Shown here: piece by piece, positions 1 to 64,000 of the stretch
How positions within the stretch are numbered: the stretch's first letter is position 1
Layout: each line of letters begins with the position of its first letter
Source of the DNA: Marsupella aquatica
Lineage: Eukaryota > Plantae > Marchantiophyta
Assembly: GCA_973895155.1 (NCBI GenBank)
Contig: OZ316893.1
Location: forward strand, 18,790,857-18,854,856
Length of the DNA: 64,000 nucleotides
Direction of reading: 5' to 3'
Translations under genes and position numbers: made by a program
Notes under the pieces: generated by a model
What the model saw: only the letters and a program-made list of their open reading frames with translations
Told to the model about the DNA's origin: nothing
Database searches by the model: none

Positions 1-1595
1 AGAACATACAGAATTACAATATAATCACCTGTTTGGAAGTTACACTTGTCACCTCACTCCTTTGTTTCATGAACTCCTCTCTCACTTCTTGTGCTGATGG
101 TTCTTCACCTGTCAATTTCTTCTGCAGTCCACATCAACATACATATGAATGAAACCAAGTGTTGATTGTCAATGAAAATGTAATAATGGTAGCAAGATGA
201 TAAGTTTGAGGCTTACTATCAGGCATGTCACTGCCTTACCAATTGTTCTTTCACTGGAGCATAACTTCCTCTCCCAGCCTGTGAAAGGTGTTTCACTTTG
301 CCTCGAGCATTTGACATCAGTTCACTCTTGCTCTGTCCAGCCTCCGACATGAACCCTTTGATTAACCGTGTCCATTGATCCAGTTCCAATGATGGGGGTG
401 GTGGCATTCTCCTGTTAGAACCATTGTCTATCCACATCCTTTTCAACCTATGCCTCTCTTGTTTCAAAATCCTCATTGCATAATCTGATATGCAATCTTC
501 AACTGGGCCCTTACCATCATTACCAACATACTCCCACCGTTCAAGAATGTCCTTGCAGATAGCAGCCCAATCAGCTTTGTTCTGACTCCTAAACTCTGTA
601 ATGCTCAAATCTAACCAACGCAATACTTCTCCTCTTAGGTCAGAATGCCAACGGTTCTTACCATCACATGTGGGAGTTATCCAACCTTCGGAATTCACTT
701 CTACTTTACCAAATTTGTTACTGTCTCCTGCCTTGGTACTCCCTGAAGTGCTACTAGGTGTCCCTCCACGGCCTGGTGTCCCCCCACGGCCTGGGGTCCC
801 TCCACGGCCTGATCTCCCCCCACGGCCTGGATTGCATTGTCCAAACCTCCCTGGAGTCCCTGCACATTTACAGGATCCATTTACAGTCACTTACATTAGG
901 TAAGTATGAATCATAAATCCCGCTGCCAAATATACAGTGGACTTCAGAGCAATTCTGCAATGACCAAGTTACCTCTCCCTTGGCGCATAGATGGTTCTGG
1001 ACCACCTGTCCTATTGCTTTGTCTTGATGAATTAGGGGCGTTTCTCCCGCCTGTGAATGATTGCCTACTATCTGAACGTGGATGGCCTTTGTTGTTTTCG
1101 TGATTGTCCCAATCAGAGTCTGCATACCAACAGGTACATGCCACACTCATGGACCTGTAAGATAAACTCTTTGCCCTAGCTACACATCAGATAAGTGCAT
1201 ATTGAGCTAAATCTCTACTACCATCACAAAATCACTAGCACAAGGCACTTACTTGTCCAATCATCCTCCTCACCTTTCCATTGCCCTCTGTACCCGTCTC
1301 TACCACGCTCTGGGTGTTCATATTCATCCCATCCATCTTCTGCTCCATCATAGTCATCATCATAATTATCAGGCGTCCCTTGCCAATAACTCTGGCTCCT
1401 TCTAGGGTATGGATTATGTGATTTCTCTCTAGCTGCCCACCTACCTGGGACTTGATGAGGGCCCTGTGCATCTTGCACAGGTGCATTTTTCTGTGAGCCC
1501 CCTGCATTTGGGTCTCCATCCATATCCAATCTTTCCTCTTCACACCACTCTCCAAGCCCCATGTCTGTCTCCATGTCATCACCCTCTTCCCCCAT
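1..1595 (-). CDS. TnpA-like (Ptta/En/Spm, Transposase_24-like) CACTA protein, multi-exon, continues beyond the window start
   Basis: ORFs 1224-1595, 944-1150 and 228-890 with GT/AG boundaries. Motif RILKQERHRLK...PPPS..LDQWTRLI...KSELMSNAR...GRGSYA is typical of CACTA TnpA-type ORFs. Lies downstream of TnpD. Confidence 0.65.
760..830 (-). repeat. 18-bp coding tandem repeat (about 4x, GRGGTP/RGG)
   Basis: cctccacggcctggtgtc-like units in the TnpA-like ORF. Confidence 0.85.
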
Positions 1596-1772
1596 AGCTT
1601 CTGCACAGCACCCACAACCAAACAGGGAGAATCAGCACACTAAATTCAAAGTATCAATCAATTTCATGCATATCCAACTATCCTAAACATCATTCCAGGC
1701 AGCAATTCCCGTTCTGTGACTCTGTGCAGGTAGTCATCCTCAACCTCATACTTGCCAATCGCCAGTTGTTGC

Positions 1773-4700
1773 CTATTGCAAATCATCAACCTCATCATAT
1801 TCCATTTGCCCAGGTTCATCATATGTCTCTCTCAATGTTAAGGGGATGTAGTCAGTCCCTGCCCGAGTTGGAAGTACAATCTCATGACTAGGATGCTCGA
1901 ATGCAGCATGGTCATCCAAACTGAACTCTACTTTACTTCCATCCATCCGCCTGTTCCGTGCTTGGCTATGGCATACCACCCTCCAGCCATGTGACTCCTC
2001 CACATCTGCAAAGAAAGCCTGTTCAACTTGGCTAGGGAAAACAAAAGGCTCAGACCATTCTGGTACTCTGGACCTAAAATTGGCCAACAAGAACCCATCA
2101 TGATCACGCTTCATGGTGGCCCTTGGTCTCTGTCACTCTGATTTCACCCATGATCCCTTCATCAATATCACTGGGACACTTGTGTTACCATAATTCAACA
2201 CCCAAATGTTGGTCAACTCCCCCACGTAACCCATCTTCATCCACCCCCTCTGTTCTTCAGAGGTTCTCTGCTCAAACACAGAAATCAAACCACAATCATA
2301 TGATACACAATGGTCACCCTGCTCATCCCTCACTCGATAATGATTTCCATAAGCTCTCATCCGTTTGTAGGTCAGAATAGACAATCGTGGTGGCACAGAT
2401 AGAAGATACAAATCCTTCTCCATATCTGGGTGATGTCTACTATGCTCTCGAATTGTCACCCGAATCCACTGCTCGAACTGTGGGAAGGGATCCTGCTGCC
2501 CAGAGTGTGCAGCTTTTTGCATATCATATTCCCTGCAATATGAGGTACAGGCATAGTTAGGTCTAAACAACACATGACAACCTAAGATCACCCTTGGAAC
2601 AGACAAGAAGCATCACAACAAAGGCAAGTCAATTCAATCACTCACCTCCACCATGGTTGCATAGGCTCTGTGTTTGCCAGCACATATGAATGAGCCTTGT
2701 CTCAAATCGCAACAGGCAGCTGAACAGCACGTCCCACACCTTCAACAACCTCGCCACTCACTCCATCATCTTCACCAGATTTCCAAACTCTTGTCATAGC
2801 TTCACCAGACCCAGCCATGTACTCTGTTAGGAATCCCAACGTCTCATCCTTAATGTACCCCAATGCCATGGAAGCCTCTGGCCTGTAGTATGTTCTCACA
2901 TGACCTTTCAACAACTTCATGTATCGCTCCATAGGGTACATCCATCTGGTACTGACTGGCCCATACTGCCCTAGCTCTTCTACCACATGGATTAGGAGAT
3001 GAGTCATAACATCAAAGAAAGCAGGGGGGAAGTATATCTCCAAGTCACAGAGGACATAAGCAGCATCCTGCTTCAACTGCTCCAATCCTTGGGGATCCCA
3101 CACTTTCACACATATACGGCAAAATACATTGCACAGTCGAAGAATGACATTACGGACTGGTTTCTGCATGAGACCTCTGAGGCATAGGGGCAGAATGTGC
3201 TGCATCAACACATGGTAGTCATGTGTTTTCATACTGCCAAGTTTATTCTTTGTAATATGCTTCTTGAAGGCACCAGCATAGCCAGAGGGCACTTTCAGAC
3301 AGCTCAATCTATACAAGAATGTCTTCCATTCATCCTGTGTGCACACATAGGGAGCTTGGAACTTGAGAAGTACATTGGGATTGCTTGCATGGGGCTTCAA
3401 CCAAAGGTGAGGGCGAATCCCCTTCTGTTGCATATCAGCTCGAACTGCTCCTGTATCTTTCTCACCCGACAAGAACTTCAGCAAGCTCTCACAAATATTT
3501 TTCTCAATGTGCATGACGTCCACATTGTGTTTGCTGGGCTCGAATTCCTGCACTCCACAAAGCAAAGAATTCAACAACAGAAACACTAATTAACCACATA
3601 GGAGGATTGTAACCAACATCAATCCACCATTGCTCCAATCTAAAATTGCAATCATACAGGGGCTGGAGGCTAAGTACATTACCCTCCAGTACTCCAACTC
3701 CAAGTCCATCAAGGTCTGTCTTTTCACACCGTGTTTCACCACTGGATCCTTAGGTTCTCGATCAGTGGCACTTCTCTTGTCCCAATCAGCCTTCCTGGCT
3801 GCCCACCTCAGGACTTGCTCTCTGGTGACCCTCTGTGGTGGGCCACGAAGCTCTGTTTTGTTGTTGAAGTGTGCAATTTGAGACCGTGTGTGCCTGTAAG
3901 GATGATCAACAGGCAGATACCTTCTATGCCCCTGAAATTTCATACTGTGCAGGGCATGCGACCACTCACTTGTCACATTTTTCCCACATGGTGTGCACCC
4001 CACATAGCCCTTTGTCACTCGTCCAGATATGATGCCATGGCCTGGGTAATCTGCTATATCCAGCAAACAAATTGCATGCAGTCTAAAGGGGCTGGGTCGA
4101 AGAAGCCCCTTCAGAACATCATGGGTTAACACCCCTTCTATCCACAAAGTCTTCTACTCTTCCACTGCTGGAGCCAACATGATATCTATGAATTGCTCGG
4201 TCACAGAAGCTGGTCCAGGGATTAACAGCACCATCATGACAAAAAACCTCTTTGTAGTCATCCATGGGGGAAGGTTGTAATTTAGCAGCGTAACCGGCCA
4301 ACATGAATAACGGTTGTTTTTGTCTCCAAATGGGTTTACTCCATCCAGTGATAGACCAAATCGAAAGTTCCGCTTCTCTGCAGCAAACTGTGGCCACCTC
4401 TCATCAACAAATTTCCAATGGTTGGAATCTCCAATGTGACGCTGCAGGCCATCACTGCTCTTGTTATCAGGAGTCCATGTCATCAGCTTGGAAATGGCAG
4501 GGCATCTAAATAGACGTTGTAGTCTAGGAATGAGAGGAAAATGACGAAGAACCTTGGCAGGGTGTGTACATTTCCCTACATTCTTGTACCTGTGCTTACC
4601 ACAATGAGGGCATGTCAATTTATCTGCATGCTCTTTGCGAAAGAGAACACACCCATCAGGGCATGCGTCAATAGACACATAGTTCAGCCCAAGGTTAGAC

Positions 4701-5473
4701 ATCAATTTCCTAGCCTCGTACATATTTTTTGGAATTGAATTACCATCTGGTAACACATTTCGGCGCAGGAAGGTCAACAACTCTGTCACAAATATATTGG
4801 GAACATTGTGATTGCCACAGATGTTCAACAACAACACGACAAAACCCAGCTTGGAGCAGTTCGACCCCTCGTAGATAGGAATGCAAGCTTCTTTGATGTA
4901 TTTTGGGCCCCCAAACACCCACTCTCTCTCTGCTGCACCTTCCCCAATGTCAAAGTCAGGTTCAGCTTGGCCGTCGCCAATGTGTGGCTGCGGTTCATTG
5001 TCCTCTTCTGATTCCACTGTGTCGTAAAAAGCATCAAGGTCTTCAAAAATCTCTTGAACCATTCTTGGGACATCCATCCCACCGTCCTCAGTGACTGCCT
5101 CTACATCTCCATCTTGGTCATCCACGTTCTCATGTTGGACCCAAGGACCATCCTCTGCACAGTCTATGTCCTGCTCTACGTAGTCTCTACGCCTAGCTGT
5201 ATTAGAATCCACAAAGTCAGCTCTCCACTCTTCATCAGAGGAGTCTTCTTCTGCTGGTACATTCCAAACCCTCCACCGAGGGTGCCTTTCATGCCGCAGC
5301 AGGTGAAGGTACACAGTGTTCAAACTCAACGACTTGAATCCTTGGCACTGTGTGCATGGGCATCTCATCCTCCTACTCCTACCTTGGGCGGCCCGGGCTT
5401 GTTCACGCATCCACAATTTAGAATCATGATGCCTAATCCTAAATGGGTTGTGAAGAGGCAACCTTGGAGCCAT
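1773..5473 (-). pseudogene. tnpD: CACTA TnpD/TNP2 transposase (Transposase_21, DUF4218, DUF4216-type regions) with in-frame stops
   Basis: Motifs CPCTQC, IDACPDGC, LRHFPLIPRLQR, GLSLDGVNPF, YNLPPW, DYPG, DVMHIEKN, MKTHDYH, FFDVMTHL, RWMYPMER, EPFVFPSQVEQ. Introns near 3548-3682 and 2533-2644. Single nonsense codons at 4154, 2702 and 2133 keep the frame. Confidence 0.93.
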
Positions 5474-5826
5474 CACTATACACACGCACTCAGCACCCTG
5501 TCATTTTATTATGCAAGTGAAAAATACACTTCCTGTTAAGGATTTCACCCCCGACTGTACTTGCCAAAATACGTAACGTTCCAAAAAAACAAAAAAACAA
5601 AAACTATAGGTGCCTGAGTCATGTACCTATTCTCAAGTGAATGAGACAAAATTCCTAAATGTTTGAGGGTGTCAACTCCTCTGCTGTCCTCACATGTACT
5701 GCCTCTGCACGTACATCCATGACCATATCAGAGTCCAATCATGTATAGTCATAGACATAGGTGCCAGGTGCGAGACCGGTGTGAGATGTCCTCATCTTAC
5801 TACCACATCAAATACGGATACCAATC

Positions 5827-6369
5827 CTATTGTCGATGCCACTCAGCCCTGAGGTACTCAGGCATGTACATTAAGTCATCAAGGTCTAAACCCTGCTCAT
5901 GCCATGGTGGTCTTCGATCCGTGCCTACAAGCAGTGGCAGCAGTGCCCTCCATGGTGCACATGTTGCTACCAAGTCCCTCCACTGGGTACTAATTAGTCT
6001 ATATTTGCAGATATCTTGTGCGCCAGACACCACAAGAACCCTCGGCCAGACATGTGTAAGAACTATATCATCTGCCAAATCAGGCAACAAGGAACCACCT
6101 ACAGCATCGTGCTTGTCTAACTCATCTACTGAAAAGTAAATGTCCTCTTCCGACTGTGCATCCTCATTCACCACAGCATTCACAACACATCCAAGGTCTG
6201 CAGGCATTATCTTGGATGGAGCTACACTCTGTCTGGTTACCAATCCACACAAGTAAGCCCAAGCAGTAGCCATGCACGATGCAACCCGTAGGAGGACCCT
6301 ACATAGGGCCTGACGGTCTGGAAGAGGCAGCATACCCACCAAAGTCTTCAGCCAAACAGAGCCCAGCAA
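5827..6369 (-). CDS. CACTA cargo ORF with F-box-like motif
   Basis: LLPDLADDIVLTHVWPRV...CKYRLISTQWRDLV matches the F-box pattern LPD..ll..I..rL......r.VsK.W..lv. Confidence 0.5.
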   Translation of the reverse strand: MLGSVWLKTLVGMLPLPDRQALCRVLLRVASCMATAWAYLCGLVTRQSVAPSKIMPADLGCVVNAVVNEDAQSEEDIYFSVDELDKHDAVGGSLLPDLADDIVLTHVWPRVLVVSGAQDICKYRLISTQWRDLVATCAPWRALLPLLVGTDRRPPWHEQGLDLDDLMYMPEYLRAEWHRQ

Positions 6370-6509
6370 GTAGATTCACAGTCACACCCCACGCAGCAGG
6401 AAACAACAATCACTTCAACTGCGACCAACCATGACAAGATGAGTTAGTTCAAGGATCACATTTATTACAAAATTGTGATTTATACAAAAATATGAGGGAC
6501 TCCTACTCC

Positions 6510-7524
6510 TCACTCTCTCCCACCTTTGCTAAACATACATCTCCGCTGAATCTTGGAGGGCCAGGCCTCAAAAATATCAAAGTCCCAAGCATTCTGTCGC
6601 TTCCCTCTAGCTGCTGATTCCAGAAGCCAATCAGGGGAAAGCACCCAAAGATTGTTGTTCATGACAAAATCACGCACTGTTGTCTTAAAGAATTTGCTGC
6701 ATATTTTCATGTATGACAGACCTACAACATGAGTGGAGGTTTCTGTTAGACTCTCCTCCACTGTCCCACCTAGCTCAACAACTATAGACTTGTACAATCT
6801 GCACTTAGTCTCCCCAATTCCTTCTTCTGCAAATACCACACTGAACCCCTTCATAATGGTATTTCTCTCCTTGCCATGCTCATTCAATATAGCATCTGCA
6901 TGCATAGGATGGTGTCCTATGTTGACAACAGGTCCATATTGGACAGAAGCAAAGTTGGGTTTCTCTGCCGCTGCTTCATAGGCTTCCTTTTCAGCCAAAG
7001 CCTCTGCAGTGGCCTCCTCACTCTCCCACAACTCATATTGCTCAGTACTCTGTACACACCTATGTTTAACAGAATCGGTCAGCCAAGAGACTTCAACTAC
7101 TTTTAGACCTTGGTTGGTAATGGCAGAATCAATGAAGGACCATGACCAGTTGTTCATCACATCCAGCCATGTCCCCGCAACAACATGTGTAGTCTATGGA
7201 GTGATGTCCTTGACTTCAGTCCCATGGAACTCTGAGAATCGTTTTTGTACGATTGGCCAACTCACTTGGGTGAACCCATAGTGGCCAGGAATCAAAATGG
7301 CTTTGATTCCAGCCAACAGAGGCGGGTGGTCAACCTTTGTACGTTTCCTAGAGGCCATGTACACACGGGCCACCTAATCACTGCAGACCGGAAGATAATG
7401 CGTTCACCTGATAATCGGAGGGCCCTTAAAATGCTACGTTTATAACTTGGTCCAGTCCAGTCGTCTGGTGAGTCTCTGCTCCGATTCCAAACGGGAGAAA
7501 TATTGGGACAAACGTACTAGACAC
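6510..7524 (-). pseudogene. CACTA cargo: tandem BRCT-domain coding exon with nonsense codons
   Basis: Two BRCT-like units: LLAGIKAILI...DITP*TTHVVA...VVEVSWLTDSV and MKGFSVVF...ELGGTVEESLTETSTHVV...VLSPDWLLESA. Splice acceptor at 7525-7526. Confidence 0.7.
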
Positions 7525-7889
7525 CTGCAAGCATTGTGACGCCGCCGGTACGGCGGTTAATGAGTGATTCAGTCTAACTGCGCTCGGCACGCGCGTTAGG
7601 TGGGTCTTAGGCCGCTATTATTAGCATAACGACAGTATTTAGGTAATCATTAGGGGTAGGACATCATTAGGCAATAAGGGGGACTTCAGGTTCGGGCTGG
7701 CGGCGGGTCGCTATTCGCACACCCGGGTTATGAGCATGGAGGGGCCCCTCCCTCGGGTCCGTATAACGAACTTAAGGGAGCGGCCACTGACGCACGCTGA
7801 CTCAGACCGGCGGAGTGGCCGGTACACCACAAGCGTGAGCGGTTCAACCTATGGGCGTCGAGGAGACGTCGGGGATCGACAAGCCCTCA

Positions 7890-7903
7890 AAGTATAAAAG
7901 GGG
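7890..7903 (+). promoter_or_regulatory. TATA box (agTATAAAAgggg) upstream of the ORFs in the 4-kb insertion
   Basis: Canonical TATAAAA followed by a CT-rich leader and an ATG at 8001. Confidence 0.5.
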
Positions 7904-8000
7904 AGCCAACCCTTTGTAGTGCACCAGTCCATCAGTCCGCGCGCCAGCTTCGACCCCAGCTCTCTCGTTCTCTCTAGGTCGCCACTACTATCTCCTCTGA

Positions 8001-8321
8001 ATGTCGCACACGATCCTCTCCAGCTCGGCCATTCGATTCTGGACGCAGTTCCTATCTACCGGAAGGCACTTGGCCGATTCATTGAAACACGCCAACCCGC
8101 GCCGATACGAGATCGAACGCGAATACGAGAGAGCCATCCGCCTAGCAGGACGACACCACTATGTCCTTAACTTTGACTACCCGTCTCAGAGCGAGCTTTA
8201 CCGACCAGCTGAGGTATCTGGGTACTTCTTTGACGGAGACAAATATATCGGGTTCTGGGAAGCATTGCTTCGGCTTCCGGACGAGGTCTTCAATATCCCG
8301 GGTACAATCGACCTGCAGTGA
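8001..8321 (+). CDS. Small ORF (106 aa) inside the 4-kb insertion, unknown function
   Basis: ATG start downstream of the TATA box, protein-like composition, no recognisable domain. Confidence 0.4.
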   Translation: MSHTILSSSAIRFWTQFLSTGRHLADSLKHANPRRYEIEREYERAIRLAGRHHYVLNFDYPSQSELYRPAEVSGYFFDGDKYIGFWEALLRLPDEVFNIPGTIDLQ

Positions 8322-8444
8322 CATCACTTCGACCACATCCCTGCCCAGGTTCGGGCAGTCATTAACGGCGAGTCCAGTACCAACCGTTCGACAAGGGCGT
8401 CCGCACTCGCTTCGGAAAACTTCTACCAGCACCTACAGAGCTTC

Positions 8445-10636
8445 ATGGGAACTCGGCCATCAACCAACATGACCAACTCAGCCGGACCCGTACCCATACC
8501 CGTACCCGTGCCCATGCAACCTCAGCTTCAGCTTCAGCCTCAGCCGCAACCTAGCCAAACCCCACCACCTATCACCCAGCCAGCACAGGTACGCTCCGTC
8601 ATCAACGCTGTGGATCTTAGCGATGACGACGAGGCTACCCCACCCTTGACCAGGCGGCCCAGAGGAACAAGCGCTCGGGGGGCCGACACTATACCGTCCC
8701 CACCCCCTGCTCTGACCCCAGGAGCGGCCCCAGCAGACAACATGGTGACCGTGGCCGCCCCGGGCCCGTTACCAACCGCAGTGGCACTCCCCAGGCCCGA
8801 TCGGGAGGATGGGGAAGTATCACCTTCCCCGAGTCAGTCACGGGGAAAGAAGAGAAAGGAATCCGCCAGTGCATCCGGGTTACCGTTAGCCACGGTAGCC
8901 ATAGCCAAGGTAACGATGCATCGCATGGGGGAAAACGTTCACAGCAACATCCTCCATCCCAAGCATGCGGTGTACCTGAAGACTCAGGGATTTGAGCACC
9001 TCGCCTCTCTCCCCTGGAACACTTGCAGGTACTACGGGGAGGACATGACAGAATTCATCAAGAATTATGACGACGTACGACTCGGCTGCGGGGAAGGAAT
9101 ATGTCCCTCACAGAAGAACGGCTCAAGATGATCTTCGGGTTACCCGAAGGTGACCATCGAGTCGAATCACGGGCTCCCGGGGGCAAGGGGGCCAAGTACC
9201 AATCTTCAAGTTTTCCCTCAGAGGGATCAGTAGACAACGGGTTCGTGATGAGGACCTGCCTCATGCCCGAGATAGCTGAGCGGCTGGAGTTCCAGAGGTA
9301 CGCTCTCCACTTGATGGAACCCCGGGGGGAGATCTCCGCCGCCCAGGTCATCCAGGTCGAGAACTATCGACCTAGGAAGTGGGCGTCGTACTTCGCTAAG
9401 AAATTCCATGAAGAGATGGAGCGGCGAAGGAAGACGCTGTACATTGGCGGGAAGGCGTATTTCGCTAGCCACATTGAAATCATTCTTGAGTGGTATGCCC
9501 GGTTTGATCGACGAACCCTTCCCCGCATCAACGTTACAAAACTGGTCCCAGCTAGGTGGGTTTTTCCGGCATTGGAGAGACGACCCCAACCCGAGGCCCG
9601 AAGTCCAGTGGACACGCCAGCTTCACCCACCCCACCTCCACAAATAGCTGTAATCGTAACCGAGGAGGCGCCGGAGGGGTCGGTCGTCGCAACCGTTGAT
9701 GCGACCCAACTAGCCGGGCTAAGTACAGAAGTTGGTACGGCAGAGGTCTTACCCGAACCCGGGTCTCCCAAGGACCCGCCGGTGGCAATTCCGGAGAACC
9801 GGACATCACTGCAGGAGGATACTCCGGCCCCTTCCAACGTTATGTCCCCAGGGCTGGACGTCACTGCCCCGGCCCCTGCGCGTGTTGATGTCTGCCCGTG
9901 CCCAAATCCGGACAGGCACAACTTGGACCACCCGGAACTCTTCGTACAGGGTACGTTTCTGAACGGGCTTCTGGGAGATTTCTCTCATCAAATTGCCCGG
10001 GATACCGGGGAGTTCATGGCTCGGAAGGTAGCCTGTTTCTTCAATCAGGAGTTGGTTGCCGCCGTAAAGGCAGGGCGGGCCCAGTCGGAGGCCCTTCAGA
10101 GGATAGAGCGGTACCGGGTGGAGTCCGTGTACCTAAAGAACGAAGTGGCGGCTCAAGAGGCTGAGCTTATGCAACTACGACCCAAGGTTGCAGCCGCCGA
10201 TGAGTTGTTAGCAAAGGCGTACGCTCTTACCGCCCTAGCCGAACAGGCCAAAGCTGGGAACGAGGCCGAGATTACACGACTCCGGAACCAGATTGACAGT
10301 TTGAAGAAACAAGCTGTCACCTGGCAGAAAGACCTGGAGGAGGCCGAGGAGCGAGCCCAGCGGGACGCGATGGAGATAGCCACACTGCAGGCCGAGATGG
10401 CGCGGCTCCAAACCGAGGCCGAGAAGCAGGACCAGCTGGCGAGTAAACTGGCGAGCGACGCCCAGCAGCTGGAGGAGGCATGTTAGGAGGCAGCAGAGGA
10501 GACGGACGCGGCGAGGCGAGAGAACAAATCTCTGCTGGACCAGGTCCAGCTCCTCAAAGCGGACAATGACAGGCTTCGAAGACAGCGGGATGGCCGTTCC
10601 CATTCGGGCGGCTCTGGCAAGCGTGCCAGGCATTAG
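8445..10636 (+). pseudogene. Retrotransposon accessory protein: Pro-rich N-terminus, Transposase_32/Athila-ORF-like domain, C-terminal coiled coil; one frameshift and one premature stop
   Basis: ORFs 8445-9131 and 9101-10486 join by a frameshift near 9075 (MTEFIKNYD/TTRLRGRNMSLTEERLKMIFGLP, resembling EF..N...VRG......I...LGLP). The TAG at 10484 reads through in frame with continued coiled coil to a TAG at 10636. Confidence 0.6.
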
Positions 10637-11706
10637 CGGCGGAGTAGGAATAGATTAGGATTGGCTTAGTCAGGCTCTTGGGACAGGCACCTGCCTTAGG
10701 TACGGCAGCGCTGCCCTGTTGTCCAGCCTGCGTAGATTAGGATCTTCTAATAAAGACACAGCCGTTTTCCGGCCTGATTGTCAGCTTAGTTAGGACCTTG
10801 GTCAGCGAATCTTTGGCGGGAGGACGCCCCGTTCCTCGGCTCTTAGTATTTAGTGCACCCCTCGGTAGAGGCAGGGGGGGGGTTTTTAGTTTCAGAGTCG
10901 GACATCCGCGGGACATGCGGGGAGTCCCGACCTCTGGGAATGACAGAGTACCAAGGGGAGGGGGTAGGACTAAGCTTGTCGGGCGAGTGCGGAGCCGGGC
11001 TCCGTTGTAGTGTGCACCCTTGGCCTTGAACCTGTGCATTCCAGGGCTGTCGTGTCAACTAAGTGTACGCATATGTTCCCTTTGTAGTAAAAATCCTTTC
11101 CCATCATTTTTCCTTCGTGTAAATCGAGATTGTATGCATGTGTGCGCATATGTGTGTGGGTTTCTCGTATATGGGTGGCAGCGCCGGGCCGAACGCACTA
11201 CCCGAGACGTGCACAGGGTGCAGTCTGCGGGTAAGTGGTTGCGAGCACGGGTTGAGGACCTGTATCATCGAATCCGGATCGAAGGCGGACAGCACGAAGG
11301 CTTAGAAGCCCTTAAGCCGGGGTCGATCCTGCTATCGACTAAGGTACGTTCTGGCGGCGGAACACAAACCATACCTAGGAGGTGTCCGTATTTAGCAGTA
11401 TGCGCACTTAGCGCTAGTTTACGAGAATAAGGTGCATTACGTGCTTCCCTTCCTGCCCGAACCCTCAGATTTACGAGGGATGTGCCCGTCTAAGCTGAAG
11501 TCTGAGTTAAGGCCGAAGCCTACGACGTGACAAGCATGCACCTCATAGTTTGAATATGTGCCTTCACAATATTGAAGGTGACAAGTGCAATTGTTTTGTG
11601 ATGCCACATACAGATGTTGTAAATGGGCAGACATTCAATGACAATACAAAATGTTGGTACACTTTAAGGGAATTCTCGCAAATTAAATAGCCTTGTAACT
11701 TATATG

Positions 11707-11903
11707 TGTTGTAAACCCTAGTTTACCCCTTAACCATAGGGCGAGAACCCTTAACCATAGTATGAGAACTCCTAACCATAGGACCAGTATAAGGGCATTT
11801 GCCTACCATGTAACCAAGGGGATATATATATCCCCTCATCAATAGTAATGAATCTATCTTGTTGGAGTATCTTTGAGTGTTCCTTTAGTTGTCTATTACA
11901 ACA
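11707..11903 (+). repeat. 5' LTR of Copia A
   Basis: Direct repeat of 17383-17579. Confidence 0.97.
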
Positions 11904-11917
11904 CGTTATCAGCACGA
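11904..11917 (+). promoter_or_regulatory. Primer-binding site complementary to the tRNA-Ile anticodon arm (half-tRNA primer)
   Basis: CGTTATCAGCACGA directly after the LTR; reverse complement TCGTGCTGATAACG resembles the tRNA-Ile anticodon stem-loop. Confidence 0.75.
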
Positions 11918-12264
11918 GCCAGTCTCTAAAAATCATTTTTTTTCAAGCAGATGCAATCGAGTTTTACACGAGGAGAATGCTCGTAAAGTGGCATTTTTTT
12001 TTAGAAACTGCCATAACCGTTTTTTTTTCTTGGTCTCCATTCTTTTGCCTCAGAGTTGAATTTTTTTTACAAAACACGAAATTTCACATAGAGCATCAAT
12101 TCGGGACCAGCATATCGAGAGTCCAAAGGACTAATACTTTATTGGCATGATTGAAAGCTCCCTCAGCTCCATATACAAGCTTCCAACCGGTCAATTGTAC
12201 AATCGAGATACTTCACTCGATTCAATCTTCACCAAAGTTCTTAAATCAACTGACATCCCGAATA

Positions 12265-15200
12265 ATGAATACAGTCGAAAAATTATTATGGCCAGCACTT
12301 AAAGTCGACGGATCCAACTATTTGACGTGGATCACAGATGTCGAAACTTACTTTACATCACAAGACCTTGAAGACACCTTAGATACCGACATCGATGTCA
12401 CGCTCAAACAAAAGGCTAAGGCAGCGTTTCTACTCAGGCAACATCTAACCCCTCAACTAAAGAATGAGTATATGAACGAAATTAATCCAAGAAAACTATG
12501 GGATCTCCTCAAAGCCCGATTTGATCATATGAGGGAGATATGGCTCCCAGAGGCAAGAAGGGATTGGCATAACCTGCGCGTCATGGACCACACCACAATT
12601 GCCAATTACAATAGCGCACTGTGCAGAATTACATCTCAATTAGAAATGTGTGGACATCCAATAAATGACATAGATAGAATCGATAAGACACTATCGACAT
12701 TCCCTGAATCTAATATCACATTAGGTACACAATATAGGAACATGCGTTTCACTAAGTACTCAGATCTGATTGCTCACTTACTTGTGGAAGAGAAGCAACA
12801 GATCGTGGCCTTGCAAAACGCCAGAAAGCGCCCAGCAGGATCAGACCCCCCACCACATCGACCTGAAACCCACTACACCAATTATGAAGACAAACAACGA
12901 GGAAATTACCGGGGCGGACGAACTCAATTCAGAGGCGGAAGAAACCAATTCAGGGGCGGGAGAAATCAATTCAGAGGACAAGGCAAACCTTATAACCGAC
13001 CCTCCGGATCCAATAACACGTGGCGCAGAGGCACCATGAATAATAGAGGAAGAGGACGAAGCAACCAATACGACACTGCAAACAATTCCCAGAAAATGTG
13101 TTACCGATGTGGCAAAATTGGCCACATTAGAAACGCATGTGCAGCCACAGAACAAGAGGCCCACAGATACATAAACGACAGAAATAAGTCCAGACAAAAC
13201 CCCCAAGGACATTATATGGAGATAGAAGAAGAATTGATTGCCTCTCAGAGAGAAGAAACACAAGAACAGATAGAAGTACATACCTCTCTTACTGACTGGA
13301 AATACCCGACATTAGACGACCCCGATACGGGCATCATCGACAGCGGAACCTCACATACTATCTTAAAACACAGCAAGTATTTCGAGGCCATCACCCCATC
13401 ATCCCGCGCTATCACCACCATAGCAGGACTTAATCATATAGAAGAAGGCAAAGGACGAGCCACATTTATACTACCAGGAGGAACTAAAATCACCGTGAAG
13501 TCAGCAATTTATGCCCCGAAAGCAACCCGAAACCTCATCAGCTTCCAGGATATCAGATCCAATAACCTCCAACTGCGCACGAATACTCAGGGCAAAACAG
13601 AGACATTACAGATCATACAAGACATACAGGGTAAGCCATCCATTAAAGAAACATTTGCATTGATCCCCCCAGGCCTATACGCAACCAGTATCCAAACATT
13701 CCATATACACCAAGAATCAGAGGATATGACATACATCTGGCACTGTCGACTGGGCCACCCGGGTACCACTATGTACAACAGGATTATAAGGGACTCCAAA
13801 GGAATCCCCAAGACAGTCAAGCCAAAGGTAAAAACAGCCTGCATAGCGTGCTCACAAGGAAAAATGACCATACGACCATCAATACCAAAAACAATATTTT
13901 CAATACCACAGTTCCTAGAGCAGATCAATGCAGATATCTGCGGACCTATAGACCCCCCGAGCGGCCCTTTCAAATATTTCCTGGTAATCATCGACTCATC
14001 AACTAAATGGCTGCAGATTTCATTGCTATCTACCCGCAACTTGGCATTTGCGCGGATCTTAGCACATATTCTTAAATTAAGAGCACAGTTCCCAGAGTAT
14101 CCTACAAGAAGATTAAGAGTAGATGGAGCTGGCGAGTTCACATCAAGAACATTCGACGACTTTTGCTGGGCAGCGGGCATCGATACTCAATATCCAGTTC
14201 CCCACGTTCATTTTCAGAACGGTATAGCTGAGTCGGTTATTAAGAGACTTCAAATGGTGGCAAGACCACTGTTAATGAAGTCAAACTTACCCACATCAGC
14301 ATGGGGACATGCCATCCTTCACGCAGCTGCACTAATCCAATATAGACCGTCAGCATATAACTCTAAGACACCATACCACCTGGCGTTCGGCATACCACCG
14401 GACCTGTCCCACCTACGCATTTTCGGATGCCAGGTAATGGTGCCTATCTTAGGACCAAAGAGAACAAAACTCGGACCCCAACGGAATGCAGGTATCTATG
14501 TTGGGTTTGACTCTACTTCGATCATTAGATACCTTGAACCGACTACGGCAGACCTGTTCAAGGCAAGACATCAGGACTGCCATTTTTATGAAGATCAATT
14601 CCCACAGCTCACGAATACAGCATCAACACAATCCAAGGACACAACGAAAATGCCCATAAATTGGAAAGCAGACCAAAACAGAAATGACCCCAGAACCAAG
14701 CAGGCAGACGAAGAAGTCAGAAGACTTCTCCACCTACATGAAATGCTCGAAAAGATTCCAGACTCATTTAACGACGCTGCAAATGTCACAAGATCCCACA
14801 ACTTAGCAGCTAATGCGCCATCGCGAGTACAAACCTCCTCGACACCGGCCAATGTAACAGCCCCCAGAGCAAAGCGAGGCAGACCACCAGGGATCAAGGA
14901 CTCCCAGCCTCGCCAACGTAAAACTCCAGCAGCAAACTTGGGTACACCCGCGCTGGAACCAGCGATCACACTTAACGTGACAGCGATAAATCAAAACGAC
15001 CCACTGAGTGAAGAAAACGAGGAAATGGCAATCACATACATGCAAACAGGTAACATATATAAACGACCGACAACCCAAATTGATGAACAATTTGCCTATA
15101 ACGTAATACAGGAAATCACCAACGATATTCCTGATCCGCTCACTATAAACGAGGCAAAGAAACAACCAGATTGGCCAAAGTGGCAAGCAGCAATACATAC

Positions 15201-16878
15201 CGAGATGGACGCCCTCATCAAGCGACAAGTATTCGGACCATTTAAAATGGCATTACCAGGTACACATTACACCGACTCTCGATTTACATTCTTGAAAAAA
15301 CGAAATGAGAAAGGCATAGTAGTAAGATATCGAGCCCGGCTAGTAGCCAAAGGCTACACACAAATCCCGGGCAGGGACTACGATTTAACATACTCACCAG
15401 TAATGGACGCTACTACATATCGCTATCTCACAGCACATTCAGTCCACCATAAACTGGTTAATAACCTTATGGACGTGGTAACCGCGTACCTTTACGGCAC
15501 ACTCGATACTGAGATATACATGACTGCCCCCCCGGAACTGATAGAGAGGGTCAAGCAGCACATTCAGGGGGAGACGTCCCAGAACCTGAATACAGAGATT
15601 AAAAAGGGCATCAGCCAAATAATACCTGATGGGGATACAAAGGCCCTCTTGATGCAAAGTGGAAATACACAGGCAATGCATACCAGAGGAAAGAAATTAA
15701 CAACAAAACTTACAGTCCAAGTGTTACGTTCCATCAACGGACTTAAACAGAGCGGCAGAATCTGGTATCAGAAATTCCAGACAGAGATGCTCGCCCTCGG
15801 ATTTACAAATAGCGGACTGGCCCCCTGCATCTTCATCAAAAAGCATATGGACGAAGTCCTGATACTAGCACTGTACGTGGACGATGTGAACTTATTCGGG
15901 ACTAAACAGATGATGAAAGACACAATACATACACTGAAAGGAGTCTTCGAGATGAAGGACCTTGGAAGACCCAACCACTGCCTAGGCCTGCAGATCGAAC
16001 ACTTAGAAACAGGCATATTCCTTTACCAATCGACATACACGCAGAAGATACTTCATCAATTCAACATGCAGAAATCCTACCCTGTCTCCACCCCGATGGA
16101 ACTCAGATCTCTAGACCCGATCAAAGATATGTTTCGGAAGCGCCAAGAAGACGAACCCATACTGGGATCAGAAAAACCGTACCTATCAGCGGTGGGCGCC
16201 CTTATGTATCTAGCGAACCAGACGAGACCTGACATATCGTTCGCCGTCAGTCTCTTAGCGAGACACAGCGCACAGCCCACCATCAGGCATTGGAACGGCA
16301 TCAAGAGGATCATGAGATACCTACAAGGGACGATCGACCTTGGACTATTCTTTCCTAAGAATAGCCCCGATACGCTTACCGGTTACACTGATGCCGGCTA
16401 CCTGTCGGACCCCCAGGACTCCAAATCACAGACTGGGTACGTGTTCTTACAGGGGACGACAGCAATATCTTGGCGAAGTTCAAAGCAAACAATGACCACA
16501 ACGTCATCCAACCACTCGGAAATCATAGCGTTATACGAGGCGTGCAGAGAAGCTGTATGGCTACGAAGCATTATCAATCGTATTAGGTCCAGCACCGGTA
16601 AACCACAGATAACAGAGCCAACCACAATCTACGAAGACAATAAGGCGTGTATCGACCAGATAACCAACGGAATCCTGAAGACCGAGAGGACCAAGCATAT
16701 TGACCCCAAGTATTTCTTCACGCAAGAACAACAAGGGAAAAGTATCAATGTTGCATGGATCAAATCTCAGGACAATCGAGCAGACATGTTTACGAAACCA
16801 CTACCAGCCGGATTGCACAGAGCGCACCTCGAAGGCATAGGCATGAGCAGATTGTCCACGATCAAGCCCACCTCATAA
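12265..16878 (+). CDS. Copia gag-pol polyprotein (gag with RGG repeats and CCHC knuckle, protease, integrase, RT, RNase H), single open frame
   Basis: CYRCGKIGHIRNAC; IIDSGTSH; WHCRLGHP...CIAC; ADICGP, RVDGAGEF, NGIAES; RARLVAKG, YVDD; YTDAGY, SNHSE, IYEDN, ADMFTK. Confidence 0.97.
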   Translation: MNTVEKLLWPALKVDGSNYLTWITDVETYFTSQDLEDTLDTDIDVTLKQKAKAAFLLRQHLTPQLKNEYMNEINPRKLWDLLKARFDHMREIWLPEARRDWHNLRVMDHTTIANYNSALCRITSQLEMCGHPINDIDRIDKTLSTFPESNITLGTQYRNMRFTKYSDLIAHLLVEEKQQIVALQNARKRPAGSDPPPHRPETHYTNYEDKQRGNYRGGRTQFRGGRNQFRGGRNQFRGQGKPYNRPSGSNNTWRRGTMNNRGRGRSNQYDTANNSQKMCYRCGKIGHIRNACAATEQEAHRYINDRNKSRQNPQGHYMEIEEELIASQREETQEQIEVHTSLTDWKYPTLDDPDTGIIDSGTSHTILKHSKYFEAITPSSRAITTIAGLNHIEEGKGRATFILPGGTKITVKSAIYAPKATRNLISFQDIRSNNLQLRTNTQGKTETLQIIQDIQGKPSIKETFALIPPGLYATSIQTFHIHQESEDMTYIWHCRLGHPGTTMYNRIIRDSKGIPKTVKPKVKTACIACSQGKMTIRPSIPKTIFSIPQFLEQINADICGPIDPPSGPFKYFLVIIDSSTKWLQISLLSTRNLAFARILAHILKLRAQFPEYPTRRLRVDGAGEFTSRTFDDFCWAAGIDTQYPVPHVHFQNGIAESVIKRLQMVARPLLMKSNLPTSAWGHAILHAAALIQYRPSAYNSKTPYHLAFGIPPDLSHLRIFGCQVMVPILGPKRTKLGPQRNAGIYVGFDSTSIIRYLEPTTADLFKARHQDCHFYEDQFPQLTNTASTQSKDTTKMPINWKADQNRNDPRTKQADEEVRRLLHLHEMLEKIPDSFNDAANVTRSHNLAANAPSRVQTSSTPANVTAPRAKRGRPPGIKDSQPRQRKTPAANLGTPALEPAITLNVTAINQNDPLSEENEEMAITYMQTGNIYKRPTTQIDEQFAYNVIQEITNDIPDPLTINEAKKQPDWPKWQAAIHTEMDALIKRQVFGPFKMALPGTHYTDSRFTFLKKRNEKGIVVRYRARLVAKGYTQIPGRDYDLTYSPVMDATTYRYLTAHSVHHKLVNNLMDVVTAYLYGTLDTEIYMTAPPELIERVKQHIQGETSQNLNTEIKKGISQIIPDGDTKALLMQSGNTQAMHTRGKKLTTKLTVQVLRSINGLKQSGRIWYQKFQTEMLALGFTNSGLAPCIFIKKHMDEVLILALYVDDVNLFGTKQMMKDTIHTLKGVFEMKDLGRPNHCLGLQIEHLETGIFLYQSTYTQKILHQFNMQKSYPVSTPMELRSLDPIKDMFRKRQEDEPILGSEKPYLSAVGALMYLANQTRPDISFAVSLLARHSAQPTIRHWNGIKRIMRYLQGTIDLGLFFPKNSPDTLTGYTDAGYLSDPQDSKSQTGYVFLQGTTAISWRSSKQTMTTTSSNHSEIIALYEACREAVWLRSIINRIRSSTGKPQITEPTTIYEDNKACIDQITNGILKTERTKHIDPKYFFTQEQQGKSINVAWIKSQDNRADMFTKPLPAGLHRAHLEGIGMSRLSTIKPTS

Positions 16879-17382
16879 CACTGAAGCTCGAAAGGATTAC
16901 CCAACGACGAAGCTGTCGCCCGATGAAGCCGCCCCCAGATGCCCGACCACCACACTCGGCGAGCGCCACACCACATCCCCGACGTGAAACAACGCAAACC
17001 AACGCAAAAACGCCCGACTTGGCCTCACTAACCCAAAGCACAACACGAAGCGAAGCGCAATACGCAAAACGACATGAAGAACAACACGAGGCGCACACCA
17101 GGCAACGAGCTGAGGGGGAGACTAGACACCCATTAGGAACATTCACATAACCCCACTTAGCACATACGATTAACACTAACTAAGACATGGCAAAAAGGCT
17201 TAACCAGGACATTAGATATGGGAAACCACCTATATAAGTGATGGTAGCACTCTTTCCTCGAGAAGAAAGCGGCGAGGTTTTAATGAGGCTACATCACACA
17301 GGTGGACCCCTAAACCGGATTATACCCTAGGTTCAAGAGATGTGGTTACTTTATGCTCCTCCATAAACTAACCAAGGGGGAG

Positions 17383-17579
17383 TGTTGTAAACCCTAGTTT
17401 ACCCCTTAACCATAGGGCGAGAACCCTTAACCATAGTATGAGAACTCCTAACCATAGGACCAGTATAAGGGCATTTGCCTACCATGTAACCAAGGGGATA
17501 TATATATCCCCTCATCAATAGTAATGAATCTATCTTGTTGGAGTATCTTTGAGTGTTCCTTTAGTTGTCTATTACAACA
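17383..17579 (+). repeat. 3' LTR of Copia A
   Basis: Preceded by PPT aagggggag (17374-17382); repeat of the 5' LTR. Confidence 0.97.
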
Positions 17580-17699
17580 ATATGCTCATAATGAGAAGTC
17601 CTGATTTAATTTAAGCAGTGTCATGTAAGTCGTGATCAAAATGATTGCAGAGTTAAAAAAGTTCCTAGAAGGCTTAAGGGGAGTTTTTGAAGGCATGTA

Positions 17700-18081
17700 C
17701 CCAGGAACAAGTAATGAACTTAGGGTACTTGTTGCTTAAGCATCCTCTCCTACAGAGGTCCTTCTTCTCAAAATTGGAATGTCTGCAATCTCCAAGGTAT
17801 CCACATCAGGTGCACATCCAGCCTCCCTGGTGTGCTGACGGGAGGCCCACCCTTGGACAGTTGTTTTCTGTAGCAAGGTCAGACTCCGGGTTGAGGTGGA
17901 AATGCCTCATGCAAGGGCCCTCACATATGGCTAAGCCACCACCATCGTCACAAATGGCACAACAATGAGCTGCCTTCTGGAAAATCTGACTTGCGGAGAA
18001 GTTACTACCATCTGGCCCAACTACACCTGTGTTGCTCACCTCTGTCCCCCACTTCTTGGCTCAGATTTTAGGGCGTGCCAT
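17700..18081 (-). pseudogene. CACTA cargo: PHD-finger exon (EDM2/NSD-type PHD) with two TGA stops (likely from CGA)
   Basis: CAICDDGGGLAICEGPCMRHFH...C...WMCT*C gives C4HC3 spacing. ATG at about 18081 lies just after a splice acceptor. Confidence 0.75.
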
Positions 18082-18707
18082 GCCTACGCCTGAGACAGAT
18101 AGTACAATTTAGCAGAGTGCACAGACAATACAATTTAGTGCAGTGTATAAAAAGTACAATGTAGCATATAGACTAGAGTGGCAATTGCTACTGCAATGAA
18201 ATGTTCACACACATGTGCAGAGTAGACATACTTTTTGGTTTGTTGAGCCCACACTAAAAACTGATCCCCTCGTACAATAGCTCCACCTACACCTCAATTT
18301 TGTGGCTATGATTCACCAAAGGAGATCTGCAACAAGATTTAATGCATTTGAATCACATATAACAGTCGTGACATGTAAAACAGGCATTTTTTGAACAGGA
18401 TTGGTATCAAGCAGTGTGATCAGGGTTGTAATTTATACATCCTAAATAGGCTATGATAGTGAATGAGACAAATAAGTTAGGCATAAATCACTTTTTCCAG
18501 GTTATCACATGGCCCATTAATTCCAGTCTTTGAAAGGAGACTTTTAAGTGAGCTTGCTAGCCTCTTAAATTAGGATATTGTACTTAGTGCAGCCATAATA
18601 GGATAAGTTATGTACTGTTGACCGTAAACCCTGGACCCAAAATTGCTCATAATTCAAAATCTTAAGTAAATATCCTCTCTGTTCAAGTCAAAGTGTTAAG
18701 TTATAGG

Positions 18708-19323
18708 TCAATGGTCTCTGGTCTGTGCATGCGGTGTGACAAGTGGTCTTCTACAGCGTGTGATCCAAACATGTGTAGACACCAAAGTGACCGGTGGTGG
18801 GGTCTGGGAGGGCAGGACAAGTGACATTGCCAGGCACACTGCAGGATGGCGAGTGGTTCCAGATGATACATTGTGCTCTGTGAAAAAACCGACATCCAAG
18901 AGAACGGTCATCCAACTCTAGGCCAGAAGCCCTACAGGCAGGACAGTCATACTGGCAACTGTGCACACACCCTTGGGCCCTAATTTGTGGCGGGTCATGT
19001 ACGAGAGACAAAAATACCAAGGATGTTGGGAAGGGTGGAGAAGCAGGTACAGGGCGGCTGTAGTTATTCCTGGCAACAACTGGGTACTCAAAGTACCATG
19101 CAGACTGGGCTGGAAGGATCCCAAGTCTGACATACTCAAGGCGCAACATCTCTGCCTTGCGTGCAAGCCGCACATGTTCAGCATTGCGGGTCCTCACCAT
19201 AAGTGTTGCTTTTGTGGAGTGTCGTGTGTTCACGTCCTCTGATAAGCACCTTCGATCAGCAAGGTGAGCAGGAGCTATACTTGCCTCACCAATAGCAACC
19301 AACCTTAAATTATCAGTTCCCAC
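18708..19323 (-). CDS. Possible additional CACTA cargo ORF, Cys/His-rich, unknown
   Basis: 190-codon open frame with CVHSCQYDCPAC...C.FFH..QC, same orientation as the other cargo. Confidence 0.3.
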
Positions 19324-20742
19324 TCACTGTGTCATTCCATTGGTTCCAGCTAGGGGTCACAATGTAAACATAGCATGAAACACTCCTAATCAACTTGCTT
19401 ACAAACTACAATATCCAGAAAGAGTGAAAGTCTCACCCTCCAGTGAGCAGCAGAGAGGTAGTTCACTGGATGTGTTGATGTGCAGTTAAACCTCCACTAT
19501 TGCTTACTTCCGGTGTATGCTGCTCAGTCGGAGACATATTAGTAGCAGCAAATTGCAAATAATGGCCATAAGCAAACCGTGAGAGTTTGCAGAATGCTAC
19601 AACAACTATTCATCCATCACAACAGTGCTCCACAGGAATGAAACCAAGCAAAATTTGGTGACCTCGGCCAATGACAAGGCCAATGTAGTTCACAATCCTT
19701 GACCGATCAGGATATGGATTGGAATTACAATTAGTCAGCTCTTCTTCTTCTTTGTTTTCTAACTCTGGGGCAAATGAGCATGACCAGGGAATTCTCTGAG
19801 AAATAGAAGTGCACAGGGAAAATGAAATTGGCTCATTGAGTTGCGCAAGACCGCCCACTGCAGCATAAACAAACTCATGAAGTGGCAGAAAGGATAGCGT
19901 CGCCACAAGCGCAAAATCCCGACAGGTTTAAGCTGCAAAAAACTAACCCATCCAAATGTGATTGCAATGGTGTTGAGGTTGTCTATTCACCACCCCACTC
20001 CACCGTGGGAGCATTGGGCACAAGGCATGTTCGGATCCAGGGAGGAGCAAAATAGTCATGTGAAGCAACAAGTGTGGAGAGACCAATAAGTAAACAAAAA
20101 TAGGGAAGAACAATGCGGTGATCATGAGCAGCAACAAACAAGGAAGTTGATTTGGGAGGGATTGTAGGGACAGAGCTTTTGCTGGGCTTGGCTGCGCGTT
20201 CATATCGGAAGATAGATGCGAGAGAGTGTGAAGAGGGTGGCAACCAACAAAGGCAGTGGCAAGCAAGCAAGCAATACACGATGATAGCGGCAATCGGCAA
20301 TGGCGGTGGGAGGCAGCAATAGGCTAAATGACTATTCAGTACCAATCCGCAGCTCGTCCGATGAGAATGAGTGACATGAGGAAAATGCCAACACACTGAC
20401 CCACTACCAAGAAGAAAGAAAACCAATCTCAACCACCCTCTATCATCAATGACAGGACATATATTCAAAAATCCAAGCTGCAATTGACGGAAACAATAAC
20501 ATAAACAGAATTCTGAACATAAAGTGCTCATGAAGCTTTCGGGATCATATATTCCAAGAGCAAATGTGAACATGCCAATATATGAAAGCTCTGGCATATA
20601 GGGCATTGCATTCCATAGAGATGTTTGCACCAAAGAGCTTGGAAGCAATTGCCTATCTGCTGGAAGCAGGAAACATATATGTAAATCCCAAGCCCATACT
20701 ACATTGGAGATGATCAGCTCACTCAGACAGACATTGCATTTT

Positions 20743-20890
20743 GATTAACCAAATATAGCAGGCTAGCAGAGGGACGAAGGATAGGGCCAACACTAATGCA
20801 CAGCAGTGAACAACCATGATTAACCAAATGTCAGTAGCAGGCCAGCAGAGGGACGGAGGATAGGGCCAACACTAATGCGCAGCTGTGAAA
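20743..20890. repeat. About 75-bp tandem duplication
   Basis: attaaccaaat...gcagg(c/t)agcagagggacg(a/g)aggatagggccaacactaatgc occurs twice. Confidence 0.8.
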
Positions 20891-23379
20891 GACTGACAAA
20901 TAGAGAGCTTCAAATATAGAACATCAAACCTTCAACAGCGGTCAATGGGCTTTGATTCACAGGTCGCCTGGCTTGGTCCCTTGTCGCAGCTCGCCCAGCT
21001 CCACAACACCGTAGACAAGGAGTTGGCTGGTCCAATTTCCACCATGCAGCGTTAGCAAAACTGCAATGCTTGATCTTTGCCCTCCGCCCTTTGCCCGAAC
21101 CCCAAAATAGACCTCAAAGTAGAAAGCCAGCAAAGGGTTGAGCAGAAATCCCTAGAAAATCCCGCCTCTAAAGTCCATTGCTCGTGGTTACAAATGATGG
21201 CAACGGAACATTCGGGCAACCCAACAGTTGAACTGACCTCAATCACACCTGCACCTGGTTGGCAGCTCCGCAGACACTAATTGTAGCTCTAGTTGAAGAC
21301 ATCATTTGAACAGCAAATCAGTCACAGCTCATGAATCCGTTCAGACTAGCATCATGGGTACTACGTCGGAGCACTGCGCAAGAAGCCAGGAAAAAACTGC
21401 AAACATGGGGACCCACAGGCAAGAAATCTGGACCTCCGACACAATCTGGAAATCCTTTCGCAAACAACTGGCCCTCTCCTCAACAACTTGCGATGGTAGT
21501 AGCTCGCAATGGTAGCAGCTCGCGATAGTAGCTCCCTTCAACAAGCTTGGTAGTGCGATAGGAGCAACAACTTACAGAGAAGACAATAACCTCCCCTATG
21601 AGACTGATTGAAAGACCTCAATACAATTATTGAAGCAGGGATACAGAACGGGGAGAAGCCTTTCGCAGTTTGGGACGGCGAGAAGTGTGAACACTTAGGG
21701 CAGGGCCCGCAGGAAGGTCACTCAGTCCGAATGAGCCACAAGCTTATCGCCCAAAACCACGCAAACCTGAAGTTGAAATTAGCACTATGAGGTAGCAAGC
21801 TACAAAATAGCATTTCCCACATTCTTAATGCATGGCATCGGAGCTCATTCCGCCTAGAAAACCAAAGCCACTACCAAAACTAACTTGCAAATGGAAGTTT
21901 GGACTAACCAGGGTGATTCAGGGCAGTTCAATGTCACTATGGTAGGTGCATTGCTGCTCGTAGCTGCAATGTACCTTAGCGCTTCCGGTCCCTCCACGGC
22001 TGCAACTTCCCAAGACCGGTCGGTCCCAGCCAGTCAGTCTTCTCTGAATCTTGGTGCGCCCACATTGTCTCAATCCGAAGCTGTCAGCTCTCAGGCAGGA
22101 GACAAATCTCCGCTTGCCTTCGCGCCAAAAGCTGTCACTGGCCTCAAGAGCCTCTAAGGCAATGTCCGCAACGCCTCAATGTCTCCAACACCTCAATGTC
22201 CTTACCATCAAGCGCTTCTCAGGGATGCCTCAATGTCCTTACCACCTCACGACTGTCAAGGTCCCAAACCAGCGCAAACCACTTGCTGAACTCCTTTGTC
22301 CAAACAATTGTAAGGGGCATGCAGGTAGAACTGTCAAAAGCGCTCGCATGAGTGGATGGCAACAATTGACTACAATCGCCTCCCAGCTTCCCTCGCAAAA
22401 TGTTAACCCTAAACCCTACTCGTATGCTCCACTCATAGAAGCAAAGCACAATGTTCTGTCGCACAATGGGGCCCGAACACATGGGCGCAAGTACTCGATA
22501 GTTCCCTTCACAAAAACCCAATAATCACCTGATGACCAAAGCACACTCACCCTAACCCAATGCTTAGTGCAAGCAGTCATGTAAGCTCGTTTCCGTTGAG
22601 GTGACCCGTTGAGCATAATAAGTACGTTTGCGCCAGAGTGTTAGGCGACACACAAAACTAAAGAGGGTTAAGGATAACTTTAAATAAATCCCTTTGGTGA
22701 CAAAGTCATGGCCACTTAATTAGTTGTGGGCCCCCCTAACCCTCCCCCCCCCCCCTTGTGGAATTAATCTTGGATCAAAAGGCACCATCATTTACACTCA
22801 AATCAATCAAGTTGTGGATTGTTCATTGTGTCAATTAGTGCCCATGACCCTGTCAAAACAACACTAGTTGGCAATGCGGAATATATCATGGTGTGGGAGT
22901 TGTACCTAGCTAGGGTTATAGTGATGCATTAGTTCCGGTTCTGGTTAGAAACCACCCTAAGCCCTCCAGTACAGTTGTACCCTAAGTTATGAAAAGTACC
23001 CGTTACATGGATATTTATGGTGCAATGTTAGTTAAGGTTGGTGATATATACAAGGCATGTCCTTAAGCACTTAGGCCCAAAAGTAGGATGTCGCCCGGTC
23101 CTTCTTAAGTATACTCTTATCATGAACCCTTGTAAGACTTTGTCTTATACTAGTCTTTGTGTGGACCTTTAGGGTGATTCCAAGAACAAAACCCATGATG
23201 TCCTAGAGTGTTCACCCTTCACAAAGTAGCAAGGTTACTTTTCATAGTCTTTAACTAAACCGGAAAACACTCAAAGTCTTTTATAGTCTTTAACAAAACC
23301 TTGGCAATGGGTGCAAGTCATTTAAAGTATGGAAGAAGGACTTAGTGGGCTTAGTCCTATAAGGTATGGTCTAAATTAC

Positions 23380-23396
23380 CCCGGTTTCTACTAGTG
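23380..23396 (-). repeat. CACTA terminal inverted repeat (one end); predicted 3-bp TSD TTT
   Basis: CACTAGTAGAAACCGGG on the minus strand, exactly at the homology breakpoint between the two Sola2-like copies. Confidence 0.8.
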
Positions 23397-24647
23397 TTTG
23401 TAATACCTAGTACCTAGTATTGTCTAATATTTACCATGGGTCATGAAGTATAGAATCCAATGGGTTTGATTAGTATGGACATTAGCCGTTGATTAATTTT
23501 GATGGTTGCACTTGTTTCTCTTACCATGCAGGTGATGATGATTCCCTCTTTGGAATTGAGTGGATGCAATACATAATAGGTGGACAAGATACAAGGACAG
23601 AGCACGCTGCTGCAGTAGCCAGAAATAGACAGGGGACATGAGACCATAAATTTATAGAGGCTTGGACTTGTCAGATATACACAATTAGTTTAGTGAAGTA
23701 CTTAGTCAATGCAGGACCATTTTTTCACAGTATATATACGGCAGCCATGTTGTTAATGGAAGCTTAGGTTTCCTTGCCATGAGACACATTCAAATTTGAA
23801 AATCAAAATATCTTTCATCGGACATGATTGAACAAGTGTATGTTAAAGTTTTTCTCTACTCACAATGGAATGAATGGTGTATGTTCAACTTCTTCTATAG
23901 TGAGTGGTAGGATGATTCTTTCTTTTGGGGCACCATTGCCTAAAGAAAAACTGCGTAATGTTGGACTAAAAGGTCAAGATAGAAACGCCTGAGTGGATAA
24001 TGTCATAACCTTGCATCAAATGAAGTGAACAATTTGTTAGACAGAATGGTTGCACCTGTTTGTTTGGAAACAGTTGCCTCAAGAACTAAGTATACAACCG
24101 GTGCCTCAAGAGTGACCAACTTAGTATGTACAACTCGGAACTCGTGCCAAGACTGGTGCCTCTAGAAGAACTAAGTATTCGTACAACAACCTACATAAGG
24201 TCACAACGCAAGCTTTGCAATGAGGTGTCAGTAATATTTTGGATTGTTGTCAACGCAAAGCTCACTCATTGTATCTTATTCACAAAAAATACGAGTGCAC
24301 TCAGACAATAAGTGTTTTGCATGCTTTGAACAGTCACTCAATTTATTTCTGCAAGACTTCTCCTTTGCAAGGTAAATCCTGTATCATAAGGTTACAATTT
24401 TGTACCATAAGGAACTCTTGGGGCTTGTAGCAAGATGACTTTGAAAATTGCCAAAATTAGCTGCGCAACTCTGTTCCTCTACATTTCCCAACACAACAAA
24501 ATCTGTGCTCCTTCTATAAGAAGCTCTCTATTTCTCCTGATGACGAAGTCCAACCACAATGTTCTCCAATTGATCTAACAGGACAGATCTACTTGGTATT
24601 GTCGATTTTTCTTCCAGGGTTGACCGCGACCTAGATAATCTCACAGA

Positions 24648-25142
24648 CTATGGTAAGGCCACCCAACTATGGGTAGAAATCCCAAGTACAGACACAATCT
24701 TCACCGACAGTACCCCGTCCTTCACATGCAGAACCACAGCGCATCTACGACATTGCAAGGCTACAGCTCGGATATAATCAAGTTGCTCCTGCTCAATGCA
24801 AGCTCTCAGCTCCGACGGTCCTACACCCAACCACATGGATGCACTGTCGCCAATTTGAGCTCGAATAGGCGTTGCCTGCCCAAACACCGCATCCACGATC
24901 ACAACTTCAAAATTGTATGCATCAACACCCTCCACCACGTGCCCACACACCTCACCTCCAAGCTCCTTTGATAGACCGCAACAGCCTCCATTTCCTAGCT
25001 GATGTGGGCATGATTTATAAGCAAAGCGCTGAGGATGGGGGAAGTTAAACTCAAAATTCACAACATGAACCACAACGTCATAAAATGAAGTAGTCTGCTC
25101 TGCTTCAATGGCCCTTTCCACTTCGCTCAAGGGAATCCCCAT
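24648..25142 (-). CDS. RPA70 C-terminal-like (Zn-ribbon OB-fold) ssDNA-binding protein, 164 aa
   Basis: F.YKSCP...C.......CGH....Y.F.V.I.D......IRA.IGDSA...LGV resembles Rep_fac-A_C. ATG at 25142 follows an acceptor at 25166-25167. Paralogue at 40309-40809. Confidence 0.6.
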   Translation of the reverse strand: MGIPLSEVERAIEAEQTTSFYDVVVHVVNFEFNFPHPQRFAYKSCPHQLGNGGCCGLSKELGGEVCGHVVEGVDAYNFEVVIVDAVFGQATPIRAQIGDSASMWLGVGPSELRACIEQEQLDYIRAVALQCRRCAVVLHVKDGVLSVKIVSVLGISTHSWVALP

Positions 25143-25269
25143 TCTGGTGCCAAGGTAGTTCAAACCTGCAAAACTGCAAGCAATGACATTTAAATCAGGA
25201 TTTTGATACCTCGTCTCATACCATATTCTGTAGGGGGTCATACAAACATCTTACGCCTTACAGGAATTC

Positions 25270-25880
25270 AATGTAGTTCATCAGAGTATTACAATAATAA
25301 CCAGAGGTATGTATTGAGCTAGTACTCAGAGACATTGGACTAATTTCCAGAGGTACCAGGCTAATACTCCAAGGCATTAGGCAAATGCTCAAGGTATGGC
25401 ACTAGCTAATACTCAGATAATAATATAATACACAAAGGTATGGCACTAATACACAATGGTAGTATACTAATACAAAGAGGTGTGGCACTAATACTCACGG
25501 TACTAGAGTAATACCCTGAGGTATTATGGTAATACCATGAGGTATTGCGGTAATACCCGGAGGTATTTATGGTACTACCAGAAGGTATTATGGTACTACC
25601 CGGAGGTATTATGGTACTACCCGGAGGTACTTGACTAATACCCGAAGGTACTCTACTTATACCCGGATGTATTTGACTAATACCTTGAGGTATTGGAGTA
25701 ATACCTGGAGGTATTTGACTAATACTCGGAGGTATTGGAGTAATACCTGGAGGTATTTGACTAATACCTGGGGATGTACTAGTATAATACCCGCAGGTAT
25801 ATATATAATACCTTAGAAGTATTATAGTACTAATCAAACAGAGGTGTGGGACCAATACGCAGAGGTATTGCATTAATACC
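25270..25880. repeat. About 21-bp period array of palindromic AATACC-N4-GGTATT units
   Basis: For example ctaataccttgaggtattggagtaatacctggaggtatttgactaatactcggaggtattgg. Confidence 0.9.
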
Positions 25881-26010
25881 CTTGAAGGGTGTTGAAATTA
25901 AGTCAAGACAATGTAGTAATGCAGCAGCAAATGAGTATAGAAATTTACCATTGCCTCGAATCATTGACATAGAGACTTATTTCTGTCCTATTAAAGTTCA
26001 CCCGCCTCAC

Positions 26011-28596
26011 CTATTTCTGCTTCCTAGTAGCACCACGAGTCCCTCTTCCTCGTCCTCTTCCTGGTTTAACATTTGCAACAGACTTTAAGACAACACTATC
26101 ACCCACTTGAGAGCCAGCCCCGGAGCCAGCATTCAGTCCCAATCCTGGACTGATAGCACCATCACCCTGCAGTGATTCCTGAGCTGTAACTTTAGATGAG
26201 GCTGTGCCAATCTCCCCTGCCTTTCGCTTCCTTGTACACAGACCCTTACCCGTCTCAAAGCCAGGCTCAAAGTCCCCACTGACATCCACAACAGAAGGGG
26301 AATTCCCCGTAATCTGAGTTACCGAACCGGGTTCTAGAGACTTGGCACCCTTCTCAACCTTCACAATGGACAGGTCAATGGATGGATCATTCAATTCTCC
26401 CTTGGAATTCTGGACAGAAGTCTGCTCTCGAATGTCAGTACTAGTTGAGGACTTTTTGTGGGCTTTAGAATTTCTGAAGAGTTCATTATGCACATGCATA
26501 GCTTTACCAACAGCTTCGTGATATTCTATTAACTTCTTCACACTTTCCTGCAAGGCAAATCCATATCCCAAAATCAGCAAATAAATTGACTACTACCAAT
26601 GCACAACAATTTAAGTGACCAGGTTTAGTGTTGTACCTTTGAATAGAACTTGGTCACTTTCTTGTGCTTCACGGCTTGCTTCTCTCTCCTTGCCTTTAGA
26701 CTCAAAGCCTTGTTACAATACATATCACTCATGCTCTTCCGAAAAGAGATGGATTGCTCTTTCAAACCCAAATCATCTACTAACTTCACTATATCTGGAT
26801 GGTCCACCTGAGATGAACCCCATCACTCTAGCCAGGATGGATGAAAGAGTTCAGCACAAGCTAAACACTTTGGGGATTTACTCTCACCATTTCAAAGCAA
26901 GGGGAACAAACAACTTGGATGATAGCAATGTCCACAAGGTGTGGGAATCCAATTGCTACAAAAGAAGCCAAGACTGCAAACAGGGCATTCAGAAATGGGG
27001 AAAAAAGTTTCCTCTATCTGTGCAGGACAAAGGATACTAACAGGGCATACATAAACTGCATCACATGCACTCAAGTGCTCCTTAAGTCTACTGCATTCTA
27101 CACTAAGCGCATCATAGGACTCTGTCAGTCTTTTGGCTGTTTGTTCTAGCTTGTGCGAGGTTTGTTTACGATACACCTCATCATCGTCCAGCTGATTCAA
27201 CTCAGTCATCTTAACCTGGGCAAGTGAAATTAAATCATTGCGCTTTAGCTTTTCAGAAGCCAAACTGTTTTGCAACATATTTGTTTTGTTGCAACACTCC
27301 AGAAACTTGTCTTGCAATCTCTCACAAAGTGCCTGCACATGTCCCAACCAGCACAATGGGCTTTAGTGTGATAGATTATTATCAAGCAAGTTAAAAAAAC
27401 ATTCAGCAAAAATGACATGATCAAAAATGTATTAATGTAGATTTCGGAAACAAAGTCAATCACATGTTTACCTCATCTTCAGAATGCTCTTCGTCTGGCT
27501 CTTGCAACAATTGCAAATCCTCAGATATTTGAGCCTGCTCTGTGACCTGAGCTTGAATGTCCCTCTGTAGGTTGTGAATGGCAGCGCTCTGTTCATCCTT
27601 CAACACTTTCAAATTTGACAAAACCTTTTCAATTGCATTGATTGTAGCAGTAGCTTCATTCTGCTTTGTTGTGAATTGAATGGCATCCTCAGTAACCTTC
27701 TCCATTTTAGGGCCAAGCTCTGCAAGACTGGCCTCCACTATCTCCAACATGGATTCGAGAAGCGCATGCTTCTGATTTGCAACTGGTGTGCCAGTACTGA
27801 TTTTCGGAAAAGCTTTCAAACTATTTTGTGGGGACAGTTTGCCTAGCTGAGAAAGGGACTGGCCTTGCTCTTGCTCAATATCCCCTCTCGCCTCTACTTG
27901 TAAGACTGTAATTGGCGATACAACATCTTGCTGTGGCTGGTTCACGTTCTGACTATATGAATCAGGACCTAGGGGTTCAGGATTGGATGACTCAAACTCT
28001 GAGTTTGACGGTTTATTCTCCAAGTTTAGAGGTGCTAGACCAGGTTGTGCGCCACTCACAACAGATGCTATTTCATTGAAGAGGTCTAGAGGAGGGATAT
28101 ACTTTGTGTCGACCCTCTTCCAGGGTGGCGAGTTTCTATCAATGGGAGCCTTTCGCACAAACCTCAACCGAAGTTGCCCTCTGTGCTTGTCTGCAGCACA
28201 AGCTGCCCAATTCACAGGTCTTCTCAATATGCGCTCATAATACAGACCATTGGCAACCTCCAAAGTGTATGGCTGGAACTTCCCGATTCCATCCAGTGCA
28301 CAGGTAAGCATGGCAATGTCGTCTGCAGGAATCCCCTTAATGCCCTCCTTGTAGCCATTCTTCCCAGACTTGCTCCCAAAATACTCCTCCAACACCTCAG
28401 CGGATACATCGTCAGTTGTGAGTTCCTTGGGAATCCTTCCCACATTGGGCAAGCCAATGACGTTGTGGAAATGATCGACGTCCTTTGCGAACTCATCAAC
28501 TGTCCAGTCTTCTGGTGAGAGAACCTTCACAAGACTCTTACCTGATTTAGGTGGTAACTTGTGACTCACGGACTTCCCAGATTTTTCAGAAGACAT
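26011..28596 (-). pseudogene. Multi-exon cargo gene: conserved N-terminal domain, coiled coil, RING-H2 finger, basic RG-rich tail; nonsense codons in the RING exon
   Basis: ORFs 27460-28596, 26892-27356, 26625-26807 and 26011-26580 with GT/AG junctions. CPVC...PCGHCYHPSC...*...KCLAC. Paralogue at 42539-44664. Confidence 0.7.
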
Positions 28597-29855
28597 ACCT
28601 GAGCAGCTTGAGTCTCGGCTTGAGTTCTCCTAGCTGGCAGCTCCAAGGATCCAACAAACTACTTAGGTGCAAGCGCGTACATACTGTGCGACTCCGAGTC
28701 CCTTGAACCTCCTTCTGCCTAACGAAACAAGAAGTTAGAATTATTTTGTTGAATCATTTGAATGAACAAACGTCATTACTAAGTGGCCAATTGTTATGAA
28801 GAGATACTCAATTTCAAGTGACCACAAATATCTAATAAGGAATCTGACCAATGTGCGCAAGCTCTGCAATCGAGTGACAAGCTTGAGAAATCTTTAAACA
28901 ATGAACATGACGCTCTATGAAGCGACAATCTTGACTCTAAACTGTAGTTGACGGGATTTAACATTCAATGTTCAAGAATATTGTATGCTAGCTAAGTGAT
29001 AGCAATCGGGGTCCAACTGCCCTAGCCGCCCAGGTTCACCTTAGTCGCAAGCTGCGCCACTCCAAGTCGCTCCCTCTCTCATCCTAAAGATGCAAACATC
29101 AAAGTTGAAAGGTGCATGTTGAAGTTGAACGTCTACCGAAGTTGAAGTACTTTGGGACGTGACTTTCTAACCTCAAAACCAATCAAAATGACATTCAATC
29201 AACAAACATTTGACAAGGAAAAAAGCTATAGAACACTGACCGAGGAAGGCGACTGTCACCACAAACATGCTCTGCAATCCAATGTCAAGCAGTCTTCCTC
29301 CAATCGACGCGACGCCGAGCTTGCAAGAAATGATCTCCACCTTGTGGTCTACATGCTCCAGTCCGCAACAATTCTGCAACTGAGCACATTGAAAAGACTC
29401 GATTCCACAAAGAAAAGTGCATCCACAGACGAACGCCAATGTTATGTGTGATTGCCCCGCTAAGCTACGGGCAGGATTGCTGTTCCTTACGGGAACGGTT
29501 GAGATCAACATTCTTTAAGGATTTGAAAACCATAGAGCGGGCCACAGAGTCAAGGCGACGAGTGCCCCCGCAAAGCGATGGTCGAGATCTCTACTCGTTA
29601 AGGGAACGGTTAAGATTCTACTATGCTAAACTGGTACATCCAATTTCAAATCACAAAGTAAAATGTGAAAACAAGTAGAGTACCTCACGGATTTTTGCTC
29701 TCAACCTCCATCCACGTCACTATACTTGCAACAAACTTGCAACTAACTATCCCCTCATCATGATTGGTTTAGAGGTATTGAGTAGTACTACCGTAGTGGT
29801 ACTAAAAGTGGTATTATTTTGCTCATATTTGCCCCCCTCTAGCTTGCTTTGAGCC

Positions 29856-31426
29856 AGAAGGTATACAGTACTGTGGAGGCTTTCATTAAGCATGATTTCT
29901 ATGCAAGATGGCAAGGAGAACAATATCAGAATTGTTTGAAGACATTTCAGAAGGGTACAGTCGTTTCCTCAATAGATTTTGCCGAGAATTACACTTTTGC
30001 AGTACAAGATGAGGTCCAGAGTTTTCACTGGGATAATCATCAGATTACAATACTTGTGTTGATCACATACCGTCATCAGCATGATAAGGAGGAGGATGAC
30101 CCCATTGTGTATGACTCCCATGGTAAACGAATTACCAGGTTCATTGAAGCTGATTACCACTTTTTCATTTTCGACGACAATAGTCATGACACCTTTTTTG
30201 TCCAACATTGCTTGGACTTTCATTGGGGCTGGATGCAAGAGTAGGGTTTCCTTGTCAACAACCGTATCATGTGGTCTGATGGGTGTGCAGCCCAATTCAA
30301 GGCTTGTCAACCGTTCTCATATGTAGCCAAGTACTACAATGAATACGGAGCAAGGATGATGTGGTGTTTTCATGCCTCAGGGCATGGGAAAGGAGTACAG
30401 GTATATGTTGCATTCTTTGACTACAGTTTTGAGCCGTGTTTTATGCATGCATGCACTCTACTATGCTTGCAATCATTTTCAATTATATTGTACATGCATT
30501 TTACTTTTCTCTAGTGTGCATAATATCTTACTATGATTGTTTGTACTGTCATATGTACTTATTTCATTCCACAGGATGGTCTTGGAGGTGGACTGAAGAG
30601 TGCCCTTCGAAAGGAGCAATTACGAACAAAAGGAGGGCATCCAATGGAGGGTGCAAAGGATGTTGTGGCATTCTTGAAAGAACGCTTTTGCCTGGGGAAG
30701 GAAAGGGAGTATGATAAGAAACAAGGAGTTCGACGTTTCTTTTGGGAGATAGGAGTGCAAGAAGTTCAGAGAATTCAGGCAAATGAATGCTTGCCTATCA
30801 AGGGTATTAGGTAGATGCACTATTTTCTGGGGTACAGCAAGAAGAATCCGATGATGTTGAAATGTCGTGAGCTGGCATGTTTTTGTGAGGATTGTGTGGT
30901 TGATGCATAGAATCATAGCAATTGCGAGAATCAAGCATGGGTCAACCCATGGGATGTTGACCATGTGTTTCCACTGCAGCCAATTGAGATTGCTAGTATT
31001 ATTCAAGACATGCATGATGGCCTAGATGCTAACAATTGTGACTATGAAAATTACCTTGGAGATCTGGTTGACGTTGGTGACTACTTTTCTGTTCTGGCTA
31101 AGGAAGGGAACATTTGGCATGCAGAATTTTATATTTTGCTGTGCATAAAGTTGGCTACTATTGTTGAAGCAGACTTCACTGATGATTACGGTGCAAAGTT
31201 CTTGATTGGTGATAGAGTGTTGGCTGGCACGTGGTATCAACAGTATGGTAGGTTATCGGATTATTGCTTTGTTAGATATGAGAAGGCTAGCTTGAGTTAT
31301 GTGGATGTGTCCTCTGTGGTACACATCAAATTTGGCCTTGTACCAACAAAGGTTGTGAGCGGCTCACCAGGATTCAAACTTTCACCAAGCACCCTAGATG
31401 CAATTTTGTGTTCAACAGAAAGGTAG
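29856..31426 (+). pseudogene. Sola2-like DDD transposase, 5' part missing (interrupted), with nonsense codons
   Basis: FIKHDFYARWQ, IDFAENY...QDEVQSFHW...QITI, DDNSHD, WSDGCAAQFK, ASGHGKGVQ|DGLGG (intron 30401-30574), C-terminal ACFCEDC...C. TAG stops at about 30242, 30812 and 30908. Confidence 0.75.
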
Positions 31427-31709
31427 TCATTCTGAATGATGTATGATTTCAATTTTCATTGTATGATTTCAATTCTGAAGGGTTTCTAATATGTACAGTT
31501 TAATACTAGTTTAGTAATTGGTCCTTTGAGTTGAAGTACAGTTCAGACCAGTTTAGCATCTAATGCGAGTGCATTTGTTGAGTTCAGGGAAAATCCTTCA
31601 GTGAGTACAATGAATTTGTATGGGTAAGATCACCCGCAATTCTCAAGGACAGGTAAACACACAAGATTCATAGTTTGACCTCATTATATAATACTTGGTT
31701 TCTTTGTCA

Positions 31710-32160
31710 TTAATACTATTTGCGTCTTACCCAATACCTAGTCTGTAGTACTTAATACTTCTATAGTACTCAATACCCAATACCTACTTCAATTCATAAT
31801 ACTTAATAATACTTTAATTAGAGTATTTGCCAATACCACTCAAGAATGCATAATACCACTTAAGTAGTACCCTAATACCAATTTGTAATACTAATACTCT
31901 ATAGTACCTAGGTGTACTAAAACAATACTCGCTAATACTTTCAATACCTATTCAGTAATACTGAATACTCAATAATACTTTCAATACCTAATACTACATA
32001 ATACCATGTAATACCATAAATACCTAATACCATAAATACCCAATACTATGCAATATTGTATAGTACTACTAATACCAAACACTCTATAATACGTACTAAT
32101 ACTTCCAAGTACCTAGCATTTGGGTAATACTAATACTTTGTAATACCGAGTACCTAGTAT
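31710..32160 (+). repeat. Unidirectional low-complexity array of TAATAC(C/T) motifs
   Basis: Dozens of taatac(c/t) copies at about 10-13 bp spacing. Confidence 0.85.
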
Positions 32161-32784
32161 TGTGTAATGTTTACCAGGATTGGGTTATGAAGTATAGAAT
32201 CCAGTGTGATTGATACAATATATATGGGCATTAGCTGTTGATAAAATTTTGATGGATGGTTGCACTTGTTTCTCTTACCATGCAGGTGATGAGTCCCTAG
32301 CTCTTTGTAATTTTGCTTGGATGCAAGATACAAGGATAGAGTTGTTGTAGTAGCCAAAAATAGACTAGGGAAGTTCACAAGACCAAAGTTGAAGCTCGGC
32401 TTAGATTTCACAGTTAGTTTAGTGAGATACGTAGTCAATGTAGTGAACCACTGTCTCAGTACAAGCATGTTGTCAATGGAAGCTTACGTTTCCTTGCCTT
32501 GAAAAATTCAAAAACGCATTGAAATTGAAACACGTTGAATCTTGTGTAATATCAAAATATCGATGGAATGAGTGTATGTTAAAGTTATTCTCTAGTCACG
32601 ATCAATGGAATTAATGAGTGTGTCCAACTTCTTGTATGGTCAGTGGTAGAATGATTCATCCTTGCATGGGATGAAGTGAAGGATATGTCCATTCATGGAC
32701 CCATATTGTTGTTTGTATAGCTCATGCTGTCTTTTGAGATCTGCCTTGGTCTGATTTCTTTATTTCAATCATCAAAAGAGGAGC

Positions 32785-35700
32785 TATGATAGGATAATGA
32801 ATAGTAACTATCAATAGAATGAGTAGGGTCATGGTACATATAGGTGTGTTGGGTGACCAGTTGGTCCGGTCAATGGGTAGAGTCTAACATTTCCCCTTGT
32901 CTATATAGTGACAACTATGTAGACAATATAGACTGGACCTATCATACCATTTTAATAGAGTATACATGATATGAGTACAAGTGAGGTAGACTGTCTCGTT
33001 AAAAAACCTTTATCAACTCTAGTTAAATAAAAACTCTACCGGTGTAGCAGAGAAAAAGTTTGAGTGCTAAAGGAAAAAGAGTGCAGCCTAACAGTCCTCG
33101 TCGTAATAAGTATCAATATTATATAAAGTCAGATGCTATAGTAAATCTAGTTTCAACATCTGTCTCAACAATAAGTCGTCAGTATCATCAGTCATGGTGT
33201 AGCAGCATCTCCATGGTCATCATGCATCGTACGCTCCGTAGTCCAATCGCCTGGCAGTGCCGGTGATGAATGGCCGGCAATAGTGATTTGGTGAAGAGAT
33301 CCACATAGTTGTCTGCACTTGAAATCTGTAAAATGTTGATCTCTGTTCCATGTAACTCATGGGCGTAGAAGAACTTCGGAGCTATGTGCTTCACTTGATC
33401 GCCTTTGATGAATCCTTTCGTGATCTGCTGTATACATGCTGCGTTATCCTCAAAGATATTAGTAGACTTCGTTAGTGTTGGTAGGCCGTATTTAGTATTG
33501 ATGTGATTTATAAAAGATCATAACCAAACGGCTTTGTGACTAGCCTCATGTAGAGCTAAAATCTCTGAGTGATTCGATGAGGTTGCTATTACGGTCGGTT
33601 TCACGCTTTTCCAAGAAAAAGTGGTACCCCCTATAATAAAAACATATCCGGTTTGGGATTTTGCGGTGTTAGTGTCGGAAAGATATCTGACATCCGCATA
33701 TCCTATGAGTTCATGGTTTGCACCGAATGGGTAAAATAACCCGGTATCAGTGGTGCCACGCAGGTACCTAAATACGTGCTTAACTTCGTTCCAGTGTCTG
33801 TCTGTGGGAGTTGCACTGTGCCTAGCTAGTAAGTTAACTACAAATGCAATGTCTAGTCGGGTCTGATTTGCTAAATACATTAATGCTCCTATCGCGGAAA
33901 GATATGGAGTTTTCGGTCCTAATAGTGGTTTGTGTTCTTCGCGCTTGCAAAAAACATCAGTAGTGTTTTCTAATGAACGTACCACCATTGGAGACGTTAA
34001 TGTGTGTGCTAAGTTTATATTGAACTGTTTTAGGATCTTTTTAGTTTGTGTTGTCTGATGGAGCATCATGCCAGTAGGCAAGGTCTCCAGTTGTAAACCT
34101 AAACAAAAGTTTGTATGGCCAAGGTCTTTCATCTAAAATGTTGTTTTGAGACGGGTAACAGTATCTTCTGTAATTTGGGGTGTCCCAAATATGTTTAAGT
34201 CGTTGACATAAATAGAGACGATGACATATTTATCATCCATATGTTTAATAAATAAACATGGAGTAATTACATCATGGGAAAAACCCATGGAAATCATCTC
34301 ATTAGTGAATCTTTGATGCCATACTCTGCCACTTTGTTTCAGGCCATATAATGCCTTCAACACGCGGATAGCTAGTCCGCGGTGAGTATGCCGTATGGCT
34401 AACATAGGGGTGTCATTTTGATGAGTTACATGTGTAGATAACATATGAGGTGTACTCGATGTGTTTGGTTGATAATCTTATGTAAATATGGAATATACAA
34501 TGTAGTGCCTTGAGCTAAAGCTCGACGACATTCCTCCAACTCGGGAGGTAATTGCATGTATAGACAAGTGTCTAAAGTTCCATATAGATATGCGGTCACG
34601 ACATCCAGTTGTCGCATCTTAAGTTTATGGAAAATGGAAAATCCGATAAGGTATTGAAATGTTGTGTTGTCCATAACCGGTGAGTAAGTTTCATCATAAT
34701 GGATTCCCGGTTGTTGGGTGAATCCTTTCCCTACCAGACGTGCTTTGTAGCATACAACCTGACCTTTATCATTTCTTTTGCGGACGAAGGTCCACTTGTA
34801 GCCAATGAGGTGTACATCTCTCGGTGTTGGCTCAACTGGGCCAAAAGTGTGTCTACTTAGTAGAGAATCTAATTCGCCATTGATAGTTTTTTGCCATTCA
34901 GGCCAATCTGGTTTGTTTTGGCATTCTAATATGGAAATTGGTTCAGGTGTATCGTCATTGATATGTGTTGCCACCATTAATGCAAAAGCATCATCTATTG
35001 AAGTAGTAGTTCTATCCCACATCGCACCGGTGTGTGCGTAGTGGATAGAGATCTCTTCATGAGTTGTGGAGTCAGTATGATCTACGTAAGGTGAAGGAGG
35101 GATAGATGAACCACGCCTTCTTGGTTGTTTATCTTTTGATCCCAAGGGTCTGCCACGTTTGGCACGAGGTTGGGATGTACTTGCTGGCTCTCTTGATAAT
35201 TCAATGCGAGCGGATGCTCTCGCAGCTGGAATATGTGAGCGGGTAACTTGTGATGTATCGACAAAAGCGTCAGGAAATTCTTCCACAATCTTGTGAAGTT
35301 GAAAAATTTGCCAAACTTCTTTCTCCCCCTGATTTGTTCTAAGGTCTTGCCAAAATGGTGAATGTCTCTCCCACTCCAAAGGTGGTAGTGGGTGTTCAGG
35401 GGTTATTAATGGTGGATAAATATGCTCATCAAAATGACAATCTAAAAATCTGGCTTTAAAAATGTTGCCTGTTGTAGGCTCCATATATCTGATTATGGAC
35501 GATGAGTTGAATCCGATGTATATCCCCAACTGTCGTTGGGGTCCCATCTTGGTTTGTTTGGGTGGAGTAATGGGGACCATTACTTGACATCCAAATGAAC
35601 GAAGGTGGGATAGATCGGGTTTGATACCGTTAGCAATTTGGTATGGGCTATAAGTATTAAAAGTTGATGGGCGGTATTGAATTAATGCGTTAGCCTGTAA

Positions 35701-38700
35701 TATGGCATGTCCCCATGCTGAGACGGGGAGTTTCGACTGCATTAGTAGTGGGCGTGCAATCAGCTGAAGGCGTTTAATGACAGCTTCAACTAATCCATTC
35801 TAGAAATGCACGTGGGGTACAGGATATTGTACATCGATACCTAGTGATGTACAGAAGTCATCAAATGTTTTGGATGTGAATTCCCCTGCATTGTCAACCC
35901 TTAGTGTCTTAATGGGGTGATTGGGAAATTGTGTCTTCATGCACAAGATTTGCGCCAAGATGCAAGGCATAACCATGTTCCGCATCGAAAGCAGGGTCAC
36001 ATTTGACCATTTGGTTGATGCATCGATCAGTACCATAAAGTAGCTGAATGGTCCGCTCGGTGGGTTATTTGGCCCGCAGACATCCGCATGTATGATGTCC
36101 AAGAATTTTGGTATCTTGGTTGGCAATTTTGATGTCGTGGGCCTTGTTATTAGTTTGCCGCATGAGCATGCGGTGCATGGAGTGCTAGCTGGAATGTGGC
36201 GTATGTTAGTTGGAATGCCTCGTGAATTCTTAATAAGTTTGCTTAGCATGGATTGATCGGGGTGGCCAAGGCGTGCATGCCAAAGCGCGGGCAATTCACT
36301 TGGTTGTGCATTGTTATGCAAATATTCAATTTGAGTTACATAAAACCCGCATGGGTACAAGAAAAGAGTCTCTTTAATGATTTTCCCCATAGGGGTATTT
36401 TCAACCAAATGGATTATTTCCTGGTCTTTTGTATCGCCTGTTTGGACGTGGAGTCCATTTGCTCGTATATCCCTAAAGCTTAGAAGATGACGGGTTGCAT
36501 TCGGGGCGAAGATAGCTGATTCTATCTGGATTTCTGTACCCTACGGAAGTTGAATAGAAGCTAGGCCGAAGCCCTCTTCTATCTGGCTAGGACCATTGAT
36601 AGTGGTCAGTGATCTACTTGAAGGTGTGATCTTGTGGAAAAGAGTTCTATCCTGAAGGATAGTATGAGTAGTCGCGCTATCAATAATGCATGTGCTGGGA
36701 CTATTTAGGTCCGGGGTTGTGGAGCTACTTGCCACTAAATATGCCTCGGGTTGTGCAGGTGTGTCTGAAAAATCTTGAAATAAGTCTCTGGATTCCATAA
36801 ACGCCCCGTGGGTCTCACGGGGTGGTGCCCTAGGGTTTTGGCCATCTTTTAGGGATTGTTGGTATAAATCTCTAAGGTACTGTGGAATCCTACAGTTGCG
36901 GGCCAGATGGTTGGTCATGCCACATTCGTGGCATCTTGGTCGTTCTCGCTATGGTCGAGGTTGAGGCCGATCACTTCGGCGGTCATTCTGGTATCTCCTT
37001 CCACCTCGGCCGCGTGTGACGTTGTTGCAAAAACTCTGTTGTTGTGGGCGCCCATTTGGGCGATCTCTAAAGGCCTGTCGAAAGGTGCCGCATTGCTGGT
37101 GTTGGTTGAAGAAACTCCCCCTGTTGAGGGTGTTTCTCCTATTACCATTCTTGGTGCGCTTGTCATCCTACCTTGATGTGGAGGGTCCAGCATTGTCGAT
37201 GTGATGGGTTTCTCTCTCTGGTCCTGGGGGTAGTGTGCCCGCAGGACGTTTCCTAGAGTTAACTAAAAGGAGCTCTTGGTTCCTTTCTGTTACTAGGAGG
37301 TGGGCGATGAGCTCTGAATATTGTCCGAACTTCATGTTCCGGTACTGGGTTGATAGTAGTACGTTCGAAGAGTGGAACGTGGACAAGGTTTTTTCTAGCA
37401 AGTCCTTGTCTGCAACTGGCTTGCCACAGAGTGCAAGGGTTGAGGTGATTCTGAATAGCTCACTATTGTAGGTTGAGATGATGTAAAATCTTGGACCTAT
37501 AAGTTTAGCCATTCTTGGCGGGCTCTAGGTAGTTCGACTAATTTTTGGTGGTCGAATCGGGTCTTAAGCGTTGTCCATAGCTCGCGAGGGGTGGTTAGGT
37601 GCATGTACTGTCTTTGCAAGAACCTATGGATATGGCGTCAAAGAAATACTAGGGCCTTTGATTCATTGGCCTTGGTTAACAGGTCTGGTTGGGGTTCGTC
37701 TGCTAGTATGGGTTGAGCTATCCCTATAGCCGGGAGTAGGGTTAAAGAGGTCAGGTTCTCCTTGAGGTTCATGGACCACTCGAGGTAATTGTTACCATCA
37801 ATTTCTAAAGTTGGGAAAGTCAATTTCTCCAGGTTGGCCATCTAGGGTTGCTATGGCATTATTTTCTAAGCTCCTTTTTGATAGTATTTAGGGCTTATAG
37901 AGTAATAGCCATAAATAAAAGTCGACAAAGCATATTTATGCGGCATGCAAAGTGGGACTTGGTGTAGAGAGCATGCAAATTTGGAATGCAGTTTTATGGT
38001 TTGCACTTAGGATTTAGGTTTTCCTTGTTATTTGGTTAACTACAAAGTTTTCTTTGTATGTGTTGTTTCCTTTGTTAAATTATGCAGTAATGGATTTTTG
38101 CAGTTTGTGCAGTTATGGGTGATTAGTGCACATGTGGCTTTGTAAAGTTAAGTTTCCTTTGTTATAGTGTGCATTTATGAAGGGATGCACTTAAGTTGTT
38201 AAGTGCACATGAATACACAGAAAACAGGATTGCCTTGTTGAAATTTTCACTTAAGGAGGGTGAAGCGGTTAGGGGATTTATCTCAACATTTTGTCGATGG
38301 GTTGTTTAGCAATGTTGTTCTTTCCCTTCGAACAGCCCCGTTCTCGCCTCCTTGCCTCGTCCTTCAGGTGTTGTTTTGAATCTCGGTCAATTGGCTCTCC
38401 TTGGATTCTTCAACTTGCTTTTTGTGTTTCTGTTCGCAATCTGCTTCCTATCTACTTCTATTTCTCTTAGTCTTCTTCGACAAGATCTCAAGTTTTGTTC
38501 ATGCAGCCCTTTTCAACAACGAAATATGCATGGGGATCCTTCTCATCAAGCAGCCCCGGATCCCTTGTCTAACCGATCCTTTCTTTTCTGCTCTCTTGTT
38601 CTTTGTGTTCTCTATGTCCTTATCAATTGTTGATCTCACGAGCTACACTCCGATGAGGAAAAGCTCAATGTCATTCGGATATCTGGTTCAATTTTGCTTG

Positions 38701-39398
38701 AGTGATCAATTTCCTCTCTATTTGCGTATCTTCGTCCATCTGAGCTGCGTTCTCTGGTTCTTGTTTCAATAGGTCTACTTCTTCTGTGTTTAGAGTCTAC
38801 TTCTCAATTGCTTACAAACTCGATTTGCTCTCGAACTCGATTGATTGATCGTTCCTTCTATTTGATTGATTTGTTCTCGGGAGGAATCGTCTTCTGATGG
38901 TCTGCAATCTGATTGAAAGAGTCTATCCGTGGGTGACTCTCCATATGCGGTAGAATGATAACTCTGTTGTAGATTTCTCATTTCACCTGCAAACTCTTTG
39001 TACATCGCCCTGGATAACCGAATCTCGAGTCGGACAGTGGAGAGTCCGTGATTGTAACAAATTGCTTTGAATCTTCATAATGAATTTAATCCAATCACCT
39101 CAATCTTAATTCACCTTCCTCAGTTCCTGAAATTCATTATCGGAGGATAAGTGTTGGACATCTCCTTGGTGAGCCAACTTTGACGGACCTGGCTCGGTGC
39201 TCCCTTTTTTCAGTCACTGGTATTTCTCTTCTCTCTTGTGCCATAGCTTTTCGCTCTCCTGTGCTCTAAGCTGGGTGAGTCATGCTGATAACGTATGATA
39301 GGATAATGAATAGTAACTATCAATAGAATGAGTAGGGTCATGGTACATATAGGTGTGTCGGGTGACCGGTTGGTACGGTCAATGGGTAGAGTCTAACA
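32785..39398 (-). mobile_element. Decayed Bianca-like Ty1/Copia LTR retrotransposon (Copia B)
   Basis: 105-bp LTRs at 32785-32889 and 39294-39398 with 3 mismatches. TSD GGAGC at 32780-32784 and 39399-39403. PBS cgttatcagcatg on the minus strand; PPT aaggggaaa. Confidence 0.95.
33188..37841 (-). pseudogene. Copia B gag-pol, fragmented by stops and frameshifts
   Basis: Fragments homologous to Copia A: LEKLTFPTLEIDGNNY, IIDSATTH, HADVCGP, RVDNAGEF, KARLVGKG, IYVND, SSNHSE, DLFTK. Confidence 0.93.
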
Positions 39399-40308
39399 GG
39401 AGCATGATTGTTTCATAGTATCAGTGTGTACCCTCATTCACTTTATCTATCCTAAGTGAGTGTATATACTGAAATCACTTAGAGCATGAATGGCATTTTC
39501 TATTCCAAGGTTAACTTTGTACTATGATCCATTGAACTGTTGGGCCTGTAGACTTTAGTTTCCATCTTCGCATGTTAAAAAAACTACTCTCGCAATTTGT
39601 CAAATAGGCAGCTCTATTTCTCTTCTATTCCTAACACATCAAGATTTGTGCTCCTTCTATGAGAAATCCTCTATCTCTCATGTACTTAAGGCTTGCTACA
39701 CAAGTCTTACAAAGTCCTTTAGTTGGTCCAAAAAGACAGCTGGTATTGTAGGTCGTTCCATAGGAGAATAGGCTATTGTCATGTATGCTATAATTCAACG
39801 GCAATTAAGACAAAGGTGCGCAAAAGCAATGTGGCTCATATGTGGTTTGTACACAATCACTCAATTTATTTAATGTGCAAGCTGGACTTTAGCTTTGTAC
39901 AGTGCATCCAGTACCCACAGGATACAAAATTGATTGATTGTAACTAATCCAAGCAGAAATAGAAAGAACCACACTGAACTATTGGGCCTGTAGAAAAATC
40001 TGGCCACAAAATCTGCATGCAAAAACACTACTGCAAAAACTGCAGCTTCGTCTCTACAAAAACGTTCTCCTCGGATCAACTCATTCCTAATCTAAAACCG
40101 CATGCAGAAACACTACTGCAAAAATTGCAAAAACTGCAGCTCTATCTCTACAAGTCCCAAAACATTCTCCTAAGATGACCTCATTCCTAATCTAAACCTT
40201 GATGACGAAGTGCAACTAAAATACCCTCCATTTGGTCCAAAAGGACAGATCCTCTTGGTACGAGGGATTGTTCCACATTGGTGGACCTTGGGTGGGACCT
40301 AGCTAGTG

Positions 40309-40809
40309 TCACACTAGCAGGCCAGGGGACCCAATATGGGTAGGAACCCCTAGGACAGACTCAATTTCCACTGACAGTACCCCATCTTTTACAGTCAAGG
40401 CAGCCGAGCACCTCCAACAGTGCAAGGCAACAGCCCGGACGTAGTCCAACTGCTCCTGTTCAGTGCAAGTTCGTAGGTCTGAAGCTCCTAGCCCCAACCA
40501 GACTGAAGCGCTATCCCGAATCTTAGCACGAATGGGGGTTGCCTGCCCGAATACCGCATCAACAATGACAACATCAAAACCATATGTATCAACACCCTCC
40601 CCTGGATGGCCACACACCTGCCGGCCAAGCTCCTTTGATGAGCCACAAATGCCTCCATGTCCTAGCCGATGTGAGCACGCTTTGTAAATAAAGCGTCGAG
40701 GATGGGGGAAGGTAGAATGAAAGTTCACAACATGAACCACAACATCTTGAAATTTAGCAGGCTGCCCTGCTTCCACAACCTACTCGACTTCTATCACAGG
40801 AGTCCCCAT
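40309..40809 (-). pseudogene. RPA70C-like OB-fold gene, copy 2 (premature TAG at codon 10)
   Basis: Clear paralogue of 24648-25142 (DVVVHVVNF..FPHP.RF.YK.C.H.LG.GG.CG.SKELG..VCGH). ATG at 40809 follows an acceptor at 40830-40831. Confidence 0.6.
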
Positions 40810-40959
40810 TCTTGTGCGTCAACAAAATCCTGCAAAACTACAAGTCCAATACTCAAATTAATACTCAAGGATTCCAGATGGATATTCAATGACGATGCCT
40901 TGCATACAAAACATAACAGACAATCAACTATGTAGTGCCTGGTAGTTCACAAATCCTCA

Positions 40960-41320
40960 AGGTGTAACTACACTGAATAATACTCAAAGGTATTACACTA
41001 ATACTTGAGGGTATTCAAAACAATACTCCAAGGTGTTGACATAATACCCCAAGGTATTGACATAATACCCCAGGGTATTGGGTTAATACCCCAGGGTATT
41101 GGTATAATACCCCAAGGTATTGATATAATACTCTACGGTATTGGCATAATACTCTGAGGTATTGACATAACTCTTGAAGGTATTGTGATAACACCGCGCG
41201 TAATTGACTATACCTGAAACTCTTACAATAACACCTTATTGTATTAGACCAATACCCAAAGGTATTAAACTAATACTTTGGTATTAAAGTAATAGTCACA
41301 GGTACTAGGTAGATACTCTA
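40960..41320. repeat. About 21-bp period AATACC-N4-GGTATT palindrome array, copy 2
   Basis: ataataccccaaggtattgacataataccccagggtattgggttaataccccagggtattgg. Confidence 0.9.
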
Positions 41321-41640
41321 TCCTGTCATGAAATCACAGCTAGGTCCTAATTACCTCAGTCTGGTCGTGTAAAGTGAGTATTCAAATCTAAATACTCACA
41401 TTGATGTGCATGTATGAAATGAGTGAACCCTAAACCAAATGAAGAGCCTGAGAATACATAGGAATTCACTACAGGATTACATAGGAATTCACTAAATAAA
41501 GGATGAGCAATAGGAGAGTGAAAATTTACCATTGATGCATCCACATTGGGTATTTAGATTGACATCTAGCGTTCATGAATGCTCAGAGGCAGACAACAAT
41601 GTCAACATAGTAGTGAGTCCTATTTAAATTCCCCAGCCTC

Positions 41641-42518
41641 GAGAGCTTATAAGATGATCAGGACTGAATGCAGCGACACCCCCAGTCTGAACAGAACTTG
41701 GGGGATTTCCAAGACAGCGGGGGAGTGGAATGTAGGATGGACTGGTATATGGAGATCTGGGTTGACTATGAGGGCTAAGACTTTTCTGTGGAGGATAATT
41801 GCATCTGGTCTGTATACTGGAGTGAGGGCGATAAAGATAGGTAAAGGAACTGGTGAGTGCAAGCTGTGTCCTGGGATTCTAGAAACCATTCCCCACCTCT
41901 TCATTGACTGTGCACATGCACAGAAATGCTGGGCTTTATGTGCGGGATGTTTTGATGGTGCATTTGCGGATCGCTTTGGAGGCCTGATTGGGATGCTTGA
42001 CTCTGCTTTCGGAAAGAACCCATGTAAAGTAGCAAAATTGTTTATGCTATACCAGATCCTCTGGACGCTGTGGAATGGCAGGAACGAGCACATGTTCAAG
42101 ATAGAGGGAACCAGAAAGCTGGACCTGCGCTTTATGCTCTCTGAAGTGGCGGACCATGTCTCTGCTGTGATACTCACCTTACCGGCTTGTAATAGAAGAA
42201 CGAGGCTACTTAGGGCCAAGGAGATGGTAAATAGGGAAAGGGTGCTATGGATTAACCGGAGGGATATCTGGATCACTTCAGGTTAGAAGTTGAGTTTGTT
42301 TGAGGTTGATGTTTTGTAGATGATGAGGGTTCTGTCTATCAAGGGTACTTGGATAGGTTGATGGGCTGCCCCTGGATGCACTCTGGGACTTGAGACACTT
42401 GCACTGATGGCTGTTTGGAATACTGGTGTCCCCTTTGCTGATGCTTCTAACTTCTGATTGTTCCCCTTGCTGCGGGGCTTTCGTGGCTCAAATTTATAAA
42501 ATTAAAATGGAGTTAAGG
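41641..42518 (+). mobile_element. 5'-truncated L1-type LINE (zf-RVT C-terminus and 3' UTR)
   Basis: KTFLWRI...CKLC...ETIPHLFIDC.HA..W zinc motif. 15-bp TSD aaattccccagcctc at 41626-41640 and 42519-42533. Absent from copy 1. Confidence 0.88.
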
Positions 42519-42538
42519 AAATTCCCCAGCCTCACCTA

Positions 42539-44664
42539 TTACAACTTCCTAGCTGATCCACGACCTCTTCCTTGTCCTTTTATAGATGGTTTAACCTTTT
42601 CAACAGACTTTAAGGCAACATTATCGCCCTTGTCATGAGCAGGATCCAATCCTAGACTGATACCAACACCCCTTAACTTCCCCTTAGCTTGAGAGGAGGT
42701 TGTGCAATTCTTCTCCTTGGCCTTTCGCTTTTTGCTACTCCCCTTACAAGACTCAGAGCCAGGCTTAGAGTCATTAGAGACATTCTCCACTTGAGTGACC
42801 GAACCAGGTTCTGGAGCAACCCCCTTTTTGACCTTTACAATTGAGAGATTCACCTCGCCCTTGGACTCCGGGGCTGAAGTTTGTGTTTGAACTCCAGTAG
42901 GAACTGACTTGTCAACTTTCGAGACCCCCAACAACTCGTGGTGTACATGCGTAGCTTTACCAACAGCCTCATGATATTCGATAAACTTCTTCACACTTTC
43001 CTGCAGCGCAAAACCAAATCCCACAATTAGCAATTGACCAATATCTCCGCTAATACCAATGTACACCAAAGTAGATCATACTATGCCAACAACTTGAGTG
43101 GTCACCAGGTTTAGTGATGTACCTTTGAATATAACTTGGTGACTTTCTTGTGCCTCAAGGCTTGATTCTCCCTCCTTCCCTTTAAATTCAAGGCATTCTC
43201 GCCGTGGGGTTTTTGCAGCTTATTTTATTTTATAAAAACCCCCCTTTCAAGGAAATTCAAGGCATTCTCGCAATATAGATCACTAAGGCTCTTCTGAAAA
43301 GAGGTAGATTGTTCTCCCAAACCCCAATCATCTGCTAGCTTCACTACATCTGGATGGTCCACTCGGGATGAACCCCAGAATTCAGCCAGGCTGGATGAAA
43401 CACTTTAGCATAGGCTAAACACTTAGGACCTCGCAACCCTTCGCAAAGTGCCTGCACATGCAAGTCCCAGCCAGCACAACAAACTTTAATGCACAACGGA
43501 TTGTTATAAGCAACTTCAAATGACATTTACCTCATCTTCAGATTGCTCTTTGTTAGGATCTTGCAGCAGTTGCAGATCCTTAGATACTTGAGCTTGCTCT
43601 TTGACCTTATCATGGATGCGTCGCTGTAGGTCGTGAATGAGATCACTGAGTTCATTCTTTTGCACTTTCAACCCTGACAATGTCGTTTGAATTGAGTTGA
43701 TTCAATCAGTAGCCTCATTCTGAGCTGCTCTGAATTGAATGGCATCTTGTGTCAACTTCTGCATTTTGGGGCCAAGCTCTGCAAGACTAGCCTCCACTAC
43801 CTCCAACATCGTTTCAAGAAGTGTATTCTTCTGGTGCGGAACTGGTGTGCCAGTAGTGACTCTAGTGCAAAGTTTTTTTGTTTGAGCTTGTGGCGAACCT
43901 ATGAAACTATTACCTGGTGATATTTCATGATTTGGACCACCTACCTGACATAGGGACTCACCTTGATCTTTCTCATTTACCTCTAATCCTAAGACTGTAA
44001 CTGGCAATATCGCATCTTGCTGCGATTGGTTCATGTTTAGCGGGAGGTTCTGACCACTCAAATCAGAACCCAGGGCTAGGTTAGCCGGTTTCTCCTCCGT
44101 AGGTGATTGACAATGTGCTCCACTTGCAACGGACTGTATTCTATTGAAGAGGTCTAGAGGAGGGATATACTTTGTCTCAATCCTCTTCCACGGTGGCGAG
44201 TTTCTATCAATTGGAGACTTCCTTACAAACCTCAACCAAAGCTGCCCTCTACGCTTGTCTGCACCACAAGCTGCCCAATTCACAGGTTTTTTTAAGATCC
44301 ACTCATAGTACAGACCTTTGGCAACCTCCACAGTGTATGGTTGAAACTTTCTGATTCCGTCCAGCGCAGAGGTAAGCATGGCGATGTCGTCGGCAGGAAT
44401 CCCCTTAATGCCATCCTTCTTGTAGCCGTTCTTCCCGGACTCGTTCCCAAAATATTCCTCCAACACCTCAGCGGACACTTCTTCATTTGTGAGCTCCTTC
44501 AGAATCCTTCCCACATTGGGCAAGCCAAGGACATTGTGGAAATGATCGACGTCCTTCACAAACTCATCAACTGTCCACTCTTCTGGTGAGGCGACCTTTA
44601 CAAGACTCTTACCATGGGACTTTGGTGGTAGCTCGTGAGACTTTCCAGGAATTTTAGAAGACAT
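42539..44664 (-). pseudogene. Coiled-coil cargo gene, copy 2; most of the RING exon is deleted
   Basis: Paralogue of 26011-28596 (SPEEWTVDEFVKDVDHFHNVLGLPNVGRI...). Junction near 43437 fuses QALCE directly to PKCLA. Confidence 0.7.
43203..43252 (+). mobile_element. 50-bp retroposed insertion (extreme 3' end of an L1-like element)
   Basis: 19-bp TSD aaattcaaggcattctcgc at 43184-43202 and 43253-43271; ends in aagg like the neighbouring LINE. Confidence 0.65.
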
Positions 44665-45637
44665 ACCTGTGCGCTGTGTAGTTTGAGTTCTCCCAGCTGA
44701 GCCTCGCTCCAAGGTTTGGCAACAAACTATTTGGGCGCAACCCGCACTATGCAACTCCGTTTGATCGAGTCACTTGAAAGCATGTTACTCCAGGCATGCT
44801 TAGAGTCCCCTGTATCTCCCTTGCGCCTGAATTAAGACACAAGAATGTGAGTTCATTGTCATCTCATTTGAAAAGATTGACTGTTTGCCTAATCTGTGAC
44901 CTAGATCATAAAAGACATTCAATAAACAAGTGGGGAATAAAGAAATTAAGGGATAATCGAAGCAACTTTCCAAGTGAAGACCAACCATGCAGCAATCTTT
45001 GAGTCCTCAACTTCCAAAATTGTAGCTCACATGCATTATCAACTCGTCTCCATTACGCAAACAAGAACGCAAAAAGTTCCAGCGATTCAAATGTGTGAAA
45101 AAAAACTTACTACGTACGCCACAATGCAATGTCCTTCCCTCCCCCTTTTCCTCCCCTGCTACCTAATCAAGGATCACAATGTTGCGGTCTTCTCCAACTG
45201 GCAGCAAATTGTGCAACATTCAAACGTGACTAGCTATGAATCGCAACTTTCATTCAACGTGATAAAGCGGAAATAGCGCAACAGAAAGGAAGTGAGCACT
45301 TTGACGCGCCCAGACGATGCTATGGTCTGGATCTTGCTTCCAGCATAAACGGTCAAGATCCAACAATGCTACTCCCTCAACCACCACCATTGATCTTCTT
45401 TGCCACCACGGCACGGTTCAGATTTGTTGACCTTTCAAATTTGAAATGGCAATCTTGAGGTTACGGTACTTAATGTCTTTTGGCCCTTCCTCCCTCCAAT
45501 GGGATTGTACTTGCAACAACCTCCTCCCTCATCATTACAAGACTTGTACTACTAATAGTACTATGAGCCTTGTGGTAGAGGGTATTAGGAGGGTATTATT
45601 TTGCTCAAATTAGACCCCCTTTAGCTCGCTTTTAGCC

Positions 45638-47591
45638 GCTAACGTTGAAAAACAAAGTGTTCGTGTGGACGCAGGATTGCGAGTTAGCATTCCTAGAACT
45701 TAAGTAGCTAATGATAACGCCGCCGGTTCTAAAGTTACTTGAGATGGGGAAGCCATTCGAGATTTGGACAGACGCAAGTGATTATGCCATTGGCGCCTAT
45801 CTTCACCAAGATGGGCATCCTGTGGCCTTTGAGTCATGTAAGTTGGAAAATCATTGGATCACACCGGAAAAGGAAATGTATGCAGTGATCTATGCGGTGA
45901 AGAAGTGGGAGATTTACCTTAAGAACAGTCTCAAAGTGGGTAATACACACAAATAGCTCGCCGACCGGGTACTTCAGTTCTAAGCCAAGACTGAACCCCA
46001 AGGAAATGCGCTGGCAAATGTTCTTGGCGGATTTTGATTTCGAAGTCCGTCACATTTTGGGGAAGACAAACACGGCAGTTGACGCATTATCGTGTAAGGA
46101 CCATCATCGTGTCAATGGGATCACGATGCTCGAATCCAAGTGGCCAAAGGTTCTGGCCGAGGCGTATGGGGATGACAGGTTAGCTAAGGAATGGCAAAGC
46201 AACAGGGGTAGCCAAGGCAAGGTAAGGCACGTTTTATTGGGGTTGGATACCGTGCATAATGTCCAATTATGGCAATACAAGCAAAGGTGTGTGTACATCC
46301 CAGAGTCCCTAAGGTTAGAGGTTCTGCAAAAGTACCACAACTTGCTCTAGGGAGGGCATGGCGGACAAGCTGCTACATATTGCAGCATGAAGCAATCAGT
46401 CCTTCGCCACGTGCAAAGTTGTTACTCGTGCCAAAAGAACCAAACGGTCTATAGGGCAAAAGGAGGAATTCTTCAACCCTTACCAGTAGCTACGGCTCCA
46501 TGGACTTCATTGTTGGGTTACCTGAGTCCCACGGCAGTAACTCCATCTTAACAATTGTGGATCATTTTTCCAAGATGGCGTATTTCTTGCCGACTATGAA
46601 AATAGTTTCGGCCCGAGAGGTTGCCGGTCTAGTGTTTGACCATGTCTTCCGACAGTGGGGATTGCCGTTGCATATCCTGTCTGACCGCGATACCAAGTTC
46701 ACAGGCCATTTTTGGAAGGCGTTGTTCCGGTTATCCGAAACGGACCTTACTAGGGGATTAGCGTATTATCACGAGACAGATGGCCAAATGGAACGGGTGA
46801 ATCATGGTATCGTGGAGGACTACTTGCGTCACATTGTGACGGCCAATCAAAAGGATTGGGCAAAGCACTTAACAATGGCCAAGTTTAGGTATAACTCGAC
46901 CAAGCATTCAGCGATGGGGTTTGTGCCATTTGTGTTGGCCACAAGGAGGACGCCAAGGGCACCCTCCTAGTTGATAAATCCGAAAGCTTGGCGGACGGAA
47001 AGCAAGGCTCCTTCTACGGATGATTTTATTTGAGAGTGGCGCCTAGTTGTGGAAGCGGCTACCAAGGGTATGACCCTTGCCCAAAGTTGGTACAAGGAGC
47101 AAGGGGATAAACATTGACGCCAGGTAAGCTTTGAAATTGGGGAGAACATCTGGTTGCAGTTGAGACTTGAACAATACCACGGGAACATAAGTAGGAAGCT
47201 GGCTCCTAGATATGCAGGGCCCTATCGCATCATACAATGGGCCCACAAGGATAATCTGGTTTTGGTGGTGTTGGAGACACCCAAGGAAATGGGCGTAGGC
47301 AAAAGCTATCATGTTAGCCGGCTCAAGAAATTTGTCAAAGACGATGATCCCAACCGGGATCAGGTCTTGTGTCCGGACGCCATGCTAGTGGAGGACGCTG
47401 AGGAGTTTGAGGTGGAGGCAATTCTGGACCACCGTTACAAACGCAAGTTGGGAAGGCAAACCTTAGAGTATTTGGTGAAGTGGGCTGGCTATGATCAGGC
47501 CGAGAGTACTTGGGAACCGAAAGAAAATTTGGGTAATGCCTCAGAGATCCTTGGAAGCTATCGTAAGCGAAGCGGCCTACCGCCGTTGTGA
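45638..47591 (+). pseudogene. Gypsy pol 3' part: RNase H, integrase, chromodomain
   Basis: TDASDYAIGA, EKEMYAVI, MDFIVGLP, VDHFSKMA, SDRDTKF, TDGQMERVN, KLAPRYAGPY, FEVEAILDHR...YLVKWAGY...TWEPKENL. Confidence 0.93.
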
Positions 47592-48028
47592 ATTGGTACA
47601 GGCAACTATAGCTACCTTTGTGAGTTGTATCCTAGTTTCACTCCTCCCGGCCTCTTGAGGATAAGGTTGGATTGCATGGGCGCTAGAGGTTGTTGGGCGG
47701 CCGATTTTCTTTTTACGAGTGGAAGTTGATGGTGCCCGCCTTACATCTATGGGCGGGCTGGTTCAAACCAAAGGGAAGTACCCCAAGGGGAGGACAATGG
47801 GTCCGACGAGTTTGGAGTTAGCTTAACCGCTTGGATTGGCATCCTACTTGGATACGTGGGATAGGTTGGAATTTCCTAAGTCCGGAATGCACATACCAAC
47901 CTGGTTTGCATCAGCCTTATAGGCAAACCATTTGTTACCTCATAAAATTTTTTAAACCTAAAGTGGTCTAGGCGTGCTGGAACATTTATTGAGGTCACGT
48001 GGACGTGACCATTTTTAAGGGGGGTGCA

Positions 48029-49535
48029 AGTCGCGGAACTTGACTACCTTAACACTTAGCTCCGGTGTTGTTGACTCCGACGCCAAGCTCCCTTATGGTC
48101 CAGGCTTGGATACGCCATCCGGGGAGGACTTAGCATGGGGAGACTTGTGGGCAATGAGACGTGGCACTAGCAAAGGCAAGGAGCAAAACTGGTGACACAC
48201 ATTAAGGACTTAGGCTAGCTGAGAGCTGGTCGGGTCAAGGGGAAAAGGGGTCGGGTTCAAGGTCGACCGTCCGGACCCCCGGACAGACTTTGAGTTCTGA
48301 GGGCTTGAGTGTGAGCTCCTCTTGGGCCCAAAGCCAATGGAGTTGACGCCATGGGCAACGAGCGCTTGGGGCGTGAGTTATGGCTCGATCCGAGTTTGGC
48401 CGATTGGGGACCCCAAGCGGCGATGAGACCTGAGGGCCTAGGCATGAGCACTGGGTCGGCCCGATCACAACAGGCTAAGGCACTCCGCTTGCGGACGCCT
48501 AACAAGAAAGTTATGGGCGTTGCCAGTTGGTGGCGCACCCAGTTGGTGGCGCACCCAGTATGCGCGATAGGATCCGGGTTGGAGGCCAAAAGTTGAGGGA
48601 CCAAAGCTAGTCCGGGGGTGGCAAGTCTCCAAAAGCATATATGAGGGGAGTGGTGCCTCCCTGGGGGCCAAGGGCGAGCCGAAGTCATGAGCCGCGATGG
48701 TCGCGACACTAAGGGAAAGCGCCAAACGGAAACGACAATATCTTCCCAACGGGAAGTTCGTTGGAGAACTTCTTGGGTGCGTTGGAAAGATTTCAAGGAG
48801 GGCTACATCCTCTTGAGATCAACTGGGTATAGGGGTGCCATGGGTTCTCAAGGTTTGCAGGTGTTAGCTCGCCTGCTTGCCAAATTTTGCCGAACAACAG
48901 CAAAGCCGTGTTCAGTCTCCCAAGGGAGCTTGCGTTGGGGAGGAAAGGCCAAGTAAGCGTGGAGGTTGAGTTCCAAGGGTGCTTGGCCCCTAGACCATTA
49001 GTGGGGCGAGAACCAAGAGTTGGTTGCTAGAGTCGGGGCCATTATGGTCCCGACGTGTTGGGACAAGCTTTAGGACAAGCTACGCTATTTGGGCCATGAG
49101 CATGTCCTGGGGTCAGGGCGGTCAGTTGGTGATGGATAGGTACGAGGGGGAACCCGGGCCACGCCCAAGGAAGGAGCTGTTCTGGATGAACAGTGGGCGT
49201 GGGTTCTGGTTCTGGCTTATGGCATTGGGAAGACCTATCGCTGACCTACTTACCAATGTCTATTGAGCTTGAGTTAGGATGCTAGACTCGGGGAGTTCTA
49301 GACCCTGAAGGGTCACTTACCGAGATGCCTAGTTGCTTGTGCAGACAGTGAGGACCATTGAGTAGCGGTCGTGTTAGAGAGCAAGTGCGGTTTCGTATGG
49401 GAGTGGTTGCTGGCGGTGCAAGGGGCACTAGGTTGCTTGCTCAAGGTATTCCGTGGAGGCGTTCAGGCACCAGGGGCACTTAGGCGTGGGTGCCGGGATT
49501 GGTGAGGGCGCTGGGTGGCAAGGTCCACCACTACA
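48029..49535 (+). repeat. Putative 3' LTR (about 1.5 kb) of the Gypsy element
   Basis: Follows the PPT, starts agtcgcgg (degenerate TGTC) and ends in CA; partner LTR is not in the window. Confidence 0.6.
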
Positions 49536-50410
49536 ATAAATCCGACCTCATCAGCTTCACTTCTCAGAAAATTGTTGACCAGAGCGGACTGATCTAGCAC
49601 ATTCAAGTCGTTATTTCCACCAGGCAAGCCAAAGTAGGCATGCCAAATCCAGAGGGATTGATCTGCTATGGCCTCGAGAACAAGATTTGCTATGGCCTCC
49701 AGAACAATGGATTTCTCTCCGTCCTTGTTGGTGAAAAGGCCTTGCCAAGCCACGGGACAATTCTTCCTCTCGTAGTGCATACAATCCAGAGATGCAAACA
49801 TACCAAGGAAACCACGTTCTTCATTGATTTGTAATTGATTGATGATGTCCTCCTTGGTGGGCTGTCTGAGGTACTCCTCCTCATAGTGCTCTCTGATAGC
49901 AGCGCAAAATCGCTTCAAGCATTTCATGGTAGTGCTCTCTCCAATCCGCACATATTCATCAAGGGCATCAGCAAAGACACCCAATGAAAGCATCCTTAAA
50001 GCAACAGTCAATTTTTGGATTGAAGATAATCCAAGAATTCCCGCAGCATCTCGTTTCTGGATGAAATATGGATCGACCTTGCACACAGCATCATGAATTC
50101 GCCAAAACAAAGGTCTTCTCATTCTATACCTTCTTTTGAAATGTCTATCAGTGTAGACTGGAGATTGAGCAAAATAATCCTTCCAAATTCGCTCATGGCC
50201 TTGTGCTTTGTCCCGATCAATGTTCCTTCTCGTTACTGGCCTTGATCCACCTCCCTTCCTTGGGCCCTGTTCGTAGTTATTCATAACGGACCCTCCCACC
50301 ACAACAGTCTCCCACCATGTTTGCTCCTCATCATCCCATTCTTGATAAGCTTGCTCAATCTGCCTCTTCAATTTTGCTCTCCATTGTATGAGTCGGTCAT
50401 CAGATGCCAT
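49536..50410 (-). pseudogene. PIF/Harbinger (Pong-like, Plant_tran) transposase, N-terminal part, interrupted by the Gypsy element
   Basis: DYFAQSPVY...FKRRYRMRRPLF, QKRDAAG..GLS..QKLTVALRML, DEYVRIGEST, GMFASLDCMHY..KNCPVAWQG, LWIWHAYFGLPGGNNDLNVL; homology stops at GFI. Confidence 0.92.
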
Positions 50411-53400
50411 GCTGTTGAAGTCTGTTGAATTTGCTTCCGATCTGTTGAATCATTCCTTCAAATGCATCGACCTCATCACCTGTTCACTCGACAATCTATG
50501 GTGTTTCGTTTGAATTGCATTGCTTTCAAATGCTCCTGGACACCTTCGTGCATTCGACGAGACTATAGCCAACAGATGTTGACTGTAGTTGTCTCGAAGT
50601 GACCATAGTCGCTCTGTTTGCCGTGGTAGAAATAGCGAGGCCGGTGGGGTACCTTATTGGCAGGTACACACCAATCGGGCCCTGCACACCACTAAACTCG
50701 TCAAAAACCCTTTATACCGTGTCCAGGAGACCGAGTCCGGTGGGGATGCTCTAAGTGTGAGAAGAGAGGCACTGAGTATGGGAAGGGAGGTAGTGACTTG
50801 CAGCTAAGGCAAAGGCCATGGGCCTAGCAAGGCCTCGGGCATCCCGTGCAAACCACGGACTACCAGGGAACATCGGTGTGGCGTACGCAGGGTGATTATG
50901 GCTTGGGCAGGGTTGGTGGTCATTTTATACCTTTTGAGTTGTGGTTTAACACACTTAGTAGATGTATAATCGTTCAACCTTCGAGGGGTCGGTCACGGGC
51001 CTGGTATCGATTACTCCGTAAATTCTATTTCTTTCGGCAGAGGATGATAGTTCCTTGGCGTAGGCGATCGCATTCTACAAGCAGCGATTGAGTCTCTGGG
51101 CGGCCGTTCACCTTGGTTCGCACCTCCACTCTTGGCTGGCTCAATTGCGTGCAGTCTTTTCTCTTTGTGGTCTGCGTGCGAGTGGCTGTTCGATTGAACT
51201 ACGTTTCGTGAGTGACTAGCTAGAGGTGGAGGACGAGACTGGGAGCAGCTCCATCTACTTGACTAGGTGGAGTTGGAGACGAACAGGAGAGCTAGGAATG
51301 CGTGGAAGAGAAGACGAGGAGCAGGAGATGAGCGGCGAACCGGCGGTGGAGGAGACGAGTAGCGTTGGTGGTGGAGCAGGAGAGGAGTAATGCACGGGTA
51401 GCGCTGCACATCCGATGAAGGATGTACAAATGACGATCCCTTTCCCCTCTTTTCCTCCCCTTGGGTTGTTTTGCCTTTGGGATCATGTCTCCCGTTCGGC
51501 GTTTTCTGCCTTTGTGCAGTGTGATATATAATGACGAGGTAAATAACGACTCTTGAGGTGGGTTGTCAATATTTTTGCCGTTGCTCATTTTGTGGCGGTG
51601 TCGTTGCCGTGGAGAGAATCGCTTTGGCGACCTGAAGGAAGGGTTGTCGTCAGCATCGACTGCATTGCGGACCGATTTCAATGCTTCGGATATTAGTGTT
51701 TGATCACTCGCGTCTATGGACAACAGTGAGGGACCACCCTGGGCCACGAAGGCGGGTATGAAAGGGAGCGGGCTGGATACAAGGTGTTGGTATTGACGAG
51801 AGTGACTTTTTGAAGAATAGAGGAAAAGAATATTTGAGGATATGGAGGAGGAGAAATCAGATGAGATAGGCCGTTGACGTTGGGACGGATGAGCGGCGGA
51901 AGTGATGGAAGTCGAAATGGTTGAGTTGCTAGGTGCGAGATCAAATATGTTGTCAGAGCTGGGTTTCAATCGCCGTGGAAGATTTTAACGTTACGTCTGT
52001 CCAGTAAGGTTATGTTTTTACTACCTGAGGATGGAGCTTTGATGAGCAAAGGCCAATTCTCAGGCGCCCTGATATTGCATCGCACCACAGCCCCTCAGGT
52101 CAGACTTTACATAACGAAAGCACGAGTGGAATTAGGATATTCGAACTGGTAAGAAAGAAGGGTTTTAGTCGGGGTTTATGATTATCGCATTTGGGAAGCT
52201 GTGGCCTGAGCTGATTTTGAAGGATCGATAGGTGAGTAGTTTGCCTCGAGGCGGGAATAGAGTTACTCCCGAGTAGAATCGTAGGCTTAATTCCTGGCAG
52301 TCTGCAGGCTGTCAAATAGGCTTCACACGGTGCCTACTCATATCAAGGATTGGAACAGGGCAATATGTTGGTTGCGCAATCCCATCTAGACTGCTACAGT
52401 GAAGAGGATCATGGCAGAGAGCTTGCTAGGTTACGCTTGGACCTAGACTCACGGTGAGACGTTCCCAAGCTTGAATCAGTGATGGAGTGAAGATGGAGCA
52501 TGGACATCTAGACGTAAGAATGTGCACAAGATTGAATCGGGCTCCGTGGACAGGTAAATGCGGTCTATGGCTTGGTCAAAACGAGCAAACCCCCAGACAT
52601 TTGTTTGGGAGCCCTAGTCCGCAGCATCATCTCCAGTGTTTCATAAGCACTCACTCACCAATTGGGCAAATGTTTTTTACAGAGAAGAGGAATTTTAGTG
52701 CTGGAGTCTGAAACCTGATCCTATCCCAGTTTGATTCCCATCCATGCAGATTTGGGATCGGTGAGCAGAAAGTTAAAACAATGGTTGTGGAAACAATAGA
52801 CTCTCCTTAACTCTGTAGAAGAAGTGAAGCATCTGCAAACGAATAATTGTTTAGCTTTTTCCTGTGTTATGAATCACTGACGAAAGATCTCCCATTTGAT
52901 GGGCAGATAAGATATTGAAGGACGAAGAGCAAACGATGAAAACATTCCTTTTAAAACTCTGATCGCTTCGGCATTAGAACGATATCTTGTTATCCTGTTT
53001 GCAAATTTGCTAGTGACTATTGACGGTTCATTAGGAGAAAACAAGTTGTCTCTTTGCAAAGAGTCTTTCATTTAATATACATCATATTTTGTTCCGTTTT
53101 TCTTTCTTCCGATGAAAAAATGTACACATGCCTTACCGTCCTTCGACTTGGATCCATCCCAGTTGAATAGGCCTGAAGTCGACGAGACTCGTTCAATCCG
53201 GGAACGAAAACGAATCTTCGATTTCGAGAGGGATGATCAACGCCACAAACATCAAGCAAAACTTTAAAACGCGTACAGTGTTTAAAACCTTCGCACCTCT
53301 ACCGCAGTGGTTAAAGATTCCTTTACGGTCCCTCCGTTGTTCAGTGGAAGAGACTCGGGGACAGTTATGCAAACTGTCTTCTGTCAGCCCTTTCCACCAT

Positions 53401-54325
53401 CGCTCAATTTCCGACCCTGTGCGTACGATCAGGAACACGATCAATGATCATGATGGAATGGACAGAATGTGTGTTTGTCGAAAGCCAATTTGTACCCTAG
53501 GTCGAACCTTCTTGGCAAGTTTACGAGTTTCACAGGACATTGGCCCCTTTGGAAACTATTTACAATTATGGAATTGATGCCGTGTTATGAAAATCTGCAT
53601 TGACTTCTGTGTTGTGTGACAGACGAGCACTAGGCTGCGATTCATTACAGTAAACTCGTAAACTCTGCAAAGTATTCGTGTACTCTAGTTGATCAGGAGA
53701 ATGCATAAAGTGTTGAAAGTAAGGATCGGAAATAGCTTCATGCCGTAGCCAGATTGCTTGCAGTGATTGTTCTTGTGGAAGCTGACGAAAGCTAGTTTTT
53801 GTCGACAGGATAATACCCAACAAAGACGTATGGCCAGCTAAAAGCTTATCAGTTGGCATGATTATCCCCAGTGGACCTACCTTTGGTGAGCATTAAAGAG
53901 ATTTCCAGCGCTCAATACGTGCAGGAAGCGTTCAGTTCTTTGAACTCCTTGAACTTAAGTAGCCTAAGCTGCTAGATGGGTTAACGATTCTCGACATAGA
54001 TTATATCTCAACCCGGCGTGAGACTTGATATAGCGACACAAGGGATTCTCTCCTGAATATTGGTACTAAATTTCAATTTAAATCAATTAATCTTTCATAA
54101 GAATGATCAAACCAGATGATATTTACGACATCGCCATCAAGAAAGCCATCTACGAGTACCATAGCTTCTATATGGACATGCCTAGACATGTCATTTAAAC
54201 GATTACTAAGAAAACTCAAAGACGAATCCGTAGAGTCCGAAATTCGGTCAGCTAATGTGAACGCGAGCTGGGTCTCCACCTAGCGCACTATCTATCTGCA
54301 GCTAACCTTACTTGCACGTTTACAG

Positions 54326-55110
<785 letters not shown>

Positions 55111-56097
55111 AATTTTAAAGGCCTTCAGTCGCCTCTAAAATTGGGAGACTTCTTTCTTCATACTCTCGTCTCTAACTACGAACTAGTTCTTCCACTACAA
55201 CCGCAATATTTGACAATCAGGTCCCGTTTGTAGATCTCTTTCTCCGATGCTCCCTTGCTTCCCCTGTTTTGGGACCTACTTCAAGTAGCTTTTGGAACGG
55301 ATTGGATTCGTTTTTCCGTTTCGGAAATGTTTCGAGACAATTCGTTTCTCTTCCTACTTGAATTTTTACTCAAATTTCAAAACTAGTCTTTACTCTCAAA
55401 CCCTTCACTGTACCACGGATGGTTCTATCGCTCTGAATCCCATCGTGATGCCCCCTTTTGTTCGATGGAAGAACTGTCAACACCCACCGTCCCCCTTGTT
55501 TCAAATCTTGGAATGCCCACTTCTTCTATAGCTCTTCCCTTGCCGAATAATCTTGGAACTGATCCAGTAGCTCTACCCGCGCTCCCAGTTGAAGATTCCA
55601 CCGGGTCAGTAAAGGAGCATGAGCATTCTTCCTTGGAGACGTCTACGAGTATTCCCCCAGGTACTTCTACACTGACGATTCCTACCCCTTCTTTGATTTC
55701 AAATTTTTCTACGTCGTCTACTTCATATCCACATATTAAATCTCGGAATCCTTGATCTCGTCGGTTATCGATTAGACTTAAAATCGTGTGACTTTCGCAT
55801 ACTCAGTTTCAACATCGTGTTGCACGCTTGTCCTCGGTTGAGTAAGTTTCCACCAACCGTCGCCCTTGTCCTTGGTAAATTATAAGCTGCCGTGTGATTT
55901 CTGATTTCTGATTTTATACTTTTCTCTTTTCCTTTGCAAACTCGTTTTCGGAAAATGAAAACATCTAAAATATCTAAATTTGGGGAATTCCAATAGTATC
56001 CCTTCCCATCTCAGCTCCTCATTTTCCTACTTCATTGAATTCTTCAACCGCTTGCAATTCTGCTGGCAGTTATTCACGCGCAGGGTCAGGTAACACC

Positions 56098-58852
56098 ATG
56101 GATTGCAGTCCGCCACCTAGCAACCATTTGACCGAGAGGGATTAACAACTTTTCCAGTAGTGCAATCCAGGTGTCGGGTTCTTCGCCTGAACTTACATCA
56201 ATTAAGGGAGAACTTACCCCCACTCCTGGTTCTCCCGTTGCCCCGGCTTCCGCGACCCTTCCAAGTATGCCGGCAAGTGAAGGACAGAAAGGGGAAGGAT
56301 GGCCTTATGCACCTCAGGAATGGCCAGAACCTGATGACAAATGGATTTGGAGAGTAGGCAAAAGAGTGCATCTGAATGGGTATTTTAGAGATAGGCATCT
56401 GAGCTTGCCAAAACGCTTTACGTAAAGGAAGAAAGCCCGATGAATTTTCCAGCAAAAATTCCATTGTGGAGTACTTGAAGGAGAACTTTCCTGACTTGGC
56501 TGTAGAGAATTTCTTCAAGTCATTTCAGTGGAGAATACCCAATTTCACTTATTGGAACTTCTTTTCTACTTAGTTCTGGCCTCAGTTTTGCACTCTACTA
56601 AACCCATGTCACGGGGGTGGCATGATATGTCAACAGCAATTGTAACACGTTTTGTTGTGTATCGTCTGATTGAAGCATTGAAGTTCAATACTGTCAAGCG
56701 CCCCAGGACAGCAGAGGACAACATAGATGCTCCTAATTCACCTAAACGGCCAAAGAAGCAGTGCGAAGCAGGAAATGCGAAGTGTGGGCTGGAAACAGGA
56801 AGGAGCATACTTCTGGGAGATCTTGAGTGTTTGGCTTGTGATGTCTGCTGCTCAGAACCCGGGTTTTGTCGGGAGTGCAAGTGTATCCTTTGCTGCAAGA
56901 CAATCAGTCCAGAGGGTGGAGACAATAACTTTGTTAGATGCCTCTGCAAACCTTCAGGAGAAGGCATGTGTGGGCATGCTGCACATTTGGAGTGCGCTTT
57001 GCATTCAAAAATGGCTGGAGTAGTGAAAAATAGAGGTCTTGATATGGAGTATTTATGTCGCCGCTGTGACAGCAGAACAGACTTAAGAGAGCTTGTTACA
57101 CTTCTGATTGAAGCAGTAGATTATACTGCTGTGAGGACATACGCCGAAACGAGCCTGGAACTGGCTCTAGAGATAATGAAGGGTACCAAGCGTGGCGGAA
57201 GTGGAGCAAGGGTTCTCGAGTACTTAGTTCAAACAGCTCTTAGAAAAGTACATCTCTTGAACTCTGTTGGTGGAGTATCTGCAATTATTGTCTGCTTTGT
57301 GGGCAGGCTGGGTATGATGTGATTATTTGGATTACGGGGTTCAGAAAACAGGTACGGTAATCTCTATTCTAACCTGAGATGGGTGTTTTAGGTTCAAACT
57401 GGAGCCGATATCAAGGAAGTCTTTAAGGAGCTGAAGCATCAAGGTGCATCTGCTGAAGCTGGTAAAGATCCATTTCGATTGAAGTTTTCTGATGTTAACT
57501 CAGGAATTGATATGAAATCTAGCAAGCGGAATAGATAATCACGTGCCTTTGGTTGCGTTACCAGAGTACACGTGCGCTTATGCCTAGTCCTGGCGTGCCC
57601 CAGTTATGTACTTAAGAGACGTTCTCGCCTAGAGAGCAGCCTGAGGAAGATTACTGAGTTTTTATCGTGCCTGTGTTCTGCAGCCAGACAATGGAACGTG
57701 GGTCACGGTTGTATTTTATTGGAGGATGCTTCCCAGCAGCCAGAGGCTAGCTTAGATCAGTGGCTTCCATCCTCAAGCTCACCTTCCTCGCATCGCTCCC
57801 CAGGCACTCCCTCTAGTCTTACCTCTCCTGGCCTGAGAACTAACCCTTCGGTTACTAGTGGCCACCTAAGCGGCCCTCAATCTGTTGATGGCTCACTTCG
57901 GAAGCAAAGTGCTGCTGAATGTCAAACATCTCATGAAGGCTTTTCTAATTCCAAATATAAGAACTCTCATCTTGGGCACAAGCCCCTTATAAAAGCAACC
58001 GGACAACCTAGAGGAGGTCGTCGAATCCGTGCAGTTACATCCAATGACAATCACATCGGCCTTGAAACTATTTGTGATTCCTTGACCGGGACGCGGGGGA
58101 ATCATGCTGCAGCGCCTGGCTCGTTTGATGGGAATTCAGTCTTGCGTACCAACCAAAACTCAAATTTTGGGTCAAAAACTCTGATGGACCAGAGAAATCC
58201 TTCCTCGGAGGCAAGTAAACTTACGGAAGTCATTGTCGTTCCTGAGATTTGCAAATCGTGTGGAGCGGTTAGGCATAGCACTGGTAATGGCGTATTAATC
58301 TCTTCAAGTGCAAACATTTCAAAGACTGACGATGGAGGAGAGAACATAGGTTTGACTTGTCCCTTGACACCTGGGGATGAGGAACCAGGTGGCTTTGATT
58401 GTCAAAAACAAGTCCCAGAAAGTGATACAGGGGTTGGTGGGAGGGATCTCCCGCGCTGTGCAGATTCAGCCAACGGTTCTATACAGAGTGCAACAAGCGC
58501 TTCACTACAGCTACTTGACTCACAATGTGAACAGGACATGCAAGCTGCACTCCAGAAATTAAGACGGACCCAGGAAGCAGAATTTGAACGCGCTAAAGCA
58601 TGTCTGACTGCGAAAAAAGAATCCATCATGAGAAAGTATGAGTTGTTTGAGACCACCAGCGGGGAATTTTCTGAACAACCTGTTTTGTTATCGTTAGATG
58701 CATATGATGAATTCTTATTGAGAAATGGTACTCAATTTGGAGGGGCAATAGAGGAGCGTGATAATTTCGAGATAATGCTGAAAATTGGTGACGGCTTTGG
58801 TAGTGTCTCAAAGGACACGCTGACGAAGTTCTATCAATGGCCTGAGAAATGA
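56098..58852 (+). CDS. OBERON-like PHD-finger protein (At1g05410/DUF1423-type: GEGWPYAP domain, PHD, C-terminal coiled coil); frameshifted as assembled, start uncertain
   Basis: GEGWPYAPQEWPEPDDKWIWRVGKR...DRHL.LP; +1 shift to FSSK..IVEYLKENFPD...FFKSFQWRIP; CDVCCSEPGFCRECKCILC...CGHAAHLECAL...LDMEYLCRRCD; exon 57392-57461; last exon ending LKIGDGFGSVSK. Confidence 0.8.
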
Positions 58853-61800
58853 TCTATGAGAAATGATCTATCGGGTCTACTGTTGCTCCAGGCCTCTGAA
58901 GAGGACTTTTATTGGATACGACAAGTACCAATACATTTGGGGTTCCCTGTGTGCAGACTTAGTTTGTATTGGATTGGGTGATCATGGCGAGGACAATTCA
59001 GTGAACGATTTGGCCTTCCCAGGTCCTTGCGTTAGCTTGACGACTTAGGGAAATGATGCAGCACCCTTGCTGGAACTCTCGTTGCTGGAACCTTTCCGAT
59101 GCCGTGTGAAATTATGTGCTGTGAATTTCCATAGCCGTGAATTGGCTGTGGGCTCTCACCACCGTCATATTCATTCTTGACAGCACTTACTGTAGTTGGA
59201 ATTTCAGTGAGACTTGCTACTTCAAAGAAATATCGTTTTTTTTAATCATCTACCAATGGCTGTGAATTATTAGAGAATGATATCTGCAACATTCATAACC
59301 CTCAAGTATGGCGCCCCTTATCTGGCGGACCCTTAAGCAAGGGCTAGCCTTTGCAGCCCTGCACAATAGTCGCCGGAGACAATAGTAGACGACTGTGAAG
59401 ATGGTGCAAAGATTGAGCTCAGGGGTATGGAAGGCTATATGGACAAAGTACAGTAAGTAGTTCATTCTCTTCTCTGGGAATGAAATGCACAAGTTTCCTT
59501 TCACTATACACCTCAGGACACAATATTTGGGGCCAAGCCAATAAGCGCTCCCCGCCCCCCACCCTTCGCCCCAATTCATTTGAGAAGGGGCCTGCAAAAA
59601 GCTACGGAACCTAATTCCCTATAGTAGTTGTTCATTCTGCTGAGTCTATCTACATAGATACTTATATGGATATTTAACGTAAATGGATACATGGTAGTGT
59701 AGCTTGATATAACTTTCACTTGGTACTGGGCTCTACCTCTCTCTTCCCGTCTAATCAAATTGATATAATTTTGGTCCATCTTGGCAATCAATTTCGAGAC
59801 ATGTTACCTTACCTTCAACAGATTCAAATAACTGGGAAGTCAACGTTAGCACTAACTAGGCTCCAAGGCATTATCTATGGGATTCTTCGTTGGAAATGGA
59901 GGAAACGATGTTTTTTGATAATAGACACTGCCCCTTTTGGTGACGTCACTTTCTTGCTCTCACAAAAGTTTTTCAATCTGGAAAGCAAGTTTTTTAATCA
60001 AGTAAAAGACAATATGGAGCAAAACCAGCCAGGCCCGCAAAAGCCGGACAAGGCCGCCAAGCTACAACGCCGGACACATCCAGTGAGTAGCAGGTGGTAG
60101 AATCTGAGGAGAACAACTCAGAAGCGCTCCAACAAGATGCTCCACAAAAACCCAAAGTAAACCGTAATCTAGGAAAGTGCTACTACATAAACTGTTGGTA
60201 GAGCATGTATCGTCAATGCACGCTGAACTCTACCGTGCAGAATCGTGCTCTACTCACAATAGTTTGATGGAGGAAATTATAGAATGGGCTCTCAACGTTG
60301 GCGTGGTGGTTACCCCTAGTTTTCCGCTTTGAGCTGCTGTTGGTTTTTCTTACGAGTGAATTCCAGAGCCTAATGAGGGTTTTTGAGGATATTAAGTTGC
60401 TATGTCCGTCCACCACAAGAGAATAAGGATAGTCTGCCGATCCAACGAGGAAAAGCAAGGGGTTGTCTGTTCGTCCATTTTATATAATGAACTCGTGCGT
60501 GCTTTATTTTGAAAGTAATATGCGATAGAACCCGTCCCATTTGGAGGACAAAACAGAGACTCTATAGACCATGTCAGAACGTTTCGTAGGGAGGGCTAGA
60601 ACCGTCCCGTCTACACCAGGAAAGTCGGCTGCTGTTAGTAGATCGGTAGAGTGAGTTGGTCTAACACAGTCGACTGGCCAAAGATTCAGGCCATGAAGAA
60701 CCACACTGATGACATTTCGTTCGGGAATTCTGATTCATCGTTGGCAACACACAACTCTGCACACCACACGGCGCGAGCATGTTCGTGTTTTCGAAGGCAT
60801 CGAAAATTTTCATACGCTCTAGTTTTTGAAGTCCACCAGATTCAGTGAAATGACTAATGTAGGATATTATTGTAGGAACATACTCATCCACGTTAGTATC
60901 CCAGGGTACCGAGTGCTATTAGTTAAGATCTGACCCTACATCTTCCGGAGCGGCCCACCTGTTGACAATGTGAACATGAGTACATTCCTACAAAATCCAA
61001 GTGGATAAGATGTCTTCTCTCGTCGGTGGCCAACTGCGATGTCCAACTGCATTGCCGCTGTTCCGTCCAGAAAGGACAATCAAGATCACGACTCTTTTTA
61101 GTCTCGGCAAGACAGTTGTGGGTCGGAAAGTGCCCTCACCCAAAAACCCAAAAACCATAATTGCAACTCCATGAAAATTTTTGCCAGAGCTTCGGACAGG
61201 TTTCTCCACACAAGATTTCGCTTACAACCAGGCCACGACCCAACGACTCATCACCTAGTATTCGAAGACCTCCTTACCAAATGCTGATCTTGTATTTCTT
61301 CCATATCAAAAGATAGTATGCTCCGGATAAGTTGGGACTAGTACGCAAAGATGAGTCATCTAAAATTTACGAATCCCAGACCGGCTGTCAATTCGCCAGT
61401 TTAATGACATGCAAGGACTGCGTATTTTATTATTATTCAAAGATATAAAAAATGACGCAGAATGTAGCACACTAACGAGCTCCTAAAATAATTGATCTGC
61501 TTCGAAGCAGCTTCGAGGCACAATGTCAAGTTCACCTGACCGATTATCATCTCCGACAACTTAGGGATTTAGCGGCGTCTCTGGCGGAGTAGTACACCAG
61601 CGAGTCCAAGTCATATTAACCACAGCAGACACCAAGATTCAACGAATAATGACAACAGGAAAGGCGGACCAGTTCGGGAAATCCGAGTAGCACAAATTAC
61701 GCCCGTCTAAAAATGACTAATACTACCTGTAGAAGCATGTGCGACCATTACAAAATAATGTTTAGGATCCTAGCGTATCCTGCCAAACGATTTGAGAAGA

Positions 61801-62231
61801 GTAGCAGAAAATTGGCACGACAATTCTAGAGGATTGACCACCATTGCAGAAACCTCACTTCATCTCATAAAGAAAGTAAAAATATATGCTCATAGGAATA
61901 TCCCGACTCGTAATCCCAGCTTAAAGTGCTGGGTATGGGACAGGCCAGAGCTACACCGATCCCGAAAATTTGAGACCTTGGTCAAGGTTGTAAATGATGG
62001 TGCCTATAGACACCAGCAAAAGGGAATCGAGAAGAGGATCATAGCTTTGAAACAACCGTGATGTCTTCTCATTGATGTAGTAGGGCAATCAAAAGATAAG
62101 CAAATTGCCCTCTTAAGTGGACGCTGCCTGTCTTGACCACTGACGCGCGGGAGTGGCAGCAATCAGATAATGAGCCTAAAACCAATACCTGACCTCTAAA
62201 CCGTTGGAAACAAAATTGTGCTGCCGTAAAG

Positions 62232-63490
62232 TCACCCACCAGGTAGCGAGATATTGATATCTGTTGCGGTTCGTCGCGCGGAATCGGACTGCGGCGGTTG
62301 CCAGCCCCCAAACTGGCTCATGCTGTGCTGGGGATTAGGGGTTCCGTTTCCACCTTGGTGATTGACAGATTGATGACTTGGAGTTCCCCCTTGGCCAGAG
62401 GTCTTACTTCCAGATGTTTCCGTCTTTGCAGGACGTGCTGGGAGGGAAACTGCAGCAACGGTCACACCGGGAGTGCCCGTCGAGGGCGATAATCCAATGG
62501 AAGTTGTCATCAAGCTCACCATGCTTTCTCCGTTTCCAGCGCCCAAAGGCGATGTTGGCAGTCGATTTTTCACTCCACTATCAGAGACAACGAAACTCCC
62601 TACTACTATCTGGAGAAAGAAACAAAGGACAGTTACAATTCGGACACTGAGAAAACGCGTGAGAGTGACAAGAGCAGGCACCCTGCTTGGATTAGAAAGG
62701 ATTAGGAAGCACACGCTCTCCAGCTGAAATTATTCCATGATTCCGGATTCACTCGATCATTCGAGGAACATCAGACGTTCTAAGAAGAAAGACGTAAACT
62801 ATTCACAAAGGAAACAGATAGACATGAACGAGGCCGCTGAACCAAAACGGGAGCAAGAATGCGCAAATGAGGATAACGGATGCTGCAAGAAGTCTCACCT
62901 GAACCGGAGTTGCCGCAACAAGCAAGCCCGATACACTTCCACCCACAACCTTCCCGTCACTTGCAGCTAACGACACGCTCAATCCACCGGTCCTATTCCG
63001 GGCACCATTTACATCCGTGGGAAGGAAAGATCCCGAAAGTGACAGAATCTCGTACCGACCCTGCGCCACTCGACCCGGCCAAATATCCCATCAGATTGAT
63101 TTAGTCTGCAGATGTCTCTCACTTGACCAGACTACGACGAAAGCACTTGACGCGACTTTTCCTCTAGCAGTCGAGAATGTGGAGCACGTCGCTGTATATT
63201 TCATGAGTTCAATTTTGGGGGCTGATTATGACCCTTGATCTCAAACCTGTTACTGCGGATCAGGGAAAAGTCAGCCAGTTTTCTCGGATCGCTGGTCCAT
63301 AATCTTCTTGCGAAGCTCCTCCGATGAAAGCAATGAGGTAAAGCACATTGGGCCTCACCTCGTAAGTGATACTGCCACCATAGGAAGAGTCGTGGCGCAG
63401 TGTCACGTTGGATATAGACCCGTTCGCTGATAGCACGCATACGGCTCGTGGTCCTTGCTGACAGAAGGCAAATATTTTGTTCGCAACATC
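62232..63490 (-). CDS. AHL: AT-hook motif nuclear-localized protein (PPC/DUF296 domain), last three exons: 63359-63490, 62899-63060, 62232-62609; 5' exons outside the window
   Basis: [32 protein letters not shown]...ITYE|[14 protein letters not shown]...[32 protein letters not shown]|IVVGSF with canonical phase-0 GT/AG introns. Confidence 0.95.
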
Positions 63491-64000
63491 CTGTCGCGAC
63501 CAAAACCAAGAAAGACATTGAAACTAGGCCCACAGACGCGGAGATAACTTTAGCGTACATCAAAAAATCTGATGTCATAGTAGATTCAAAAATTTCTTGT
63601 GACGTACGAAATCAGCCACTAAACGACCCAGCCACAGTGGGAAGTTTCGGAAGTTTGGCGAGTTGAAGATAATTGTAAACCATGAAAAGAACCTGACGAT
63701 GGCATCGCTTTCTGACCAATTAATTATCAGGGATAAATAGTTCCACGAATTACACTATATAGTTGGAGGGATCCAAGTGAGCCATGTGTGAGCCACCCAA
63801 GGCAGAGGTTCCAGATACATGTGCCAAACACTGACTAGGCATCATTGAGACTCTTCCCCACTTGCTCAAACCCCGCTTCCCATCCGCAAATGACCACAGA
63901 GTAGATTGCCGAGTGCCGAAGACGATCATTCGCGCAAAATTCCATGGTATCGAGCACGTGAGGTCACAGTTAAAAAACAACAACACCAGGCGTGTTTGCT

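Follow-up and report, generated by a model that had tools for sequence, protein, structure and literature searches.

Does the repeated, gene-bearing unit at this liverwort locus represent a transposon that carries genes of its own, or a duplicated segment that a transposase adjoins by chance? The window analysed here is a 64,000-nucleotide stretch of Marsupella aquatica contig OZ316893.1 (positions 18,790,857 to 18,854,856), in which an initial annotation reported two diverged, colinear units with common genes, arrays and an end. Self-BLAST confirms this layout, with colinear blocks at 23397-23924/32137-32663 (71%), 24538-25180/40200-40844 (73%, the OB gene), 25994-26873/42519-43427 (66-81%), 27467-28672/43526-44740 (75%) and 29810-29855/45592-45637 (87%). 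The last is a 46-bp end that corresponds to the common terminal sequence of about 45 bp described earlier. We consider it probable that the window holds two dead, nested copies of one DDD transposon of the Sola2 type, whose intact length was likely about 12 kb (Table 1).

Table 1. Features of the two nested copies and of other elements in the window.
Feature	Position	Strand	Basis or remark
Likely CACTA end (high-depth repeat)	22500..23396	-	starts CACTAGTAG at 23396
Copy 1, right (cargo) half	23397..29855	.	self-BLAST, flank comparison
Accessory gene 2 (OB gene), copy 1	24528..25142	-	putative OB fold with Zn ribbon, RPA70-C-like
21-bp AATAC/GTATT array between cargo genes, copy 1	25426..25830	.	
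Accessory gene 1, copy 1	26011..28596	-	predicted exons, GT/AG signals common to both copies
RING-H2 motif	26856..26987	-	C-x2-C-x13-C-x-H-x2-H-x2-C-x14-C-x2-C
Right terminus (likely TIR), copy 1	29810..29855	-	flanks differ between copies; ends exactly at 29855
Copy 2, 5'-truncated	29856..45637	.	self-BLAST, read-assembly contigs
Sola2-like DDD transposase, C-terminal part, copy 2	29856..31426	+	motif comparison
AATAC array after transposase	31700..32170	+	32 AATAC vs 2 GTATT
Copia LTR element in copy 2	32785..39398	-	105-bp LTRs 102/105 identical, 5-bp TSD GGAGC
OB gene, copy 2	40190..40809	-	stop at codon 10, frameshift near 40335
21-bp AATAC/GTATT array, copy 2	40977..41280	.	
LINE 3' fragment (zf-RVT) in copy 2	41579..42286	+	E 1.5e-11
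Accessory gene 1, copy 2	42539..44664	-	stop at 43702
Right terminus, copy 2	45592..45637	-	self-BLAST, 22-mer count
Ty3/gypsy pol, 3' part	45638..47591	+	RNase H, integrase, chromodomain; copy 2's target, outside element

In copy 2 the transposase and its array come first, followed by a spacer, the OB gene and a further array, and last by accessory gene 1 and the right terminus. Copy 2 inserted into a Ty3/gypsy pol, copy 1 inserted into the transposase of copy 2, where the right end of copy 1 sits, and copy 1 is in turn cut short on its left by a likely CACTA end. This last repeat was likely inserted in copy 1's array and lies outside the element; a CACTA transposase is present at 2705-5500. 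The ORFs abutting the termini, first taken for truncated host ORFs, in fact belong to the element's own transposase in one case and, in the other, to the RNase H-integrase-chromodomain region of a Ty3/gypsy element. AATAC arrays are indeed present at three places, 31700-32170 and, in wider limits for the between-gene AATAC/GTATT arrays, 25280-25880 (copy 1) and 40970-41320 (copy 2); copy 1 retains merely ~34 bp of the first, post-transposase array. Every gene is disrupted in both copies. As had been proposed, transposase and cargo belong to one element: no junction separates the transposase from copy 2, a read-assembly contig (X3 record 22) connects the 3' side of the transposase, by way of the array, to spacer of the copy-1 type, and a relative, L027, has both.

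The right end is present at many sites. In read assemblies it abuts at least five different flanks, and a transposase allele lacking the copy 1 insertion (the empty site) was recovered in 4 of 4 runs; two contigs span the nested junction, with 30 bases on one side, below the tool's 31. The window contains two occurrences of the terminal 22-mer, each on the minus strand, against 0.01 expected from shuffles. Independent movement rather than tandem duplication stands, and tandem duplication and a host gene cluster are both rejected. That a TE-rich region underwent segmental duplication and the transposase lies beside the duplicate by chance would suit a region that is a TE nest, and a unit of which one end alone is visible. 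This explanation is very improbable and already largely refuted by an exact end with several flanks and by the empty-site allele, and it is opposed by the contig that joins transposase to cargo and by the recurrence of the layout in L027.

Movement by cut-and-paste is likely, and the transposase would bind TIRs and make 4-bp TSDs, as we infer from its relatives. The 46-bp end is identical to the TIR of Ceratodon Sola2 cluster_4006 at 14 of 19 bases, in register, and begins GGC. A GRG start is the rule usually given for Sola2 ends. The published DFa and PPa ends, in the portion of PMC3627910 consulted, do not all follow that rule. Six flanks of the right end show no AT-rich TSD preference, and no left end or TSD of the family was found in the window. 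Scanning metagenomes for the terminal pattern gave 0 matches, a profile built from the two window ends returned nothing below E 8 in related loci, and a blind TIR-plus-TSD search of 35 related loci yielded chance AT-rich pairs only; the relatives' ends came to light only once the search motif had been broadened with the published TIR. Helitron identity was also considered and rejected: none of the 38 window ORFs scanned with Pfam matches RepHel, and the sequences flanking the right end begin with A, G or C, against the insertion between A and T that marks Helitrons.

By its DDD motif context the transposase appears to belong to the Sola2 group, as first suggested. The motifs DFAENY, SDG..QFK and GHGKG are present, and DG comes after an intron (30401-30574); stops lie at 30242, 30812 and 30908, and the N-terminal part is outside the window. 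This context agrees with the published alignment, and the assignment was made by motif against that alignment (the part of PMC3627910 consulted), the transposase tree holding homologs only, with no Repbase sequences and with L035 left out for its length. The transposase matches P0005 at E 3e-21, and P0005 looks like Sola2-1_HM by eye. No Pfam family was found for the window transposase pieces or for 27 transposase homologs, and no transposase relatives were found in viral contigs.

Three predicted exons of accessory gene 1 in copy 1 (27472-28596, 26637-27332 and 26011-26547) would encode a product of ~785 aa with, in order, a conserved helical N-domain, a coiled coil, a RING-H2 and a basic RG-rich tail. 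Stops interrupt exon 2 at 26892-26894 and further positions, and in copy 2 a deletion of ~437 bp near 43428 removed the RING exon. The RING originally called is borne out by its ligand spacing, C3H2C3, as in RING-H2 E3 ligases; matches to zf-RING_2 (E 0.01 in copy 1, 2e-4 in the relative L047) are both under the curated cut-off. The N-domain is modelled as all helical (pLDDT 49, best Z 3.8) and has no match in the Atlas. In copy 1 the 164-aa OB ORF first reported ends at a premature stop (24648-24650), and its frame continues for 39 residues conserved in copy 2 and P0006. That the OB protein is RPA70-C-like, as first proposed, is weakly but concordantly suggested by its nearest named Atlas cluster, Rep_fac-A_C (0.92; recognition score 2030, below the 2300 mark), and by VIA ranks 1-6, which are Cdc13, RPA70-C and Teb1 OB-C. 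A C-terminal helix is predicted, the model has pLDDT 35 and a best Z of 5.3, and Pfam, PDB phmmer, PDB profile and Foldseek searches gave no match. An in-frame fusion of the RING and OB genes is rejected because their phases are incompatible.

Across 10 distant relatives, the RING gene lies on the same side and strand and its domains follow the same order. A minus-strand RING homolog is present at 12 of 80 related loci, 10 of them distinct, at a distance of 5.0-9.4 kb downstream of the transposase. Among distinct relatives with at least 5 kb downstream, 10 of 20 carry a RING convergent to the transposase, versus 0 of 26 upstream, a contrast whose p-values are overstated because related loci are kin. 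The best E in a reversed-sequence control was 3.4. At five of the RING loci, and weakly at two more, an N-domain precedes the RING by 0.5-1.0 kb; L058 and L074 have the N-domain on the plus strand and no RING match. In L027, a complete element of 13.1 kb from TIR to TIR (6874 and 19954), both the RING gene and, as the initial annotation had supposed for this family, the transposase lie between the termini; its flanks, AATC/AATT, give a TSD matching at 3 of 4 positions. L057 and L060 contain mini-elements that bear TIRs and exact 4-bp TSDs, and the TIR pair of L061 has no TSD.

An OB homolog was found at 0 of the 80 related loci, and no OB fold downstream of related transposases in a Pfam scan of 150 of 371 ORFs plus 149 shorter ones. 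The OB gene is found only in the window family; a single-stranded DNA-binding protein as a general family trait, as first envisaged, is not upheld. In another lineage (L035) a Pre-SET/SET gene occupies its place, and L045, collinear with L035, matches SET at E 7e-7 and Pre-SET at E 7.5e-4. The stretch that separates the transposase from gene 1 would serve as a slot for DNA or chromatin domains of host origin, filled by an RPA70-C-like OB fold here and by Pre-SET/SET in L035.

The cargo genes are likely the element's own helper genes. Between copies dN/dS is 0.19 for the N-domain and 0.23 for the OB gene, with dS of 0.39-0.83 across the two cargo genes (two out-of-frame rows were left out of this comparison). 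A rival reading, in which the cargo is host DNA picked up passively in the manner of Pack-MULEs and plays no part in transposition, could account for the disruption of every window copy, the restriction of the OB gene to this family, the variable slot content between lineages and the half of long loci (10 of 20) with no RING hit. We nevertheless find it improbable, since both genes have dN/dS of ~0.2 at that dS, the RING gene holds the same position and order throughout a transposase tree of great depth, and no named host gene came up in either protein search. Still less probable is that gene 1 is genuinely accessory while the OB gene was left behind by a Helitron or another element that had nested in the copies' ancestor. 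RPA-like cargo is typical of plant Helitrons, and the OB gene lies between AATAC arrays and is missing from relatives, all of which would fit such a remnant. However, the scanned ORFs contain no RepHel, the OB gene occupies the same site under purifying selection in copies differing by dS 0.83, and the array motif is found as well in the element's own subterminal region.

Taking the cargo as helper genes, gene 1 would be an old, fixed second gene of the element. The leading reading of its role, to which we give slightly less than an even chance, is that it encodes a nuclear ubiquitin ligase whose action would protect the element from host silencing or tune its transposase. More doubtfully, the leading reading of the OB protein is that it would bind ssDNA or subunits of RPA in the gap left by excision, and would favor repair from the sister chromatid, which would increase copy number. 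A broader scheme is equally tentative. Bryophyte (and perhaps fern) Sola elements may form an ancient two-gene lineage equipped with a RING ubiquitin ligase of its own, plus an exchangeable slot into which host modules for chromatin and DNA repair are drawn; the OB protein, C-terminal helix included, would mimic the RPA70 trimer core and steer excision-gap repair, and the sister lineage's SET gene would rewrite histone marks. If this is true, a cut-and-paste transposon carries a counter-silencing and repair kit. A conserved RING gene would add a ubiquitin-ligase class to the short list of accessory proteins known from transposons (MURB, TnpA, VANC), and an RPA-like gene on a DDD transposon would make self-steered excision-site repair testable. 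Ceratodon relatives that were recently active provide a practical system.

Plant Sola elements are rare and little studied, and published lists give no reason for the 10-13 kb size of moss and fern elements, which a conserved RING gene would explain. The sections consulted of PMC12973397 (Table S2) describe moss and fern Sola clusters 4006-4009 as active, 9.9-11.2 kb long, with 26-32-bp TIRs and a 4-bp TSD, and give only Sola transposase domains and name no cargo. Together with the Fanzor1-carrying Sola2 elements described in PMC3627910, these large elements contradict the earlier description of Sola2 as transposase-only. In the portion consulted, those Sola2-Fanzor1 elements (DFa-1/2/3, PPa-1/4/5) have the transposase half 5' and the cargo 3', as here, and near-identical 5' halves fused to different 3' halves; they differ in their Fanzor1 nuclease cargo and AT-rich TSDs, a bias that the six flanks here do not show. 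RING or RPA-like cargo on Sola was not found in the literature searched.

Repbase Sola2 (the excerpted alignment of PMC3627910 Additional file 10) shares with our element DFAENY..QDE.Q..HW, D..HD, SDG..Q(Y/F)K, HGK..DG.GG..K, the DDD triad and, as a likely feature here, a short TIR beginning with G; unlike it, the element falls in a plant clade on the tree and has an intron before the third D and two convergent extra genes. RPA70 domain C and Helitron RPA-like genes would share with the OB protein its putative OB fold with inserted Zn ribbon and its C-terminal predicted helix, whereas the OB here is a single stand-alone domain on a DDD transposon with no sequence-level hit. MuDR/MURB and VANDAL/VANC, in the parts consulted of PMC12973397 and PMC13547354, are plant TIR transposons with a second, lineage-specific gene, which in those systems aids transposition or counters silencing, and gene 1 is placed like mudrB of MuDR. 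They belong to another superfamily, we found no sequence likeness to this family's proteins, and no RING is reported in those accounts of MURB and VANC. Large plant Sola elements and Fanzor-carrying Sola2 were thus already known from the published sections consulted; what is new is a helical/coiled-coil/RING-H2 gene convergent to the transposase.

Three lines of evidence place the transposase inside the cargo-bearing element: the continuity of copy 2, a contig from the X3 read assembly, and the relatives. Copy 2 is continuous from the transposase into the cargo part, and the initial annotation was right that no junction is visible there. Record 22 of X3 runs from 31651-31791 through an AATAC/GTATT array into copy-1-type sequence at 23441, its short side being 99 letters. 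A contig that matches 30868-31680 (40 differences, 17 gaps, 816 positions) shares a 30-base overlap with this record. Judged from these sequences, a transposase ~95% like that of the window seems to go with copy-1 cargo. The cargo halves of copies 1 and 2 are only 66-81% alike, and this disparity suggests an exchange of element halves.

Our metagenome scan returned 131 transposase relatives, of which the best 80 (68 distinct) were used. Among these 80, the window RING exon matched 4 distinct loci (E 2e-10 to 2.5e-5) and one profile round added 6 (E 7e-14 to 7e-6); a reversed-sequence control gave a best E of 3.4. Each of the 10 RING genes has minus-strand orientation and sits 5.0-9.4 kb downstream of the transposase. 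Where the downstream flank reaches 5 kb or more, RING occurs in 10/20 loci, versus 0/26 upstream, the loci being kin rather than independent. The N-domain of gene 1 was matched in 8 loci of the best 80. It stands ahead of RING in L013, L024, L027, L061 and L065 and occurs with no RING match in L072; the other two, in L058 and L074, are on the plus strand and reflect an inverted or different layout. Beyond these 8, L035 and L047 gave weak matches. RING-bearing loci are scattered across the sister clade in a 179-sequence tree, and their terminal inverted repeats (TIRs) resemble those of moss Sola elements. No homolog of the OB gene was found in the best 80 of 131. Between transposase and RING, the Sola2-like element of L035 carries a Pre-SET/SET gene, which we take to be SUVR-like; L045 and L067 are collinear with L035 (about 83% alike) and may be orthologous sites rather than separate insertions.

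Table S2 of PMC12973397 gives four Sola clusters as active, from Ceratodon, Rhytidiadelphus and Cibotium; they measure 9.9-11.2 kb, with TIRs of 26-32 bp and 4-bp target site duplications (TSDs). Compared by eye, the TIR of its Sola2 cluster_4006 agrees with each window end at 14/19 bases in register (chance about 1e-4). A motif for TIR pairs was built from this TIR and the window ends. L027 is a complete, degenerate 13.1-kb relative (6874-19954): TIRs at 6874 (+) and 19954 (-), flanked by AATC and AATT (TSD identical at 3/4), enclose transposase, RING and N-domain. Pfam scans of ORFs downstream of its transposase found no recognisable domain in the interval before gene 1. A matrix from 9 ends gave 124 matches above 11 bits, versus 21 in shuffles; in L004, L032, L056 and L061, non-seed matches exceeding 20 bits fall 2.9-5.9 kb upstream of the transposase. 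From TIR distances in relatives, we estimate the whole window-family element at near 12 kb. Three short non-autonomous elements with Sola-type TIRs were also seen (Table).

The two colinear units, arrays and 46-bp end are all present as first described. The termini do abut different sequences; these are the copy 2 transposase and a gypsy pol (right flank of copy 2), not host ORFs. When contigs of four runs were aligned to 29700-30000, they diverged from the window at 29855 and continued into different sequence. One alternative flank is in X3 and another is common to X4 and X5; two more agree with the window flank over 1-3 bases, the alignment of one being imperfect. Terminus flanks thus total six, counting two of the window, and X1 holds a seventh whose end is degenerate. 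Across 29856 the transposase is uninterrupted and in frame in 4/4 runs, so copy 1 inserted into the copy 2 transposase. One X1 and one X3 contig carry the nested junction exactly, extending 30 bases on the right side, where the bridging rule asks one more. Depth of the X3 junction contig (36, versus 197-393 for shared parts) fits several copies and is no copy count.

All genes are broken in both copies; at 30242, 30908 and 26894, other copies of the family read sense codons. The extra length of copy 2 is a Copia (32785-39398, 5-bp TSD) plus a LINE fragment, which when subtracted leave 6.4 kb from transposase stop to right end. The LTRs of this Copia (32785-32889) both start with TA, not TG. 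The transposase N-terminus and left TIR are absent in the window. In this region, fragments of CACTA, Copia, gypsy, LINE and Harbinger elements are nested together. At its left limit, 23397, copy 1 adjoins CACTAGTAG (minus strand), likely a CACTA insertion; 228-23396 is likely a large CACTA element, whose second end is absent within the window.

Table. Features in the window and in related loci
Sequence	Feature	Position	Strand	Remark
Window	CACTA transposase	2705-5500		within 228-23396
Window	F-box-like ORF	5827-6375		possible CACTA cargo; judged by eye
Window	BRCT ORF	6510-7193		possible CACTA cargo; within 228-23396
Window	GC-rich ORFs	8322-10486	+	WASY..coiled-coil layout recalling NWA motif of gene 1; no Pfam family matched
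Window	Young Copia	11706-17579		198-bp LTRs identical; 1575-aa frame open
Window	PHD ORF	17806-18060		possible CACTA cargo; within 228-23396
Window	GTGAGG donor-like site, copy 1	26005-26013		follows gene 1 stop
Window	GTGAGG donor-like site, copy 2	42533-42541		follows gene 1 stop
Window	PIF/Harbinger transposase fragment	49463-50449	-
Window	Host gene	56495-58852	+	OBERON-like PHD + DUF7615
L035	Pre-SET + SET	7620-8571	-
L045	Pre-SET/SET	8993-9936	-
L067	Pre-SET/SET	7912-8855	-
L058	N-domain	13633-13971	+	no RING match; strand of transposase
L074	N-domain	14187-14525	+	no RING match; strand of transposase
L057	Non-autonomous element	7578-8221		0.6-0.65 kb; exact 4-bp TSD
L060	Non-autonomous element	4673-5325		0.6-0.65 kb; exact 4-bp TSD
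L061	Non-autonomous element	16588-17201		0.6 kb; no TSD at flanks

Gene 1 (about 785 aa, three predicted exons) encodes, in order, N-domain, coiled coil, RING-H2 and basic tail, and its homologs form two unnamed clusters (60-65%). Gene 2 has one unnamed cluster (87%). Between copies, dN/dS is 0.19 for the gene 1 N-domain (139 codons) and 0.23 for gene 2 (156 codons). Gene 2 is likely an RPA70-C-like OB fold. In Atlas it lies near Rep_fac-A_C (0.92, 178 features), with recognition below the strong mark, and a poor model (pLDDT 35) ranks Cdc13, RPA70-C and Teb1 OB-C highest out of 48,161 chains, with Z of 4.6-5.3 and rmsd of 3.9-5.1; Pfam, PDB phmmer, PDB profile and Foldseek searches were blank. 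An acceptor site precedes the OB gene start. Genes 1 and 2 may be transcribed together, in which case the 21-bp array would fall inside an intron.

The transposase bears DFAENY, DDNSHD, SDGCAAQFK and HASGHGKG, with DGLGGGLK beyond a GT-AG intron. Its proposed Sola2-like character is borne out by the match of these motifs to the Sola2 alignment in Additional file 10 of PMC3627910. The window is plant DNA, probably from a liverwort: the best named homolog is Riccia sorocarpa R1sor_010679 (58%), and the protein clusters with Riccia and Calypogeia sequences (support 0.994) in the 179-sequence tree. At E 0.001 or better, 2622 representatives match. No Pfam family was matched by any of the 27 homologs scanned, in line with what PMC5751038 states for Sola.

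The DDD triad, the TIR and the TSDs of relatives are reasons to expect that the window element would move by cut-and-paste. Its gene 1 product might be a ligase acting on targets, and the OB protein could have a role in gap repair.

Sola2 had been regarded as transposase-only, a view contradicted by cargo-bearing Sola2 already in print (PMC3627910). Passages of bioRxiv 2021.09.26.461848, PMC4455052 and PMC7466625 contributed nothing further. Among the literature listings searched, none mentioned a Sola element with RING, OB or SET cargo; Bao et al. 2009 and the Repbase entries may mention extra ORFs. Moss Sola elements are described as 2-9 kb, some over 15 kb (PMC10741241). Sola2 of Dictyostelium and Polysphondylium carry Fanzor1 (PMC3627910 section 11, Additional file 11; PMC13565253), with shared 5' halves and different 3' halves (PMC3627910). 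Given its fixed place and selection, we infer that gene 1 is probably a helper gene of the element, comparable to the accessory proteins MURB and VANC as presented in PMC12973397 and PMC13547354.
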